Shown here: piece by piece, positions 1 through 12,065 of the stretch
Layout of the letters: every line of letters starts with the position of its first letter
How positions within the stretch are numbered: position 1 is the stretch's first letter
IMG/VR virus record: IMGVR_UViG_2579778856_000001
Source: a virus
Lineage: Duplodnaviria; Heunggongvirae; Uroviricota; Caudoviricetes
Direction: 5' to 3' (one strand)
Length of the DNA stretch: 12,065 bases
The notes under the pieces: model-generated
What the model saw: only the letters and a program-made list of their open reading frames with translations
What the model was told of the DNA's origin: nothing
Database searches by the model: none
Program-made: the position numbers and the translations under genes

Positions 1-156
1 CCTGAGCCATTTGAAAATAACATTATCATTGACGCCATTTTCACGTGCAATCTGTGCAACACAAGCTCCAGGTTGTGATGCCAGTTCCACCATACGAAGT
101 TTGAATTCATTCGAATAGTTTTTACGAGGTTCTTTTCGCCAGTCCTGTAATTCCAT
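1..156 (-). CDS. IS transposase accessory protein (OrfA/TnpA-type helix-turn-helix), N-terminal 52 codons, partial at window edge
   Basis: Reverse-complement translation from ATG at 156-154: MELQDWRKEPRKNYSNEFKLRMVELASQPGACVAQIARENGVNDNVIFKWLR. The Y-S-x-EFK...PGA-x-VAQIAR-x-x-GV-N-x-N-x-x-F-x-W pattern is typical of IS3/IS66-family first ORFs. In-frame stop (plus-strand tta at 193-195) bounds it upstream. Absent from the ORF track because it is truncated and under 60 aa. Confidence 0.6.
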   Translation of the reverse strand, partial: MELQDWRKEPRKNYSNEFKLRMVELASQPGACVAQIARENGVNDNVIFKWLR

Positions 157-241
157 ACTTAGATGTCCGTCTATATCAGATGGGCGTCTAAGTTACCAAT
201 TCTCGTCTGATGGCTACATACGGCGGTCAGTTTACGCTTAC
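1..241 (-). mobile_element. Partial insertion sequence, inner end only (element continues beyond window start); IS66-like or IS3-like
   Basis: Minus-strand transposase accessory ORF starts at 156 and runs off the window. Read on the minus strand from 241 the sequence begins GTAAGCG, which matches the 5'-GTAA start I recall for IS66-family terminal repeats; an alternative IS3-like TGACCGCC end lies at 229. Boundary not proven. Confidence 0.45.
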
Positions 242-395
242 GTCCCTTCTGGTCAAAATGGACGAAGAAATGCTCTGCTTCTTCGACAGCAACGGGCGAA
301 CCACCATGCCCCGTAAAGCTTTCTCCCTGCGTACTGGCGTAACCCGCCGCCAGCTGTTTCCAGACGCCATTTACTTCATTGAACGGGAGTTCTGA
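210..395 (+). CDS. Short ORF (61 aa), stop overlaps the RBS of the RadC-like gene; possibly the 3' remnant of a gene disrupted by the upstream IS
   Basis: ATG at 210, stop TGA 393-395, one nucleotide before the RadC ATG at 397. Reading frame is open from 192 and passes through the putative IS end (229-241). No recognisable domain. Confidence 0.3.
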   Translation: MATYGGQFTLTSLLVKMDEEMLCFFDSNGRTTMPRKAFSLRTGVTRRQLFPDAIYFIEREF

Positions 396-396
396 C

Positions 397-849
397 ATGA
401 CCATGTTTACCCAGCGTGAAACCCGTATCCTTGACCAGGCGCGTGACATTATTAGCCGGTACTACCAGCGTGGGGTTCAACTCTGTTCCCCTGATGATGT
501 TCGACGGTGCGTGATGGTTGAGCTGGCACCGCTTGAACATGAAGAGTTTGGCATCATCCTACTCGATAATCATAATCAGCTGCTGCACCGCGAAATCCTG
601 TTCAGGGGTACGCTAAACTCGGTCAGCGTTCACCCCCGTGAAGTTATTAAGCGTGTGCTGAAACATAACGCCGCCGCCGTCATCCTTGTCCATAATCACC
701 CCAGCGGCGAGCCTGAACCCAGCCGGTGTGACATCCAGTTGACCAAAAAGCTTCAGGAGCTGCTGGAAATACTGGATGTGCGGTTACTTGATCACTTTAT
801 CGTGGCAGGAACTGAAACGGTGTCGATGGCTGAGCGAGGACTGGTGTGA
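397..849 (+). CDS. RadC-like JAB/MPN-domain protein (UPF0758; YeeS/YfjY/YkfG-like)
   Basis: 150 aa from ATG 397 with SD GGGAG at 385-389 (the track's 379 start is a TTG extension). Contains the JAMM signature HNHPSGEPEPSRCD (H-x-H-x7-S-x2-D) with an upstream Glu. Size and motif match the RadC-like proteins of E. coli cryptic prophage islands. Confidence 0.85.
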   Translation: MTMFTQRETRILDQARDIISRYYQRGVQLCSPDDVRRCVMVELAPLEHEEFGIILLDNHNQLLHREILFRGTLNSVSVHPREVIKRVLKHNAAAVILVHNHPSGEPEPSRCDIQLTKKLQELLEILDVRLLDHFIVAGTETVSMAERGLV

Positions 850-895
850 TGCTGAAAGTTACTTGGTTTAATGTACGTTATTGCGGGTTACGCGC

Positions 896-1825
896 ATGAG
901 CAGGACAGCGTTGCGTCAGGTCGTGCCGGTGGTGCAAACCACCGTGTTCGATGCGTATATTGTCGGTCTGGCCCCCTCGGGACGGCGAGGTATCACCAGC
1001 CTGTTAAACCGCAGCGCCAGCATACTTAAACACGGTGCGGATGCAGCAGACTATCCGTGGGAACAACTTAACTACGCCGCCGTTGCCAAAGTGCGCGCGG
1101 CACTGCTGGATGACGGTTACGCCGTGTCATCGGTCAACATGGCGCTGTCAGCACTCCGGGGCGTAGCGCAGACGGCCTTTAACCTCAATTACATGGATGC
1201 CGAAACGCTGGCACGTATCCGGTCAGTTAAGCGCGTGAGCGGCGATGTCCAGCGCAAGGGAAGGGCGCTGGGCAGGCAGGAAATCCGGGTACTGATTCAG
1301 GCTGCAAAACAGCATCCGCAATCTGTACGGCGCTGTCGCGATGTCGCCATTGTGCTGATGCTTTGCGGAACGGGCCTGCGGGCCGGGGAACTGGTTAAAC
1401 TTGAGCGCCGGGACTATGACAACGGCATCCTGACGGTGAGGCAAGGGAAGGGGCGTAAATACCGTGAAATTCACGTGGCGGATGCGGTGGACAAGGCTAT
1501 TCGTGCGTGGCTGAAAGTTGGCGCAGACGAGGCTGACAGTGCGTTGTTTAGGCGAATTCAGCGCAGTGGTAAGGTCGCAAGCCAACCGCTGACTACGACC
1601 GGGTTAACGGGTATCCTGGCTGAGTTACAGCAAACGGCAGGTATAGCACGTTTTACCCCGCATGATATGCGGCGCACCTTCATCACCCGTTTGCTGGAGC
1701 AGGGCGTGGATATCAATACCGTCCGCCAGTTGGCAGGCCACAGCGACATATCCACGACGACGCGCTATGACTGTCGTGGTGATACTATGAAGATCAGTGC
1801 CAGCAAGCGCATCAGATGTTTTTAG
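896..1825 (+). CDS. Tyrosine-type site-specific recombinase/integrase (XerC/D-like, short form, 309 aa)
   Basis: Complete catalytic signature in order: R in GLRAGEL, K in RQGKGRKYREIHV, H-x-x-R in HDMRRTF, H in AGHSD, Y in TTRYD. ATG 896 preferred over the track's TTG at 881. Stop TAG 1823-1825. Confidence 0.85.
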   Translation: MSRTALRQVVPVVQTTVFDAYIVGLAPSGRRGITSLLNRSASILKHGADAADYPWEQLNYAAVAKVRAALLDDGYAVSSVNMALSALRGVAQTAFNLNYMDAETLARIRSVKRVSGDVQRKGRALGRQEIRVLIQAAKQHPQSVRRCRDVAIVLMLCGTGLRAGELVKLERRDYDNGILTVRQGKGRKYREIHVADAVDKAIRAWLKVGADEADSALFRRIQRSGKVASQPLTTTGLTGILAELQQTAGIARFTPHDMRRTFITRLLEQGVDINTVRQLAGHSDISTTTRYDCRGDTMKISASKRIRCF

Positions 1826-2426
1826 CAGTTGAGGCGTTGCCAGACTCGGTTTCAGTTTCATCTTCAGCACTCAACCGCGCGTACTTTTGATTCTGGATGT
1901 TAATTTGTGCATTGATATTTTCAGGCTGAAGCATCCACGCAACATCCTCACGCGCCCATTCTTTACCGTCAGAGAGTCGTTTTAACCGGGGTTTCCATAT
2001 TCCATACTCATTAAGTTTTTCTGCTACCGAAGCATATTTCTCACGATCTGACTCCCCCGTATGAAGCTTGTCAAAACGACCTTTTACAAGCTGGTAAACA
2101 GTATAGATTTCCAGTGCCTTAGGGGACCTGGCCGGGACTATCATGGGGTGTTCCTCCGGCCTATAAATCCCGTTTGGCTCTCCCTCATTGAGCAGGTCAT
2201 TAAACATGTGGTTCACGCAGGCACTCAGCACATCTGCCGCTTTCTCCGCAGCGAATTTATCCGGGCTAAAACCCGCTCCCGTCAGTTTCCGGGCAATCAG
2301 TGCCAGTTTTTGCCGGGTATCCCGTCCCAGATAAAGCTTCTTCTCCAGAAATTCAAAGACCTCGTTACTGCTTTTCCGTTCCCGGTGGCATCTGGCGTCA
2401 GCCTTGTTGCTTTGGTTACCAATCAT
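1812..2426 (-). CDS. Hypothetical protein (204 aa), unknown function, divergent from alpA
   Basis: Long minus-strand ORF. Second ATG (2426-2424) is preceded by a perfect SD GGAGGTG (plus 2429-2435), so start MIGNQSNK... is preferred over the ATG at 2438. 3' end overlaps the integrase 3' end by 14 bp (convergent). Acidic C-terminal tail. No motif I can assign. Confidence 0.6.
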   Translation of the reverse strand: MIGNQSNKADARCHRERKSSNEVFEFLEKKLYLGRDTRQKLALIARKLTGAGFSPDKFAAEKAADVLSACVNHMFNDLLNEGEPNGIYRPEEHPMIVPARSPKALEIYTVYQLVKGRFDKLHTGESDREKYASVAEKLNEYGIWKPRLKRLSDGKEWAREDVAWMLQPENINAQINIQNQKYARLSAEDETETESGNASTAKNI

Positions 2427-2445
2427 AGTCACCTCCATGACAGTG

Positions 2446-2457
2446 TTTTGTACAAAA
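2446..2457. promoter_or_regulatory. Perfect 12-bp palindrome TTTTGTACAAAA in the divergent promoter region; candidate operator
   Basis: Seen directly, about 10 bp upstream of the SD of the 1812-2426 gene and within the 222-bp divergent region shared with alpA. Confidence 0.3.
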
Positions 2458-2648
2458 TATCACCATTGAGCCTCAGTGAAAATTGCTTCTTTATATGACC
2501 GTTCTGGAGACAGAAATAGATGATCTCGAATGACATCCACATTAAAGATGCCCTTAACGTGCTCAACGAAGGCATCGTTGAGTGAATCCTTGCGTTTTTT
2601 GGTGGTTGTAAATAACCCGCTCCTGAAACAGCTCAAAGGAGCACAAGC

Positions 2649-2846
2649 ATGAACACCAACCGTATTTTGCGTAAAAAAGAGGTACTTCATCTGACGGGGA
2701 ACTCGTCAGCGACGTTGTACCGACTCATCTCGAAAGGATTCTTTCCTTTGTCAAAGAGGCTAACGGGCGACAATGGCCGGGCGGTAGGCTGGCTGGAGAG
2801 TGATATCAATAACTGGGTTAACAGCCGTATGCAGGCGGGAGAATGA
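2649..2846 (+). CDS. alpA: AlpA-family (Vis/excisionase-like) helix-turn-helix transcriptional regulator
   Basis: 65 aa, SD AAGGAG at 2636-2641. RILRKKEVLHLTG-x-S-x-ATLYRLI...FP...G-x-RAVGWLESDINNWV aligns with the recalled E. coli CP4-57 AlpA (RILRLPAVIQKTGMARATIYDWL...FPKKRMLGVKSVGWIEAEIDEWL). Confidence 0.8.
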   Translation: MNTNRILRKKEVLHLTGNSSATLYRLISKGFFPLSKRLTGDNGRAVGWLESDINNWVNSRMQAGE

Positions 2847-2847
2847 A

Positions 2848-3315
2848 ATGAAAGAGATAAAATCGAAAACCAGTTCTGCGAAAAAAACGCTGGTTCCTTG
2901 GTTCGAAACTATGGGGAAACAGGTTGGTTTATCACAAGAAACGATATCAGCAGTGTTAAAGGAGCAGCGTTTACGGATACGTAAGCTTAACTACGCATCT
3001 GCATATACAGTGTCCAATATTCTCATACAGGATTGCGGCGGGGCCGATGACATGTGGAGCAACTACGCTAAACTGGCGCTTATCCTTGAGCGTTGTAAAT
3101 ACATTCCCTGCGGGAGCAGGGCCTGTGCATATTGTTCTACCGCTCAGCAATTACATTATCAGGGGGTGGATGTAACCGGGGAATACGCTTTATATCAGTT
3201 GCCTGAGTTATTTTTAGATTTTTTAGAAACAAACGACAAAAATTCCTCTTATCATTGGGATTACAATAAGTTAGTTGAGCGGCATGAAGATGCTCAGGCG
3301 AGGTCATTCGGGTAA
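2848..3315 (+). CDS. Hypothetical protein (155 aa) with N-terminal HTH-like segment and C-terminal Cys4 cluster (C-x4-C-x4-C-x2-C)
   Basis: ATG 2848 lies 1 nt after the alpA stop (GGGAGAATGAAATG; translational coupling); the track's 2800 start overlaps alpA. Cysteines at residues 83, 88, 93, 96 (CKYIPCGSRACAYC). GC about 40-45 percent, lower than flanks. Confidence 0.6.
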   Translation: MKEIKSKTSSAKKTLVPWFETMGKQVGLSQETISAVLKEQRLRIRKLNYASAYTVSNILIQDCGGADDMWSNYAKLALILERCKYIPCGSRACAYCSTAQQLHYQGVDVTGEYALYQLPELFLDFLETNDKNSSYHWDYNKLVERHEDAQARSFG

Positions 3316-3346
3316 TAGCCATTTCTGTATGGTGAAAAACTGACAT

Positions 3347-3381
3347 ATTACCCTGCCACTGCATTTTGGTGGCAGGGTAAT
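3347..3381. promoter_or_regulatory. Perfect 13-bp inverted repeat (ATTACCCTGCCAC, 9-nt spacer, GTGGCAGGGTAAT); operator or RNA hairpin between the two Cys-cluster genes
   Basis: Seen directly, 32 bp after the upstream stop and 22 bp before the next ATG. No T-tract immediately 3' on the plus strand, so not a canonical intrinsic terminator. Contains the 12-mer CCACTGCATTTT that recurs at 4335-4346. Confidence 0.4.
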
Positions 3382-3402
3382 CAATACAGCTAGGAATATT
3401 AA

Positions 3403-4257
3403 ATGAACGATTCTTATTACTTCAGAACATCTGACCCGGATTACATTCGTCACGCACCGTCAATGCTTGAGATTTTAAGTAAAGCATTCCCCACTATTAT
3501 TACCCAGCAGGAAAGTGAGTATGAACTGCAGCGTCTTAACCATTTACTAAATAAACTGAAAGGCAGCAATCGCTGCTACAACATCATTGCTCAAAAACTA
3601 AGGCAGTGCAGAAACGGATCTCCATGCAACAGTCTTATATGCCCGCATTGCCAGCGGGAACGCATTCTGGCGCAACTGGCTATGTTGCATGTCTTGCCGG
3701 GGAATTCAGCAGAATACGTGGGAGTGGTCCTGTTTTTCAACAAGGATACGCAAACTCCGCCGCCATGGAAGAACATTGGGGCGCTCAGGGCGCAAATCGG
3801 TCGTTATAAGCAGAGGATAAGCCGGGTACTTAACCGCCTGGGGTACGCCGGTCCGGCCACAGGCACCTTCAGTATGATGCGACATATGCCTGATGGCCCA
3901 GAAGAGCGTATTTTCTGGGTTCCACAGTTGTGTTTGTTCCTGCCCAATGACAGTACGTTGATTAAGGGGCTAAAAGCGCATATGTCGCGAAGTGGTGGGG
4001 CATTCATTGATGCATCGACGCTTAACACACCAGTGATCGTGCTCAGGTATAAAGATCCCGCGAGACTGATTTCATGCGCCCTGAATCCAGTCTGGCACAC
4101 AGCAGATTACACACTGACTGATAAAGACGCTCTTGTTAAGTCAAGAATGGAGCTACTGAAAGGCCGGACACTGTTAAAAAGTCTGCTTACCCTGGACTCA
4201 CTCGGAACAGGTGTCGTTTCTTTTTCGTTTGGGCAACCCCCAGGGAAAGTGCACTGA
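3403..4257 (+). CDS. Hypothetical protein (284 aa) with zinc-ribbon-like Cys4 cluster (C-x5-C-x4-C-x2-C)
   Basis: ATG 3403 with AGGA 7 nt upstream. Cys cluster CRNGSPCNSLICPHC at residues 69-83 (nt 3607-3651). No family assignable by eye. Confidence 0.65.
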   Translation: MNDSYYFRTSDPDYIRHAPSMLEILSKAFPTIITQQESEYELQRLNHLLNKLKGSNRCYNIIAQKLRQCRNGSPCNSLICPHCQRERILAQLAMLHVLPGNSAEYVGVVLFFNKDTQTPPPWKNIGALRAQIGRYKQRISRVLNRLGYAGPATGTFSMMRHMPDGPEERIFWVPQLCLFLPNDSTLIKGLKAHMSRSGGAFIDASTLNTPVIVLRYKDPARLISCALNPVWHTADYTLTDKDALVKSRMELLKGRTLLKSLLTLDSLGTGVVSFSFGQPPGKVH

Positions 4258-4269
4258 TTTACCGGTAAT

Positions 4270-4370
4270 GCAGCAACTGCAATGCACTTTTGCTGTTGAT
4301 TAAATTGCAGTGGAACGACGAATAACAGCGGCAACCACTGCATTTTCGTTGTTGTAAAACTGCAAAGCTT
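4270..4370. repeat. Iteron-like repeat cluster: four copies of ACTGCA(A/T) (one inverted), an 8-bp perfect inverted repeat, and ATGCACTTT twice
   Basis: ACTGCAA at 4276-4282, inverted copy at 4305-4311, ACTGCAT at 4337-4343, ACTGCAA at 4359-4365. IR TGCAGTGG 4306-4313 / CCACTGCA 4335-4342. ATGCACTTT at 4282-4290 and again at 4393-4401. Confidence 0.4.
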
Positions 4371-4519
4371 GCCAGTGATTTTGATGGCGCTGATGCACTT
4401 TAACATTCCAACTGTCTCGATTTTAACGCAACCGTCTGTTTTCTGCAGGGGCTCACGGATGCCTCTGCACACCCGATCCTTACCATCAACTGACGAGTTA
4501 GCGCATCTGTGAGGGCTTT

Positions 4520-4833
4520 CTGTGTTTCTGTCAGTGAATATTCTACACACAATGGGGGGAGCGGTCAGCGAGCACCATTGCCATTGAGCGCAACGGAGAG
4601 CTTGGGGACATGCAGCACTACGGAGGCTTCATCTCCTTCTCATGTCATTAAACGATACGGCGAACGAGCGCAGCGAGTGAGGGAAGGCGTCAGCCTGAAC
4701 AGGGGGAAAGATTTGCGACCGGAGTGGAGCAAATCATGGGCGGAGCCCATCCTCGCGACTGGGGTTTTGACTTTCGAATTGCCCAGCGTTGAGTTTGGTT
4801 AATGTAGTGAGACGAGGATGCTGAGAGGGGACC
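4520..4833 (+). other. Purine/G-rich non-coding segment; candidate structured 5' leader or small RNA upstream of the polymerase-like gene
   Basis: No ATG-initiated ORF of plausible codon usage. The only track ORF here (4509-4802) starts with GTG and is rich in rare codons (AGG, CGA, GGG). Runs such as GGGGGGAGCGG, GAGGGAAGGCG, ACAGGGGGAAAG. Tight hairpin ATGGGC-GGA-GCCCAT at 4736-4750. Confidence 0.25.
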
Positions 4834-6231
4834 GTGAGTACTGAAAAGGATTATCCAGTGAAGATCCCTAAGTGGGTTTATGACCGTATTACTGAAATAA
4901 CGGATTATGTCGTGGGGGATACGCAATGGGCTGTTACCCGGCGGCAGACAGTACGGTGGTTCCTGGCTCACATATGGCTGGAAACAGACGATGATGGCTG
5001 GACTATATGCACTGTCCGGGATATCCGTAGCAGCTATGCCAGTCTCCTGGGACAGTGTGAAATTAGTTACCAGGGGGAGTGCTTTATGTCCACGCTAACT
5101 GATTTCCTGCCGACACTTTCGGATATTGAATTTCGTGCAGGAAAAGCGAGCAAAGACCCGGAAAAGCGTAGAGCCAGTGCATGGCGGTTCAACCCCCTGC
5201 TGCCTGTGTGTGATGAGTCTGCCAGGGGTAAGTTAAATCTGGTTGACTTGGATACTGGTGAGTCTGTTAGTTTTAGAGCTCTGCTTCAGGGGAACGGGAA
5301 AGCTCCTGGGCATGCGATAGATGTAGAGAAACGCCAGACGGCCCTAAAACAAACGGAAAAGGACTTCTTGGCCAAAGTTGGGCGGGGGCGCATGAGTATA
5401 CAGTTTGTGAAGGAATTGCGTAGCCGTGAGCCGGATCACTATTACCGCGCAGGAATACGCAGCCTTAACCATCTCTACAATGGCAGGATTGAGGGACAAT
5501 ATGTCACTTACGACCATCATTATCGTCTGACGTTTGGAGGGCGGTATTATGATCAAGCTTTCCAGAATCTGCCCAATGAGTTCAAAGCTAAATTTCGGAC
5601 CGGGTTACTCAACTATGACATCGAAGCGTGCAATCTGGCCTGTCTGAACCATCTGTTCAGACAGTATGACGTCGATTATCGTGTGAAGTCATCGATATAT
5701 AAAACCATGATGGAACATACCGGGCTGACCCGTAAACAGTGCAAACAGATGGTCCATACCACCACCTACAGAATTGGGCGTGTGACTATTGGTGTTAATG
5801 ATGGCCTTGGGGCAAAAGTGTATGGATGGTGCGGTAACAGCAAAAAAAAGGCGCTAAAGATTTTGCGTTGGTGGAACCGTTATATCAGTCCATTGAAATC
5901 TGCGCTTGAGTCATTGCTGGAACGTGTGCATGGCGCACACCGCAAGAGTTGTTCATCACCGCGTAACTATCACAGGTACGCTAATGAAGTCGGATTAATA
6001 CTGGATCTTAATAGTGAGGTGTATCAGCGTGAAAAGACTCACCATCATCAATATGCGCGGAATAAGGCACTGTTGGCGTTTATGATCTGTGGTGTGGAGC
6101 AGGCGTATATCCGTGAGGTTGTCAGTATGAACCCTGGTCGTGTCTGCATGCTGGATCATGATGGGGTAGTGGCAACGGGCGCGCTTTCACTACCGGACTG
6201 GCGTGGTTTCACGATGAAAGTGAAGGACTAG
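4834..6231 (+). CDS. Uncharacterised protein (465 aa) with family-A / T7-like single-subunit polymerase motifs A, B (O-helix) and C; putative minimal right-hand polymerase
   Basis: GTG start at 4834 with SD GAGAGGGGA immediately upstream and in-frame stop at 4822-4824. Motif A-like NYDIEACNLACLNHL (res 260-274; compare Pol I DYSQIELRIMAHL). O-helix-like RKQCKQMVHTTTY (R300, K304, H308, Y312; compare Pol I R754-K758-F762-Y766). Motif C-like CMLDHDGVV (res 438-446; compare Pol I MQVHDELV). A-to-B and B-to-C spacing (about 42 and 137 aa) resembles Klenow and T7 DNA polymerase. Motif-level inference only. Confidence 0.65.
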   Translation: MSTEKDYPVKIPKWVYDRITEITDYVVGDTQWAVTRRQTVRWFLAHIWLETDDDGWTICTVRDIRSSYASLLGQCEISYQGECFMSTLTDFLPTLSDIEFRAGKASKDPEKRRASAWRFNPLLPVCDESARGKLNLVDLDTGESVSFRALLQGNGKAPGHAIDVEKRQTALKQTEKDFLAKVGRGRMSIQFVKELRSREPDHYYRAGIRSLNHLYNGRIEGQYVTYDHHYRLTFGGRYYDQAFQNLPNEFKAKFRTGLLNYDIEACNLACLNHLFRQYDVDYRVKSSIYKTMMEHTGLTRKQCKQMVHTTTYRIGRVTIGVNDGLGAKVYGWCGNSKKKALKILRWWNRYISPLKSALESLLERVHGAHRKSCSSPRNYHRYANEVGLILDLNSEVYQREKTHHHQYARNKALLAFMICGVEQAYIREVVSMNPGRVCMLDHDGVVATGALSLPDWRGFTMKVKD

Positions 6232-6297
6232 CTTACTTTCTTGAATTTAACTATCTGCGATCTCTGATAAGGGCGTATTACGTTGTCAATCATAATG

Positions 6298-6328
6298 GGA
6301 TATGCGCATTGGAACGATGTGCATATCC
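6298..6328. repeat. 11-bp inverted repeat / hairpin (GGATATGCGCA, 9-nt spacer, TGTGCATATCC; one G-T position)
   Basis: Seen directly, 67 bp after the polymerase-like gene stop and 27 bp before the IS30-type terminal repeat. No downstream T-tract. Confidence 0.3.
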
Positions 6329-6355
6329 AGTAAGTGATCCATGTCCGCTTTGAGC

Positions 6356-7090
6356 TGTGAGTTCAACGGGTCGATGCAACGCTGTCCCTAATCAAGGGGG
6401 ACGTTGCCATGAAACGAAGAACTCGTATTAACTACACGCCAGAGCAAAAGGTGATTATTTGGGACAGATATAAGCAAGGTGATTCCCTGCATGATATCCC
6501 CCAGAATGTTCGACAGATTTCACTCTACTATCATGCCTACAATCCACCAGGCCGGTGGCTACCGTCCTCCCGTGCGAAAGCGGCACCGGTTAGCGTTTTC
6601 GCTTGATGAAAAAGAGGAGATATCCAGAGGACTGGTAGCAAAACGCATCATCAGGGACATCGCTGCTAAATTATCAATAGCTCCCTCAACGATTAGCCGC
6701 GAGATCAGGAGGCACGGCGGTGCAAAACAATACCGTGCAGCAAAAGCCGATCCTGCTGCGTGGGAAAATGCTCTGAGACCAAAACCTTGCAAGCTAATTG
6801 AAAGCCCCACATTGTGTAAAATCATTGCAGAGAAGATGCATCAGGACTGGTCGCCGGAACAAATTGGCGGTTGGCTAAAACGCTGTTATCCCGATAATCA
6901 GGAAATGCATGTGTCACATGAAATGATTTATAAAACGCTTTTTATACCAACCCGGGGAGCTTTAAAAAAAGAGCTGCAGCAATGCCTCAGAAGCGGAAGA
7001 GTAGTGCGTAGATCCAAAACCTCATCACTTAAAGTAAACAGAGATACATTCTGGTCACGAATGCCCGGTTGTTCGTGCTTTGCGTTTTAA
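6356..7090 (+). mobile_element. IS30-family insertion sequence remnant (left inverted repeat plus 5' part of the transposase gene; 3' half deleted)
   Basis: Left end TGTGAGTTCAACGGGTCGATGCAAC at 6356-6380 resembles the recalled IS30 IRL (TGTAGATTCAATTGGTCAACGCAAC). Transposase ORF begins 53 bp inside. Element ends abruptly; no right repeat before the membrane protein gene. Confidence 0.7.
6409..7090 (+). pseudogene. IS30-family transposase, frameshifted near 6498-6502 and truncated (N-terminal HTH region only, DDE domain missing)
   Basis: Track ORFs 6409-6606 and 6479-7090 are consecutive pieces of one IS30-like transposase in two frames. MKRRTRINYTPEQKVIIWDRYKQGDSLHDI then, in the other frame, FDRFHSTIMP...RKRHRLAFSLDEKEEISRGL...APSTISREIRRHGG...KPCKL...WSPEQIGGWL...EMIYKTLF. 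Frame switch coincides with a C5 run. Product about 200 aa versus about 380 for intact IS30 transposase. Confidence 0.75.
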
Positions 7091-7154
7091 TCGCATTTTA
7101 CAGTTTCTGCCTGCGTGCAGAGGTTGATGGTATTTTCTGAAAAAGCGGCTCGCT

Positions 7155-7182
7155 TTGCTAATGCATATGGCACAAATACAAC
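7155..7182 (+). promoter_or_regulatory. Candidate sigma70-type promoter (TTGCTA, 16-bp spacer, TACAAC) upstream of the membrane protein gene
   Basis: Hexamers at 7155-7160 and 7177-7182, about 45 bp upstream of ATG 7228. Matched by eye; weak -10. Confidence 0.2.
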
Positions 7183-7227
7183 AGTTTGTGTCATTCTGAC
7201 CCATCTTTATACCGCGACGGTGGAAAC

Positions 7228-9798
7228 ATGGATGAGCTGCTAACCCTTGGCTGCATTGCTTTATTCTTCGCACTGGTGGTGGTTCCCATCCTCGCGATTA
7301 TCGCGCTCAGCCGCAGCACGGCTGTTCGTTCTGAGCTGGCGACCCTGCGTCGCCGGGTGGAGGTGCTTGAGCAGCGCGGTGTGACTGAAGCACCCGCCAC
7401 AGTGGTAACAACTGTGCCGCAGAGTGTTTCGCAGATGGTTGTGCCTGTTGAAACGTCTTCGCCTGCGGTTAACATCGTGCTGTCGGAGCCTGTGGCTGAT
7501 GTCACGCCTGAGTCCGTTGACCCCTGGCGTCCACAACCGAAGCCGCAAAACGAGGCGCTACCCACACCAGCGGTCGAACAATCTTCCGCTTTTGGTGGGG
7601 TGATGTCGTCCCTGGTGCGCTGGTTTATGCAGGGCAACCCGCTGGCAAAGCTGGGTATTCTGCTTCTCTTCCTTGGCTTCTCCTTCCTGCTGCGTTATAC
7701 GGTTGAACACTCCCTGTTCCCGCTTGAGCTACGTCTGGTGGCGACTTCGCTGTTTGCGATTGCCCTGCTGGTAGTGGGCTGGCGATTGCGGCATAAACAG
7801 CTGGTTTATGCGCTGATCATACAGGGTGGAGCTACGGGGACGCTCTATCTCACCGTTTTTGGCGCATTCTGGCTCTGGCAGATGCTGCCGATGACGCTGG
7901 CGTTTGCATTACTGGTGGCGATTTGCGCGGCGAGCGTGGGACTGGCGATTATGCAAAAAGCGCTCAGCCTCGCGATGCTGGCAAGTATCGGTGGCTATCT
8001 GGCACCGCTGTTGCTTTCCACCGGCGGCGGTAGTCATGTGGCGCTCTTCTCTTTCTACCTTCTGCTTTCCGTCGGTATTCTCGCCATCAGCATCTGGCAA
8101 CACTGGCGCGAGCTTAATCTGCTTGGCCTGTTATTTACCTTTGGTATCGGCGGTCTTTGGGGACTCGACGGCTATCGATCAGAGTATTACCTGAGCAGTC
8201 AGCTTTTCCTGATAGCCAATACGATCATTTTTGGTGTGCTGAGCGTGGCGCTATCGCTACGAGCACAGGAGAAAGGTAAGCAGATTATTGATGGCGTGCT
8301 GTTGTTTGCATCGCCGCTGGTCGGTTTTGGCATGCAGTACGCCATAACCCGGCATATGGAATATGGTCCGGCGCTTAGCGCGCTGGGTTACGGCGGTTTC
8401 TATCTGGCGTTAGCATGGCTTGCATTGCGTCGCTATCCCTCTTTGGGGAGGCCGCTGGTGCTGGCGGCGCTGGCGCTGGGTGGGGCATTTACCACGCTCG
8501 CTATCCCACTGGCGCTTTCGGCCCGCTGGACGGCGATGGCCTGGGCGCTGGAAGGTCTCGGCATCCTCTGGCTGGGCGTGCAACAGCAGCAGCGGCGTAT
8601 GAGCTATAGCGGCACTGCGCTGCTGGTGCTGGCAGTGTGCAGCGCGCTGTGGGCGCAGATGAACGGGATGAGCGCGCTTTCTCTGGTGCTAATCTTTGCC
8701 GTACTCAGCCTCAGCTGGCTGGCTGCCGCCTGGCTGTGGCGCAATATTCAGTTGCAGGGTAGTTGGGTTCTGTTGGCTGGCGGTTTGATCTTCTGGATAA
8801 TCGCGCTCATTGGGGCATCGCAACTGGTGCTGAAAAAGGACTCGCTGGTGCTGTCTGGCGTGCTGGCGTTAATGGCGATATCGGTCTGGGGCTGGCGGAT
8901 TGTCTCTGGTCGTCTGGCCTGGTGGGAGCTGGATGTCAGCAAATGGTTGCTGTGGCCGACGATGCTGGTGATGCTGCTGTCTCAAATTTCACAACATGAG
9001 ATTTTTGCTGCGGGCTGGCAGAATCTGGCCTGGTGTCTGGCGTTACCCGCTGCGGGGGCATTGCTCTGGCGTGATGCTGAGACGTTGCCGCCGCGCCTCT
9101 CCAGACTGGCGCACCTTTCACTCTTCTGGATGATTCTGCTCGCGCTGGCGGCGGAGCTATTCTGGTTTGCGCAAGATCTGCCATGGGGCATGGCGGCGTG
9201 GGGCTCCGGCCTGATGATGGCCGCGGGGGGCCTGCTCATCTTTCTCGTTCATGAGGCGGTTCATCGTCAGCTATGGCCATTCCGAAGCTGGCCCGCACTC
9301 TACGCTTCTCAGGCGATGATACCGGTAGCTGCGGTATTGGTTGTTCTGCTAGTACTGACGAATTTGCAGGATGGCGTAGTTTATCGCCAGACCTGGCTGC
9401 CGCTGGTGAATCCACTGGAGGAGGGGGCCGCTTTTGCGCTACTGGGACTCATTGTATTTTATCGCGTTTCGCAGCGCTTTTTCCCGGTGCAGATTTCGGT
9501 ATGCCGTCCCTGGCCGCTCATTGCACTGCTGGCGCTTAGCTTCTGGTGGCTGAATGGCATCCTGCTGCGCGCATTGGCCTGGTACGGCGAAGTGCCCTGG
9601 AGCGCGGAAACACTGTGGCATTCGCGGCTGATTCAGACCTGTTTTGCCCTGTTCTGGATGCTGGCGGCATTAGTGGTGATGCTACGTGCGACCCGGCGTT
9701 GCTCACGTCGCGAATGGCTTTGTGGATCCGTATTGTTAGGGATTGTTATTGTGAAACTGATGTTGGTAGACAGTGCGCGTGGCGGCGGCCTGGCATGA
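7228..9798 (+). CDS. Large polytopic inner-membrane protein (857 aa); N-terminal TM helix, coiled-coil, Pro/Val/Thr-rich linker, then about 20 predicted TM helices; family unassigned
   Basis: ATG 7228 preceded by GGTGGA (the track's 7186 start is a TTG extension). Long hydrophobic stretches rich in L/A/G/W separated by short polar loops. GC well above the island genes (sampled 60-bp stretch about 68 percent). Stop TGA 9796-9798. Confidence 0.8.
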   Translation: MDELLTLGCIALFFALVVVPILAIIALSRSTAVRSELATLRRRVEVLEQRGVTEAPATVVTTVPQSVSQMVVPVETSSPAVNIVLSEPVADVTPESVDPWRPQPKPQNEALPTPAVEQSSAFGGVMSSLVRWFMQGNPLAKLGILLLFLGFSFLLRYTVEHSLFPLELRLVATSLFAIALLVVGWRLRHKQLVYALIIQGGATGTLYLTVFGAFWLWQMLPMTLAFALLVAICAASVGLAIMQKALSLAMLASIGGYLAPLLLSTGGGSHVALFSFYLLLSVGILAISIWQHWRELNLLGLLFTFGIGGLWGLDGYRSEYYLSSQLFLIANTIIFGVLSVALSLRAQEKGKQIIDGVLLFASPLVGFGMQYAITRHMEYGPALSALGYGGFYLALAWLALRRYPSLGRPLVLAALALGGAFTTLAIPLALSARWTAMAWALEGLGILWLGVQQQQRRMSYSGTALLVLAVCSALWAQMNGMSALSLVLIFAVLSLSWLAAAWLWRNIQLQGSWVLLAGGLIFWIIALIGASQLVLKKDSLVLSGVLALMAISVWGWRIVSGRLAWWELDVSKWLLWPTMLVMLLSQISQHEIFAAGWQNLAWCLALPAAGALLWRDAETLPPRLSRLAHLSLFWMILLALAAELFWFAQDLPWGMAAWGSGLMMAAGGLLIFLVHEAVHRQLWPFRSWPALYASQAMIPVAAVLVVLLVLTNLQDGVVYRQTWLPLVNPLEEGAAFALLGLIVFYRVSQRFFPVQISVCRPWPLIALLALSFWWLNGILLRALAWYGEVPWSAETLWHSRLIQTCFALFWMLAALVVMLRATRRCSRREWLCGSVLLGIVIVKLMLVDSARGGGLA

Positions 9799-9991
9799 TC
9801 AGACATGAGATAAATGAAGGGGGATCCGTGAGATAAATAACGAATTGGAGTGGGTTAACATGGGTTCTGGTGAACAGAACTGAAATTCTTTTCCGCTATA
9901 CGATAGATAAGTCGGGCATTGAAATCATCCTTCCTGGCAACTTAGAATCGAGTTTGCTGAAACATGACCCGCAACAAAAAGGATGATTCCA

Positions 9992-10153
9992 ATGACTACT
10001 CAAAACAATAAGCATGATAGCCTGGATTACTCAGAAAAGCCCAAAAGCAAGCACATCGTGACGTTCGAGCGCGATTCCGGTAGAAAAGGAGAATCGTCTT
10101 CCTCTGCCAATAAAACCACTATGCCGGCAGCCCCTGCCCCAGGGAAAAAATAA
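9992..10153 (+). CDS. Possible small hydrophilic protein (53 aa), K/S-rich; not in the ORF track because under 60 aa
   Basis: ATG 9992 with AAGGA 9 nt upstream. MTTQNNKHDSLDYSEKPKSKHIVTFERDSGRKGESSSSANKTTMPAAPAPGKK, stop TAA 10151-10153. Alternative in-frame ATG at 9983. Confidence 0.3.
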   Translation: MTTQNNKHDSLDYSEKPKSKHIVTFERDSGRKGESSSSANKTTMPAAPAPGKK

Positions 10154-10156
10154 ACA

Positions 10157-10789
10157 TCATTCATCGTTCGTTGCACGAACGCGCCTGATCTCCACTCTGG
10201 CAATCTGATCTGCTGGAATATAGGTTGCCAGAGCTCCCCAGTACTTATCAACCACGCCTTTATACTCTTCCCATTCGTTACTGCCTGAAGGGCTGCTGTG
10301 CGTGACGTAAAGAACCATATCGCCTTTATTCCCCAGGGTAAACGGACCGTTAGGCCACTCTTCAAAGTTCCCTGGCAGCCGTGACATCATACCGGAACCA
10401 TCGCGAAGAATCACTCTGACCTCGGTAACGCTGAAGCCTGTTTGATCAAACATTGCCTGCCATGCTGAGCTGGTATCGTCAGACCATGAAATATCATTAT
10501 TCCACAGTAATCTGTACATCCATTTGCGACCGTACCTGCGCCACCACGCACCGCATGTAAGGGCACACAGAAGTGCTGGTGGTGTTGCCAGCCAGGCATT
10601 CAGACCTGCCCACATAACAGCCTGGTAAGCCATCATTGCTGTCAGGCCAAAAATCAGCGAAGAAAAAGTCACCTCAATGGGCTTGTGGTGATCCTTCAGT
10701 CCCACATTCGCAATAAAATACCCAATATAGCCACTGGTCAGGGTCACCAGTGTTGCCCATGGCAGATTTAACAACGAAACGTCAAACAT
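10157..10789 (-). CDS. Membrane protein (210 aa): three predicted N-terminal TM helices plus a soluble C-terminal domain; unknown function
   Basis: Start at the ATG for MFDVSLLNLPW... (plus 10787-10789) preceded by SD GGGAG. The track's longer start is a TTG lying inside the upstream terminator hairpin. Sits directly downstream of the mor terminator. Confidence 0.65.
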   Translation of the reverse strand: MFDVSLLNLPWATLVTLTSGYIGYFIANVGLKDHHKPIEVTFSSLIFGLTAMMAYQAVMWAGLNAWLATPPALLCALTCGAWWRRYGRKWMYRLLWNNDISWSDDTSSAWQAMFDQTGFSVTEVRVILRDGSGMMSRLPGNFEEWPNGPFTLGNKGDMVLYVTHSSPSGSNEWEEYKGVVDKYWGALATYIPADQIARVEIRRVRATNDE

Positions 10790-10827
10790 ATTTTCTCCCT
10801 GCATCCTGAATACTAAAGAGAGAGCAT

Positions 10828-10861
10828 AAAAAAAGCACGGTAAGGGGTCTACCGTGCTTTT
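10828..10861 (-). terminator. Rho-independent terminator (bidirectional hairpin) downstream of mor
   Basis: 9-bp stem AGCACGGTA / TACCGTGCT (10834-10842 and 10850-10858) with 7-nt loop, flanked by an A7 run at 10828-10834 (a U7 tract on the minus-strand transcript) and TTTT at 10858-10861 on the plus strand. Confidence 0.6.
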
Positions 10862-10903
10862 ATACAATAAGGAGATTTTTGAAAGGACTTTAACAAGCAG
10901 GAA

Positions 10904-11302
10904 TTATCTGGATTTGTTAACGTCTTTCGTCTCCTCTGGCAGATCTTCATCAAACAACCTGCCCTGCATCCGATCCAGTTCTTCTTTTCTGACCCGCTTA
11001 ACCACGCTGTAGACCCACTGAAGCGAAACACCAAACTTGCGGGCCAGTTCGTGGTGGTTGCGTCCGTTAAACTCCCTGAAGATTTCCCGGTCGCGCTGAC
11101 TGACCTTCCATACCATGCCCATCGGGAAATAAACGTTTTGCCCGCCCCAGACCTGCATCATTCGGTTCGCGACGGCCTGACCAATCTGGTCGGCAACTTC
11201 GGGCTCAATATCAATAATCTCGCGAACGGTCTCAGAGGTATGCTGTGCCAGTTCCACCAGGAGTTCCGGCCCCTTACTTCGAAACTGATTCAGGTCGCTC
11301 AT
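10904..11302 (-). CDS. mor: Mor-family transcriptional activator (phage Mu middle operon regulator-like)
   Basis: 132 aa. WGGQNVYFPMG...RDREIFREFNGRNHHELARKFGVSLQWVYSVVKRVR aligns with the recalled Mu Mor core (GGGQVYIPRG...RD...FNGRN...EL...YGV...VY...R). Confidence 0.75.
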   Translation of the reverse strand: MSDLNQFRSKGPELLVELAQHTSETVREIIDIEPEVADQIGQAVANRMMQVWGGQNVYFPMGMVWKVSQRDREIFREFNGRNHHELARKFGVSLQWVYSVVKRVRKEELDRMQGRLFDEDLPEETKDVNKSR

Positions 11303-11726
11303 GTTTGACTCCCGCAGCTCTGCGCTGCCACTTCTTCAGTTTCTCAATAACACTGCTTGCCTGTTCAGTACTGAGCCAGCGCAGGGCGCTGATGCCCGTT
11401 TCCCGCTTGATCCACCGCGCTAATGCATTTTCTGAACGGTCACGAACAATGCCGGCAGCAGCCATTTCAAGCCATAGCGCACGGATTTTCCTGGACTGCG
11501 GATGGTTATCCAGCGGTAAACCGGAGCTGGCTTTTCCGGCAGGCTTAACGCGAAAGCCTTTCCTTTTCATGGATTCCAGCACGCAGTTTAGTTGTGTGGT
11601 ATCCATTCCTTTGGTTGAGGCTTTACCGGTCAGCCCCTGTAACATCTGGCGGTAGGTGTCTTCATCCATACCCAGTTCATTACGGGCAATATGAATGAGC
11701 TGGATAAGACGTTGTTTAGTCATCAT
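11274..11726 (-). CDS. Mu gp16/GemA-like protein (DUF1018-type), upstream partner of mor
   Basis: RLIQLIHIARNELGMDEDTYRQMLQGLTGKAS...SRKIRALW pattern as in Mu-like prophage gp16/GemA proteins. 3' end overlaps the mor start by 29 bp. Start chosen at the ATGATG pair preceded by AAAGGAG rather than the track's 11765. My reading here was off by one base relative to the track; track frame used. Confidence 0.6.
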   Translation of the reverse strand: MMTKQRLIQLIHIARNELGMDEDTYRQMLQGLTGKASTKGMDTTQLNCVLESMKRKGFRVKPAGKASSGLPLDNHPQSRKIRALWLEMAAAGIVRDRSENALARWIKRETGISALRWLSTEQASSVIEKLKKWQRRAAGVKHERPESVSK

Positions 11727-11931
11727 CGTTGCTCCTTTTACCTGCGCCACCGATATAATCGACATATAAAGGAAGCGCCACAGGCCAGCACAGGAACATC
11801 ACCGACCAGCTAATCCAGTAGCCAGCACCACTGTAACGTGAATAAAACCCTGAACGGCGGTGCAGTTCAGCAGTACACCAACCGACAAAACAATACCAGA
11901 ACAGGGCACATACAACAGATTCAGCCGTCAT
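11716..11931 (-). CDS. Possible small membrane protein (about 71 aa, two TM helices) overlapping the gemA-like start
   Basis: Track ORF 11716-12045 starts with TTG; first ATG gives MTAESVVCALFWYCFVGWCTAELHRRSGFYSRYSGAGYWISWSVMFLCWPVALPLYVDYIGGAGKRSNDDD. Stop overlaps the gemA-like start (coupling). Weak SD. Confidence 0.3.
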   Translation of the reverse strand: MTAESVVCALFWYCFVGWCTAELHRRSGFYSRYSGAGYWISWSVMFLCWPVALPLYVDYIGGAGKRSNDDD

Positions 11932-12065
11932 TCTGAATATCCCCCCAACTGATATGAATATTACGGGCAGCAATGACAGGGTCGTTATTCCACCATGCAC
12001 CTGACATGTATTTTTCAACCTGTTCGCGTCCGGCAATAACACCAATTGTGATCCCCGGCCTGACG

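What the first reader, a model, noticed from the sequence alone, without database searches (positions are those of the whole stretch)
896..2846. Short intact tyrosine recombinase plus AlpA-type regulator: a possible excision/integration module with no obvious att site
The recombinase has every catalytic residue and is XerC/D-sized (309 aa) rather than a roughly 400-aa P4-type integrase. AlpA-family proteins act as excisionase-like directionality factors. Together they suggest the cargo downstream is, or was, an excisable element. The recombinase sits only 46 bp downstream of the RadC-like gene and overlaps convergently by 14 bp with an unknown gene, so element boundaries are unclear and no tRNA or direct repeat is visible.
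Basis: partly seen in the sequence, partly recalled or inferred. Interest (0 to 1): 0.45.

Follow-up and report, generated by a model that had tools for sequence, protein, structure and literature searches.

The report
Internal recombinase of a ychF defence island
The short recombinase and the AlpA regulator are real and intact, but they sit in the middle of a 28.6-kb mobile island whose ends and true integrase lie outside the window, so the short enzyme is a conserved accessory recombinase of unknown target rather than the enzyme that inserts the island.

Summary

- **Location.** The window is the centre of a 28.6-kb Escherichia coli island inserted in the 3' end of ychF.
- **Island ends.** An empty-site genome shows a 12-bp direct repeat, TTAGACGTTGAA. 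It lies about 12.9 kb left of the window start and at about +15.7 kb.
- **True integrase.** A separate 391-aa P4/IntA-type integrase with arm-type repeats sits beside the right repeat.
- **The 309-aa recombinase.** It is always internal. It is the last gene of a roughly 4.9-kb core that is 88-94% identical across enterobacterial genera. It always follows RadC, even in relatives only 41-55% identical, and it is under purifying selection (dN/dS about 0.12). Its predicted fold is a complete two-domain Cre/Xer-like recombinase.
- **AlpA.** It heads an operon of replication-like genes that ends in an unannotated family-A-polymerase-like protein.
- **Most likely roles (inferred).** AlpA switches on excision and replication. 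The big integrase excises the island. The short recombinase processes the excised circle, by dimer resolution or cyclisation.

No target site for the short recombinase was found. A second-integrase role and a relaxase role both remain open.

The parts
1..241 (-). End of an ISEc23 (IS66-family) insertion that splits the conserved core gene 'c6' and separates radC and the recombinase from their native upstream operon.
   Evidence: Window position 1 equals L001 position 20001. The annotation shows the IS66 tnpA, tnpB and transposase genes at L001 17740-20156. Similarity to all other island copies starts at window 242.
242..395 (+). 3' remnant of core gene c6, a 179-aa conserved hypothetical protein that is intact in other islands.
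   Evidence: The translation of ORF 210-395 ends ...RKAFSLRTGVTRRQLFPDAIYFIEREF, which matches the C-terminus of L003 c6.
397..849 (+). RadC-like JAB-domain protein. It always lies immediately upstream of the recombinase, or one gene away.
   Evidence: PF04002, E = 6.7e-46. It is 44% identical to LfgB/YfjY of CP4-57. Adjacency is kept in relatives whose recombinases are 41-62% identical.
850..895 (.). 46-bp radC-recombinase spacer with no terminator or promoter match. It is the target of a site-specific IS110-family insertion in two other island copies, and a candidate (unproven) site for the recombinase.
   Evidence: Promoter and terminator scan. IS110 sits at window-equivalent position 876 in L003 and L117.
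896..1825 (+). 309-aa simple tyrosine recombinase with two domains, Cre/Xer-like, and no arm-binding domain.
   Evidence: Family and sequence evidence. AlphaFold2 mean pLDDT 94.5. Foldseek matches full-length Cre (TM 0.70), IntI4, the lambda Int core and XerA. dN/dS about 0.12.
1812..2438 (-). Gene 'X', 204-208 aa with no family hit. It is convergent with the recombinase and divergent from alpA. Other islands carry diverged alternatives at this position (c48, c56, c18+c10). It is a possible repressor.
   Evidence: The shared C-terminal motif W-x-(R/E)-(E/D)-D-(V/I) was seen by eye in the sequences.
2439..2648 (.). Divergent intergenic region between X and alpA, presumed to be the control region.
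   Evidence: It is conserved among islands with the c10-type X gene. No promoter was called above chance.
2649..2846 (+). AlpA-family helix-turn-helix protein, the first gene of the alpA-c14-c15 operon.
   Evidence: PF05930, E = 2.6e-12. PHROG category 'excisionase and transcriptional regulator'. It is 34% identical to K-12 AlpA. The next ATG is 1 bp after its stop codon.
2848..3315 (+). c14, a 155-aa hypothetical protein specific to this replication-module variant.
   Evidence: It has no family hit.
3403..4257 (+). c15, a zinc-finger protein homologous to HUH rolling-circle Rep-like proteins of sister islands. In this lineage it has lost the HUH motif and the putative catalytic Tyr.
   Evidence: Alignment A7 shows CxxxxxCxSxxCPxC conserved. 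The sequence 'WLPHFHLI' in L003, L018 and L022 corresponds to 'WVPQLCLF' here, and SY has become SC.
4258..4833 (.). 576-bp non-coding stretch with several hairpins upstream of c3. It is a possible origin region. In the other c3 subtype the equivalent stretch is AT-rich and iteron-like.
   Evidence: Inverted repeats I3, I5 and I8. Alignment A5.
4834..6231 (+). c3, a 465-aa protein conserved in every island of the family. It appears to be a divergent minimal family-A-polymerase-like protein.
6409..7090 (+). Frameshifted, truncated IS30-family transposase remnant that marks the start of the right-hand cargo region.
   Evidence: HTH_38 hit. RefSeq annotates a frameshifted partial transposase.
7228..9795 (+). 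DUF2339 membrane-protein gene (island cargo). In this genome it is cut at about 9795 by a Mu-like prophage.

Best explanation
**What it is.** Positions 896-2846 are the conserved centre of a CP4-57-like integrative island, 28.6 kb in ST131 reference genomes, inserted in the 3' end of ychF.

**Shown by the evidence.**
- The island is bounded by a 12-bp direct repeat, TTAGACGTTGAA. A 391-aa P4/IntA-type integrase and its arm-type GTACTCA repeats lie at the right end. None of these is in the window.
- The 309-aa protein is a catalytically complete, two-domain Cre/Xer-like recombinase.
- It is internal in every island examined, it always follows RadC, and it is under purifying selection.
- AlpA is the first gene of an operon of replication-like genes, which is followed by a family-A-polymerase-like gene.

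**Inferred mechanism.**
- AlpA is the switch. As in CP4-57, where AlpA turns on intA, and in phage-inducible chromosomal islands (PICIs), it activates excision by the big integrase and turns on the replication operon.
- The excised circle replicates.
- The short recombinase, co-transcribed with RadC, acts on a single site inside the element. It would resolve multimers or cyclise incoming DNA, as Cre does at lox on phage P1 or ResD does at rfsF on plasmid F. It would not insert the island into the chromosome.

**Confidence by step.**

| Step | Confidence |
|---|---|
| Island ends, and the big integrase as the integration enzyme | about 0.9 |
| AlpA as excision/replication activator | about 0.6 |
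| Short recombinase as circle-processing enzyme | about 0.35 |
For: **Island ends.**
- The empty site in strain A20 reads ...GCGGAATTAGACGTTGAACAGGAAG.
- attL is at L001 7071-7082 and attR at L001 35669-35680. GTACTCA repeats lie at 7142 and 7154, and at 35488, 35520 and 35532.
- The big integrase carries Arm-DNA-bind_3, Phage_int_M and the catalytic domain. It is 37% identical to IntA of CP4-57 over its full length, E = 2e-81.
- mutS-site relatives have the same logic, with TGTAGGT repeats at both ends.

**The recombinase is internal and stably linked to its neighbours.**
- The architecture is the same in 13 loci from different genera, and in relatives whose recombinases are 55-62% identical. 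One of these is compact and has the P4-type integrase only 5 kb away.
- The radC-recombinase junction is intact in 595 of 596 E. coli genomes that carry it.

**The recombinase is functional.**
- The catalytic residues are invariant.
- dN/dS is about 0.12.
- The full Cre-like fold includes the helix after the catalytic Tyr.

**The element looks replicative.**
- Three alternative replication modules follow AlpA: an uncharacterised 367-410-aa protein with no family hit, a zinc-finger HUH Rep-like protein, and DUF927.
- c3 is PolA-like, and an iteron-like region lies upstream of it in one subtype.

**Other supporting points.**
- The nearest homologues outside the family, at 35-38% identity, are on plasmids of Enterobacterales and cyanobacteria.
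- By analogy, replicative islands and pipolins are thought to carry a second recombinase to handle circular intermediates (PMC11551731).
Against: - No target site was found. No inverted repeat is conserved next to the gene across diverged members.
- Excision, replication and resolution are all unobserved.
- In this window's lineage the Rep-like c15 has lost its HUH and Tyr motifs, so replication may depend on c3 or may be defective.
- Relatives at 35-40% identity often lie near the ends of viral contigs. Ten of 31 are within 1.5 kb of an end, so members of the wider family probably do act as integrases.
- ISEc23 here, and IS110 in two other copies, cut the gene off from its upstream operon without loss of the island. 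The function is therefore dispensable for maintenance in the chromosome.
Confidence: 0.45

Rival explanations
1. The 309-aa enzyme is a second integrase with its own small attP in the radC-recombinase spacer. The order RadC | recombinase - X(-) - alpA - rep is a circular permutation of a CP4-57-type island. The island could then open at either of two attachment sites, or the recombinase is the ancestral integrase, now redundant.
For: - CP4-57 ends with antirestriction-RadC-DUF987-toxin/antitoxin-attR and begins with attL-intA-yfjH(-)-alpA-yfjI-yfjJ. This is the same order around the junction as here.
- The 57%-identity variant has a YeeU antitoxin and DUF905 between radC and the recombinase.
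- Relatives at 35-40% identity cluster at the ends of viral contigs.
- A site-specific IS110 element hits the spacer at the same point in two islands.
Against: - No genome shows the permuted, recombinase-at-the-edge form. This holds for 595 of 596 E. coli junctions, and for 13 loci in other genera plus 6 more distant relatives.
- The spacer is only 46 bp and has no clear inverted repeat.
- The recombinase has no detectable relationship to IntA beyond the catalytic motif.
Confidence: 0.2
2. The 309-aa protein is a MOB_M-type relaxase, related to tyrosine recombinases like MpsA of SGI1, MobK or TcpM. It would nick an origin of transfer (oriT) in the island so that a helper conjugative element can mobilise it.
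For: - A 2026 preprint reports that MOB_M relaxases are abundant in chromosomes, are often annotated as integrases, and in 96% of cases lie near a true integrase (10.64898/2026.01.13.699239).
- RadC, ArdC and ParE neighbours in relatives resemble plasmid leading-region genes.
- The island has no other known transfer function.
Against: - The three characterised MOB_M proteins lack the core-binding domain (PMC8152469). This protein has one, and it superposes over about 300 residues on DNA-clamping Cre, IntI4 and lambda Int.
- It aligns to XerC over model positions 30-274 of 295.
- No MpsB-like partner gene and no GC-rich inverted-repeat oriT lie upstream.
Confidence: 0.1
3. One reading: the recombinase and AlpA are the integrase/excisionase pair of an element made of the DNA downstream of them, with att sites that are simply hard to see.
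For: The order integrase-type gene, then opposite-strand gene, then alpA is the classic head of an island. AlpA-family proteins do act as directionality factors (established knowledge).
Against: - The upstream genes co-travel with the recombinase at 88-94% nucleotide identity across genera.
- The real repeats enclose both sides.
- A dedicated IntA-type integrase sits at the end of the island.
Confidence: 0.05
4. The recombinase drives module or cargo exchange in an integron-like way, at a site overlapping its own 3' end. This would explain why nucleotide similarity between islands stops just after the catalytic Tyr codon.
For: Similarity ends at window 1758-1818 in 7 of 11 loci, and at least four different downstream modules follow.
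Against: - The breakpoints are spread over about 60 bp, not at one position.
- They fall in the only stretch between two convergent genes where a junction can survive selection.
- The C-terminal peptide motif is kept across the different modules.
- What follows is an analogous backbone gene, not cargo.
- The integron-integrase models score far below their cut-offs.
Confidence: 0.07

Closest known systems
CP4-57 cryptic prophage/island of E. coli K-12 (IntA, AlpA, LfgB/YfjY)
   Same: - A P4-type integrase beside a short direct repeat at the 3' end of a host gene. The ychF integrase is 37% identical to IntA.
- An AlpA homologue (34% identity) followed by replication-like genes.
- A RadC-like gene (44% identity).
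- Defence cargo.
- An opposite-strand gene between the integrase-type gene and alpA.
   Different: - An extra 309-aa simple recombinase, unrelated to IntA, sits where intA would sit in the circular map.
- The integrase/att module lies elsewhere and the target is ychF or mutS, not ssrA.
- YfjH, YfjI and YfjJ have no detectable homologues here.
- A PolA-like gene is present.
Pipolins of Enterobacterales (piPolB-encoding bimodular defence islands; PMC11551731)
   Same: - Two tyrosine recombinases: one large, at the att site, and a second internal one followed by a small helix-turn-helix or excisionase-like gene and then a DNA polymerase gene.
- A DUF2787 gene that is 53% identical to the one in an E. 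coli pipolin found here (L118).
- A conserved core plus exchangeable defence cargo.
   Different: - The polymerase is PolA-like (c3), not a primer-independent PolB.
- The internal recombinase of the pipolin is 378 aa and only generically similar (24% identity, E = 2e-7).
- No other core gene is shared.
- The pipolin's att site is tRNA-Leu.
Cre/loxP of phage P1, and ResD/rfsF or Xer/cer-type plasmid multimer-resolution systems
   Same: Size, two-domain architecture without an arm-binding domain, and a full catalytic set. The predicted fold superposes on Cre at TM 0.70. The nearest outside homologues are plasmid-borne.
   Different: No lox-, dif- or cer-like site was identified. Sequence identity to Cre is 17%. 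No resolution activity has been shown. It scores 128 bits against the XerC model, whose cut-off is 335.
MOB_M relaxases (MpsA of SGI1, MobK of pIGRK, TcpM of pCW3)
   Same: A tyrosine-recombinase-family protein of roughly 300 aa, inside an island that has a separate true integrase.
   Different: It has a canonical core-binding domain, which the characterised MOB_M proteins lack. No MpsB partner or oriT was recognised.
PICI and P4-like phage satellites
   Same: An integrase, with AlpA at the head of a primase- or replication-type operon. One island variant carries DUF927. They also carry defence cargo hotspots.
   Different: No PHROG hit to any capsid-redirection, packaging or Psu/Delta/Sid-type gene. 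No close relatives in IMG/VR.

Membership tests
Tyrosine recombinase superfamily, simple two-domain type (Xer/Cre-like) | Catalytic R-K-H-R-H/W plus the Tyr nucleophile | tested here: met
   R162, K185, H256, R259, H282 and Y291 align to XerC-like and XerA structures and are invariant in 60 homologues.
Tyrosine recombinase superfamily, simple two-domain type (Xer/Cre-like) | Core-binding helical domain plus catalytic domain, with no arm-binding domain | tested here: met
   The AlphaFold2 model has mean pLDDT 94.5. Foldseek aligns about 300 columns to Cre, IntI4, lambda Int(75-356) and XerA. There is no Arm-DNA-bind hit.
Tyrosine recombinase superfamily, simple two-domain type (Xer/Cre-like) | A cognate core site: two inverted arms around a 6-8-bp spacer | tested here: inconclusive
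   No inverted repeat is conserved near the gene in diverged members.
XerC/XerD chromosome-dimer resolvases | Score above the curated equivalog cut-off | tested here: not met
   XerC model: 128 bits against a cut-off of 335. XerD model: 96.9 against 329.6.
P4/IntA-type island integrase | N-terminal Arm-DNA-bind_3 (DUF4102) domain, about 400 aa | tested here: not met
   Absent from the 309-aa protein. Present in the separate 391-aa integrase at the island end.
P4/IntA-type island integrase | The gene lies next to the attachment site or direct repeat of its element | tested here: not met
   The repeats lie roughly 13-14 kb to either side of the gene: about 12.9 kb left of the window start and at about window +15.7 kb. 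The gene is internal in all loci.
Integron integrase (IntI) | Score above the family cut-off; the IntI-specific insertion | tested here: not met
   64.1 bits against a cut-off of 265, matching only the C-terminal 70 residues.
MOB_M (tyrosine-recombinase-like) relaxases | Lack of the core-binding domain, as described for MpsA, MobK and TcpM | tested here: not met
   A core-binding domain is present and confidently modelled. The criterion comes from PMC8152469.
MOB_M (tyrosine-recombinase-like) relaxases | Score of at least 84 bits with the CONJscan MOB_M profile; a functional oriT | not testable with these tools
   Neither the profile nor MpsA/MobK sequences were available. pIGRK is not in the plasmid collection and the preprint's supplements are not held.
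AlpA family (PF05930) | Pfam score above the gathering threshold | tested here: met
   46.9 bits against 21. 34% identical to K-12 AlpA, E = 2e-9.
AlpA family (PF05930) | Activates the integrase gene or acts as a directionality factor | not testable with these tools
   This is inference from CP4-57, PICI and Vibrio Vef proteins (established knowledge). No binding site was identified.
CP4-57-like integrative islands | P4-type integrase, flanking direct repeat at the 3' end of a host gene, alpA, and RadC-type distal genes | tested here: met
   The integrase and the repeats lie outside the window and were read in near-identical ST131 genomes.
Pipolins | Primer-independent family-B DNA polymerase (piPolB) | tested here: not met
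   No PolB in the island. c3 matches family-A polymerases by fold. A BLASTP comparison of c3 (both the window and L003 forms) against the proteins of an E. coli pipolin, including its piPolB, returned no match at E <= 0.1.
PICI / P4-like phage satellites | Capsid-size or packaging-redirection genes (sid/psu/delta, ppi/rpp/terS) besides int, alpA and pri-rep | tested here: not met
   No PHROG hits for any backbone gene other than the recombinase, AlpA and the Mu-repressor-like c9.

The most novel reading that the evidence does not exclude
The island belongs to an undescribed class of self-replicating integrative elements of Enterobacterales, with three defining traits. First, it encodes its own minimal family-A DNA polymerase (c3), much as pipolins encode piPolB. 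Second, the invariant RadC + Cre-like recombinase pair is its circle-processing system (cyclisation or resolution), or a second live attachment system. Third, it serves as a two-sided platform for anti-phage cargo.
Probability: 0.25. Interest if true: 0.7.

Novelty: new variant of a known kind. Interest (0 to 1): 0.5.

Why it matters
- **Prevalence.** About 11% of complete E. coli genomes carry this core (596 of 5426), including the pandemic ST131 lineage. Many other enterobacterial genera carry it too. It brings in retron, ABC-three-component, Hachiman and restriction-modification defence systems.
- **An open question.** Surveys of E. coli defence islands have flagged islands that have only integrases, or several integrases, and no known means of transfer.
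- **What this work adds.** It sorts out which of the two recombinases defines the island ends. It also shows a conserved RadC-recombinase pair and an unrecognised polymerase-like gene.
- **What that makes testable.** Specific deletions and junction PCRs can now be designed to work out how such islands excise, replicate and spread.

Tried and rejected
- **att features in the window.** tRNA, tmRNA and Rfam scans found nothing.
- **Promoters and terminators.** The scan gave no more matches than shuffled sequence, and nothing between radC and the recombinase.
- **Inverted repeats as candidate recombinase sites.**
  - A 12-nt-arm, 7-nt-spacer repeat at 6298-6328 is unique to this lineage.
  - An 11-bp inverted repeat flanking radC has both arms in only 3 loci.
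  - No repeat is shared by diverged members.
- **Clustered similarity breakpoints at the recombinase 3' end.** I considered a site-specific signal and rejected it. The breakpoints are spread over about 60 bp, in the only place where a junction can survive selection.
- **Partial E. coli match H64.** This turned out to be an IS3 plus group II intron insertion, not a recombinase-mediated deletion.
- **MOB_M comparison.** pIGRK is not in the plasmid collection and no supplements are held, so no direct sequence test was possible.
- **Phage-satellite idea.** A strict search of IMG/VR found no close relative, and the backbone genes have no PHROG hits.
- **c3 profile against PDB sequences.** No hit. 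Only the fold comparison was informative.
- **Orthology of the recombinase with the pipolin internal recombinase.** Tested on an E. coli pipolin and rejected: 24% identity, no better than to any other integrase.
- **K-12 as an empty site.** This was misleading. K-12 carries 90 bp of island-end sequence next to ychF. Strain A20 is the true empty site.
Full report
**1. Observation**

- The ORF from the ATG at 896 to the stop at 1825 encodes 309 aa. It matches Pfam Phage_integrase at E = 1.4e-31.
- It aligns to XerC, XerA and XerD models over both domains but scores far below their cut-offs, 128 bits against 335 for XerC.
- The catalytic residues R162, K185, H256, R259, H282 and Y291 align with solved Xer proteins and are invariant in 60 diverse homologues.
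- RadC ends at 849, leaving a 46-bp spacer. An unknown gene at 1812-2438 (-) overlaps the recombinase by 14 bp. AlpA (PF05930, 46.9 bits) lies at 2649-2846.
- The window holds no tRNA and no Rfam family.

**2. Where the window comes from, and where the element ends**

Window positions 1-9795 are 100% identical to E. coli ST131-type chromosomes. In strain MNCRE44 (locus L001, where window position = L001 position minus 20000) the segment lies between dhaR and ychF. The same stretch holds a retron Ec67, an ABC-three-component system and, next to ychF, a 391-aa integrase.

A search with the dhaR-side flank found genomes in which dhaR, a small ORF and ychF are contiguous. The strain A20 empty site reads ...GCGGAATTAGACGTTGAACAGGAAG. 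In L001 the same 12 bp, TTAGACGTTGAA, occur at 7071-7082 and 35669-35680.

The island is therefore 28.6 kb. Its ends are about 12.9 kb left of the window start and at about window +15.7 kb. GTACTCA repeats sit just inside both ends.

The end integrase has Arm-DNA-bind_3, Phage_int_M and the catalytic domain. It is 37% identical to IntA of CP4-57 over its full length.

Sister islands at the mutS-ygbA site have the same logic, with TGTAGGT repeats at both ends.

**3. The short recombinase is an internal backbone gene**

Thirteen loci from Lonsdalea, Cedecea, Mangrovibacter, Erwinia, Hafnia, Kluyvera and other genera share one architecture:
- three small genes and a Ner-like helix-turn-helix gene on one strand;
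- then a Mu-repressor-like gene, DUF2787, c6, RadC and the recombinase on the other strand;
- then X(-), AlpA, a replication-like module and c3.

Further points:
- The core from c4 to the recombinase is about 4.9 kb and 88-94% identical in nucleotides across genera.
- Variable defence cargo (Hachiman, type I restriction-modification, TrlF and others) lies outside this backbone on both sides.
- More distant members, with recombinases 55-62% identical, keep the same order. One is a compact element with the P4-type integrase only 5 kb upstream.
- RadC stays next to the recombinase down to 41% identity, whereas AlpA linkage is seen down to about 52%.
- In E. coli the radC-recombinase junction is intact in 595 of 596 genomes that have it.
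- The gene is 309 codons long in all ten loci compared, with dN/dS about 0.12.

**4. What kind of enzyme it is**

An AlphaFold2 model built from a 60-sequence alignment has mean pLDDT 94.5. It superposes over about 300 positions on DNA-bound Cre (TM 0.70), IntI4, the lambda Int core and XerA.

It is a complete core-binding plus catalytic recombinase, and it has the helix after the catalytic Tyr that Cre uses for subunit contacts. It has no arm-binding domain.

This matters for one rival. The characterised tyrosine-recombinase-like relaxases (MpsA, MobK, TcpM) are described as lacking the core-binding domain (PMC8152469). A recent preprint warns that many chromosomal 'second integrases' are such MOB_M relaxases. 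I could not run its profile.

**5. What lies downstream**

- AlpA's stop codon is 1 bp from the next start codon.
- Across islands, three alternative modules follow AlpA: an uncharacterised 367-410-aa protein with no family hit; c14 plus c15; or a zinc-finger HUH protein plus a DUF927 protein.
- c15 in the window is a homologue of the zinc-finger HUH proteins but has lost the HUH motif and the putative Tyr.
- Then comes c3, present in every island. It has no family or PDB sequence hit.
- In the 490-aa subtype of c3, a conserved AT-rich iteron-like region lies upstream.
- The backbone therefore looks like an AlpA-controlled replication unit.

**6. Mechanism**

*Shown:* the island ends, the identity of the end integrase, the internal position and conservation of the short recombinase, its fold and catalytic set, and the operon layout.

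*Inferred:*
- AlpA acts as the activator and directionality factor for the IntA-type integrase and the replication operon. The basis is the AlpA-IntA relationship in CP4-57 and AlpA in PICIs (established knowledge).
- The short recombinase works on the excised circle, in dimer resolution or cyclisation, like Cre/lox or plasmid ResD.

Support for the second inference is indirect:
- the element looks replicative;
- the recombinase is never at an edge;
- its nearest outside relatives (35-38% identity) are plasmid-borne;
- pipolin authors reason the same way about second recombinases.

Against it:
- no site was found;
- relatives at 35-40% identity often lie at the ends of viral contigs.

**7. Rivals**

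- **Second integrase.** The order RadC | recombinase - X(-) - alpA - rep is the circular permutation of CP4-57, which runs ...RadC-DUF987-TA-attR | attL-intA-yfjH(-)-alpA.... The 46-bp spacer could therefore be a live or relic attP. An IS110-family element sits at the same spacer position in two diverged island copies of one genome. However, no genome shows the permuted form.
- **Relaxase.** See section 4.
- **Integron-like exchange at the 3' end.** Similarity stops at window 1758-1818 in 7 of 11 loci. This is better explained by selection confining junctions to the short gap between two convergent genes.

**8. Comparison with known systems**

- The island is a CP4-57-like integrative defence island with an added simple recombinase.
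- Its logic closely parallels enterobacterial pipolins: a large integrase at att, DUF2787, and an internal recombinase followed by a small helix-turn-helix gene and a polymerase.
- I found an E. coli pipolin (L118) and compared the proteins. Only DUF2787 is clearly shared, at 53% identity. The internal recombinases are not orthologous (24% identity), and the polymerase is PolA-like rather than PolB.
- The island is not a P4 or PICI satellite by gene content.

**9. Verdict**

The finding itself is a moderately interesting accessory recombinase of unknown target. The surrounding island family, with its RadC-recombinase pair and PolA-like gene, is the more novel part. I could not find it described in the literature I searched.

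Noticed in passing
[not shown]
   Followed up: partly
window 3403-4257 (+): This zinc-finger protein is homologous to HUH Rep-like proteins of sister islands, but here the HUH motif (PHFHL became PQLCL) and the putative catalytic Tyr (SY became SC) are lost. It is still 91% conserved within its subtype.
   Followed up: partly
window 9796-12065: This is the end of a Mu-like transposable prophage (Mor at 10904-11302, gp16/GemA-like at 11274-11765, both on the - strand), inserted into the DUF2339 cargo gene. The same end abuts rfaH, phnP, yfaV, flgJ and other genes in other E. coli genomes. Mor lies unusually close (about 1.1 kb) to the element end.
   Followed up: partly
window 1-241 and 242-395: An ISEc23 (IS66 family) insertion splits core gene c6 in the ST131 lineage. 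This cuts radC and the recombinase off from the Mu-repressor-like/DUF2787 operon that precedes them in other islands.
   Followed up: partly
L003 13896-14918 and L117 7896-8918 (window-equivalent 876): The same IS110-family element sits at the identical point, 20 bp before the recombinase ATG, in two diverged island copies of one E. coli genome. The radC-recombinase spacer therefore holds a specific IS target.
   Followed up: partly
L001 14369-16527; L003 9667-11825 (upstream of the window): The conserved core contains a divergent Ner-like (HTH_35) and Mu-repressor/transposase-N-terminal-like gene pair. In some islands a Cro/C1-type helix-turn-helix gene replaces it. This looks like a Mu-style genetic switch controlling the DUF2787-c6-RadC-recombinase operon.
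   Followed up: partly
window 3347-3381: A perfect 13-nt inverted repeat with a 9-nt spacer (ATTACCCTGCCAC...GTGGCAGGGTAAT) lies between c14 and c15. It could be a terminator or a Rep nick-site hairpin.
   Followed up: no
window 6298-6328: A 12-nt-arm, 7-nt-spacer inverted repeat (GGATATGCGCAT N7 ATGTGCATATCC) has recombinase-core-site geometry. It lies just past c3, where backbone similarity ends, and is found only in this lineage.
   Followed up: partly
window 6409-7090: A frameshifted, truncated IS30-family transposase remnant lies at the backbone/cargo border.
   Followed up: no
L028 7633-7721 (K-12) versus L001 35578-35668: K-12 has, next to the ychF stop codon, 90 bp identical to the integrase-proximal end of the island. 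The true empty site (strain A20) does not. The K-12 ycgV region may therefore carry a scar of a related island.
   Followed up: partly
L017 and L111 (Klebsiella and Enterobacter plasmids): Plasmid-borne homologues of the recombinase (36-37% identity) lie directly beside defence-like genes (TIR, AAA ATPase, a 1286-aa DUF4365 protein), with no RadC or AlpA nearby.
   Followed up: no
L118 (E. coli ATCC 43886, tRNA-Leu): This is a typical E. coli pipolin: IntSXT-type integrase, DUF2787, piPolB, a small helix-turn-helix gene and a 378-aa second recombinase. Its DUF2787 protein is 53% identical to the one in the ychF/mutS islands, and that is the only clearly shared gene.
   Followed up: yes

What the first reader, a model, noticed from the sequence alone, without database searches (positions are those of the whole stretch)
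2848..6231. Uncharacterised three-gene module (two Cys4 proteins, long structured intergenic region, polymerase-like protein) next to a recombinase and AlpA
Three same-strand genes with no family I can recognise sit between an AlpA-type regulator and an IS30 remnant: a 155-aa HTH-like/Cys4 protein, a 284-aa zinc-ribbon-like protein and a 465-aa protein with family-A/T7-like polymerase motifs. The last two are split by a 576-bp ORF-poor region full of repeats. The sampled GC (about 40 percent) is lower than the neighbouring membrane gene, suggesting horizontally acquired cargo. Two readings are open: (a) a self-contained replication module (initiator, iteron origin, dedicated polymerase) of a small satellite-like integrative element; (b) a nucleic-acid-synthesising defence or conflict system, since a compact polymerase beside a structured non-coding region recalls retron/DRT-type logic but with a non-RT polymerase. 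I cannot distinguish them from sequence.
Basis: partly seen in the sequence, partly recalled or inferred. Interest (0 to 1): 0.85.

Follow-up and report, generated by a model that had tools for sequence, protein, structure and literature searches.

The report
Compact polymerase module in enterobacterial islands
A mobile island found in about one in nine complete E. coli genomes carries an undescribed, unusually small relative of DNA polymerase I/T7-type polymerases, always preceded by its own conserved non-coding DNA element and related to unstudied proteins of giant phages; it probably starts copying or transcribing the island, but this has not been tested.

Summary

The three genes are not an obligatory unit. 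In relatives at 45-54% identity, AlpA is followed directly by the non-coding region and gene C. The two Cys4 proteins, which share their Cys4 region, are present only in some lineages.

The constant unit is a divergent 208-aa gene, AlpA, a 0.35-0.6 kb non-coding region and gene C. That region holds one near-invariant motif (CTACACAywATGGGGGGAGC) 190-370 nt upstream of gene C, followed by hairpins with compensatory changes.

Gene C is a backbone gene of integrase/AlpA/RadC islands with variable defence cargo. A paralogous polymerase type (phrog_30690) occurs in the same islands and in jumbo phages, again behind long non-coding regions.

Best reading (about 0.4): an AlpA-controlled, site-specific polymerase plus its cis site that launches replication or transcription of a satellite-like island. 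A retron-like defence role is less likely but not excluded. The family appears undescribed.

The parts
1812..2438 (-). 208-aa protein of unknown family, divergent from AlpA; candidate regulator of the module
   Evidence: A gene of 174-223 aa on the opposite strand precedes AlpA in most related loci. tblastn finds 23-46% identity in L002, L005, L007, L013 and L015. No family hit.
2649..2846 (+). AlpA-family regulator; first gene of the rightward unit
   Evidence: Pfam Phage_AlpA E 2.6e-12. Present immediately upstream of the unit in the loci examined. Its stop codon lies 1 nt before the gene A start.
2848..3315 (+). Gene A, 155-aa Cys4 protein; short relative of gene B that shares only the Cys4 region
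   Evidence: hhalign to the B-family profile gives 79%, E 1.6e-5 over 53 columns around the Cys4 motif. Longer paralogues of B (253-335 aa) occupy this slot in L003, L004, L007, L008 and L009. Only 53-66% identical in islands whose AlpA, B and C are 83-94% identical.
3347..3381 (.). Perfect 13-bp inverted repeat (ATTACCCTGCCAC / GTGGCAGGGTAAT, 9-nt loop) between genes A and B
   Evidence: the repeat finder pair I7, 100% complementary. Function not tested.
3403..4257 (+). Gene B, 284-aa Cys4 protein of an orphan family; candidate DNA-binding or initiator accessory protein
   Evidence: Orthologues at 35-50% identity in L004, L007, L008, L009, L013 and L030. Invariant residues: C69, N71, P74, C75, C80, C83, Y105, N113, G154, H161, N208, W231. 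The AF2 model is poor (pLDDT 46); its predicted secondary structure includes a beta-alpha-beta-beta-alpha-beta stretch at 105-203. No Pfam or PDB match.
4246..4401 (.). Three ~45-nt inverted-repeat units (AAAnTGCA ... TGCAnTTT) with a 55-56-nt period; candidate protein-binding or hairpin array
   Evidence: Units at 4246-4290, 4302-4346 and 4357-4401. Six of the eight occurrences of the 8-mer in the window lie here. Equivalent inverted repeats occur in L003, L007, L008 and L009, which carry gene B. They are absent from B-less loci, which instead hold the palindrome TTCCATTTTTAAAAATGGAA.
4409..4437 (+). Two direct repeats CAAC(T/C)GTCT, 20 nt apart
   Evidence: By eye, comparable paired repeats appear in L003 (TAACTG x2) and L007 (GTTAACT x2) in the alignment; their spacing was not measured.
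4536..4562 (+). Most conserved non-coding motif: AT-rich stretch + CTACACACAAT + GGGGGGAGC; candidate initiation site (promoter or origin)
   Evidence: Exactly one copy per gene C locus, same strand, 189-371 nt upstream of gene C in 17 loci whose proteins are 45-100% identical. Variants track the protein clades. No sigma-70 promoter is predicted on this strand. Identity to the T7 promoter is 13/20 here and 16/20 in L002.
4553..4775 (+). Conserved GC-rich structured region (candidate leader or non-coding RNA, or origin DNA), ending in a terminator-like hairpin plus T-run
   Evidence: Invariant blocks in 11 sequences. Hairpins at 4685-4696, 4710-4735 and 4736-4750: 95.7% of cells paired against 26-47% when partners are slid, with 5 pairs changed on both sides. 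Terminator-like site at 4751-4774. The B-less clade has a different but also structured leader that starts with a hairpin made from the G-run. No Rfam match.
4834..6231 (+). Gene C, 465 aa: N-terminal alpha/beta domain (possible winged helix) plus a compact family-A polymerase palm/fingers domain (about residues 210-465) with no exonuclease domain

Best explanation
The conserved unit is not the three genes. It is AlpA, a 0.35-0.6 kb non-coding cis element and gene C, together with a divergently transcribed 208-aa gene.

Gene C is a catalytically intact but highly diverged and unusually small member of the family-A polymerase superfamily. Its N-terminal domain is probably DNA-binding.

Proposed mechanism. 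When the island is induced, AlpA turns on the rightward unit. Gene C protein then recognises the conserved motif or structured region just upstream of its own gene. There it synthesises nucleic acid, either a primer or leader RNA started de novo at the G-run (T7-RNAP-like), or DNA extended from a transcript (Pol I/ColE1-like). This launches replication, or self-amplifying expression, of the excised island, probably during infection by a helper phage. In the lineage of this window, the Cys4 proteins A and B and the three inverted-repeat units upstream of the motif would be an added accessory layer of DNA-binding or initiator-like factors.

Shown: fold, invariant catalytic motifs, linkage and conservation of the cis element, hairpins, backbone position, phage homologues.

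Inferred: enzymatic activity, product type (RNA or DNA), AlpA control, role in replication, helper dependence, binding of A/B to the repeats.

For: Motifs: all family-A motifs can be read in the alignment (GGR..FQNLP, NYDIEAC, RKQCKxxVHTTTY, CGVEQAY, LDHDG), and their key residues are invariant in 22 homologues down to 45% identity.

Cis element: one motif copy per locus, always upstream of gene C on the same strand, in 17 loci. It is followed by hairpins with compensatory changes.

Backbone position: gene C directly follows AlpA, or AlpA-A-B, in the related islands examined. The flanks vary: Gabija-like OLD+UvrD, an AAA ATPase, SIR2_2, DUF3644/DUF4365, CdiA/CdiI, and retron Ec67-like plus ABC-3C. 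In PIMEs the int-alpA-repA-oriV order was shown experimentally (bioRxiv 10.64898/2026.01.12.698999). From general knowledge, PICIs and P4 have the same logic.

Generality: a paralogous type (483-502 aa; hhalign 99.9%, E 2e-35) sits in the same islands (L002, L007) behind 760-830-nt non-coding regions. It also sits in jumbo phages next to a Holliday-junction resolvase, behind ~0.5-kb gaps that hold short repeats.

Analogy: islands with int, alpA, RadC, HTH and defence cargo but no transfer genes are transduced by a jumbo phage as satellites in Pseudomonas (PMC12595487).

Operon structure: AlpA and gene A are separated by one base.
Against: No activity, transcript or replication data exist.

No HMM-level match to PF00476 or PF00940, and no PDB sequence match. 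The assignment rests on a predicted structure and on motif reading.

The family is almost absent from 72,556 plasmids. The hits are two E. coli 'plasmid' records of 377 kb and 542 kb, two 4-Mb Proteus records, and one frameshifted copy on a 33-kb Synechocystis plasmid. This argues against a stand-alone replicon.

No helicase or primase partner is conserved with gene C.

Resemblance of the motif to T7-group promoters is only suggestive. In an unbiased scan it is the best site in L002 only (16/20). It scores 13/20 in the window, which chance sites beat.

The nearest structural neighbours are DNA polymerases, not RNA polymerases, so de novo initiation is not expected from the fold alone.

The N-terminal 'winged helix' rests on secondary-structure order and on a weak hit (E 0.07) for the paralogous type.
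Confidence: 0.4

Rival explanations
1. Nucleic-acid-synthesising anti-phage system, retron/DRT-like in logic. The structured transcript from the gap would be a template or scaffold for the family-A polymerase, and its product would block phage or kill the infected cell. Family-A enzymes such as Pol theta and Taq can copy RNA (general knowledge).
Against: No PADLOC hit. Gene C keeps a fixed position right after AlpA in islands whose defence cargo turns over, so it behaves as backbone, not as hotspot cargo. Phage orthologues are syntenic core-like genes near a resolvase. No effector gene is conserved with it.
Confidence: 0.15
2. The conserved motif is a promoter read by someone else. One option is the RNAP of an infecting T7-like phage, which would make it an infection sensor. 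The other is host RNAP helped by AlpA. Gene C would then be simply the induced product, and the structured region an ordinary regulatory 5' leader or attenuator.
For: The motif contains a -10-like hexamer (CACAAT, CATAAT or CACTAT) just before the G-run. The L002 variant matches the T7 promoter 16/20. A terminator-like hairpin sits before gene C. By eye, the inferred transcript would begin with a hairpin, as T7 class III leaders do (the T7 comparison is from general knowledge).
Against: No -35 element or predicted sigma-70 promoter on this strand. About 26 contiguous conserved bases exceed what a host promoter needs. No viral contig carries the motif or a T7-style version of it in several copies. 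A related motif (AGCTACACA...GAGCGGGTGAGCGAG) sits upstream of the paralogous polymerase in L007 (by eye), which ties the motif to the polymerase family.
Confidence: 0.15
3. Gene C acts only as a dedicated single-subunit RNA polymerase for island gene expression, for example during host shut-off by a helper phage, and has no role in replication.
For: Fold similarity to mitochondrial, T7 and N4 RNAPs, with more residues aligned (320-365) than for DNAPs. Motif C is HDG and lacks the Glu of DNAPs, and there is no conserved steric-gate Glu (the mapping is by inspection). Promoter-like architecture of the motif.
Against: Only one motif copy per island, so it could transcribe little beyond its own leader and gene. 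The top structural and motif similarities (QNLP, QG) are to DNAPs. The protein lacks the large N-terminal promoter domain of T7-type RNAPs.
Confidence: 0.12
4. Gene C is a polymerase-derived protein that no longer polymerises. It would serve as a DNA-binding regulator or structural factor, for example in excision or packaging control.
For: Extreme divergence from all profile models. Very small size with no exonuclease domain and no evident thumb.
Against: The two catalytic Asp and the Arg/Lys of the O-helix-like motif are invariant over 45-100% identity and are kept in the paralogous type. That pattern is unexpected for an inactivated enzyme.
Confidence: 0.08

Closest known systems
Family-A DNA polymerases (Pol I Klenow/Taq, Pol theta, T7 DNAP)
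   Different: 465 aa in total, with a polymerase part of about 250 aa. No 3'-5' or 5'-3' exonuclease domain. No Pfam DNA_pol_A match. Motif C is HDG, not HDE. No conserved steric-gate Glu. An unrelated N-terminal domain. Tied to a specific cis element.
T7-like single-subunit RNA polymerases (T7, mitochondrial, N4 mini-vRNAP, N4 RNAPII)
   Different: About half the size. No Pfam RNA_pol match. No evident N-terminal promoter-binding domain or long specificity loop. DNAPs are the closer structural neighbours. Promoter likeness is statistically weak except in L002.
Replication modules of satellites and mobilisable islands (PICI pri-rep-ori, P4 alpha-ori, PIME alpA-repA-oriV)
   Same: Gene order: integrase ... 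divergent regulator / alpA -> replicase with an adjacent cis site, with defence cargo beside the core.
   Different: Those replicases are primase-helicases or RepA-type initiators. Here the slot holds a family-A polymerase-like protein. No helicase, primase or packaging gene was recognised.
Jumbo-phage-transduced islands of Pseudomonas (I55 family; PMC12595487)
   Same: Tyrosine integrase + AlpA + RadC + HTH proteins + defence cargo, with no transfer genes. Gene C relatives are encoded by jumbo phages.
   Different: Different hosts and integration sites (ychF side in L001 and L003; tmRNA in Pseudomonas). The word 'polymerase' does not occur in that paper's main text. No helper is known for the enterobacterial islands.
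Retrons / DRT systems
   Same: A polymerase gene adjacent to a conserved structured non-coding region, in a defence-island setting.
   Different: The polymerase is not a reverse transcriptase. No PADLOC or Rfam match. No effector partner. The gene behaves as backbone rather than cargo.
RNA-primed origins (ColE1 RNA II + Pol I; T7 primary origin with promoters)
   Same: A structured transcript or promoter next to the point where a family-A polymerase would act (analogy from general knowledge).
   Different: There the polymerase is a general enzyme encoded elsewhere. Here the polymerase gene itself is welded to the site. No RNase H or hybrid-forming elements have been shown.

Membership tests
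Family-A polymerase superfamily | Palm/fingers fold of Pol I type | tested here: met
Family-A polymerase superfamily | Two catalytic Asp (motifs A and C) and O-helix Arg/Lys/Tyr | tested here: met
   D262, D443, R300 and K304 are invariant in 22 homologues; Y312 is conserved in the consensus but not in the invariant list. D, K and HDG are kept in the paralogous type. The mapping onto Klenow/T7 numbering is by inspection, not by structural superposition.
Family-A polymerase superfamily | Match to curated sequence models (Pfam DNA_pol_A PF00476 or RNA_pol PF00940) | tested here: not met
   No Pfam or NCBIfam polymerase hit at E <= 0.1. PDB profile searches give only sub-threshold hits (Pol theta E 0.56, Pol gamma E 1.5) for the paralogous type.
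Family-A DNA polymerase (DNA-dependent, dNTP-specific) | Steric-gate Glu in motif A and Glu after the HD of motif C | tested here: not met
   The aligned positions are N/S/C and G (NYDIEAC[NSC], DHDG). The alignment is by inspection.
T7-like single-subunit RNAP | Large N-terminal promoter-binding domain, intercalating hairpin and specificity loop | tested here: inconclusive
   The protein is 465 aa, against the much larger T7-type enzymes (832-1095-residue chains). The hairpin at 375-392 resembles, by inspection, the YVxTxxGRRR hairpin of Pol I rather than an inserted loop. Model coordinates could not be inspected.
T7-like single-subunit RNAP | Cognate promoter: ~23-bp contiguous conserved motif from -17 to +6, starting with G | tested here: inconclusive
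   A conserved ~26-nt motif with a G-run is present once per locus. Identity to T7-group promoters is 13-16/20, and it is the top-ranked site only in L002. No transcript data.
Retron / DRT defence systems | Reverse transcriptase (RVT) domain | tested here: not met
   No RVT, PADLOC or Rfam hit. The fold is family-A.
Retron / DRT defence systems | Anti-phage phenotype | not testable with these tools
   Needs plaque assays.
Phage satellites (PICI / P4-like) | Integrase + AlpA + primase/replicase + helper-interference or packaging genes | tested here: not met
   Integrase and AlpA are present. No primase-helicase, terS, capsid, psu, sid or delta genes were recognised among called genes and Pfam/PHROGs hits.
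Iteron-type replicon (Rep + iterons) | Repeated binding sites next to the gene for an origin-binding protein; autonomous replication | tested here: inconclusive
   Three 55-nt-period inverted-repeat units and two direct repeats are present. No Rep family match. The family is almost absent from plasmids. Replication is not testable here.

The most novel reading that the evidence does not exclude
Gene C and its paralogues are a new lineage of miniature, site-specific family-A polymerases. They would start synthesis de novo at their own ~26-nt promoter/origin motif. That would make them the smallest known single-subunit RNA polymerase/primase and a living intermediate between Pol I-type DNA polymerases and T7-type RNA polymerases. 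Jumbo phages and their enterobacterial satellite islands would use them to fire replication independently of host enzymes.
Probability: 0.15. Interest if true: 0.9.

Novelty: new variant of a known kind. Interest (0 to 1): 0.72.

Why it matters
If the reading holds, a common E. coli island carries a previously unrecognised type of polymerase. The island is in 596 of 5,426 complete genomes, including ST131 strains.

- The enzyme would be about half the size of T7-type enzymes and bound to a single cis site, which is useful as a minimal orthogonal polymerase/site pair.
- It is a candidate for the evolutionary step between DNA polymerase I and phage or mitochondrial RNA polymerases.
- It would give a first mechanistic handle on how integrase/AlpA/RadC 'defence islands' without transfer genes amplify themselves.
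- It would give a concrete gene-level link between such islands and jumbo phages, whose own copies (phrog_30690) are also unstudied.

If instead it is a defence system, it would be the first built on a family-A polymerase.

Tried and rejected
- Family searches: Pfam, NCBIfam, PHROGs and PADLOC on A, B, C and the 208-aa protein gave nothing usable. Rfam on the whole window at E <= 1 gave nothing.
- PDB sequence searches with single proteins and with profiles A1, A2 and A5 gave only noise or sub-threshold hits.
- TRF found no tandem repeats.
- Gene B structure: pLDDT 46, too poor for a fold search. A degenerate HUH/Rep-like reading of its 'VTLTFN' and 'PQLRLLLP' strands remains unsupported speculation.
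- The afdb50 fold library was unavailable.
- Motif in viral contigs: 0 hits for the exact motif, and 5 single hits for a T7-style version with no multi-promoter phage. Metagenome scan: 33 of 46 hits were chance matches without gene C.
- 'The motif is a T7-class promoter' was downgraded after the unbiased scan. A sigma-70 promoter in the gap, + strand, was not predicted.
- Plasmid-borne relatives as proof of replicon function: essentially none. The Synechocystis plasmid case is inconclusive, because the gene is frameshifted and unknown large ORFs are present.
- The 551-aa protein downstream of gene C in Serratia is not a polymerase paralogue.
- Literature searches by protein accession, motif string and keywords found no description of this family.
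- The 97-aa ORF at 4509-4802 was rejected as a gene because the conservation pattern is non-coding.

Full report
**What is in the window.** The ORF map and family scans give this order:
- RadC (379-849)
- a Xer-like tyrosine recombinase (881-1825)
- a 208-aa unknown protein on the minus strand (1812-2438)
- AlpA (2649-2846)
- gene A (2848-3315, 155 aa)
- gene B (3403-4257, 284 aa)
- a 576-bp gap
- gene C (4834-6231, 465 aa)
- an IS30-type remnant
- a DUF2339 membrane gene

A, B, C and the 208-aa protein match nothing in Pfam, PADLOC, NCBIfam or PHROGs. The window matches no Rfam family. GC of the module is 48%, not about 40%; the membrane gene is 58%.

**Where it comes from.** The window is 100% identical over 242-9795 to an island of E. 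coli ST131 strain H105. That island lies between dhaR and ychF and ends in a P4-type integrase next to ychF. It also carries a retron Ec67-like RT and an ABC-three-component system. In total 596 of 5,426 complete E. coli genomes hold the region, and 567 hold it nearly full length. In the listed top hits, including several named ST131 strains, an ISEc52 copy is annotated within the region. In H105 it sits at window position 4476-4478, 65 nt upstream of the conserved motif.

**Gene C is a family-A polymerase relative.** It has 78 homologue clusters, all from Enterobacterales and all 'hypothetical' or unnamed. Identity goes down to 45%, and the full ~460-aa length is conserved. An AlphaFold model built from 22 homologues is confident (pLDDT 82, pTM 0.77).

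- Foldseek against the PDB: only family-A DNA polymerases in the top 50.

Reading the alignment against textbook family-A motifs (my inspection), gene C keeps:
- GGR...FQNLP (compare TGRLSS..PNLQNIP)
- NYDIEAC (motif A, D262)
- RKQCKQMVHTTTY (motif B; R300, K304, Y312)
- CGVEQAY (compare PIQGSAAD)
- LDHDG (motif C; H442, D443)

Apart from Y312, which is conserved in the consensus only, these residues are invariant. The steric-gate Glu and the Glu after HD, both typical of DNA polymerases, are missing. The polymerase part is only about 250 residues and there is no exonuclease domain. The N-terminal ~100 residues have a helix/strand order that, read by eye, is compatible with a winged helix. The paralogous type gives a weak winged-helix hit (E 0.07). 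No sequence profile reaches curated polymerase families, so the assignment is at fold and motif level.

**The three genes are not the conserved unit.** Neighbourhoods of distant gene C homologues were examined.
- In L002 (45% identity), L005/L006 (48%), L010 (54%), L014 (50%) and L015 (47%), AlpA is followed directly by 345-460 nt of non-coding DNA and then gene C.
- Gene B occurs in the E. coli-like clade and at 35-50% identity in Serratia, Yersinia similis, Edaphovirga, Budvicia and two metagenomic loci.
- In four of these (L004, L007, L008, L009) a 253-335-aa paralogue of B stands where the window has gene A.
- Gene A shares only the Cys4 region with this family.
- The B family has an invariant C-x5-C-x4-C-x2-C motif plus Y105, N113, G154, H161, N208 and W231. 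Its model is too poor to interpret (pLDDT 46).

**Gene C is island backbone.** The related islands share HTH_35/HTH_3 proteins, DUF2787, RadC, a Xer-like recombinase, the divergent 174-223-aa gene, AlpA and gene C. A P4-type integrase sits at one end.

The variable content is largely defence genes: OLD+UvrD (Gabija-like), AAA ATPases, SIR2_2, DUF3644/DUF4365, CdiA/CdiI, and a retron with ABC-3C. The smallest example (L015) is about 9 kb. None has recognisable transfer or packaging genes.

**The non-coding region.** One motif is present exactly once per locus, 189-371 nt upstream of gene C on the same strand. It is an AT-rich stretch followed by CTACACA(C/T)(A/T)AT and GGGGGGAGC; the window copy is at 4536-4562. 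Variants follow the protein clades:
- CACAAT and CACTAT in the clade that has gene B
- CATAAT in the clade that lacks it
- CTACTCACTATGGGGCC in L002

Downstream, 11 sequences of the window's clade share long invariant blocks and three hairpins (4685-4696, 4710-4735, 4736-4750). These are paired in 95.7% of cells, against 26-47% in slid controls, and five pairs change on both sides. One U-A to U-G change fits RNA on the + strand, but it is a single observation read by eye from the alignment. A terminator-like hairpin with a T-run follows at 4751-4774.

The B-less clade has a different, also structured leader whose first hairpin is built from the G-run.

Upstream of the motif, the window's clade has three ~45-nt inverted-repeat units with a 55-56-nt period (4246-4401) and two direct repeats (4409, 4429). 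The B-less clade has the palindrome TTCCATTTTTAAAAATGGAA instead. From this I infer, without test, that the repeat array goes with A and B.

**Is the motif a T7-type promoter?** Its layout recalls -17 to +6 of T7-group promoters: AT-rich stretch, specific octamer, TA-rich tetramer, G start. The L002 variant matches T7 at 16 of 20 positions and is the best site in that 17-kb locus. The window's variant scores only 13 of 20 and chance sites beat it; in the other loci the motif is not among the top five. No sigma-70 promoter is predicted on this strand. No viral contig carries the motif. I keep the promoter idea as a lead, not a result.

**A wider family, including jumbo phages.** A profile search of 1.84 billion representative proteins found 71 hits. 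These include about 50 distant proteins of 440-590 aa that match only the polymerase domain and have no Pfam domain. Their motifs are more canonical (GGRLFE..GFQxLP, NYDIxSSQL, AKxxLYGxxFxAG, HxIQGxE, EHDG). Profile-profile comparison with gene C gives 99.9%, E 2e-35.

This 'type 2' occurs in several settings:
- In the same islands as gene C (L002 on the minus strand, L007 downstream), each time behind a 760-830-nt non-coding region. In L007, by eye, that region contains a duplicated segment of roughly 260 bp and an AT-rich tract.
- In 41 jumbo-phage records (Erwinia 32, Dickeya 8 and one Yersinia phage; examples are Alexandravirus, Dickeya JA13/JA29 and fHe-Yen9-02). This is phrog_30690, function unknown.
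- In three phages the gene is syntenic, near a Holliday-junction resolvase, behind a ~0.46-0.5-kb gap that holds short repeats of the GTAGCT/TGTATG kind, seen by eye in the alignment.

Independently, the best viral structural matches of the gene C model are uncharacterised proteins of Dickeya JA29 (E 1.7e-14, TM 0.59 over the full length), JA11, JA13 and Erwinia Yoloswag. These rank ahead of phage PolA enzymes. In Pseudomonas phage PaBG, which the 2018 Dickeya paper places in the same terminase tree, a separate Pol I and sigma factors are encoded, so the gene C relatives are probably not these phages' main replicase. That extrapolation was not checked in the Erwinia, Dickeya or Yersinia phages.

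**Interpretation.** Two points argue that polymerase and upstream region work together as enzyme and cis site.
- A catalytically intact polymerase is welded to one conserved upstream site.
- The same polymerase-plus-long-non-coding-region pattern recurs in two paralogous types and in phages.

Gene C's fixed place after AlpA mirrors the replicase slot of other AlpA-controlled integrative elements. For PIMEs, alpA-repA-oriV was shown experimentally; for PICIs and P4 this is general knowledge. Islands with the same gene set (int, alpA, RadC, HTH, defence cargo, no transfer genes) are jumbo-phage satellites in Pseudomonas (PMC12595487).

I therefore favour an AlpA-induced, site-specific polymerase that launches replication, or self-amplifying transcription, of a satellite-like island, probably during helper-phage infection. 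A and B would be lineage-specific accessory DNA-binding factors. Confidence is about 0.4. Whether the product is RNA or DNA cannot be decided from sequence.

**Points against, and rivals.**
- The family is nearly absent from 72,556 plasmids. The one real plasmid copy is a frameshifted type-2 gene on a 33-kb Synechocystis plasmid with no recognised Rep. A stand-alone replicon is therefore unlikely.
- No helicase or primase partner is conserved.
- A retron-like defence role has no positive support and conflicts with the backbone behaviour, but it is not excluded.
- The motif may be read by host or phage RNAP, with the structured region being a plain regulatory leader.
- An inactivated polymerase is unlikely given the invariant catalytic residues.

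**Novelty.** Searches of about 8 million papers and preprints by accession, motif and keyword found no description of this family or module. All database names are 'hypothetical protein'. It is best filed as a new, very divergent and compact branch of a known superfamily in a new architectural context.

Noticed in passing
window 2848-3315 compared with L017, L026, L028, L029, L036, L043: Gene A is only 53-66% identical in protein sequence in islands where the flanking AlpA, B and C are 83-94% identical. This suggests fast evolution or cassette exchange in this one gene.
   Followed up: partly
window 4476-4478; L001 16880-18129: In ST131 strain H105, and apparently in the other listed top hits where the IS is annotated within the region, an ISEc52 element is inserted in the gap between the direct repeats and the conserved motif. 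It separates AlpA-A-B and the repeat array from the motif and gene C. NCBI annotates gene C there as 381 aa.
   Followed up: partly
window 9796-12065: Identity to the ST131 island stops at 9795, inside the 3' part of the DUF2339 gene. The right flank carries Mu-like Mor (10904-11302) and GemA (11274-11765) genes on the minus strand, apparently a transposable-phage remnant or insertion.
   Followed up: partly
L002 4381-5889 (-) and L007 12215-13666 (+): A second, paralogous polymerase-like gene (type 2, phrog_30690) lies in the same islands as gene C. Each copy sits behind a 760-830-nt non-coding region. By eye, L007 has a duplicated segment of roughly 260 bp (from about 11471 and 11729) and an AT-rich tract, and at about 12085-12125 a motif resembling the gene C motif (AGCTACACA...GAGCGGGTGAGCGAG).
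   Followed up: partly
L012 5432-7506; L062 3533-5629; L063 3363-5437: Jumbo-phage homologues (Erwinia Alexandra gp224, Dickeya JA29_202, Yersinia fHe-Yen9-02 gp117c) are syntenic near a Holliday-junction resolvase. Each follows a ~0.46-0.5-kb gap that holds short GTAGCT/TGTATG-type repeats, seen by eye.
   Followed up: partly
L069 (Synechocystis sp. B12 plasmid CP101716.1) 24088-25711 (-): A frameshifted type-2 homologue (HMM E 4e-25) with a ~0.9-kb upstream gap lies on a 33-kb plasmid on which no recognised Rep family was found among annotated products or six large ORFs.
   Followed up: partly
L002 about 7668-7690; L005 about 7656-7680; also L010, L014, L015 in the alignment: The palindrome TTCCATTTTTAAAAATGGAA lies just downstream of AlpA in the loci that lack genes A and B. 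It may be an operator.
   Followed up: no
window 3347-3381: A perfect 13-bp inverted repeat with a 9-nt loop lies in the 87-nt spacer between genes A and B.
   Followed up: no
L001 2899-8430; L002 1455-4219; L005 9524-13015; L014 7569-9743: The islands that carry gene C hold varied defence cargo around the conserved core: a retron Ec67-like RT with an ABC-three-component system, OLD+UvrD (Gabija-like), a 1163-aa SIR2_2 protein, and DUF3644+DUF4365.
   Followed up: no
window 4559-4572 and 4666-4677: A direct repeat GAGCG(N0-2)CAGCGAG occurs twice, about 107 nt apart, inside the conserved leader. Both copies are invariant in the window's clade.
   Followed up: no

What the first reader, a model, noticed from the sequence alone, without database searches (positions are those of the whole stretch)
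3094..3651. Adjacent genes carry similarly spaced Cys4 clusters (C-x4-C-x4-C-x2-C and C-x5-C-x4-C-x2-C)
CKYIPCGSRACAYC in the 155-aa protein and CRNGSPCNSLICPHC in the 284-aa protein have near-identical spacing, suggesting a shared zinc-ribbon-type module, possibly a duplicated domain. Zinc ribbons are common in primases, replication initiators and nucleic-acid-binding defence proteins, consistent with a nucleic-acid-directed function for the module.
Basis: seen in the sequence. Interest (0 to 1): 0.5.

Follow-up and report, generated by a model that had tools for sequence, protein, structure and literature searches.

The report
Dead rolling-circle initiators sharing Cys4 motif
The two matching four-cysteine clusters are real and homologous: they are the metal-binding-type motif of plasmid rolling-circle replication initiators. 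Here it survives in a full-length but catalytically dead copy and in a truncated copy, both in the core of an E. coli genomic island beside a previously unrecognised DNA-polymerase-I-like gene.

Summary
Protein A (155 aa, 2848-3315) has CKYIPCGSRACAYC at nt 3094-3135. Protein B (284 aa, 3403-4257) has CRNGSPCNSLICPHC at nt 3607-3651. Such clusters are rare in composition-preserving shuffles, and all four Cys are conserved in both families.

The clusters are homologous. Profile-profile comparison of A against B gives 97.6% probability, E 3.7e-12, and E 2e-5 with the Cys block deleted. In related islands a full-length B paralog sits where A sits.

Distant B relatives carry the three rolling-circle Rep motifs (vTLiFY, W-x-P-H-x-H-L-L, S-Y-x-F-K). 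They align to pC194/pUB110 Rep (Pfam Rep_1) starting at the Cys motif (95.5%, E 1.4e-8). B has lost the HUH histidines (Q-L-C) and the catalytic Tyr (Cys225). So B is an inactivated Rep and A is its truncated N-terminal paralog.

The predicted fold around the cluster is helix-loop-helix, not a zinc ribbon. Metal binding was not tested.

The genes follow int and alpA in a conserved island core. Downstream lie a conserved, apparently structured non-coding element and a 465-aa protein with family-A DNA polymerase motifs. I infer DNA recognition in island replication or mobilisation, not nicking.

The parts
881..1825 (+). Tyrosine integrase of the conserved island core
   Evidence: Pfam Phage_integrase, E 1.4e-31. 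The same gene order (RadC, int, reverse gene, alpA, Rep-like) recurs in L004, L005, L018 and L019.
1812..2438 (-). 208-aa protein of unknown function, divergent from alpA and a conserved partner of the module
   Evidence: No significant family hit. A reverse-strand gene of 153-204 aa holds this position in L002, L003, L005, L018 and L019.
2649..2846 (+). alpA (AlpA-family regulator). Its stop codon lies 1 nt before the start of A.
   Evidence: Pfam Phage_AlpA, E 2.6e-12. In related islands alpA abuts or overlaps the start of the Rep-like gene.
2848..3315 (+). Protein A (155 aa): a truncated paralog holding only the N-terminal helical + Cys4 part of the Rep-like family
   Evidence: hhalign A5 vs A4: 97.6%, E 3.7e-12, A 32-145 aligned to B 34-131. 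B-family HMM hits A at 3.2e-8. A short ORF of 148-155 aa is conserved in Salmonella, Cedecea and metagenomes.
3094..3135 (+). Cys4 cluster of A (C83, C88, C93, C96; CKYIPCGSRACAYC)
   Evidence: The PCGSxACxxC core matches the B-family consensus PCxSxACPxC.
3403..4257 (+). Protein B (284 aa): full-length Rep_1-like HUH-fold protein with an N-terminal Cys4 motif and no catalytic residues
3607..3651 (+). Cys4 cluster of B (C69, C75, C80, C83; CRNGSPCNSLICPHC)
   Evidence: It aligns to SCKNRFCPVC of pC194 Rep. In the model it is a loop between helices 57-68 and 81-95, pLDDT about 90.
3913..3945 (+). Degenerate HUH strand of B (F-W-V-P-Q-L-C-L-F-L-P) where relatives have W-x-P-H-x-H-L-L-x-P
   Evidence: Motif tables.
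4063..4098 (+). Degenerate motif 3 of B (R-L-I-S-C-A-L-N) where relatives have Q-I-S-Y-L-F-K (catalytic Tyr, Lys)
   Evidence: Motif tables.
4543..4750 (+). Conserved non-coding element between B and C: three near-invariant blocks with hairpins. Candidate origin, protein-binding site or ncRNA.
   Evidence: Alignments A7 and A8. nhmmer E 1e-41 to 1e-53 in 7 genera. 44 pairs, 96% paired; 8 pairs with compensatory changes against 0-3 in slid controls. No Rfam family. Single copy per genome.
4834..6231 (+). Protein C (465 aa): the C-terminal half resembles the palm and fingers of family-A DNA polymerases
   Evidence: hhalign against a 7-sequence PolA profile: E 6.9e-5 and 1.2e-4, score 43-44, against 11-21 for 20 column-shuffled controls. 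D262~D705, R300/K304/Y312~R754/K758/Y766, H442-D443~H881-D882, FQNLP~LQNIP. No Pfam, PDB or PADLOC hit.

Best explanation
A and B are tandem paralogs from a family of rolling-circle-replication (HUH) initiator-like proteins distantly related to the pC194/pUB110 Rep family (Pfam Rep_1). The four-cysteine cluster is that family's N-terminal motif (..C..PC-x-S-x-A-C-P-x-C-[FW]-R..). It lies immediately before the first strand of the HUH fold and most likely binds a structural metal, probably Zn.

In related islands a single catalytically intact copy (HUH + YxxK) follows alpA. There it presumably nicks the excised island to start rolling-circle replication or transfer.

In the Enterobacterales lineage that includes this window, three things happened:
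- The gene was duplicated.
- All copies lost the HUH histidines and the catalytic Tyr/Lys.
- In Escherichia, Salmonella and Cedecea the alpA-proximal copy was truncated to the N-terminal helical + Cys4 domain. That copy is A.

B therefore cannot nick by the canonical mechanism. I infer that B, with A as a partner or modulator through the shared N-terminal domain, acts as a sequence- or structure-specific DNA (or RNA) binding factor. Its most likely target is the conserved hairpin-bearing element at 4543-4750, in the replication or maintenance module of the island. That module also encodes the family-A-polymerase-like protein C.

Shown here: homology, duplication, loss of catalytic residues, synteny, and conservation of the non-coding element.
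Inferred: metal binding, DNA binding, and the functional link to the element and to C.
For: 1. The Cys clusters are present, beyond chance and conserved.
2. A and B are homologous beyond the cysteines. hhalign gives 97.6%, E 3.7e-12. With the Cys block deleted it gives E 2e-5, and E 4.7e-6 for the N-terminal part alone. HMM hits are reciprocal.
3. Positional evidence. L004, L005, L024, L025 and L026 carry two full-length paralogs where the window has A + B, and Budvicia has three. Salmonella and Cedecea share the A + B + C form.
4. Rep ancestry.
   - 17 of 31 family representatives carry vTLiFY, W-x-P-H-x-H-L-L and S-Y-x-F-K.
   - Some give sub-threshold Pfam hits to Rep_1 (7 members) and REP_ORF2-G2P (2 members).
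   - hhalign of the active clade against pC194 + pUB110 Rep gives 95.5%, E 1.4e-8, running from the Cys motif to HUH.
5. Catalytic loss. B has Q175-L-C177 and C225/N228 at robustly aligned positions. Every paralog next to a close homolog of C lacks them.
6. Core-module context. The order int, reverse gene, alpA, Rep-like is conserved, while the downstream cargo varies (RM, GmrSD, SMC-like, RT). In L003 an intact Rep sits with a DUF927 protein and a C-like protein.
7. RCR-initiator relatives are already known as putative relaxases or replication proteins of integrative elements (PMC5704250; PMC3218068).
Against: - No direct test of metal binding, DNA binding or nuclease inactivity was possible.
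- The AF2 model of A is unusable (pLDDT 44.8), so A's fold and the clustering of its cysteines are unverified.
- The inactive clade alone does not reach significance against Rep_1 (E 5e-3). The link depends on the active clade as a bridge.
- The link between A/B, the non-coding element and C rests on adjacency and co-conservation only.
- The element was not found next to distant C-like genes.
- A diverges far faster than B (49% against 89% identity between E. coli and Salmonella). That could mean relaxed constraint.
Confidence: 0.6

Rival explanations
1. The cluster binds an iron-sulfur cluster (for example [4Fe-4S]) rather than zinc, as contiguous 4-Cys loops do in some DNA-processing enzymes (recalled, not checked: endonuclease III and MutY). 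It would then serve in DNA sensing or redox control rather than as a purely structural site.
For: Four invariant Cys lie within 15 residues, in a loop next to a DNA-enzyme fold. Sequence alone cannot tell Zn from Fe-S. This is my own inference.
Against: The spacing (x5, x4, x2, with CPxC at a helix N-terminus) is not that of known Fe-S loops, as far as I recall them. One relative (P0137) has His at the fourth position, which is more typical of Zn sites, although a close homolog has Tyr there.
Confidence: 0.15
2. A, B, the non-coding element and C together form an anti-phage or anti-plasmid defence system (ncRNA + polymerase + sensor/effector, by analogy with retrons and DRT systems) and not a replication module.
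For: - The island carries many defence genes: retron Ec67, ABC-three-component system, type I RM, GmrSD, RT.
- A conserved structured non-coding element directly upstream of a polymerase gene recalls retron and DRT layouts.
- A evolves fast.
- C is interrupted by ISEc52 in most ST131 genomes, so it is dispensable.
Against: - No PADLOC model hits A, B, C or their relatives.
- The genes sit in the conserved int-alpA core and not among the variable cargo.
- Intact-HUH relatives occupy the same slot, in two loci next to a DUF927 protein.
- C resembles DNA-dependent family-A polymerases, not reverse transcriptases.
Confidence: 0.2
3. A is a decaying remnant of a truncated Rep gene with no function of its own, and the matching Cys cluster is just inherited sequence.
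For: - A aligns only to the N-terminal part of the family.
- Its C-terminal 50 residues are poorly conserved.
- It diverges much faster than B.
- AF2 finds no confident fold.
Against: - An intact ORF of 148-155 aa is kept in Escherichia, Salmonella, Cedecea and metagenomes at 48-55% identity.
- It keeps an invariant N-terminus, the Cys block and the LVERH motif.
- Third-codon positions differ more than first and second positions (0.49-0.65 against 0.28-0.40).
- The start stays abutted to the alpA stop.
- An A-like gene also occurs after alpA in L021, where no B gene follows it.
Confidence: 0.12
4. B is still a nuclease or relaxase and uses substitute catalytic residues (for example H161, C177, C225).
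For: H161 is nearly invariant across the family, and C177 and C225 are invariant among close homologs.
Against: C177 and C225 are not conserved in the wider inactive clade, which has Y, R or L and R, L or A at those positions. No alternative Tyr is conserved in the motif-3 helix.
Confidence: 0.05

Closest known systems
Rep_1 family rolling-circle initiators (pC194 RepA, pUB110 RepU; Pfam PF01446)
   Same: The element order is the same: an N-terminal Cys motif ending C-x4-C-P-x-C-[WF]-R, then motif 1 (FLTLT-like), then HUH (PHFHVL against PHFHLL). hhalign of the intact clade gives 95.5%, E 1.4e-8 over 120 columns. Pfam gives weak Rep_1 hits.
   Different: - Pfam scores stay below the gathering cut-off (21.7 against 33.2 bits).
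- The first Cys is 5 residues before the second. In pC194 and pUB110 Rep no Cys lies that close, and the nearest upstream Cys is about 20 residues away (read from the sequences).
- The genes are chromosomal-island genes after alpA, not small Gram-positive plasmid genes.
- B and all paralogs next to close homologs of C lack HUH and the catalytic Tyr.
- A is only the N-terminal part.
Microviridae replication initiator proteins (VP4 / gpA-type HUH Reps)
   Same: They give the best structural matches to the B model in the viral library: top hit E 1.2e-5, with alignments of 199-301 columns. They are HUH rolling-circle initiators.
   Different: TM-scores are only 0.3-0.5 and identity 10-15%. B lacks the catalytic motifs.
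Non-canonical relaxases / RCR initiators of integrative mobilizable elements (MobT/Rep_trans, Rep_2, PHA00330) and RepSA of actinomycete integrative elements
   Same: They are RCR-initiator-type proteins encoded in integrated elements beside integrases. They are proposed to serve replication of the excised form, transfer, or both (PMC5704250; PMC3218068).
   Different: They are different Rep families, mostly in Firmicutes and Actinobacteria, and are catalytically intact. The window's copies are catalytically dead and duplicated.
Catalytically inactive HUH-fold origin-binding domains (papillomavirus E1 OBD, SV40 large-T OBD; cited from my own knowledge, not tested here)
   Same: The concept is the same: a Rep-fold domain without nuclease residues that keeps sequence-specific origin binding. 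The weak Foldseek matches to the LANA DNA-binding domain point the same way.
   Different: No sequence relationship was shown. Those domains are fused to SF3 helicases. DNA binding by B is untested.
Zinc ribbon
   Same: Four Cys in a short span next to a nucleic-acid enzyme fold.
   Different: There is only one CxxC. The AF2 model predicts helix-loop-helix with no beta-hairpin knuckles.

Membership tests
HUH endonuclease / RCR Rep superfamily (active enzyme) | Motif 2: His-hydrophobic-His metal site on a central beta-strand | tested here: not met
   B has Q175-L-C177 where 17 of 31 relatives have H-x-H. A lacks this region entirely.
HUH endonuclease / RCR Rep superfamily (active enzyme) | Motif 3: catalytic Tyr (YxxK) on the following helix | tested here: not met
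   B has S-C225-A-L-N where relatives have S-Y-L-F-K.
HUH endonuclease / RCR Rep superfamily (homology / fold) | Ferredoxin-like alpha/beta core homologous to Rep proteins | tested here: met
Pfam Rep_1 (PF01446) | Score at or above the gathering threshold (33.2 bits) | tested here: not met
   B has no hit. The best relative scores 21.7 bits, E 1.6e-4.
Pfam Rep_1 (PF01446) | N-terminal C-x4-C-P-x-C-[WF]-R motif followed by FLTLT and HUH, in that order | tested here: met
   This holds for the family as a whole. The hhalign alignment runs from the Cys motif to HUH in the same order. In B only the Cys motif and a degenerate motif 1 remain.
Zinc ribbon | Two CxxC-type knuckles on beta-hairpins | tested here: not met
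   There is one CxxC (C80-P-H-C83). DSSP of the confident model shows helix 57-68, loop 69-80, helix 81-95.
Zinc-binding Cys4 site (generic) | Four ligands close in space, with bound metal | not testable with these tools
The support is indirect: invariance, and joint loss of three Cys in P0128.
Family-A DNA polymerase (for neighbour C) | Motifs A (Asp), B (R-x3-K-x7-Y) and C (H-D) in order, plus the QNIP motif | tested here: inconclusive
   hhalign E 6.9e-5 and 1.2e-4, probability 54-63%, with all motifs in register and well above shuffled controls.
Known anti-phage defence systems (PADLOC-DB 2.0) | HMM match to a catalogued defence protein | tested here: not met
   No hit for A, B, C, the 208-aa protein or their relatives.

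The most novel reading that the evidence does not exclude
The conserved block alpA / dead Zn-HUH paralogs (A, B) / structured non-coding element / minimal family-A-polymerase-like protein C is an undescribed self-replication (or nucleic-acid-synthesising) module of enterobacterial genomic islands. In it, inactivated rolling-circle initiators have become recognition factors that load a dedicated PolA-like polymerase onto a conserved hairpin origin or template. That would be a family-A counterpart of the PolB-based self-synthesising elements.
Probability: 0.25. Interest if true: 0.8.

Novelty: new variant of a known kind. Interest (0 to 1): 0.55.

Why it matters
Three 'hypothetical proteins' present in about 11% of the complete E. 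coli genomes searched (596 of 5,426), including ST131, now have an ancestry. A and B derive from rolling-circle initiators and C derives from a family-A polymerase.

Catalytically dead HUH proteins kept as tandem paralogs raise a question: what does a Rep fold do once it can no longer nick? If the module replicates or mobilises the island, it bears on how defence-laden islands spread among Enterobacterales.

The conserved non-coding element and the PolA-like protein give direct experimental handles.

Tried and rejected
- **Family libraries.** Pfam, PHROGs, NCBIfam and PADLOC scans of A, B and C gave no significant hits.
- **PDB sequence searches.** Profile searches with the B and C families found nothing.
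- **BLASTP of A against B.** It finds only the Cys block, E 0.036. Pairwise search alone would have left the homology open.
- **AF2 of A.** With 9 sequences it gave pLDDT 44.8, unusable, so no fold search was run on it.
- **AFDB50 fold search.** The library was unavailable.
- **PDB Foldseek for B.** Nothing below E 1e-2.
- **The search for related loci with the B-family alignment.** The C family was used instead.
- **hhalign of C against a single E. coli PolA sequence.** Nothing found. The match appeared only with a 7-sequence PolA profile.
- **Folding the non-coding element.** Single-sequence RNA folds on either strand were no more stable than shuffles.
- **Rfam.** No family matched.
- **Promoter and terminator scans.** Uninformative, about as many sites as in shuffles.
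- **Literature.** Searches on HUH + AlpA, DUF2787 + RadC, and family-A polymerase + island found nothing on this module.
- **Rejected ideas.** Chance or convergent Cys spacing; a classical zinc ribbon; a primase zinc-binding domain (no Toprim or primase signature anywhere in A or B).
Full report
**Where the window comes from.** The window is part of an E. coli chromosomal island. Bases 2600-6300 match 596 of 5,426 complete E. coli genomes. Most hits are at >=99% identity, and they include many ST131 strains.

The gene order read from the ORF list and family scans is:
- RadC, 379-849
- tyrosine integrase, 881-1825
- a 208-aa reverse-strand gene, 1812-2438
- alpA, 2649-2846
- protein A, 155 aa, 2848-3315
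- protein B, 284 aa, 3403-4257
- a 576-nt gap
- protein C, 465 aa, 4834-6231
- an IS30-type transposase remnant
- a DUF2339 membrane protein
- Mu-like genes (Mor, GemA)

RefSeq annotates A, B and C as hypothetical proteins.

**The observation.** In shuffles that keep each protein's composition, any four-Cys cluster with gaps of 2-6 occurs in about 0.4% of cases. The exact spacing occurs in fewer than 1 in 10,000. The four Cys are invariant in clean A-family members down to 49% identity. They are invariant or >=90% conserved in 31 B-family representatives down to about 19% identity.

**Are the two clusters related?**
- BLASTP of A against B sees only the Cys block, E 0.036.
- Profile-profile comparison of the two families gives 97.6% probability, E 3.7e-12, aligning A 32-145 with B 34-131.
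- With the Cys blocks deleted from both alignments the match persists at E 2e-5. The N-terminal helices alone give E 4.7e-6. The part after the cluster gives nothing on its own.
- Plain HMM searches are reciprocal. The B-family HMM hits A proteins at 3e-8 to 7e-11, and the A HMM hits several full-length B-family proteins.
- A's core, PCGSRACAYC, fits the B-family consensus PCxSxACPxC better than B's own sequence does.

**Synteny settles the direction of change.** In metagenomic contigs L004 and L005, and in Edaphovirga, Yersinia similis and Serratia, two full-length B-family paralogs (about 283 and 285 aa) stand in tandem between alpA and the C homolog. Budvicia has three. Salmonella and Cedecea share the window's form, with a short A (148 aa), then B, then C. 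A starts 1 nt after the alpA stop. That is the slot the single Rep-like gene occupies in other islands, where it abuts or overlaps alpA. So A is a truncated paralog, most simply of the alpA-proximal copy, although the sequence data do not resolve which copy.

**What the family is.** An exhaustive HMMER search with B found 37 cluster representatives. In their alignment, 17 of 31 full-length members carry the three classical rolling-circle initiator motifs in order: vTLiFY (motif 1), W-x-P-H-x-H-L-L (HUH, motif 2) and S-Y-x-F-K (catalytic Tyr, motif 3). The motif definitions follow PMC3218068.

Further evidence for this ancestry:
- Seven members give sub-threshold Pfam hits to Rep_1, and two to REP_ORF2-G2P.
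- A profile of the intact clade aligns to the pC194 and pUB110 Rep proteins at 95.5% probability, E 1.4e-8, over 120 columns.
- That alignment begins at the Cys motif (PC-x-S-x-AC-P-x-C against SCKNRFCPVC / FCKSRLCPMC). It then runs through motif 1 to PHFHLL / PHFHVL.
- The AF2 model of B is confident (pLDDT 88, pTM 0.88).
- Its best matches in the viral structure library reach E 1.2e-5. Every named match near the top is a Microvirus replication initiator.

The Cys cluster is therefore the ancestral N-terminal motif of a Rep_1-like initiator family.

**The fold around the cluster.** In the model the cluster is a 15-residue loop between helix 57-68 and helix 81-95, just before the first strand of the catalytic fold. 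Only one CxxC is present, and it lies at a helix N-terminus. This is not zinc-ribbon architecture. I could not retrieve coordinates, so spatial clustering of the four Cys was not measured. Metal identity is open, and Zn against Fe-S cannot be decided from sequence.

**B is catalytically dead.** At positions flanked by unambiguous anchors (W..P....L.P.D and IS......W), B reads F-W-V-P-Q-L-C-L-F-L-P and R-L-I-S-C-A-L-N. Intact relatives read W-L-P-H-F-H-L-L-I-P and Q-I-S-Y-L-F-K. Every paralog found next to a close C homolog lacks the two His, and none has Lys at the position of the Lys in S-Y-x-F-K; most also lack the Tyr, though a few retain it, e.g. L025_up and L027_p2. The substitutes (C177, C225) are not conserved across the inactive clade, so a shifted active site is unlikely. 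Full-length ORFs are kept across genera at 40-55% identity, so these are not pseudogenes.

**Context and likely role.** The order int, small reverse gene, alpA, Rep-like gene is a conserved core. What follows varies: type I RM, SMC-like ATPases, GmrSD, a reverse transcriptase, a retron, and an ABC-three-component system elsewhere in the island.
- In L018 the same core carries one intact HUH protein.
- In L003 an intact one is followed by a DUF927 protein and a distant C homolog.
- Relatives of rolling-circle initiators are already proposed to act as relaxases or replication initiators of integrative elements (PMC5704250; PMC3218068).

For intact family members I therefore infer nicking of the excised island. 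For B, I infer retention of DNA recognition without nicking. A would act as a partner or modulator through the shared N-terminal domain. These steps are inference, not demonstration.

**Two neighbours make the module more interesting.**

Protein C has no hit in Pfam, PDB or PADLOC. Its C-terminal half aligns to a seven-sequence family-A polymerase profile at E 6.9e-5 and 1.2e-4 (score 43-44). Twenty column-shuffled controls scored 11-21. All signature motifs are in register:
- FGGRYYD..FQNLP against TGRLSS..NLQNIP
- D262 against D705
- R300/K304/Y312 against R754/K758/Y766
- H442-D443 against H881-D882

Distant homologs, including a 534-aa protein of Erwinia jumbo phages, keep NYD, K-x3-[YF]-x3-[YF]-x2-G and HDG.

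The B-C gap holds three blocks (within 4543-4750) that are almost invariant in seven genera, although B is only about 40% and C about 60% identical between them. A consensus fold gives 44 pairs at 96% pairing. Eight pairs show compensatory changes, against 0-3 in slid controls, and the G-U pairs favour the + strand. The sample amounts to about three lineages, and single-sequence folding is no better than shuffles, so structure is only suggested. The element has no Rfam match and is single-copy per genome. It is the obvious candidate target for A and B, and a candidate origin or template for C.

**Rivals.**
- A defence-system reading (ncRNA + polymerase + sensor) is not excluded. It is disfavoured by the core position and the absence of PADLOC hits.
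- A may be a decaying remnant. It diverges much faster than B (49% against 89% identity between E. coli and Salmonella). However, its ORF, N-terminus and Cys block are kept, and third-codon positions vary most.
- Fe-S instead of Zn remains possible.

**Verdict.** 'Zinc ribbon' is the wrong fold label. They sit in an island core next to an unrecognised PolA-like gene and a conserved non-coding element. I class this as a new variant of a known kind.

Noticed in passing
window 4834-6231 (+): The 465-aa 'hypothetical' protein C carries family-A DNA polymerase motifs in order (QNLP, motif A Asp262, motif B R300/K304/Y312, motif C H442-D443). hhalign against a PolA profile gives E about 1e-4, well above shuffled controls. 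Homologs occur across Enterobacterales islands and in Erwinia jumbo phages.
   Followed up: partly
window 4543-4750 (+): A non-coding element between B and C is nearly invariant across seven genera and far better conserved than the flanking proteins. It has hairpins supported by a few compensatory changes. It has no Rfam family and is single-copy per genome.
   Followed up: partly
window 4241-4370 (+): Just after the B stop codon there is a cluster of short direct and inverted repeats around ACTGCA / TGCAGT (for example 4275-4285, 4302-4313, 4335-4346, 4358-4368). They are conserved in Salmonella and could be protein-binding sites.
   Followed up: no
window 2848-3315 compared with L019 10001-10447: A is only 49% identical between E. 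coli and Salmonella, while B in the same two islands is 89% identical. This means rapid divergence or replacement of A alone.
   Followed up: partly
L001 14226-16883 (ST131 strain MB1341), equivalent to window about 4834-6231: In all 20 best-matching genomes listed, several of them labelled ST131, the PolA-like gene C is interrupted by an ISEc52 (IS3-family) insertion. It is intact in this window.
   Followed up: no
L027 3241-6466 and 9185-10663 (Budvicia aquatica): Three tandem inactive Rep-like paralogs and two C-like genes sit in one island, so the duplication was repeated.
   Followed up: no
L003 2239-8337: A marine or environmental island carries alpA, an intact Zn-HUH Rep, a DUF927 protein and a distant C-like protein together. 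This is the most complete candidate replication set seen.
   Followed up: partly
window 1812-2438 (-): The 208-aa reverse-strand gene overlaps the integrase 3' end by 14 nt. A counterpart holds this position in every related island examined. Its only signal is a sub-threshold Pfam 'Recombinase' match, also seen in the L003 counterpart.
   Followed up: no
window 9799-12065: Downstream of DUF2339 the window carries Mu-like genes (phrog_12870, Mor, GemA) on the minus strand. The ST131 locus has DUF3999 there instead. DUF2339 is 870 aa here, against a 2,658-nt annotated CDS (about 885 aa) in ST131, which suggests a Mu-like insertion at its 3' end.
   Followed up: no
window 6409-7090 (+): Two overlapping ORFs form a frameshifted, truncated transposase remnant. 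I read it as IS30-type from the sequence alone, without a family scan; the ST131 record annotates it only as a partial, frameshifted transposase.
   Followed up: no

What the first reader, a model, noticed from the sequence alone, without database searches (positions are those of the whole stretch)
4258..4833. 576-bp intergenic region with iteron-like repeats, inverted repeats and a purine-rich non-coding 3' half
Intergenic spacers this long are unusual in compact bacterial operons. The 5' part (4270-4400) has four ACTGCA(A/T) heptamers spaced about 22-32 bp apart, an 8-bp perfect IR and a duplicated ATGCACTTT; this looks like an iteron origin or a multi-site operator. The 3' part (about 4520-4830) is G/A-rich, contains a tight GC hairpin (4736-4750) and has no ORF with plausible codon usage; this looks like a structured RNA or long 5' UTR for the polymerase-like gene.
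Basis: seen in the sequence. Interest (0 to 1): 0.7.

Follow-up and report, generated by a model that had tools for sequence, protein, structure and literature searches.

The report
Conserved start site for mini-polymerase
The long gap is a real non-coding control region of a mobile genomic island: a regularly spaced array of protein-binding repeats followed by a highly conserved, phage-promoter-like start box and a structured leader in front of an unannotated miniature DNA-polymerase-I-like enzyme, a pairing that has not been described.

Summary
The window is an E. coli ST131-type integrative island (integrase, AlpA, RadC, DUF2787).

The 5' part is more regular than described. Six AAANTGCA half-sites alternate in orientation (4246-4401), with spacing 37/37/37 bp inside units and 55-56 bp between units.

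The 3' part is non-coding and under nucleotide-level selection. Two blocks (4537-4590, 4657-4755) stay 75-96% identical in loci whose flanking proteins are only 40-60% identical.

Every one of 24 related loci has one copy, always co-oriented, 188-372 nt upstream of the 465-aa gene. Its invariant core (AT-rich, cTaCaCA..AT, G-run) resembles T7-group phage promoters; one variant matches T7 at 13 of 17 positions.

Best reading (about 0.45): the element is this polymerase's own initiation site, a promoter or priming origin, plus a structured leader, preceded by an operator or iteron array. No transcript or biochemical data exist.

The parts
2649..2846 (+). alpA-type regulator/excisionase gene, head of the co-oriented gene string that ends in the polymerase gene
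   Evidence: Pfam Phage_AlpA, E 2.6e-12. An AlpA gene lies upstream of the polymerase-like gene in the loci with called genes that extend far enough upstream.
3403..4257 (+). 284-aa Cys-cluster protein gene (function unknown), present only in the loci that also carry the AAANTGCA array
   Evidence: No hit in Pfam, PHROGs, NCBIfam, PADLOC or the PDB. Homologues in L005, L006 and L008 are 40-42% identical. The structure model is unusable (pLDDT 41).
4246..4401 (.). Phased array of six AAANTGCA half-sites in alternating orientation (three 37-bp units, 55-56 bp apart): candidate operator or iteron array
   Evidence: Coordinates come and the repeats. The pattern TGCANTTT-N10-AAANTGCA-N29-TGCANTTT recurs in L004, L005, L008 and L014, and partly in L020, although the surrounding sequence has diverged.
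4402..4536 (+). Poorly conserved spacer; site of ISEc52 insertion (between 4475 and 4476) in some ST131 genomes
   Evidence: Conservation from alignment A2. Split matches at query position 218/219 and the IS annotation come.
4537..4553 (+). Phage-type (T7-group-like) promoter/initiation box: AT-rich stretch followed by CTACACACAAT
   Evidence: There is one copy per locus in 24 loci, always on the + strand, 188-372 nt upstream of the gene. The consensus of 17 distinct sequences is at...cTaCaCA..AT. A PWM built from the 17 T7 promoters ranks it 3rd of 24,086 positions in the window, and 1st in L011 and L045.
4554..4590 (+). G-run (putative start) and conserved block 1: GGGGGGAGCGGTCAGCGAGCACCATTGCCATTGAGC
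   Evidence: Block 1 (4537-4590) is 85-96% identical in loci whose polymerase genes are 71-76% identical at the nucleotide level (alignments A4 and A8).
4591..4656 (+). Variable insert (about 20-75 nt in different loci)
   Evidence: Alignment A8.
4657..4755 (+). Conserved block 2, with hairpins at 4685-4696 (AGGC/GCCT), 4710-4735 (GATTTGC/GCAAATC) and 4736-4750 (ATGGGC/GCCCAT)
   Evidence: 75-94% identity. 96.6% of cells are paired, five pairs show changes on both sides, and 0/500 shuffles reach the covariation score. G-U pairs occur on the + strand only.
4756..4833 (+). Variable tail with a purine-rich ribosome-binding stretch before GTG 4834 (alternative start GTG 4858)
   Evidence: Sequence; alignments A8 and A1.
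4834..6231 (+). Gene for a 465-aa unannotated minimal family-A polymerase-like protein with an N-terminal winged-helix-like region

Best explanation
The gap is the bipartite control and initiation region of the core module of an integrative, defence-carrying genomic island.

(1) 4246-4401 is a helically phased array of six AAANTGCA half-sites. It binds an island-encoded DNA-binding protein and acts as an operator, or as an iteron-like loading array. The 284-aa protein is the likeliest candidate because the array and that gene co-occur.

(2) 4537-4755 is the cognate cis site of the downstream 465-aa minimal family-A polymerase. A phage-promoter-like box (AT-rich stretch, CTACACAYWAT) positions the enzyme to start synthesis de novo at the G-run (4554-4559). 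The conserved G/A-rich segment with three small hairpins is the first product.

That product serves as a primer or R-loop for replication of the excised island, as the autogenous leader of the polymerase mRNA, or both.

Shown here: non-coding status, nucleotide-level conservation, single copy with fixed orientation, resemblance to T7-group promoters, the family-A fold and catalytic motifs, and absence of the steric-gate Glu.

Inferred: that this protein recognises this box, that synthesis starts at the G-run, that the product is RNA, and the downstream role.
For: Nature of the locus:
- The island is an integrative element with integrase, AlpA and RadC.
- The polymerase-like gene is the last core gene before variable defence cargo.

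Conservation of the element:
- The box plus G-run occurs once per locus in 24 loci, always co-oriented and 188-372 nt upstream of the gene.
- It is the only part shared by the two sequence groups, whose downstream non-coding parts differ.
- The blocks are more conserved than the flanking genes.
- Reading frames are not conserved across the region.

Resemblance to T7-group promoters:
- Seven of the nine (near-)invariant positions equal the T7 consensus at -12..-2.
- L011 matches T7 at 13 of 17 positions.
- The T7 PWM ranks the box 1st to 3rd of 12-27 thousand positions in five loci, and 5th to 58th in the others.

The protein:
- It has a family-A polymerase fold with the TGRL..NLQN.P-like motif, the motif A Asp, motif B Lys and Tyr, and motif C His-Asp.
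- The position 5 residues after the motif A Asp is N/S/C, or Q/H in remote relatives, instead of the Glu that excludes rNTPs in Pol I (compared with established Klenow numbering).
- A conserved beta-hairpin (residues 377-391; N384 nearly invariant) sits between the motif B helix and the pre-motif C helix. In T7 RNAP the specificity loop sits at that position (inference).
- The N-terminal part gives winged-helix matches.

Precedent:
- In SCCmec, a conserved repeat-bearing intergenic region is the preferred start site of an A-family primase-polymerase (PMC7581432).
- T7 and mitochondria use single-subunit RNAP promoters as replication origins (established knowledge).
Against: - There is no transcript, 5'-end or biochemical evidence of any kind.
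- I noticed the promoter resemblance before testing it. In the window it is only 10 of 17 positions, and in L008 and L014 the PWM rank is just 30th and 58th.
- The structural neighbours are DNA polymerases (Pol theta, Pol nu, Pol I) ahead of T7-type RNA polymerases. Profile comparison with T7 RNAP finds nothing.
- A phage-type RNAP normally serves many promoters, but each island has one box.
- Cargo downstream of the gene is on the opposite strand in several loci. Driving cargo expression therefore cannot be the general role.
- No helicase or SSB partner is conserved next to the gene.
- The window's leader shows no thermodynamic signal (z -0.4 and -1.3).
- G skew is absent in group B.
Confidence: 0.45

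Rival explanations
1. The region is an ordinary long 5' UTR. Host RNA polymerase starts near the third repeat unit (about 4400-4415), under control of the AAANTGCA operator. The conserved blocks are a structured mRNA leader that regulates translation, stability or processing of the polymerase mRNA. The promoter-like box is conserved for an RNA-level reason.
For: - A -10-like TTTAAAAT/TTTAAC overlaps the last half-site and is kept in L004, L005 and L008.
- Hairpins are conserved with G-U pairs on the + strand.
- The group B leader is strongly structured (z -4.2).
- The element is always co-oriented with the gene.
Against: - The consensus scan finds no sigma-70 promoter on the + strand.
- The best-conserved stretch (box plus G-run) is largely unpaired in the consensus fold of group A.
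- The box is the only part shared between groups whose leaders otherwise differ, which is not expected if the fold is what matters.
- No Rfam match.
Confidence: 0.2
2. The region is a DNA-level replication origin only. The repeat array and the conserved blocks are binding and unwinding sites for the 284-aa protein and/or the N-terminal domain of the polymerase. Priming is done by host enzymes, and no specific transcript matters.
For: - The repeats are phased and iteron-like.
- The element is single-copy next to the only replication-type gene of the island.
- In SCCmec a conserved repeat-bearing intergenic region is the putative origin.
Against: - There is no AT-rich unwinding element and no DnaA-box enrichment.
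- The repeat array is absent from group B loci, which keep the box and the polymerase.
- G-U-compatible hairpins favour one folding strand.
Confidence: 0.15
3. The system is retron- or DRT-like. The conserved structured RNA upstream of the gene is a dedicated cofactor, template or primer for the family-A polymerase. Its nearest structural neighbour, Pol theta, is known to copy RNA. The result would be a DNA product used in defence or island biology.
For: - The layout matches retrons and DRT systems: a conserved 150-250-nt non-coding element directly upstream of, and co-oriented with, a polymerase gene, on an island full of defence genes.
- The group B RNA is strongly structured.
- The top fold matches are Pol nu and Pol theta.
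Against: - The gene is a fixed core gene next to alpA, not part of the variable cargo.
- No PADLOC hit.
- No reverse-transcriptase motifs.
- The RNA parts differ between groups while the DNA box is constant.
- Covariation support is thin.
Confidence: 0.1
4. The box is a decoy or sensor promoter for the RNA polymerase of an infecting T7-like phage, which switches on the island gene during infection.
For: - The box resembles T7-group promoters.
- The island carries defence cargo.
Against: - No phage DNA in 50,697 records matches the element.
- No viral contig carries several copies of the box.
- Positions -11 and -8, which are specificity positions in T7, differ from T7 in nearly all variants.
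Confidence: 0.05
5. The region holds a missed protein-coding gene: the 97-aa ORF 4509-4802, or an N-terminal extension of the polymerase.
For: - An open frame of 97 aa exists in the window.
- In L005 and L006 the polymerase frame stays open for 300 nt upstream, and some gene callers extended it, giving P0055 and P0064.
Against: - The G-run varies from 5 to 7 G.
- L020 carries a 13-nt deletion, and the variable insert changes length.
- The open frame differs from locus to locus, and L008 has stops in all frames.
- No family hit for the ORF.
Confidence: 0.02

Closest known systems
T7-group phage promoters with their single-subunit RNA polymerase, including their use as replication origins (T7 phi1.1A/B primary origin; mitochondrial LSP)
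   Same: - An AT-rich upstream part, a conserved core matching -12..-2 of T7 at most conserved positions, and a G-run at the start.
- A right-hand palm-and-fingers polymerase of the same superfamily is encoded next to it.
- The residue at the Pol I steric-gate position is not Glu.
   Different: - The protein has 465 aa, against 883 aa for T7 RNAP, and is structurally nearer to DNA Pol I, theta and nu.
- No sequence similarity to T7 RNAP is detectable.
- There is only one box per element.
- Positions -11 and -8 differ from T7.
- RNA synthesis has not been shown.
SCCmec replication module: CCPol (A-family polymerase) with MP and the Cch2 helicase, and its intergenic origin (Bebel et al. 2020, PMC7581432; Rice 2023, PMC10061031)
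   Same: - An integrative element encodes a truncated A-family polymerase.
- A conserved intergenic region with inverted and direct repeats lies beside the operon and is the preferred de novo start site of that polymerase.
   Different: - No OB-fold partner or helicase is conserved next to the gene; downstream genes are variable defence cargo.
- No Pfam family, DNA_pol_A included, matches this protein or 30 remote relatives.
- The hosts are Enterobacterales, not Bacillota.
- The site lies upstream of the gene and resembles a phage promoter.
Pipolins (integrative elements encoding a primer-independent family-B polymerase and carrying defence genes; PMC11551731)
   Same: An integrative island with a self-encoded, unusual, possibly self-priming polymerase as its hallmark gene and with exchangeable defence cargo (abstract seen).
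   Different: The polymerase is family A, not family B. The conserved upstream non-coding element has no described counterpart in pipolins, as far as I know.
Retron msr-msd and DRT non-coding RNAs
   Same: A conserved structured non-coding element immediately upstream of, and co-oriented with, a polymerase gene, in a defence-rich context.
   Different: The polymerase is not a reverse transcriptase. No Rfam or PADLOC hit. The gene is island core, not cargo.
Iteron-type plasmid origins and multi-operator regulatory regions (for example phage OR/OL)
   Same: Repeated short sites on one face of the helix, directly upstream of a replication-type gene.
   Different: The sites are inverted 8-bp half-sites rather than 17-22-bp direct iterons. 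There is no AT-rich unwinding element or DnaA-box cluster. The binding protein is unknown.

Membership tests
T7-group (phage single-subunit RNAP) promoter | Match to the -17..+6 consensus, with the conserved core at -12..-2 and a G start | tested here: inconclusive
   Identity to T7 is 10/17 in the window and 13/17 in L011. Seven of nine conserved positions are identical to T7. The PWM rank is 1st-3rd in five loci but 5th-58th in the others. The resemblance was noticed before the test.
T7-group (phage single-subunit RNAP) promoter | Several copies per genome driving different transcription units | tested here: not met
   Exactly one copy per locus in 24 loci.
T7-group (phage single-subunit RNAP) promoter | Specific initiation by a cognate single-subunit RNA polymerase | not testable with these tools
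   Needs in vitro transcription or 5'-end mapping.
Family A polymerases (Pol I / T7 superfamily) | Palm-and-fingers fold | tested here: met
Family A polymerases (Pol I / T7 superfamily) | Catalytic motifs A (Asp), B (Lys..Tyr) and C (His-Asp), and the TGR..QN.P motif | tested here: met
   D262, K304, Y312, H442-D443, R237 and Q244 are invariant or nearly so across 23 close and 30 remote relatives. The assignment to the named motifs rests on my reading of the alignment against known Klenow and T7 motifs.
Family A polymerases (Pol I / T7 superfamily) | Match to the curated family model (Pfam DNA_pol_A or RNA_pol) | tested here: not met
   No Pfam hit for the protein or for 30 remote relatives. 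hhalign against T7 RNAP gives probability 0.1.
Family A DNA polymerases | Steric-gate Glu five residues after the motif A Asp | tested here: not met
   The position holds N/S/C in this family and Q or H in remote relatives.
Iteron-type replication origin | Three or more phased repeats | tested here: inconclusive
   Six 8-bp half-sites form three 37-bp units spaced 55-56 bp apart. They are inverted, not direct, and are absent from group B loci.
Iteron-type replication origin | Adjacent AT-rich unwinding element and DnaA boxes | tested here: not met
   Lowest GC is 0.40 in 60-nt windows. DnaA-box-like sites number 23 against 20.7 expected in the window, with one in the gap.
Any Rfam RNA family | Covariance-model match | tested here: not met
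   No gathering-score match in the window. Only chance-level hits at E up to 10 in the window, L005 and L012.
Retron / DRT systems | Reverse transcriptase next to the non-coding RNA | tested here: not met
   No RVT or PADLOC hit. The fold is family A.
SCCmec-type CCPol-MP-Cch2 module | Conserved small OB-fold partner and helicase in the same operon | tested here: not met
   Genes downstream of the polymerase-like gene differ from locus to locus and are defence genes.
Phage cos/pac site mimic (satellite packaging signal) | Sequence shared with helper phage genomes | tested here: not met
   No blastn match in 50,697 phage records at E up to 1. No exact box in 2.9 million viral contigs.

The most novel reading that the evidence does not exclude
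The 465-aa protein is the smallest known single-subunit, promoter-specific nucleic-acid polymerase: a Pol I-derived enzyme that starts de novo at its own T7-like box. The island uses this self-contained polymerase/start-site pair as a host-independent replication-priming or expression switch. A still more radical version, not excluded, is that the enzyme copies its structured leader RNA into DNA, giving a family-A analogue of retrons.
Probability: 0.3. Interest if true: 0.85.

Novelty: new variant of a known kind. Interest (0 to 1): 0.72.

Why it matters
If the pairing is real, it defines a new, very compact polymerase and recognition-site system carried by a widespread class of enterobacterial islands that shuttle anti-phage defence genes, including islands in the pandemic E. 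coli ST131 lineage.

It would explain how such integrase-plus-AlpA islands, which lack any recognisable replication gene, replicate or switch on after excision.

It would extend the short list of family-A enzymes that initiate de novo: T7-type RNA polymerases and SCCmec CCPol-MP.

It could provide an orthogonal mini-polymerase and promoter pair for synthetic biology.

It also gives annotators a conserved non-coding marker and a protein family that currently match no Pfam, NCBIfam, PHROG, PADLOC or Rfam model.

Tried and rejected
Rejected explanations:
- Known RNA family. Rfam gathering and permissive scans of the window, L005 and L012 found nothing.
- tRNA or tmRNA. None found.
- Coding region. 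Frames are not conserved.
- Packaging-site mimic or plasmid-derived sequence. There is no phage match, and the only plasmid matches are two E. coli records identical to the chromosome sequence.
- Promoter of a known phage. No viral contig carries multiple copies of the box.
- Sigma-70 promoter formed by the box. The only consensus hit is on the - strand (4568 to 4540). By my reading of the aligned sequences, its hexamers are not kept in L005, L008 or L009.
- DnaA box. The box is one mismatch from TTWTNCACA in the window, but the first three positions are not conserved as TTW in other loci. DnaA-like sites are at chance level.
- Intrinsic terminator. One weak consensus hit at 4751-4764 is no more than chance.

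Attempts that gave nothing usable:
- Sequence comparison with T7 RNAP by hhalign.
- PDB sequence searches. The single-sequence search gave no polymerase hit, and the family profile gave only chance-level matches (E about 1) to family-A DNA polymerases.
- Structure of the 284-aa protein. pLDDT was 41, so no fold search was attempted.
- The afdb50 fold library was not available.
- The search for related loci with the remote-relative alignment failed.
- The metagenome pattern scan returned mostly near-identical copies plus chance hits.
- A closing stem GUGAGG/CCUCGC around the three hairpins was considered and dropped because it is not kept in L045 or L046.
- A resemblance of group B's TACTACAC to the pMV158 nick site TACTACGAC was noted from memory and not pursued, because group A lacks it.
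Full report
**What the window is.** The 3-kb stretch around the finding is 100% identical to chromosomes of E. coli ST131 and relatives. It is present in about 590 of 5,426 complete E. coli genomes. RefSeq annotates the neighbourhood as DUF2787, RadC, a tyrosine integrase, an AlpA regulator and several hypothetical proteins, with nothing annotated in the gap. Pfam confirms RadC, the integrase and AlpA. It gives no hit for the 171-aa, 284-aa and 465-aa proteins. PHROGs, NCBIfam, PADLOC and PDB sequence searches are also empty for the 284-aa and 465-aa proteins. In most ST131 genomes ISEc52 has inserted either into the 465-aa gene or into the gap at 4475/4476.

**Checking the observation.**
- Four ACTGCA(A/T) sites lie within 4276-4365, one of them on the - strand.
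- ATGCACTTT occurs twice, against 0.15 expected.
- There is an 8-bp perfect inverted repeat at 4276-4283 / 4304-4311.
- The hairpin ATGGGC-GGA-GCCCAT lies at 4736-4750.
- The 3' part is 59% purine with GC skew +0.24.

The repeats are better described as six AAANTGCA half-sites in strictly alternating orientation:

| Half-site | Strand |
|---|---|
| 4246-4253 | + |
| 4283-4290 | - |
| 4302-4309 | + |
| 4339-4346 | - |
| 4357-4364 | + |
| 4394-4401 | - |

Spacing is 37, 37, 37 bp inside pairs and 56, 55 bp between pairs. All TGCA cores are therefore 22-23 or 33 bp apart, on one face of the helix. The first half-site lies within the last codons of the 284-aa ORF.

**Related loci.** Homologues of the 465-aa protein occur only in Enterobacterales and are 45-100% identical. 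I collected 24 loci through genome, metagenome and exact-protein look-ups. They fall into two groups.
- Group A includes the window, Cedecea, Yersinia, Serratia, Edaphovirga, Budvicia and Pectobacterium. The order is alpA, a 285-300-aa homologue of the 284-aa protein, a gap of 500-700 bp, then the polymerase-like gene.
- Group B includes L009, L011, L012, L015, L017, L047 and L048. alpA is followed directly by a 345-460-bp gap and then the gene.

In both groups the genes after the polymerase-like gene differ from locus to locus and are defence genes: type I R-M, SIR2, DUF4365 and methyltransferases. In several loci they lie on the opposite strand.

**The 5' half.** The pattern TGCANTTT-N10-AAANTGCA-N29-TGCANTTT is kept in L004, L005, L008 and L014, and partly in L020, while the sequence between the sites has diverged. 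Six of the seven group B loci lack it; L011 keeps a different CACTGCAAA palindrome. All group B loci carry a palindrome, TTCCATTTTTAAAAATGGAA, just after alpA. So the array goes with the 284-aa gene, which makes that protein the first candidate for its binding factor. This is inference, and the protein's structure model is unusable. I found no AT-rich unwinding element, no DnaA-box excess and no + strand sigma-70 consensus. 'Multi-site operator' is therefore as good a label as 'iteron origin'.

**The 3' half is non-coding and selected at the nucleotide level.** The 97-aa ORF of the window is not conserved.
- The G-run varies from 5 to 7 G.
- L020 has a 13-nt deletion, and the middle segment varies from about 20 to 75 nt.
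- Open frames differ between loci, and L008 has stops in all three frames.

The 'hypothetical protein' annotated under the first 100 bp in the 92%-identical variants is a C-terminal extension of the upstream ORF. A 1-nt deletion causes it.

Two blocks stand out. In pairwise comparison, 4537-4590 is 85-96% identical and 4657-4755 is 75-94% identical to loci whose polymerase and upstream genes are 68-77% identical at the DNA level. Those loci are 40-60% identical at the protein level. The rest of the gap sits at the 62-75% background of the alignment method.

**The invariant box.** One motif is common to all 24 loci and both groups: an AT-rich stretch, then cTaCaCA..AT, then a run of 4-7 G (17 distinct sequences). 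It occurs exactly once per locus, always on the + strand, 188-372 nt before the gene.

| Source | Sequence |
|---|---|
| Window | ATATTCTACACACAAT\|GGGGGGAGCG |
| L005 | ATTGACTACACACTAT\|GGGGGGGAGCG |
| L011 | TTTTACTACTCACTAT\|GGGGCC |
| T7 consensus | TAATACGACTCACTATA\|GGGAGA |

Aligned on CAC(T/A)AT, seven of the nine conserved positions equal T7 (-12 C, -10 A, -9 C, -7 C, -6 A, -3 A, -2 T). L011 matches at 13 of 17 positions and the window at 10 of 17.

I built a weight matrix from the 17 annotated T7 promoters. It ranks the box 3rd of 24,086 positions in the window, 1st in L011 and L045, 2nd in L004 and L020, and 5th to 58th elsewhere. This test is post hoc and the T7 matrix is narrow, so I treat the resemblance as moderately strong, not proven. 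The box is not a convincing sigma-70 promoter on either strand, nor a conserved DnaA box.

**The downstream gene.** With 23 homologues, AlphaFold gives pLDDT 72 overall and at least 83 for residues 270-430.
- Foldseek against the PDB returns only family-A DNA polymerases.

An exhaustive profile search found about 50 remote relatives of 430-600 aa that share the C-terminal domain. None has a Pfam domain. The alignment shows these features:
- GGR(L/Y)(F/Y)..(L/F)QN(L/C)P, like Klenow TGRLSS..NLQNIP.
- An invariant Asp262 in (N/D)YD(I/L), which is motif A.
- Lys304 with Tyr312 eight residues on, which is motif B.
- LAH.IQG.E before motif C.
- An invariant (E/Q/D)HDG, which is motif C.

Five residues after the motif A Asp, Pol I enzymes have the Glu that excludes ribonucleotides. 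This family has N/S/C there, and the remote relatives have Q or H. That is compatible with use of rNTPs but does not prove it.

A conserved beta-hairpin (377-391, N384 nearly invariant) lies between the motif B helix and the pre-motif C helix. This is the topological position of the T7 RNAP specificity loop. That is my inference from the secondary-structure order, not a superposition.

Remote homologues occur in jumbo Erwinia and Dickeya phages. In one of these phages the homologue also follows a 386-bp non-coding stretch.

**Structure of the leader.** In group A three short hairpins are kept.
- 4685-4696: AGGC/GCCU.
- 4710-4735: (G/A)AUUUGC/GCAAAU(C/U). The closing pair switches G-C to A-U in 6 of 14 sequences.
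- 4736-4750: the flanking pair switches U-A to G-U.

Counted on 14 sequences, 96.6% of cells pair, against 31-40% when partners are slid. Five pairs change on both sides (4 of 500 shuffles reach this), and no shuffle reaches the covariation score. The G-U pairs would be A-C mismatches on the other strand, so the + strand is the folding strand.

Most pairs never vary, however, and the window's leader folds no better than shuffled sequence (z -0.4 for 288 nt, -1.3 for block 2).

Group B has a different leader. It has a hairpin beginning at the G-run and a roughly 30-bp extended hairpin, with z -4.2 on the + strand and -3.0 on the - strand. No Rfam family matches any of them.

**Interpretation.** The one feature that never changes, while the leaders, the upstream arrays and the proteins diverge, is the box plus G-run in front of a family-A polymerase. 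The simplest account is that it is this polymerase's own recognition and start site.

Two established systems work this way. T7-type RNA polymerases use their promoters, which also act as replication origins in T7 and mitochondria (established knowledge). The SCCmec A-family primase-polymerase CCPol-MP has its preferred de novo start site in a conserved, repeat-bearing intergenic region taken to be the element's origin (PMC7581432; PMC10061031).

The single copy per island and the lack of any other replication gene favour a priming or origin role. The strict co-orientation and position in front of the gene also allow autogenous transcription. I cannot separate the two, nor decide between an RNA and a DNA product.

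Against the model:
- The fold neighbours are DNA polymerases rather than RNA polymerases.
- The promoter match is weak in some loci.
- No partner helicase or SSB is conserved.
- There is no expression data at all.

I put it at about 0.45. The rivals are a host-transcribed structured 5' UTR (0.2), a purely DNA-level origin (0.15), a retron-like RNA cofactor or template (0.1), a sensor promoter for phage RNAP (0.05) and a missed gene (0.02).

**Novelty.** Full-text searches found no paper describing this protein family, this element, or a family-A polymerase in AlpA-type enterobacterial islands. The concept, a mobile-element polymerase with a cognate start site, is known. This enzyme lineage, its size, the promoter-like box and the associated leader are not. 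I therefore rate it a new variant of a known kind, of high interest but resting on computational evidence only.

Noticed in passing
window 4475/4476 and 4834-6231; L001 8492-9661; L003 1823-2992: In most ST131-type genomes ISEc52 interrupts this module, either inside the polymerase-like gene or in the spacer between the repeat array and the conserved box. The copy in the window is the intact, less common state.
   Followed up: partly
L011, L012, L015, L017, L020, L045, L047, L048 (downstream of the polymerase-like gene): The segment right after the polymerase-like gene is a variable cargo slot. It holds type I R-M, SIR2, DUF3644/DUF4365, methyltransferases and an HTH plus M78 peptidase pair. 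An OLD/UvrD (Gabija-like) pair lies at the other end of L011. This looks like a defence hotspot of an undescribed island family.
   Followed up: partly
L009, L011, L012, L015, L017 (just after alpA): Group B loci carry a perfect AT-rich palindrome, TTCCATTTTTAAAAATGGAA, followed by a conserved ACACTAAC..TTGAAT stretch, in place of the AAANTGCA array. L011 additionally has TTTGCAGTGCCAAA-N6-TTTGGCACTGCAAA.
   Followed up: no
L057 1757-2142 (Erwinia phage pEa_SNUABM_46) and BFVD hits: Remote homologues of the polymerase-like protein (24% identity over the catalytic half) are encoded by about 265-kb jumbo Erwinia and Dickeya phages, annotated as hypothetical. The homologue examined in Erwinia phage pEa_SNUABM_46 is also preceded by a 386-bp non-coding stretch, but it has no obvious T7-like box.
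   Followed up: partly
window 4240-4257 versus L002/L004: A 1-nt difference in a C-run (CCCCC versus CCCC) shifts the end of the 284-aa ORF in the 92%-identical variants. This adds 32 residues that run across the repeat array, and it is the 'hypothetical protein' annotated under the gap in those genomes.
   Followed up: yes
window 4834 versus 4858: Distant homologues start at MKIPKW, which corresponds to GTG 4858 (preceded by AAGGA) rather than GTG 4834. The true start of the polymerase-like gene may be 24 nt further downstream.
   Followed up: partly
window 3403-4257: The 284-aa protein has an invariant C-x5-C-x4-C-x2-C cluster (CRNxxPCxSxxCxHC) and a predicted beta-alpha-beta-beta-alpha-beta core, reminiscent of Rep/HUH or RRM-like folds. 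The model confidence is too low (pLDDT 41) to say more.
   Followed up: partly
window 4560-4575 and 4666-4682: The sequence GAGCG-N(1-3)-AGCGAG occurs in both conserved blocks (GAGCGGTCAGCGAGC and GAGCGCAGCGAGTGAG). It may be a repeated recognition element within the leader.
   Followed up: no
window 6479-7090: A truncated IS30-like transposase remnant (HTH_38/HTH_32) separates the polymerase-like gene from DUF2339/DUF3999 genes. The original cargo of this island copy may have been lost.
   Followed up: no
L005/L006 5701-6000; proteins P0055, P0064: In some Yersinia and Serratia loci the polymerase frame stays open for about 300 nt upstream. Gene callers have therefore produced 521-556-aa proteins whose N-terminal 60-90 residues are translated from the conserved non-coding element, which is an annotation artefact.
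   Followed up: yes

Follow-up and report, generated by a model that had tools for sequence, protein, structure and literature searches.

A minimal PolA-like protein of predicted TV-Pol type encoded in enterobacterial defence islands

The window, the whole 12,065-nucleotide stretch of DNA analysed here, carries a gene for a 465-residue protein that we describe as a stripped-down relative of PolA and not a canonical PolA, a view supported by profile alignments, residue conservation and a predicted structure. Comparisons of its sequence relatives further support membership in the transposon-virus polymerase (TV-Pol) superfamily, through full-length homology, via intermediates, to a presumptive TV-Pol, gp030 of the Microcystis phage Ma-LMM01. 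In our analysis the protein probably copies or primes DNA of its genomic island, and we lean, at slightly better than even, towards an active, stand-alone, minimal right-hand polymerase of the Pol I/T7 class and TV-Pol kind that would serve as the island's own primase-polymerase.

Gene, fold and motifs of the 465-residue protein

The open reading frame at 4834-6231 (+ strand), listed as hypothetical in the records, had been reported with 465 residues and a GTG start, which is exact, as is the residue numbering used for its motifs (NYDIEACNLACLNHL at 260-274, RKQCKQMVHTTTY at 300-312 and CMLDHDGVV at 438-446). The remark that the GTG start is unusual does not hold: a Shine-Dalgarno sequence, GAGAGGGG, precedes it and the start is unremarkable. 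A second in-frame GTG at 4855 (V8), with AAGGA ahead of it, offers an alternative, and distant homologs begin with ATG (MKIPEW...) at the matching point; some RefSeq records hold truncated versions, such as the 381-aa protein of strain H105. Enterobacterales yielded 78 homologs at 45-100% identity, each of them annotated as hypothetical and devoid of Pfam domains. About 11% of complete E. coli genomes carry the gene intact, the pandemic ST131 lineage among them, and comparison with an 89%-identical E. coli allele gives a dN/dS of 0.17, showing that it is under purifying selection.

The structure predicted for the protein (pLDDT 90.2, pTM 0.87) shows a Klenow-type thumb-palm-fingers fold with a polymerase core of residues ~166-465. 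The first-pass annotation had described a protein with neither an exonuclease nor a large N-terminal domain. The former is right, as no nuclease family in Pfam or NCBIfam matches the protein and its first 215 residues, in the fold search and the model, make up a winged-helix-like domain and a small thumb, not an exonuclease; the latter is not, because the model places a confident winged-helix-like domain at residues ~9-120. Helices ~166-212 would correspond to the thumb, judging from their place relative to the palm and from the published TV-Pol description (PMC2579912). The gene and the elements of its product are:

4834..6231, + strand: gene for the predicted TV-Pol-type minimal PolA-like polymerase (open reading frame, homologs, dN/dS 0.17, model with pLDDT 90.2)
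4858..5193, + strand: N-terminal domain, alpha+beta and winged-helix-like, residues ~9-120, which may recognise DNA
5236..5469, + strand: linker strands and putative small helical thumb, residues ~135-212, with helices 166-180, 189-197 and 202-212 in the model
5485..5574, + strand: beta-hairpins LTFGGRYYD...QNLP, residues 218-247, with R237 and Q244 in 57/57 (hhalign against Pol I)
5602..5655, + strand: motif A, residues 257-274, GLLNYDIEACNLACLNHL, with D262 in 57/57 (hhalign against T7 DNAP); strand 259-263 followed by a helix
5722..5778, + strand: motif B or O-helix, residues 297-315, GLTRKQCKQMVHTTTYRIG, with R300, K304, H308 and Y312 (hhalign against Pol I and T7 DNAP); helix 300-312
6055..6117, + strand: long palm helix with ARNKALLAFMICGVEQAYIRE, residues 408-428; G420 and E422 in 57/57, Q at position 419 in 49/57
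6142..6174, + strand: motif C beta-hairpin VCMLDHDGVVA, residues 437-447; strands 437-440 and 444-447 in the model

Conservation was read from a close-family alignment of 23 sequences and a superfamily alignment of 57, the latter at 13-22% identity except for two close-family members, and the residue conservation seen across the superfamily at this level of identity is far beyond chance. In the close family N260, Y261, D262, I263, R300, K301, K304 and M439-G444 are invariant, and position 312 varies (Tyr in 16, Asn in four, Phe in two, Cys in one). Throughout the superfamily R237, Q244, D262, K304, G420 and E422 are invariant, and H442 (55/57), D443 (56/57) and G444 (56/57) nearly so.

Profile alignment pairs D262 with D475 of T7 DNAP and D705 of Pol I. 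The proposed match of this segment to Pol I motif A is thus borne out, but the pairing as it was written, N260 with D705, is off by two residues, the catalytic aspartate being D262. The checklist of the same annotation had itself already taken D262 as the catalytic residue. At the steric-gate position, that of Pol I E710 and T7 DNAP E480, hhalign against T7 DNAP places N267, and the glutamate is absent. Two correspondences on the beta-hairpins had been overlooked in the first pass: R237, within strands 229-240 of the model, aligns by hhalign with R668 of Pol I, and Q244 with Q677 (TGRLSS..PNLQNIP).

In the fingers, profile alignments bring R300 onto T7 DNAP R518, K304 onto K522 (Pol I K758) and Y312 onto Y530 (Pol I Y766), in agreement with the earlier reading of an O-helix with its spaced basic and aromatic residues. 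The lysine is present in all 57 superfamily sequences and position 312 is Tyr or Phe in 51 of them, while the Arg of RxxxK varies among superfamily members, though R300 is invariant in the close family. Set against the Pol I pattern RxxxKxxxFxxxYG, R300, K304 and Y312 are aligned, H308 occupies the Phe position (F762) and R313 that of the Gly after Tyr. In the long palm helix, C419-G420 corresponds to Pol I Q849-G850 (superfamily consensus LAHxxQGxE); the best local alignment of this helix is to Pol I RAAINAPMQGTAADIIKR, which alone is not significant. H442-D443 falls on Pol I H881-D882 in an extended collinear hhalign alignment whose posterior is low in the motif C part, and the segment forms a beta-hairpin in the model, both of which agree with CMLDHDGVV having been read as motif C. 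G444 takes the place of Pol I E883; because Gly is found there in 56 of the 57 sequences, it is a feature of the family and not decay.

Standard searches miss the protein. Neither it nor any of the 57 relatives matches a family in Pfam, DNA_pol_A (PF00476) included, or in NCBIfam, and searches of PHROGs, PADLOC and the PDB (sequence and profile) gave no significant match, the PHROG 'DNA polymerase I' being hit weakly over residues 250-327 (E=0.1). By hhalign, the alignments with E. coli Pol I (E=6.8e-6 / 1.8e-6) and T7 DNAP (E=2e-4) pair the catalytic residues, and the one with T7 RNAP falls short of significance (E=0.51); the C-terminal 91 residues taken alone align significantly with none of these three. 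A local match to T7 RNAP, WAHEKYGIES, was set aside as coincidence, its distance to the HD motif not fitting. DNA polymerases outscored RNA polymerases in both fold searches, and in a viral fold library uncharacterised jumbo-phage homologs came top and annotated phage PolAs next, with Sputnik V13, the classic TV-Pol, not recognisable among the matches.

The first-pass annotation had named three outcomes that would speak against a family-A-like core, namely no palm-domain match, motifs in unrelated structural elements and a confident alternative family. We looked for each and observed none of them: profile matches to Pol I and T7 DNAP were obtained, motifs A, B and C lie on the expected palm-fingers elements of the model (a strand at 259-263 then a helix, a helix at 300-312 and a beta-hairpin at 437-447), and no confident assignment to another family emerged from Pfam, NCBIfam, PHROG, PADLOC or the PDB. 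Its caution that a DNA polymerase and an RNA polymerase cannot be told apart here remains valid.

Relationship to TV-Pols and other family-A enzymes

The canonical family-A enzymes (Pol I Klenow, Taq, T7 gp5, Pol theta and Pol nu) share ~10-13% identity with the 465-residue protein, which differs from them in having a thumb and fingers that are far smaller, neither 3'-5' nor 5'-3' exonuclease, and no counterpart of the steric-gate Glu, F762 or E883. Compared with the T7-like RNA polymerases, including the small N4 RNAPII, it is without promoter-recognition elements and structurally farther away than from DNA polymerases, and T7 RNAP is about twice its size.

A closer fit is provided by the TV-Pols, a computationally defined family with a minimal PolA/T7 RNAP core (Iyer, Abhiman & Aravind 2008 Biol Direct 3:39, PMC2579912). 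TV-Pols are described as proteins of 400-600 aa with a beta-hairpin that bears an invariant Arg, a pair of Asp residues in the palm, and RxxxK and a conserved Asp in the fingers; they are never linked to nuclease domains, occur in integrase, resolvase or transposase neighbourhoods and R-M-rich hot spots, and were predicted to combine primase and polymerase activity, possibly as ancestral-like relatives of Pol I and T7 RNAP (PMC2579912). The protein studied here is likewise a minimal core, of 465 aa, with no nuclease domain and with island loci that hold no conserved nuclease neighbour. Its hairpin Arg is R237 (57/57) and its palm aspartates are D262 (57/57) and D443 (56/57), and it is accompanied by the tyrosine recombinase at 881-1825, by a P4-type edge integrase at ychF and by R-M, retron and OLD/UvrD cargo. 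In the fingers R300-x3-K304 is present, with K304 in 57/57 and a variable Arg column, and the conserved fingers Asp was not located. An extra N-terminal domain is also found in a subset of TV-Pols; that of the integrase-linked subset, TV-PolN, is predicted to be all-helical (PMC2579912), in contrast to the alpha+beta winged-helix-like N-terminus of our model. A further difference is that no D5-like helicase is fused or adjacent here, the conserved partner being alpA.

The link to TV-Pols runs through gp030 of Ma-LMM01, which adjoins IS605/IS200 transposases and is the sole non-classical PolA-like ORF of that phage; by elimination, we take it to be the TV-Pol reported by Iyer et al. 2008. In a comparison with the superfamily profile it reaches 98.8% (E=1.1e-16), and an hmmsearch of the Ma-LMM01 genome with that profile returned gp030 as its single match (E=1.5e-21). 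A profile built from intermediates only matches both families (E=6e-36 and E=6e-23), and the N-terminus of the 465-residue protein aligns with that of gp030. Direct comparison of two shallow profiles, one for each family, was not significant (E=0.21), and a large-database search started from gp030 recovered close gp030 relatives only. Since the intermediates join it to the gp030 family, the protein appears to be a previously unannotated member of a known, almost uncharacterised kind: the Enterobacterales clade is not annotated as TV-Pol in the sources searched (Pfam, NCBIfam and homolog records), TV-Pols go unmentioned in the two PolA surveys consulted (2023 and 2026), and as of 2020 the only one characterised was CcPol (PMC7581432).

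CcPol-MP of SCCmec is a PolA-type dNTP primase with template-dependent synthesis and de novo priming, and CcPol prefers dNTPs (Bebel et al. 2020, PMC7581432). Like the present protein, it combines a PolA-type catalytic domain devoid of working proofreading with a place beside site-specific recombinases in an integrative element. It nevertheless belongs to the CHEAP subfamily (PMC10201439), much nearer to canonical Pol I: it keeps the E710 and F762 equivalents (E174 and F225), where we find N267 and H308, and it has three exonuclease helices where the 465-residue protein has its own N-terminal domain. For priming, CcPol also depends on MP, an OB-fold partner, and its gene shares an operon with that of the Cch2 helicase, whereas no conserved small partner or helicase is seen here.

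Homologs are also encoded by lytic jumbo phages, where they lie amid helicase, primase, nuclease and thymidylate-synthase genes; the neighbours include PD-(D/E)XK nucleases, a 5'-3' exonuclease, a RecJ-like DHHA1 protein and UvrD-type helicases. Because phages with homologs also carry a canonical PolA, and one of them a DnaG primase as well, the protein is not simply 'the replicase'.

The island and its likeness to pipolins

Upstream of the polymerase gene the window contains:

379..849, + strand: backbone gene of the island with a RadC-like JAB domain (Pfam PF04002, E=6.7e-46), recurring in related islands
881..1825, + strand: internal tyrosine recombinase (Pfam Phage_integrase, E=1.4e-31)
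1812..2438, - strand: divergent ORF of ~200 aa, always found with alpA and possibly a regulator; positional counterparts of 192-249 aa in related loci
2649..2846, + strand: alpA, an AlpA-family HTH regulator/excisionase (Pfam PF05930, E=2.6e-12)
2800..4257, + strand: a pair of optional ORFs that separate alpA from the polymerase gene, of 171 aa (RefSeq start 2848) and 284 aa (3403-4257)
4258..4833, no strand: 575-bp spacer upstream of the polymerase gene

The recombinase is 56% identical to a related-island integrase, and the divergent ORF shows no sequence conservation with its L017 counterpart. In the close-family loci of P0078 and P0074, and also in Klebsiella and Gilliamella, the polymerase gene is preceded by alpA. 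The same order of RadC, the ~200-aa minus-strand gene, alpA and the polymerase gene occurs in three lineages with less than 20% polymerase identity and different cargo after each. This cargo, beside the polymerase gene, comprises type I R-M, OLD/UvrD, retron Ec67 and ABC-3C.

The two optional ORFs are paralogs with an invariant C-x5-C-S-x2-C-x2-C pattern (Cys4 proteins, 171-290 aa) and are missing from the P0078 and P0074 loci. We considered the 284-aa product as an HUH rolling-circle Rep, a related-island homolog reading WMPHLHLLMP, and rejected this as the His pair is not conserved among the paralogs. The spacer and its surroundings yielded no iterons, no Rfam match and no plus-strand promoter-like site, none standing above background; the lone consensus promoter match in the spacer lies on the minus strand (4568-4540). 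In typical ST131 genomes ISEc52 sits in this spacer, and only in strain MB1341 does it lie within the polymerase gene.

The arrangement resembles that of pipolins, whose hallmark is piPolB, a primer-independent family-B polymerase (Redrejo-Rodriguez et al.; Mateo-Caceres et al. 2024, PMC11551731). Both have an Arm-type edge integrase, DUF2787, a second small tyrosine recombinase, an HTH excisionase, one or more small ORFs, a polymerase and exchangeable defence cargo, and a bona fide pipolin has the order IntP2, Xis, small ORF, piPolB and type I R-M, which is the order here. The pipolin's equivalent slot encodes an 866-aa protein with a weak DNA_pol_B_2 match; no PolB was found in the window or in related islands, and the A-like polymerase here is unrelated to family B. 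The core genes share only superfamily-level similarity (the recombinase is 24% identical to IntP2) and the islands integrate at ychF where the pipolin uses tRNA-Leu, so the parallel is one of architecture.

Some features of the islands count against a role in replication. One is that no SSB-like partner, helicase or recognisable origin accompanies the gene, and across seven island loci no small ORF or helicase beside it is conserved. Another is a related island that keeps the backbone and the Cys4 ORF and lacks the polymerase, which makes the gene dispensable for island maintenance.

Possible functions of the polymerase

The fold, the residue correspondences, their conservation, purifying selection and the gene context are what the analysis establishes; catalytic activity, an ability to prime, use of dNTPs or rNTPs and a link to island replication we infer as parts of one scheme. 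The module that alpA controls in an integrative defence island would drive expression of the gene, whose product would synthesise, and probably also prime, DNA on the excised island, the role predicted for TV-Pols, shown for CcPol-MP and played by piPolB in pipolins. On the enzyme, which would carry no proofreading or 5'-nuclease domain, the beta-hairpins would place R237 and Q244 at the minor groove of the primer-template, D262 of motif A and D443 of motif C in the palm would be the two metal-binding aspartates, and R300, K304 and Y312 of the O-helix, in short fingers, would bind the incoming nucleotide. Points against this are the Gly (G444) in place of the Pol I Glu, the variability of Y312 in the close family and the superfamily-variable Arg of RxxxK.

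A bolder proposal makes the ychF-type islands the family-A counterpart of pipolins, self-replicating integrative defence platforms whose hallmark enzyme would be stand-alone, PolA-like and primer-independent, neither fused to a helicase nor paired with an SSB; helicase and SSB might not be needed because the protein's own winged-helix domain would hold the template, and chains may start with ribonucleotides, the steric-gate Glu being lacking. We put this forward tentatively and think it rather doubtful. Ribonucleotides would be the proper substrate if the protein were instead a very small single-subunit RNA polymerase or RNA-primer synthase, its winged-helix domain recognising template or promoter and its products being island transcripts or primers. 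That is quite unlikely, given the higher scores of DNA polymerases in the fold searches, the significance of the Pol I and T7 DNAP profiles as opposed to that of T7 RNAP, the dNTP preference of CcPol, the only relative tested, and a length of 465 aa, into which, judging by size, a T7-type specificity loop or promoter-binding domain cannot fit.

Lying right beside variable defence cargo, of which it would be the first member, the gene could encode an immune or conflict effector, a PolA-like polymerase that would make a nucleic-acid product, or copy or block invading DNA, upon phage infection. Such a role would suit its absence from a related island with an otherwise intact backbone and the very divergent alleles found in one slot, typical of conflict genes, and DRT reverse transcriptases are polymerases that act in defence. 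We consider it unlikely, though, as none of the 57 family members matches PADLOC models beyond noise, the place after alpA is fixed while the downstream cargo changes, homologs sit in the replication modules of lytic jumbo phages, and a dN/dS of 0.17 bears no sign of diversifying selection. The phage homologs, which coexist with a canonical replicase and sometimes DnaG and have nuclease, exonuclease, RecJ-like and UvrD-type helicase genes as neighbours, could point to an accessory repair, gap-filling or translesion polymerase brought by the element or phage, with no part in replication initiation, and the missing proofreading domain would fit this. With a fixed place after the excisionase-type alpA and the piPolB parallel both pointing to the element's own life cycle, and SOS or damage genes showing no association with it in the islands we looked at, we hold it to be improbable. 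The possibility we credit least is a catalytically dead polymerase fossil kept as a DNA-binding or regulatory island protein. The change of E883 to Gly, the variable Y312, the failure of standard polymerase models to find the protein and the vestigial Pol components of some MGE Pol-SSB pairs (Rice 2023, PMC10061031) are compatible with it, yet the metal Asp pair, the O-helix Lys and the primer-template Arg and Gln are invariant or nearly so at 13-22% identity, which would be hard to explain without catalysis.

An active primase-polymerase of the island thus remains the reading we favour. As the gene is intact in so many complete E. coli genomes, it provides an easy, genetically tractable model for TV-Pols. 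The product of the enzyme would show whether a PolA core of ~300 residues can prime and would bear on sugar selectivity in the absence of the steric-gate Glu. Such work would also put a name to what the records examined call a 'hypothetical protein', often with a truncated start, and would test whether these defence islands replicate autonomously after excision, as proposed for pipolins.

Sequence, predicted fold and catalytic residues

The open reading frame at 4834–6231 (+) is as the first-pass annotation described it, with 465 codons, a GTG start and a good Shine-Dalgarno sequence (GAGAGGGG), and the peptides it had assigned to motifs A, B (O-helix) and C of family-A polymerases lie at the residue numbers it gave. 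Public annotations of the gene disagree on length (381 aa in strain H105, L016:4753–5898; 433 aa in protein P0001; 462–465 aa elsewhere); the short versions are mis-started, since the N-terminus KIPKWVYDRI is conserved and confidently folded (pLDDT >90).

A 5.8-billion-protein collection contains 78 relatives of the protein at E≤1e-3, all from Enterobacterales, named 'hypothetical' and without a Pfam domain. With the window protein as query, Pfam, NCBIfam and PADLOC gave nothing significant, nor did PDB by sequence or by profile, the sole family-search hint being a PHROG annotated 'DNA polymerase I' (E=0.1, residues 250–327). Alignment of 23 full-length members of the close family (45–93% identity) places the three motifs within invariant blocks (NYDI 260–263; R300, K301, K304, V307 and T310; MLDHDG 439–444), except that Y312 is variable (Y/N/F/C). 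Two more invariant blocks, missed in the first pass, LTFGGRYYD (232–240) with Q244-N245-P247 and GVEQAYIRE (420–428), are equally diagnostic. Measured against an 89%-identical allele from another E. coli strain, dN/dS is 0.17 (C-terminal core 0.14, N-terminal part 0.21); the gene is functional rather than decaying.

Searching 1.84 billion representative proteins exhaustively with an HMM yielded ~50 further proteins of 430–600 aa, which match only profile positions ~215–458 (E 1e-15 to 1e-3). With these included, a superfamily alignment of 57 sequences, nearly all 13–22% identical to the window protein, shows full invariance at R237, Q244, D262, K304, G420 and E422 and near-invariance at Y230, G236, Y261, N384, H442, D443 and G444. 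The consensus, GRLY..G..LQN.P...K.AAL.G...YDI..CH..IL ... K..L....YGA ... LAH..QG.E ... LL.HDGF, follows PolA motifs 2, A, B, the Q849-G850 motif and C in both order and character. Matches of the 57 members to Pfam or PADLOC models do not rise above noise.

Predicted structural elements of the window protein
Residues ~9–120: alpha+beta winged-helix-like domain, then short strands
Residues 166–212: three helices, read as a small thumb
Residues 218–240: beta-hairpins bearing R237
Residues 259–263: strand with D262 at its end, followed by a helix (motif A topology)
Helical fingers subdomain, including helix 300–312 at the O-helix position
Residues 402–432: 30-residue helix bearing G420 and E422
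Residues 437–440/444–447: beta-hairpin with H442-D443 at the turn (motif C topology)

Searched against predicted viral structures, this model best matches uncharacterised proteins, over their full length, from jumbo phages of Dickeya and Erwinia (E=1e-14, TM 0.61); next come annotated phage PolA polymerases and a 1,019-aa algal-virus 'replication origin-binding' fusion protein.

By hhalign, the superfamily profile matches E. coli Pol I at E=6.8e-6 (core alone, 1.8e-6) over Pol I 649–780, pairing R237 with R668, Q244-N245 with Q677-N678, P247 with P680, K304 with K758 and Y312 with Y766. T7 DNA polymerase is matched at E=2e-4, with D262 on the catalytic D475, N267 on the steric gate E480, R300 on R518, K304 on K522, H308 on Y526 and Y312 on Y530. 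At a relaxed threshold the Pol I alignment stays collinear to the C-terminus (C419-G420 on Q849-G850, H442-D443-G444 on H881-D882-E883), with low posterior alone, consistent with the model topology. The residues singled out in the first pass, D262, K304, Y312 and H442/D443, land on catalytic positions, the motif C part through this low-posterior extension in agreement with the model.

Differences from PolA are systematic: the steric-gate Glu is missing (at position 267 the close family has N/S/C, the superfamily H/Q), as is the Phe at the F762 position, and the E883 position is Gly in 56 of 57 superfamily sequences. The altered steric-gate Glu and F762 positions and the HDG motif C are compatible with relaxed or reversed sugar discrimination.

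Relationship to the transposon-virus polymerases

Transposon-virus polymerases (TV-Pols), found in mobile elements and in viruses, are proteins of 400–600 residues whose core is a minimal version of that of PolA and T7 RNAP (Iyer, Abhiman and Aravind 2008, PMC2579912). The thumb has two helices, a beta-hairpin holds an Arg that is absolutely conserved, the palm has two Asp and the fingers RxxxK; never joined to nucleases, they carry either a D5-like helicase fusion or an extra N-terminal domain, and those with the latter adjoin an integrase, a resolvase or an IS605/IS630 transposase at hot spots where R-M operons abound (PMC2579912). Combined primase and DNA polymerase activity was predicted for them, and those of phage Ma-LMM01, Sputnik (V13) and SCCmec are among the members named (PMC2579912). 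The SCCmec enzyme CcPol, up to 2020 the sole characterised TV-Pol, forms a dNTP-using primase with its small partner MP and keeps the Pol I E710 and F762 equivalents (PMC7581432); it groups near canonical 'CHEAP' PolAs (PMC10201439). TV-Pols go unmentioned in a 2023 PolA reclassification and a 2026 bacterial polymerase survey.

We searched the whole Ma-LMM01 genome with the superfamily HMM and with E. coli Pol I. The HMM matches one ORF only, gp030 (E=1.5e-21), a 506-aa hypothetical protein adjoining IS605/IS200-type transposases; the classical PolA, matched directly by E. coli Pol I, is the split pair gp178/gp180, and gp134 ('putative primase') is matched by neither query. By elimination, gp030 is the TV-Pol of PMC2579912. 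It matches the superfamily profile with 98.8% probability (E=1.1e-16) over 382 columns that take in the N-terminal region as well as all the motifs. The window-family and gp030-family profiles, both shallow, do not recognise each other directly (E=0.21). A profile made solely from intermediates matches both: for the window family the probability is 99.9% (E=6e-36, 430 columns), for the gp030 family 99.5% (E=6e-23, 405 columns). Individual intermediates, moreover, are matched from either side. Because of this bridge, we file the window protein as a TV-Pol superfamily member, provisionally as regards the nature of its N-terminal domain and the 'conserved fingers Asp'.

Erwinia phage pEa_SNUABM_39 (L008:5134–6750) and 22 more jumbo phages (see also L011, L012, L019 and L020) carry an unannotated homologue with ~24% core identity; these phages are large and lytic, with Erwinia, Dickeya and Yersinia as hosts. 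Neighbours in phages include UvrD-type helicases, PD-(D/E)XK nucleases, a DnaG-type primase, a 5'-3' exonuclease, a DHHA1 protein and Thy1. Since these jumbo phages also encode a canonical UDG-Exo-Pol PolA, and Ma-LMM01 likewise has its own PolA, the homologue is an additional polymerase there.

The island carrying the gene

The window is E. coli chromosome. Of 5,426 complete genomes, 591 have the polymerase gene, on an island at ychF with a P4-type integrase at its boundary; identity reaches 99% or more in 504 of them (many ST131) and is 80–95% in 87. The backbone runs HTH_35, FtsK-gamma, DUF2787, RadC, optionally a small tyrosine recombinase, a ~200-aa opposite-strand gene, alpA, 0–2 Cys4 ORFs and the polymerase gene; variable cargo lies 3' (retron and ABC-3C in ST131; OLD/UvrD, type I R-M and others elsewhere).

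Features of the window
881–1825 (+): integrase gene
1812–2438 (-): convergent 208-aa ORF, overlapping the integrase gene by 14 nt at the 3' ends (1812–1825)
2800–3315 and 3403–4257: Cys4 ORFs
4834–6231 (+): polymerase gene
6409–7090: transposase remnant with N-terminal HTH_38 domain, directly 3' of the polymerase gene
7186–9798: DUF2339 membrane-protein gene, 3' end interrupted by the Mu-like prophage
~9790–12065: end of a Mu-like transposable prophage
10904–11302 (-): Mor, in the prophage end
11274–11765 (-): GemA, in the prophage end

The tail-to-tail overlap is annotated in ST131 genomes too, the frameshifted transposase remnant is a partial pseudogene in RefSeq, and the same prophage end adjoins rfaH, phnP, yfaV or flgJ in other genomes. 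The Cys4 ORFs form a small paralogous family (also L004:3719–4480, L004:4602–5459, L003:5673–6419 and L017:15295–16167) with an invariant C-x5-C-S-x2-C-x2-C motif and a P-x-L-x-L motif, and matched no known family; a 381-aa Klebsiella ORF in their slot has a weak Rep_trans hint instead (E=0.017). Typical ST131 genomes such as H105 carry an ISEc52 copy in the spacer immediately 5' of the polymerase gene, where it could affect how the gene is expressed; the window is the version without the IS (spacer 4258–4833, compared with L016:2671–4501 and L001:15192–16361). ISEc52 splits the gene itself in two in strain MB1341.

The order RadC, minus-strand gene, alpA, polymerase recurs in Klebsiella (polymerase 18% identical) and Gilliamella (16%) while the cargo differs, so the gene is backbone, not cargo. 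A Gilliamella metagenome contig has a 2,101-aa ORF (L018:4025–10330) without a recorded Pfam match in the cargo position directly 3' of the homologue. The gene is not indispensable, because a sister island (L017; E. coli FDAARGOS_1251, NZ_CP069445.1 568455–596577) keeps the backbone without it: the integrase is 56% identical to the window's, and a homologue of the 284-aa Cys4 ORF leads straight to a YobI/KAP-type NTPase and DarTG. This island is a natural 'minus polymerase' comparator. Besides that NTPase it carries RADAR (RdrAB), a CbtA/YeeU toxin-antitoxin pair and, with DarTG, a 3'-5' exonuclease.

Enterobacterial pipolins are built from an edge IntSXT integrase, DUF2787, a WYL protein, orphan genes and a second integrase, IntP2, then an excisionase beside the primer-independent polymerase piPolB, with exchangeable defence genes as distal module; 'piPolB-less pipolin-like islands' are also on record (PMC11551731). 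The E. coli M15 pipolin runs tRNA-Leu, Arm-type integrase, DUF2787, WYL, IntP2 (302 aa), HTH (66 aa), a 212-aa ORF, an 866-aa protein with a weak DNA_pol_B_2 match and type I R-M, the same order as the window's Int, alpA, small ORFs, polymerase and cargo. The core proteins show superfamily-level kinship only (integrases 24% identity, E=4e-9; HTH proteins E=0.002; edge integrases E=8e-5). The likeness is architectural, with a PolA-like enzyme in the piPolB slot, and is not evidence of common descent; reasoning from non-homologous displacement, it supports, without proving, a job equivalent to that of piPolB.

Proposed role

Both metal-binding Asp, the Lys of the O-helix, and the Arg and Gln that contact primer-template are invariant even among very divergent sequences; with the fold, the motif correspondence and purifying selection, this makes it very probable that the window protein is an active right-hand polymerase of the Pol I/T7 class and a TV-Pol superfamily member. 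The minimal right-hand polymerase proposed in the first pass, from nothing but sequence, was essentially right, and a dead fossil is highly improbable. By context and precedent, the enzyme would be a primase-polymerase dedicated to the island and would act once alpA-controlled excision has taken place, and we lean slightly towards activity and this role taken together.

A defence effector, which the neighbouring cargo might suggest, seems unlikely for a backbone gene. We consider RNA synthesis a little less likely still: the altered sugar-discrimination residues might accommodate it, but the closer fold and profile matches are DNA polymerases, and the superfamily profile against T7 RNAP is not significant (hhalign, E=0.51). 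An accessory repair polymerase, a role that the additional polymerase of phages may bring to mind, is about equally doubtful beside the conserved island order.

The protein is not categorically new, as minimal PolA-like TV-Pols were already predicted in 2008. It is an unannotated, widespread TV-Pol superfamily member, by our filing, in the best available model organism, at an informative position in a defence island.

What the first reader, a model, noticed from the sequence alone, without database searches (positions are those of the whole stretch)
6356..7090. IS30-family remnant: frameshift in a C5 run plus loss of the 3' half
The transposase reading frame switches at a homopolymeric C5 tract (6498-6502) and the element lacks the DDE domain and right inverted repeat. 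With the other IS end at 1-241, the cargo (about 242-6355) is bracketed by IS ends that both face inward, a sign of repeated IS-mediated rearrangement.
Basis: partly seen in the sequence, partly recalled or inferred. Interest (0 to 1): 0.4.

Follow-up and report, generated by a model that had tools for sequence, protein, structure and literature searches.

The report
Dead ISCfr4-like (IS30-family) insertion sequence stump
This is the dead left half of an IS30-family jumping gene (closest to ISCfr4) in an E. coli genomic island; reference annotation already flags it as a broken transposase, so it is ordinary, apart from serving as a small lineage marker.

Summary
The core observation holds. Window 6341-7038 is 92% identical to positions 1-697 of the 1251-bp IS30-family element ISCfr4. 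It has the left inverted repeat, the ribosome-binding site and the first 208 transposase codons. The only gap in that alignment is one extra C at the C5 run (6498-6502). The DDE (rve) core (ISCfr4 residues 234-323) and the right inverted repeat are absent from the window and from 9-13 kb either side in related genomes.

Corrections:
- The IS begins at 6341, not 6356, and ends at about 7034-7038, not 7090.
- The last ~14 codons of ORF2 (about 7049-7090) are the tail of a deleted Amidohydro_3 gene. That gene sits next to DUF2339 in Citrobacter and Klebsiella.

The C-run does vary. About 22% of roughly 504 carrier genomes have C4, giving one 226-aa ORF. C4/C5 is perfectly linked to a radC SNP in 14 genomes, so the frameshift was one clonal event that came after the truncation.

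The "other IS end" at 1-241 belongs to ISEc23 (IS66 family). It is a simple insertion with an 8-bp duplication, found in only 35 genomes. There is no composite transposon. RefSeq already annotates the locus "frameshifted; incomplete; missing C-terminus". Interest is low.

The parts
6341..6380 (+). Left terminal inverted repeat (IRL) of the ISCfr4-like element
   Evidence: It aligns to the ISCfr4 IRL (L002 1433-1472). It also aligns, as a reverse complement, to the ISCfr4 IRR (L002 2644-2683) at 34/40. It is the only IR copy in the window.
6341..7038 (+). IS-derived DNA, equal to ISCfr4 positions 1-697 of 1251 at 91.5% nt identity
   Evidence: blastn. Homology to ISCfr4 stops abruptly after 7034-7038.
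6409..6606 (+). ORF1: transposase codons 1-30 (up to the C-run), then an out-of-frame read to a stop (65 aa)
   Evidence: The first 30 residues match the ISCfr4 transposase in 29 of 30 positions.
6498..6502 (+). C5 homopolymer holding the +1 insertion that shifts the frame. The ancestral in-frame allele is C4.
   Evidence: It is the single alignment gap against ISCfr4. The C4 allele matches at 100% in about 22% of carriers. SE15 with C4 reads as one 226-aa ORF.
6503..7033 (+). The rest of the transposase N-terminal region (residues 32-208) in the shifted frame: HTH_38 DNA-binding domain plus linker
   Evidence: Pfam HTH_38 E=1.5e-9. NCBIfam transpos_IS30 profile positions 1-108 of 267. 189/208 aa identical to ISCfr4 Tnp. 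The PGAP pseudogene corresponds to window 6409-7033.
7035..7048 (.). Breakpoint interval of the deletion that removed the IS right half
   Evidence: IS homology ends at 7034-7038. The amidohydrolase-tail match starts at about 7049 by protein and 7063-7067 by nucleotide.
7049..7090 (+). 3' tail (~13 codons plus stop) of a deleted Amidohydro_3 gene, fused in frame to the truncated transposase ORF
   Evidence: The window tail is FWSRMPGCSCFAF*. The conserved tail in 8 Citrobacter, Klebsiella and Raoultella loci immediately upstream of DUF2339 is AFWG[AV]LGCSCFAF*. That 622-aa neighbour matches Amidohydro_3 at E=6e-138.
1..241 (-). Not part of the stump: the tnpA-proximal end of an intact ISEc23 (IS66 family), a separate late insertion
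   Evidence: The element is 2532 bp with the 8-bp TSD GTCCCTTC, and window 1-241 is identical to the MNCRE44 copy.

Best explanation
This is an immobile, decaying stump of an ISCfr4-like IS30-family insertion sequence. It lies at the seam between two modules of an E. coli genomic island found in ST131-type strains.

Shown:
- The stump keeps the left inverted repeat, the ribosome-binding site and the first 208 of 386 transposase codons.
- It lacks the whole DDE/rve catalytic core and the right inverted repeat, so it can neither make an active transposase nor act as a two-ended substrate.
- The DNA to its right is the last ~14 codons of an amidohydrolase gene, followed by the DUF2339 gene. This is the same arrangement seen in Citrobacter and Klebsiella chromosomes.

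Inferred order of events:
1. The IS sat in or upstream of the amidohydrolase gene.
2. One deletion ran from IS position ~695 to near the 3' end of that gene. This created an in-frame 226-aa chimeric ORF (the C4 allele).
3. Later, in one sublineage, slippage in the C4 run added a C to give C5. This split the ORF into the 65-aa and 203-aa ORFs seen in the window.

The truncation is shared by all carriers examined. The frameshift is found in about 78% of them and is inherited clonally.
For: - Family and closest relative: tblastn and blastn give 91% aa and 92% nt identity to ISCfr4 over IS positions 1-697. There is an HTH_38 hit and a partial NCBIfam transpos_IS30 hit.
- Frameshift: the single gap falls at the C-run.
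- Missing parts.
- Chimeric tail and Citrobacter-like right module.
- Order of events: all 14 genomes compared share one contiguous junction across 242-9795. Seven have C4 and seven have C5.
- Clonal inheritance: C4 always comes with 573G and 2701T. C5 always comes with 573T, plus 2701T or 2701A. This is a nested pattern with only about 4 variable sites in 9.5 kb.
- C4 is in frame and the same length as ISCfr4 at that site, so it is the ancestral state.
- PGAP independently annotates C5 copies as 'frameshifted; incomplete; missing C-terminus' and C4 copies as 'incomplete' only.
Against: - No genome with an intact IS at this site was found, and none with the amidohydrolase gene still whole next to it. 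The single-deletion scenario is therefore inferred, not observed.
- The breakpoint can only be placed within 7035-7048, because the closest amidohydrolase relatives are only about 77% identical there.
- The closest intact IS is 92% identical, not the same element, so a few differences, including the G-to-C change that created the C4 run, cannot be dated.
- The 14 genomes used for linkage are a small, non-random sample of about 504 carriers.
Confidence: 0.9

Rival explanations
1. The C-run is a contingency (phase-variable) tract. It switches a truncated DNA-binding transposase derivative on (C4) and off (C5) at high frequency.
For: Both C4 and C5 alleles exist among isolates. The tract is a homopolymer inside a coding sequence. 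With C4 the ORF is open for 226 aa.
Against: The allele is perfectly linked to a SNP 5.9 kb away in 14 of 14 genomes and nests with a second SNP. That indicates one historical change, not repeated switching. Only two lengths were seen in 59 evenly sampled carriers. A run of 4-5 C is short compared with known phase-variable tracts (established knowledge).
Confidence: 0.03
2. The C4/C5 difference is a homopolymer sequencing or assembly error, and there is really only one allele.
For: Long-read assemblies often miscount homopolymers (established knowledge).
Against: There is perfect association with an ordinary substitution at window 573, seen as RadC WP_000177771 against WP_000177770. The same split appears in genomes from many laboratories and dates, including SE15 and EC958.
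Confidence: 0.02
3. The two overlapping ORFs are a functional arrangement with a programmed ribosomal frameshift, as in IS1 or IS3, rather than a mutation.
For: CCC-C contexts are known to be prone to low-level +1 slippage by tRNA-Pro (own knowledge, not tested here). The ribosome-binding site and start codon are intact.
Against: Intact relatives (ISCfr4 and 91 plasmid-borne copies at 90-95% aa) encode one uninterrupted 386-aa ORF. The in-frame C4 allele exists at the same locus. Even if frameshifted, the product would lack the catalytic domain.
Confidence: 0.02
4. Window 242-6355 is the cargo of a composite, IS-bracketed unit mobilised or rearranged by the two flanking IS ends.
For: An IS terminus abuts each side of the segment, and both transposase genes read outward.
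Against: The two ends belong to different families, IS66 and IS30. ISEc23 is complete and flanked by an 8-bp target duplication inside one gene, so it is a simple insertion. It is present in 35 genomes, whereas the stump is in about 504. In genomes without ISEc23 the island continues uninterrupted to the left.
Confidence: 0.01

Closest known systems
ISCfr4 (IS30 family; e.g. Citrobacter freundii plasmid NZ_CP135466.1 104132-105382, transposase WP_032949009.1)
   Same: The left inverted repeat, ribosome-binding site and first 208 transposase codons are collinear, at 91.5% nt and 91% aa identity. Apart from the one extra C there are no indels.
   Different: Only positions 1-697 of 1251 are present. 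There is no rve/DDE domain, no right IR and a +1 frameshift. At about 92% nt identity this is a related IS rather than a copy of ISCfr4 itself. No closer intact copy was found in 72,556 plasmids or 5,426 E. coli genomes.
IS30 (the family prototype), specifically its N-terminal 17-kDa transposase fragment
   Same: Both have an N-terminal helix-turn-helix region without the catalytic domain. For IS30, such a fragment binds bp 9-35 of the IS ends (Stalder et al. 1990, as cited in PMC7780238).
   Different: Binding was not tested here. In this window the ORF is additionally frameshifted at codon 31, so even that fragment is not made as a single product.
PGAP/RefSeq pseudogene annotation of this very locus (e.g. 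CHQ92_RS22480 in SA186, EC958_RS06935 in EC958)
   Same: It has identical sequence and is annotated 'transposase; frameshifted; incomplete; partial in the middle of a contig; missing C-terminus' over window 6409-7033.
   Different: The annotation does not name the IS family. It also does not note the IRL, the amidohydrolase-derived tail or the C4/C5 lineage split.

Membership tests
IS30 family insertion sequence | Transposase N-terminal helix-turn-helix DNA-binding region (HTH_38 type) | tested here: met
   Pfam HTH_38 scores E=1.5e-9 and 37.8 bits, above the 27-bit cutoff. The same domain in ISCfr4 Tnp lies at residues 62-102.
IS30 family insertion sequence | DDE (rve/integrase-core) catalytic domain in the same single ORF | tested here: not met
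   No rve hit was found. The remnant ends at residue 208, while rve in ISCfr4 spans 234-323. tblastn with the C-terminal half finds nothing. The domain is absent because of truncation, so this is a remnant and not a functional member.
IS30 family insertion sequence | Curated family HMM (NCBIfam NF033563 transpos_IS30) above its cutoff | tested here: not met
   The score is 61.5 bits against a cutoff of 80, matching only profile positions 1-108 of 267. This is what a truncated copy should give.
IS30 family insertion sequence | Pair of terminal inverted repeats | tested here: not met
   Only the IRL is present (6341-6380). No IRR exists in the window or within 9-13 kb in related genomes.
IS30 family insertion sequence | Short (2-3 bp) target-site duplication flanking the element | not testable with these tools
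   The right end and its flank have been deleted, so no duplication can be read.
IS30 family insertion sequence | Collinear nucleotide homology to a named family member | tested here: met
   There are 698 aligned columns at 91.5% identity to ISCfr4 from the first base of its IRL. PGAP names that element 'IS30-like element ISCfr4 family transposase'.
Composite (IS-bracketed) transposon | Two copies or ends of the same IS flanking the cargo | tested here: not met
   The left flank is ISEc23 (IS66 family) and the right flank is the ISCfr4-like stump (IS30 family). ISEc23 carries its own 8-bp TSD.

The most novel reading that the evidence does not exclude
In the ~22% of carrier strains with the in-frame C4 allele, the 226-aa chimeric protein may be expressed. 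It consists of the IS30-type HTH region plus an 18-residue foreign tail. It could act as a DNA-binding-only transposase derivative. One possibility is that it binds ISCfr4-like inverted repeats in trans and damps transposition of incoming plasmid-borne ISCfr4 copies. Another is that it influences the downstream DUF2339/DUF3999 genes. The C5 frameshift in the dominant ST131 lineages would then be a loss of that activity, possibly leaky through low-level +1 slippage at CCC-C.
Probability: 0.04. Interest if true: 0.3.

Novelty: already known. Interest (0 to 1): 0.1.

Why it matters
It matters little biologically, because dead IS stumps are common in E. coli islands and this one is already flagged as a pseudogene in RefSeq.

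Three modest points of use came out of the work:
1. The stump marks the exact seam where a Citrobacter-like chromosomal segment (amidohydrolase tail, DUF2339, DUF3999) was joined to an integrase/AlpA-type mobile module. This helps reconstruct how the island was assembled.
2. The C4/C5 indel, together with SNPs at window 573 and 2701, forms a nested set of clonal markers within the carrier lineage, which includes ST131 strains SE15 and EC958.
3. ORF2 is a cautionary example. Its last 14 codons come from another gene, so ORF ends should not be taken as the element's boundaries.

Tried and rejected
- I searched for a closer intact copy of the IS in 72,556 plasmids by tblastn and in 5,426 E. coli genomes by megablast. 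Nothing intact was closer than about 91-92%. The two plasmid hits at 99% or more are the same frameshifted stump.
- I looked for the right IR and right half with a degenerate pattern, sensitive blastn with word size 7, and tblastn. All came back empty.
- I looked for IS30-type sequence or the left-module genes next to DUF2339 in 80 loci from other species. None was found, so no pre-deletion intermediate was recovered.
- A promoter and terminator consensus scan of 6230-7300 gave counts at chance level, with no promoter-like site in or near the IRL. It was not informative.
- I considered and rejected a programmed frameshift, phase variation, assembly error and a composite transposon (see rival explanations).
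- I did not run the large protein-database searches, structure prediction or RNA tools, because they could not change the verdict.
- No RefSeq complete genome carries both the ISEc23 junction and the Mu-like junction of this window, so the source strain was not identified.

Full report
**What is in the sequence.** The stated region holds two overlapping ORFs on the + strand: 6409-6606 (65 aa) and 6479-7090 (203 aa). Pfam finds an HTH_38 helix-turn-helix domain in ORF2 and no catalytic domain. I made a conceptual repair by removing one C. The repaired protein matches the first 108 of 267 positions of NCBIfam's IS30-family transposase model, but scores below the cutoff, as a truncated copy should. 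The window is E. coli chromosome. Positions 242-9795 are 99.99-100% identical to several complete genomes. In those genomes PGAP annotates window 6409-7033 as "transposase; frameshifted; incomplete; missing C-terminus".

**Closest intact relative and anatomy.** tblastn against plasmids shows the nearest intact elements are ISCfr4-type IS30-family elements at about 91% aa identity. I fetched one from a Citrobacter freundii plasmid. There the IS spans L002 1433-2683 (1251 bp) and carries a single 386-aa transposase ORF.
- Window 6341-7038 aligns to IS positions 1-697 at 91.5% identity.
- The first ~40 bp (6341-6380) are the left inverted repeat. They also match the ISCfr4 right repeat in reverse complement at 34/40.
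- The alignment has exactly one gap, ATCGCC-AG in ISCfr4 against ATCCCCCAG in the window. This places a +1 insertion in the C5 run at 6498-6502.
- After repair, 189 of 208 residues match ISCfr4 Tnp without any indel.
- In ISCfr4 the rve (DDE) domain lies at residues 234-323, so the remnant lacks all of it.
- No second inverted repeat, and no DNA or protein trace of the right half, exists in the window or within 9-13 kb in strains SA186 and MNCRE44.

The IS starts 15 bp earlier than stated (6341) and ends about 52 bp earlier (about 7038).

**What lies right of the breakpoint.** Homology to ISCfr4 stops abruptly after 7034-7038. I fetched 80 loci from other species that encode relatives of the downstream DUF2339 protein. 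Nucleotide homology between the window and Citrobacter loci runs from the DUF2339 gene upstream to window 7063-7067 and no further. None of these loci has IS30-type sequence or the genes of window 5000-6340. In C. werkmanii the upstream neighbour is a 622-aa Amidohydro_3 protein (E=6e-138) that ends ...AFWGALGCSCFAF*. The same tail is conserved in eight Citrobacter, Klebsiella and Raoultella loci. The window's ORF2 ends ...TFWSRMPGCSCFAF*. The last ~14 codons of ORF2 (about 7049-7090) are therefore the leftover 3' end of that amidohydrolase gene, fused in frame to the truncated transposase. The breakpoint lies within 7035-7048. The stump thus marks a seam. To its left is an integrase/AlpA-type module. 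To its right is a Citrobacter-like chromosomal segment with higher G+C (0.54-0.63 across the DUF2339 gene).

**Does the C-run vary?** It does. A 140-nt query with an artificial C4 run matched some complete genomes at 100%, including SE15. In an evenly spaced listing of 59 carriers, 13 were C4 and 46 were C5 (99.3% identity with a 141-bp span). No other length appeared, so about 22% of roughly 504 carriers have C4. In SE15 the C4 allele reads as one 226-aa ORF, and PGAP calls C4 copies "incomplete" but not "frameshifted".

I compared seven C4 and seven C5 genomes across window 242-9795.
- All share the same truncation junction.
- C4 always comes with 573G (RadC WP_000177771) and 2701T.
- C5 always comes with 573T (RadC WP_000177770) and either 2701T (SA186, GPEC102) or 2701A (the window, MNCRE44, EC958 and others).
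- Only about four sites vary in 9.5 kb.

This nested pattern indicates one historical C4-to-C5 change inherited clonally. It does not fit phase variation or assembly error. C4 has the same length as the in-frame ISCfr4 sequence, so it is the older state. Both alleles share the truncation, so the truncation came first.

**The "other IS end".** Window 1-241 is identical to the tnpA-proximal end of ISEc23, an IS66-family element. In MNCRE44 this element is complete at 2532 bp. It lies inside the hypothetical gene WP_000954131 and is flanked by a perfect 8-bp duplication, GTCCCTTC. The junction is found in only 35 of 5426 genomes. In genomes without it, the island continues uninterrupted to the left. 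It is therefore a late, simple insertion of an unrelated IS. Segment 242-6355 is not a bracketed cargo.

**Mechanism.**
- Shown: the stump has one end only and no catalytic domain, so it cannot transpose or supply transposase.
- Inferred: a single deletion from IS position ~695 to near the end of the amidohydrolase gene created the chimera. Slippage in the C4 run later added one C.
- From the literature: an N-terminal IS30 transposase fragment binds bp 9-35 of the IS ends (Stalder et al. 1990, cited in PMC7780238). The C4 product could in principle still bind ISCfr4-type ends. This was not tested, and the most widespread lineages carry the frameshift, which argues against selection for it.

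**Comparison and verdict.** This is a decayed relative of ISCfr4 (IS30 family). It meets the HTH and nucleotide-collinearity criteria. Because of truncation it fails the DDE-domain, paired-IR and HMM-cutoff criteria, so it is a remnant and not a functional family member. The locus is already annotated as a frameshifted, C-terminally truncated transposase pseudogene in RefSeq. ISCfr4 itself is only mentioned in passing in plasmid papers. The work here adds the family and nearest relative, exact boundaries, the amidohydrolase-derived tail, the order of events and the lineage distribution of C4 and C5. Interest is low.

Noticed in passing
window 9796-12065: This is the end of a Mu-like transposable prophage, beginning TGATCAGACATGAG. 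Its early operon (transposase, ExeA-type ATPase, Gam, DUF2786, gp16, Mor) lies on the - strand and reads toward this end. It interrupts the DUF2339 gene, which is intact at 2658 bp in other strains. The same element sits at many different chromosomal sites in other E. coli (next to rfaH, phnP, yfaV, flgJ and others). No RefSeq complete genome has this particular junction.
   Followed up: partly
window 1-241 (junction 241/242): An intact ISEc23 (IS66 family, 2532 bp) is inserted in hypothetical gene WP_000954131 with the 8-bp duplication GTCCCTTC. It is present in 35 of 5426 complete genomes. PGAP calls a probably spurious hybrid ORF across the junction at window 171-398 on the - strand.
   Followed up: yes
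window ~5841 (gene 5086-6231): EC958 and Dog168 carry an extra A here. It splits the 381-aa hypothetical protein WP_033555205 into two ORFs. This is a second homopolymer-type frameshift in the same island.
   Followed up: no
L001 12583-13978 (just right of the window's DUF2339 gene in other strains): The DUF3999 gene that follows DUF2339 is annotated as frameshifted in all 14 genomes inspected. The Citrobacter-like segment therefore seems to be decaying as a whole.
   Followed up: no
window 896-6231; L003 859-6390: The left module encodes a tyrosine integrase (896-1825) and an AlpA-type regulator (2649-2846). Three ORFs have no Pfam hit (2848-3315, 3403-4257, 5086-6231). Further left in MNCRE44 lie a retron Ec67-type reverse transcriptase and an 'ABC-three component system', which gives a defence-island-like context.
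   Followed up: partly
window ~4476-4478 (strain AVS0051, L015 3869-5038): Another strain has an ISEc52 (IS3 family, frameshifted) inserted in the intergenic region here. This shows that the island keeps collecting IS insertions independently in different strains.
   Followed up: no

What the first reader, a model, noticed from the sequence alone, without database searches (positions are those of the whole stretch)
10157..11726. Mu-like gemA-mor pair followed by a terminator and a membrane protein rather than phage late genes
Mor and GemA/gp16 homologues are adjacent and overlapping as in transposable Mu-like phages, but the gene after the terminator is a 3-TM membrane protein with a soluble domain, and within about 1 kb the locus runs into a GC-rich host-like membrane gene. 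This is either a truncated Mu-like remnant or a prophage carrying a moron (for example a superinfection-exclusion or abortive-infection protein) at that position.
Basis: partly seen in the sequence, partly recalled or inferred. Interest (0 to 1): 0.45.

Follow-up and report, generated by a model that had tools for sequence, protein, structure and literature searches.

The report
Transposable prophage end carrying accessory cassette
This is the intact outer end of a BcepMu-type (Mu-like) transposable prophage that jumped into an E. coli membrane-protein gene; the odd membrane gene after mor belongs to a small two-gene add-on cassette of unknown function that also turns up in several unrelated temperate phages.

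Summary
gemA (11274-11723) and mor (10904-11302) overlap by 29 nt and are followed by a strong terminator (10861-10831) and a 210-aa protein with three TM helices and a soluble domain (10157-10789).

The "truncated remnant" reading is wrong. In the type phage BcepMu, mor is the last gene of an outward-reading early arm, 364 bp from the genome end. Here the phage terminus lies at 9796. It has TG ends and two TGAGATAAAT repeats. It is identical in more than 100 E. coli genomes, each with different flanking genes. It has cut 30 codons off a DUF2339 host gene.

The "moron" reading is broadly right but incomplete:
- 640 of 5426 E. coli genomes carry this gemA-mor pair, but only 118 carry this terminal module.
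- The membrane gene is paired with a convergent 53-aa Pro/Lys-tailed ORF (9992-10153).
- The same pair occurs at the same site in other enterobacterial BcepMu-like prophages.
- It also occurs at four different positions in or beside the structural modules of other phages, and next to recombinases in Rhizobiales.
- The membrane protein family has at least 521 clusters. Its C-terminal domain is Sm-like, and it matches no defence or Pfam model.

Function is unknown. My leading guess is phage exclusion or abortive infection. The prophage context is ordinary; the cassette is a reasonable experimental lead.

The parts
7228..9795 (+). Host DUF2339 membrane-protein gene, cut by the prophage 90 nt (30 codons) before its natural stop. 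The listed ORF 7186-9798 ends in the TGA supplied by the first three bases of the phage.
   Evidence: PF10101, E 1.5e-146. The intact 885-aa gene in E. coli SA186 continues 90 nt past the point matching window 9795. The junction sequence was read directly.
9796..9838 (.). Terminus of the transposable prophage (the mor-proximal, BcepMu 'left' end): 5'-TGATCAGACA followed by two direct TGAGATAAAT repeats at 9806-9815 and 9829-9838. These are presumed transposase-binding sites.
   Evidence: Identity to more than 100 E. coli genomes starts exactly here, and the flanking genes differ (rfaH, phnP, flgJ, ptsP, gabP, irp1 and others). The repeats were found. The other end of the G749 copy has matching inverted G(A/C)GATAAATG sites at the same spacing, plus the 6-bp duplication CATTCC. 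Diverged ends in L010 and L012 keep the motif.
9917..9994 (+). Control region of the small ORF. It holds a sigma-70-like promoter, TTGAAA-18-TAGAAT (9919-9948), and a 16-nt inverted repeat (9917-9932 / 9979-9994). The left arm carries the -35 plus an anti-SD sequence; the right arm carries the SD and the start codon.
   Evidence: Promoter scan gave 10 of 12 matches. The inverted repeat is 94% complementary. Both hexamers and both arms are conserved in Serratia, Citrobacter, Salmonella and Symbiopectobacterium copies although the spacer differs. Function is inferred.
9992..10153 (+). Small convergent ORF of 53 aa, MTTQNNKHDSLDYSEKPK...PAAPAPGKK. It is hydrophilic and probably disordered. Its stop lies 3 nt from the stop of the membrane gene.
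   Evidence: phrog_15726, E 1.2e-41. Annotated in RefSeq as WP_001571575. Homologues abut the membrane-gene homologue in 28 of 33 distinct loci. Alignment A4 shows a shared [DN][YF]xxxP[KR] motif and a PPxPKK tail. A profile search found 28 proteins, all unnamed and without Pfam. The reverse look-up from three of them found the partner gene every time.
10157..10789 (-). Accessory membrane protein of 210 aa: three TM helices, predicted N-out/C-in, plus a cytoplasmic Sm-like beta-barrel domain.
10831..10861 (-). Intrinsic terminator between mor and the membrane gene. An A-run lies upstream and a T-run downstream, so it is weakly bidirectional.
   Evidence: 13-bp stem plus T-run. An equivalent hairpin lies 34-45 nt before the membrane gene in 7 of 12 enterobacterial lineages, with different stem sequences.
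10904..11302 (-). mor: Mor/C-family transcription activator, 132 aa. It is the last core gene of the early arm.
   Evidence: PF08765, E 1.1e-43. phrog_532, late transcriptional activator. BcepMu gene 1 occupies the same position.
11274..11723 (-). gemA (gp16 family), 149 aa. An alternative start lies at 11726. It overlaps mor by 29 nt.
   Evidence: PF06252, E 1.3e-40. RefSeq names it a gp16 family protein.
11716..11931 (-). Small early-arm ORF of 71 aa with two hydrophobic segments. It overlaps the gemA start.
   Evidence: phrog_6436, E 1.7e-14. RefSeq WP_000123379 in G749.
11921..12065 (-). 3' part of the next early-arm ORF, cut off by the end of the window.
   Evidence: Corresponds to WP_000631814 (L001 22122-22352) in the identical G749 prophage.

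Best explanation
Window 9796-12065 is the intact mor-proximal end of a BcepMu-type (Bcepmuvirus-like) transposable prophage. It transposed into the 3' end of an E. coli DUF2339 gene.

In this phage type the early arm (repressor region, transposase, MuB/ExeA-like ATPase, gam, gemA, mor) is transcribed outward and ends at the genome terminus. No late genes are therefore expected after mor.

Between mor and the terminus this phage carries an optional, horizontally mobile two-gene cassette:
- a 210-aa inner-membrane protein with three TM helices and a cytoplasmic Sm-like beta-barrel, co-oriented with the early arm behind its terminator;
- a convergent 53-aa disordered Pro/Lys-tailed protein with its own conserved sigma-70-type promoter. 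Its transcript must run antisense into the membrane gene.

The points above are shown directly or follow from near-identical copies.

What follows is inference. The cassette is an accessory conflict module. The membrane protein probably assembles through its Sm-like domains into an oligomer in the inner membrane. It would then either block DNA entry of superinfecting phages or permeabilise the membrane in an abortive response. The small partner, as protein and/or antisense RNA, would keep it in check.

I put the genomic identification at about 0.9 and the exclusion/abortive-infection function at about 0.3-0.35.
For: Identity of the element:
- Mor and GemA domains are present.
- In BcepMu, gene 1 is mor and gene 2 is gemA, both reading toward the left end 364 bp away.
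- The window is 99.8-100% identical to a full 38,335-bp prophage in G749 with a 6-bp target duplication and inverted terminal repeats.
- Homology begins at 9796 in all genomes, and the flanking genes differ.
- The DUF2339 gene is intact in 504 or more other genomes and extends 90 nt further.

Accessory and mobile nature of the cassette:
- gemA-mor occurs in 640 genomes but the terminal module in only 118.
- Relatives without cargo exist, and a second allele has an extra ORF.
- gemA, mor and the membrane gene are syntenic in Citrobacter, Serratia, Salmonella, Symbiopectobacterium, Pantoea and Arsenophonus at 57-69% aa identity.
- The same gene pair sits between the connector and head-closure genes of an HK97-like phage.
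- It sits between minor tail proteins and the tail tip, between portal/MuF and capsid, and between capsid and terminase.
- It sits beside serine recombinases in Rhizobiales.

The pairing:
- 28 of 33 distinct loci have the small ORF.
- The small-protein profile retrieves only unnamed proteins, and 3 of 3 checked lie next to the partner gene.

Structure and chemistry:
- AF2 pLDDT 82; Sm-like fold.
- Across 69 diverse members the near-invariant residues are Gly, Tyr, Trp, Thr, Pro and a single Arg. No catalytic-type pattern appears, which favours a structural or channel role.

Precedent: the HK97 gp15 moron is an inner-membrane protein that excludes superinfecting phages (PMC3594210).
Against: - No match to any PADLOC defence model, and no experimental data were found.
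- No promoter was recognised for the membrane gene. It sits 34 nt behind a strong terminator of an operon that should be repressed in a lysogen. Expression from the prophage, which exclusion would require, is therefore unproven.
- The oligomeric pore idea rests only on the general habit of Sm-like domains to form rings. MscS and Cap15 were not recovered by sequence or fold search.
- The other end of the prophage lies outside the window, so completeness in this particular genome is inferred from identical copies.
- Cassette GC content does not differ clearly from the phage backbone.
Confidence: 0.6

Rival explanations
1. Toxin-antitoxin or addiction-type selfish cassette. The membrane protein is a membrane-damaging toxin. 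The convergent small gene, as protein or as antisense RNA across the toxin gene, is the antidote. The pair spreads and persists in phages because losing it is costly.
For: - The tail-to-tail pairing is strictly conserved, with stops -22 to +44 nt apart, so the transcripts must overlap.
- The small gene has its own conserved constitutive-type promoter, and the membrane gene has none.
- The cassette moves between unrelated phages and islands, as selfish modules do.
- The TM part resembles three-TM holins weakly.
Against: - Ca. Pantoea persica (L018) and Arsenophonus (L019) keep an intact membrane gene but have lost the small ORF. That is hard to reconcile with an essential antidote.
- No known TA family matched.
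- At 210 aa with a folded cytoplasmic domain, the protein is much larger than typical type I membrane toxins.
Confidence: 0.2
2. A lytic-cycle helper of the phage. The membrane protein is made by read-through from the flanking early or late operon during lytic growth. It acts on the infected cell, for example on lysis timing, membrane energetics, or excluding secondary infection of an already committed cell. The small gene silences it in the lysogen.
For: - The membrane gene is always co-oriented with the surrounding phage operon.
- In the Mu-like context it lies behind a terminator without a recognisable promoter.
- The antisense promoter would be the only active one in a repressed prophage.
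Against: - It is dispensable. Close relatives lack it.
- These phages already have a holin, endolysin and spanin set.
- Its position differs in every phage type, which is not how a module-specific helper usually behaves.
Confidence: 0.2
3. One reading: a truncated Mu-like remnant whose late genes were deleted, leaving gemA-mor next to unrelated host DNA.
For: Only that no late genes follow mor within the window.
Against: - This is the native BcepMu layout.
- The terminus with its transposase-site repeats is intact.
- Identical ends belong to full-length prophages with target duplications.
- Insertion sites differ between genomes, so the element is or recently was mobile.
Confidence: 0.03
4. 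The membrane protein is a host housekeeping or island gene that merely lies next to the prophage.
For: Homologues in Bradyrhizobium, Afipia, Devosia and Allosphingosinicella are not next to gemA-mor.
Against: - The gene lies inside the phage terminus at 9796.
- In E. coli it travels with the prophage to many insertion sites.
- It belongs to a PHROG family.
- IMG/VR holds 39 viral contigs with it, many within a few hundred bases of the contig end.
- The alphaproteobacterial copies sit beside recombinases or inside phage structural modules.
Confidence: 0.01

Closest known systems
Burkholderia phage BcepMu (Bcepmuvirus) and BcepMu-like prophages of Enterobacteriaceae
   Same: gemA then mor are the last genes of an outward-reading early arm at the genome end. 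It has a DDE transposase, an ExeA/MuB-like ATPase and Gam upstream, and a divergent lysis/head/tail arm. It inserts at random with a short target duplication. Escherichia phage PhiKM, filed under Bcepmuvirus, is 95.7% identical over gemA-mor.
   Different: BcepMu, and the commonest E. coli relative, have no gene between mor and the terminus (364 bp and about 140 bp). This phage has a 1.1-kb two-gene insert there.
Escherichia phage Mu (gemA-mor, then C and the late genes)
   Same: Homologous GemA and Mor proteins, adjacent and overlapping. Transposable lifestyle with TG ends.
   Different: In Mu the early arm reads inward, so mor is followed by C, lys and the head genes (established knowledge). 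Here it reads outward to the terminus.
HK97 gp15 moron (inner-membrane superinfection exclusion protein)
   Same: A membrane protein gene inserted in a temperate phage and absent from close relatives. gp15 is expressed from the prophage and blocks genome entry of other phages (PMC3594210). It is the functional model for the leading hypothesis.
   Different: gp15 has no sequence or fold relationship to this protein. It is a small YebO-like protein without a cytoplasmic domain, is a single gene with its own promoter and terminator, and has no convergent partner.
Pfam DUF6338 (PF19865), uncharacterised
   Same: It is the only curated family with any signal. Four homologues score 22-26 bits, and 14 of 69 diverse members hit at E down to 9e-6 over the TM2-TM3-linker region.
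   Different: All scores fall below the gathering cut-off of 26.5 bits. The window protein itself gives no hit. DUF6338 has no known function, so the link explains nothing yet.
MscS-type channels and CBASS Cap15 (TM helices plus a small cytoplasmic beta-barrel)
   Same: Same overall architecture: a few N-terminal TM helices followed by a small beta-barrel on the cytoplasmic side. In SCOP the MscS middle domain is classed as Sm-like, and Cap15 is a 2-TM beta-barrel effector that disrupts the membrane (both from my own knowledge).

Membership tests
BcepMu-type transposable phage (Bcepmuvirus-like) | gemA then mor close the outward-reading early arm, next to the genome terminus | tested here: met
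   In BcepMu, gene 1 is mor (365-736, -) and gene 2 is gemA. In the window, mor at 10904-11302 is the last core gene before the terminus at 9796.
BcepMu-type transposable phage (Bcepmuvirus-like) | Terminal 5'-TG and repeated transposase-binding motifs, inverted at the two ends | tested here: met
   TGATCAG... plus two TGAGATAAAT repeats spaced 23 nt apart. The right end of the identical G749 copy carries the inverted counterpart.
BcepMu-type transposable phage (Bcepmuvirus-like) | Near-random insertion with a short target-site duplication | tested here: met
   At least 10 different flanking genes were seen among the copies listed. G749 has the 6-bp duplication CATTCC. The duplication in the window's own genome cannot be checked because the other end is outside the window.
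BcepMu-type transposable phage (Bcepmuvirus-like) | DDE transposase, MuB/ExeA-like ATPase and Gam upstream; lysis, head and tail genes on the other arm | tested here: inconclusive
   All are present in the 99.8%-identical G749 prophage. They lie beyond 12065 in the window's genome.
Mu (Muvirus) gene order | mor followed, in the same orientation, by C and the late lysis and head genes | tested here: not met
   After mor come a terminator, the cassette and the phage terminus.
Moron (Juhala/Hendrix sense) | Extra DNA present in some closely related phages and absent in others, at a fixed junction | tested here: met
   640 genomes carry gemA-mor and 118 carry this module. Relatives without cargo are L010 and L011.
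Moron (Juhala/Hendrix sense) | Own promoter and terminator allowing expression from the repressed prophage | tested here: inconclusive
   A conserved promoter-like site exists only for the small ORF. None was found for the membrane gene. The terminator lies upstream of the membrane gene, not downstream.
Moron (Juhala/Hendrix sense) | Base composition different from the flanking phage genes | tested here: not met
   GC is 0.44-0.51 over the cassette against 0.49-0.55 over mor-gemA. There is no clear step.
Pfam DUF6338 (PF19865) | Score at or above the gathering cut-off (26.5 bits) | tested here: not met
   The window protein gives no hit even at E <= 10. Relatives score 22.5-25.9 bits. 14 of 69 diverse members hit, all sub-threshold.
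Known anti-phage defence systems (PADLOC-DB 2.0) | Match to any component model | tested here: not met
   No families matched at E <= 1 for the membrane protein, the small ORF or the upstream ORF.
MscS mechanosensitive channels | MS_channel sequence signature, or fold match of the TM3 plus beta domain | tested here: not met
CBASS Cap15 / S-2TMbeta effectors | Adjacent CD-NTase and the effector family signature | tested here: not met
   Neighbours are mor, the small ORF and the phage end. No PADLOC or Pfam hit.
Toxin-antitoxin module | Toxicity of one partner, neutralised by the other | not testable with these tools
   Indirect evidence only. The convergent overlapping arrangement fits. Intact membrane genes without the small ORF in L018 and L019 argue against it.
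Sm-like (LSm) fold | Five-stranded bent beta-barrel superposable on Sm/LSm proteins | tested here: met

The most novel reading that the evidence does not exclude
The membrane protein and its convergent mini-protein form a previously undescribed two-component phage-conflict module. It would be an oligomeric three-TM/Sm-like inner-membrane gate or pore, held in check by a disordered Pro/Lys-tailed partner and/or its antisense transcript. It would spread as a cassette between unrelated temperate phages (Mu-like, HK97-like and other siphoviruses) and genomic islands across Proteobacteria, giving lysogens exclusion of, or abortive resistance to, other phages.
Probability: 0.3. Interest if true: 0.65.

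Novelty: new variant of a known kind. Interest (0 to 1): 0.4.

Why it matters
The apparent anomaly, Mu early genes with no late genes, disappears once the BcepMu layout is used as the reference instead of Mu. Annotators and prophage finders that expect Mu gene order will misjudge such ends as truncated.

About one complete E. coli genome in eight carries this prophage lineage (640 of 5426). It inserts into genes at random. Here it removed the C-terminus of a DUF2339 protein. In other strains it sits beside or within rfaH, ptsP, flgJ, irp1 and gabP, so it is a real source of strain-to-strain phenotypic variation.

The cassette is the part worth an experiment. It is a compact, widely distributed gene pair (at least 521 clusters at 50% identity). 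Neither protein has an annotation. The convergent architecture is unusual. It appears at a different insertion site in each of five phage contexts examined. If it proves to be an exclusion, abortive-infection or addiction module, it would add a family that current defence-system catalogues miss.

Tried and rejected
1. Pfam, NCBIfam and PADLOC scans of the membrane protein, the small ORF and the upstream ORF gave nothing. PHROGs gave only families of unknown function.
2. A profile search of solved-structure sequences gave only chance-level hits: RRP4 and ATP synthase c, E about 0.7.
3. Foldseek against the PDB found nothing at E <= 0.001. BFVD gave one uncharacterised full-length match and weak three-TM holin resemblance, which I treat as generic helical-hairpin similarity. 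The afdb50 library was unavailable.
4. The MscS and Cap15 resemblance is rejected as membership and kept only as an architectural analogy.
5. I searched for a promoter for the membrane gene in the 34-45 nt after the terminator and upstream of it. Nothing was conserved or convincing.
6. An Rfam scan of 9600-12065 at E <= 0.1 gave no hit.
7. A literature search for DUF6338, for the RefSeq protein accessions and for BcepMu-like E. coli prophages returned nothing on function.
8. No complete E. coli genome has the same DUF2339/phage junction, so the source genome was not identified.
9. Merely having some convergent ORF is not specific. The background in these loci is 35% for any ORF of at least 150 aa. 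The pairing claim therefore rests on sequence conservation of the small protein and on the reciprocal look-ups.
10. A viral-contig scan with the very diverse alignment A3 failed because it had no conserved stretch. It was repeated with A1.
Full report
**1. Checking the observation**

The minus strand of 10157-12065 carries, in transcription order:
- a small ORF at 11716-11931;
- gemA at 11274-11723 (PF06252, E 1.3e-40);
- mor at 10904-11302 (PF08765, E 1.1e-43), overlapping gemA by 29 nt;
- a 13-bp-stem terminator with a T-run at 10861-10831;
- a 210-aa ORF at 10157-10789.

The TTG start at 10867 given by the ORF list lies inside the terminator. The real start is the ATG at 10789, behind AGGGAG. 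RefSeq makes the same call in identical copies, and the protein matches phrog_12870 end to end.

An AlphaFold2 model (mean pLDDT 82.4) shows helices at 11-27, 37-60 and 65-97, then a beta-rich domain at 119-205. Hydropathy shows three hydrophobic segments. Five K/R residues follow the third one directly, so the soluble domain is probably cytoplasmic (inference from the positive-inside rule).

The GC-rich neighbour is a DUF2339 gene (GC profile).

**2. What the locus is**

Megablast against 5,426 complete E. coli genomes found copies of 9800-12065 at 99.8% identity. A query spanning the junction showed that homology starts at window 9796 in the best copies (within about 13 nt in every listed copy). 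The gene on the other side differs between genomes: rfaH, phnP, flgJ, yfaV, ptsP, gabP, irp1 and others. This is the signature of a transposable phage end.

The end reads TGATCAGACA and then has two TGAGATAAAT repeats 23 nt apart.

In strain G749 the element is a complete 38,335-bp prophage inside gabP. It has a 6-bp target duplication (CATTCC) and an inverted, imperfect copy of the terminal motif at the far end. Its gene order is:
- terminus, small ORF, membrane gene, mor, gemA;
- several small ORFs, Gam, an ExeA-like ATPase, an rve-type transposase and the repressor region;
- then, divergently, holin, transglycosylase, terminase, portal, Mu-F-like, capsid, sheath, tube, tape measure, baseplate, fibre and invertase genes.

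The type phage BcepMu has exactly this plan. Gene 1 is the Mor/C homologue and gene 2 is GemA, both reading toward the left end 364 bp away. Escherichia phage PhiKM, classified in Bcepmuvirus, is 95.7% identical over gemA-mor.

The absence of late genes after mor is therefore the normal BcepMu layout, not a truncation.

**3. The host side**

The DUF2339 ORF ends in a TGA that is the first three bases of the phage. In genomes without the insertion the gene is 885 aa and runs 90 nt further, followed by a DUF3999 gene. The phage therefore removed the last 30 codons. No complete genome in the collection has this same junction, so this is a private insertion.

**4. The cassette**

The gemA-mor segment occurs in 640 genomes, but the 9796-10880 module occurs in only 118. 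In the commonest relative, mor is followed by about 140 bp and then the terminus. A third variant carries an extra 78-aa ORF, a 69%-identical homologue of the membrane protein and a small ORF.

The membrane gene is therefore optional cargo at a fixed junction. It is also not a one-off:
- In Citrobacter, Serratia, Salmonella diarizonae, Symbiopectobacterium, Ca. Pantoea persica, Arsenophonus and Phlomobacter, a 57-69% identical homologue sits directly after mor (after gemA-mor wherever a gemA match was found) and next to a terminus with the same motif.
- IMG/VR holds 39 viral contigs with it, many with the gene a few hundred bases from the contig end.

**5. The partner gene**

On the plus strand, 3 nt from the membrane gene's stop, ends a 53-aa ORF at 9992-10153 (phrog_15726; annotated in RefSeq). 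An ORF of 40-66 aa (up to about 95 aa where the start is uncertain) abuts the membrane-gene homologue tail to tail in 28 of 33 distinct loci.

Presence alone is weak evidence, because 35% of any long ORFs in these loci have some convergent ORF. But the small proteins align. They share an N-terminal M-[ST]-x-[KN], a [DN]-[YF]-x-x-x-P-[KR] element (often repeated, as in GNYTPTT) and a PPxPKK(K) tail. The version from an HK97-like phage bridges the enterobacterial and alphaproteobacterial types.

A profile of the small proteins found 28 proteins in 5.8 billion. All are unnamed and without Pfam. All three that I looked up lie next to a 207-214-aa partner gene.

The small ORF has a conserved TTGAAA-N18-TAGAAT promoter-like site at 9919-9948. 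A 16-nt inverted repeat pairs the -35/anti-SD region with its SD and start codon. With the stops 3 nt apart and no terminator between them, the two transcripts must overlap.

**6. Mobility of the pair**

The same pair occurs in these contexts:
- between the connector and head-closure genes of an HK97-like phage;
- between minor tail proteins and the DUF6950/tail-tip genes of an alphaproteobacterial siphovirus;
- between portal/Mu-F and capsid genes, and between the head genes and a gpA-type terminase;
- beside serine recombinases in Afipia, and in Bradyrhizobium beside a short ORF with only a weak resolvase-type HTH (HTH_7) hit.

The membrane gene is always co-oriented with the flanking phage operon, and the small gene is always antisense.

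**7. The protein family**

An exhaustive profile search found 521 clusters at 50% identity with E <= 1e-3, and 430 with E <= 1e-10. Nearly all are full length at about 200-215 aa.

The only curated signal is sub-threshold similarity to DUF6338 in some members.

Across 69 diverse members the near-invariant positions are G20, Y21, Y24, G30, W83, R84, G153, G156, Y161, G185, T189 and P192. This set has no catalytic look, so I favour a structural, channel or sensor role over an enzyme.

**8. Mechanism**

The following are shown:
- the layout, the terminus, the insertion and the optional nature of the cassette;
- the conserved pairing and its mobility;
- the topology-compatible fold.

The rest is inferred. 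The leading hypothesis is an accessory conflict module (superinfection exclusion or abortive infection). It rests on the precedent of membrane-protein morons such as HK97 gp15 (PMC3594210) and on accessory loci of Mu-like Pseudomonas phages (PMC4378225). Sm-like domains commonly form rings, so an oligomeric inner-membrane assembly regulated by the small partner is plausible.

Against this:
- there is no hit in PADLOC;
- no promoter was found for the membrane gene;
- a strong terminator lies 34 nt upstream of it. Equivalent hairpins with different stem sequences occur in 7 of 12 enterobacterial lineages.

Prophage expression is therefore unproven.

Two rivals remain open at about 0.2 each. One is a TA/addiction cassette. 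It is weakened by two symbiont genomes that keep the membrane gene but lost the small ORF. The other is a lytic-cycle helper expressed by read-through.

**9. Novelty and verdict**

The gemA-mor arrangement and the prophage type are already known.

I could not find the two-gene convergent cassette described anywhere. Both of its proteins lack annotation, and it lies outside current defence catalogues. I file it as a new variant of a known kind (a phage moron or accessory cassette), with function open.

Interest is 0.4: ordinary context, but a clean and testable lead.

Noticed in passing
window 9805-9949; L034 3001-3144: About 105 E. coli ColV-type virulence plasmids carry a 145-bp relic of this phage terminus at 89.7% identity. 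It lies beside IS3/IS1 fragments, with no phage genes attached. It is probably the scar of an old insertion.
   Followed up: partly
window 9917-9932 and 9979-9994: A 16-nt inverted repeat. One arm overlaps the -35 of the small ORF's promoter and contains an anti-Shine-Dalgarno sequence (CATCCTT). The other arm is the SD plus the ATG. It is conserved in Serratia, Citrobacter and Salmonella copies. It would hide the ribosome site only in transcripts that enter from outside the phage end, or it could be an operator.
   Followed up: partly
window 7228-9798: The host DUF2339 gene lost its last 30 codons to the prophage. In uninterrupted genomes it is followed by a (frameshifted) DUF3999 gene and sits in an island found in 522 of 5426 E. 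coli genomes.
   Followed up: partly
L003 8802-9272; L021 6789-7265; L024 6791-7273: In Bradyrhizobium and Afipia a third conserved gene (156-160 aa, no Pfam) lies upstream of the small ORF on the same strand. The alphaproteobacterial cassette may therefore have three genes. In the two Afipia loci a serine recombinase gene lies next to the membrane gene; the Bradyrhizobium locus has only a short ORF with a weak HTH_7 hit there.
   Followed up: no
L018 and L019, about 6600-6900: Insect-symbiont genomes (Ca. Pantoea persica, Arsenophonus nilaparvatae) keep an intact membrane gene after mor but have lost the small ORF. Only the -35 part of its promoter remains.
   Followed up: partly
L008 9756-11371: In Allosphingosinicella the homologue lies about 1 kb from a DUF4411 plus Peptidase_M78 (ImmA/IrrE-like) gene pair. 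This is the kind of neighbourhood seen in defence or TA islands.
   Followed up: no
L031 (OM835952, Klebsiella phage KP12 clone KP12_2): A record filed under Vequintavirinae contains BcepMu-type early genes (transposase, gemA, mor) 88% identical to the window. It is probably prophage or host DNA in the deposited sequence.
   Followed up: no
window 1-7100: The rest of the window is a separate mobile island. It holds a RadC-like gene (379-849), a tyrosine integrase (881-1825), an AlpA-like regulator (2649-2846), several unknown ORFs (one of 465 aa at 4834-6231) and a frameshifted transposase fragment (6409-7090; my guess is IS30-type) (RefSeq 'transposase').
   Followed up: no
L012/L013 3684-3956; L006 7690-7977: Some relatives have an extra small ORF (78-95 aa) between mor and the membrane gene. 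The mor-to-terminus interval therefore accumulates different cargo.
   Followed up: no
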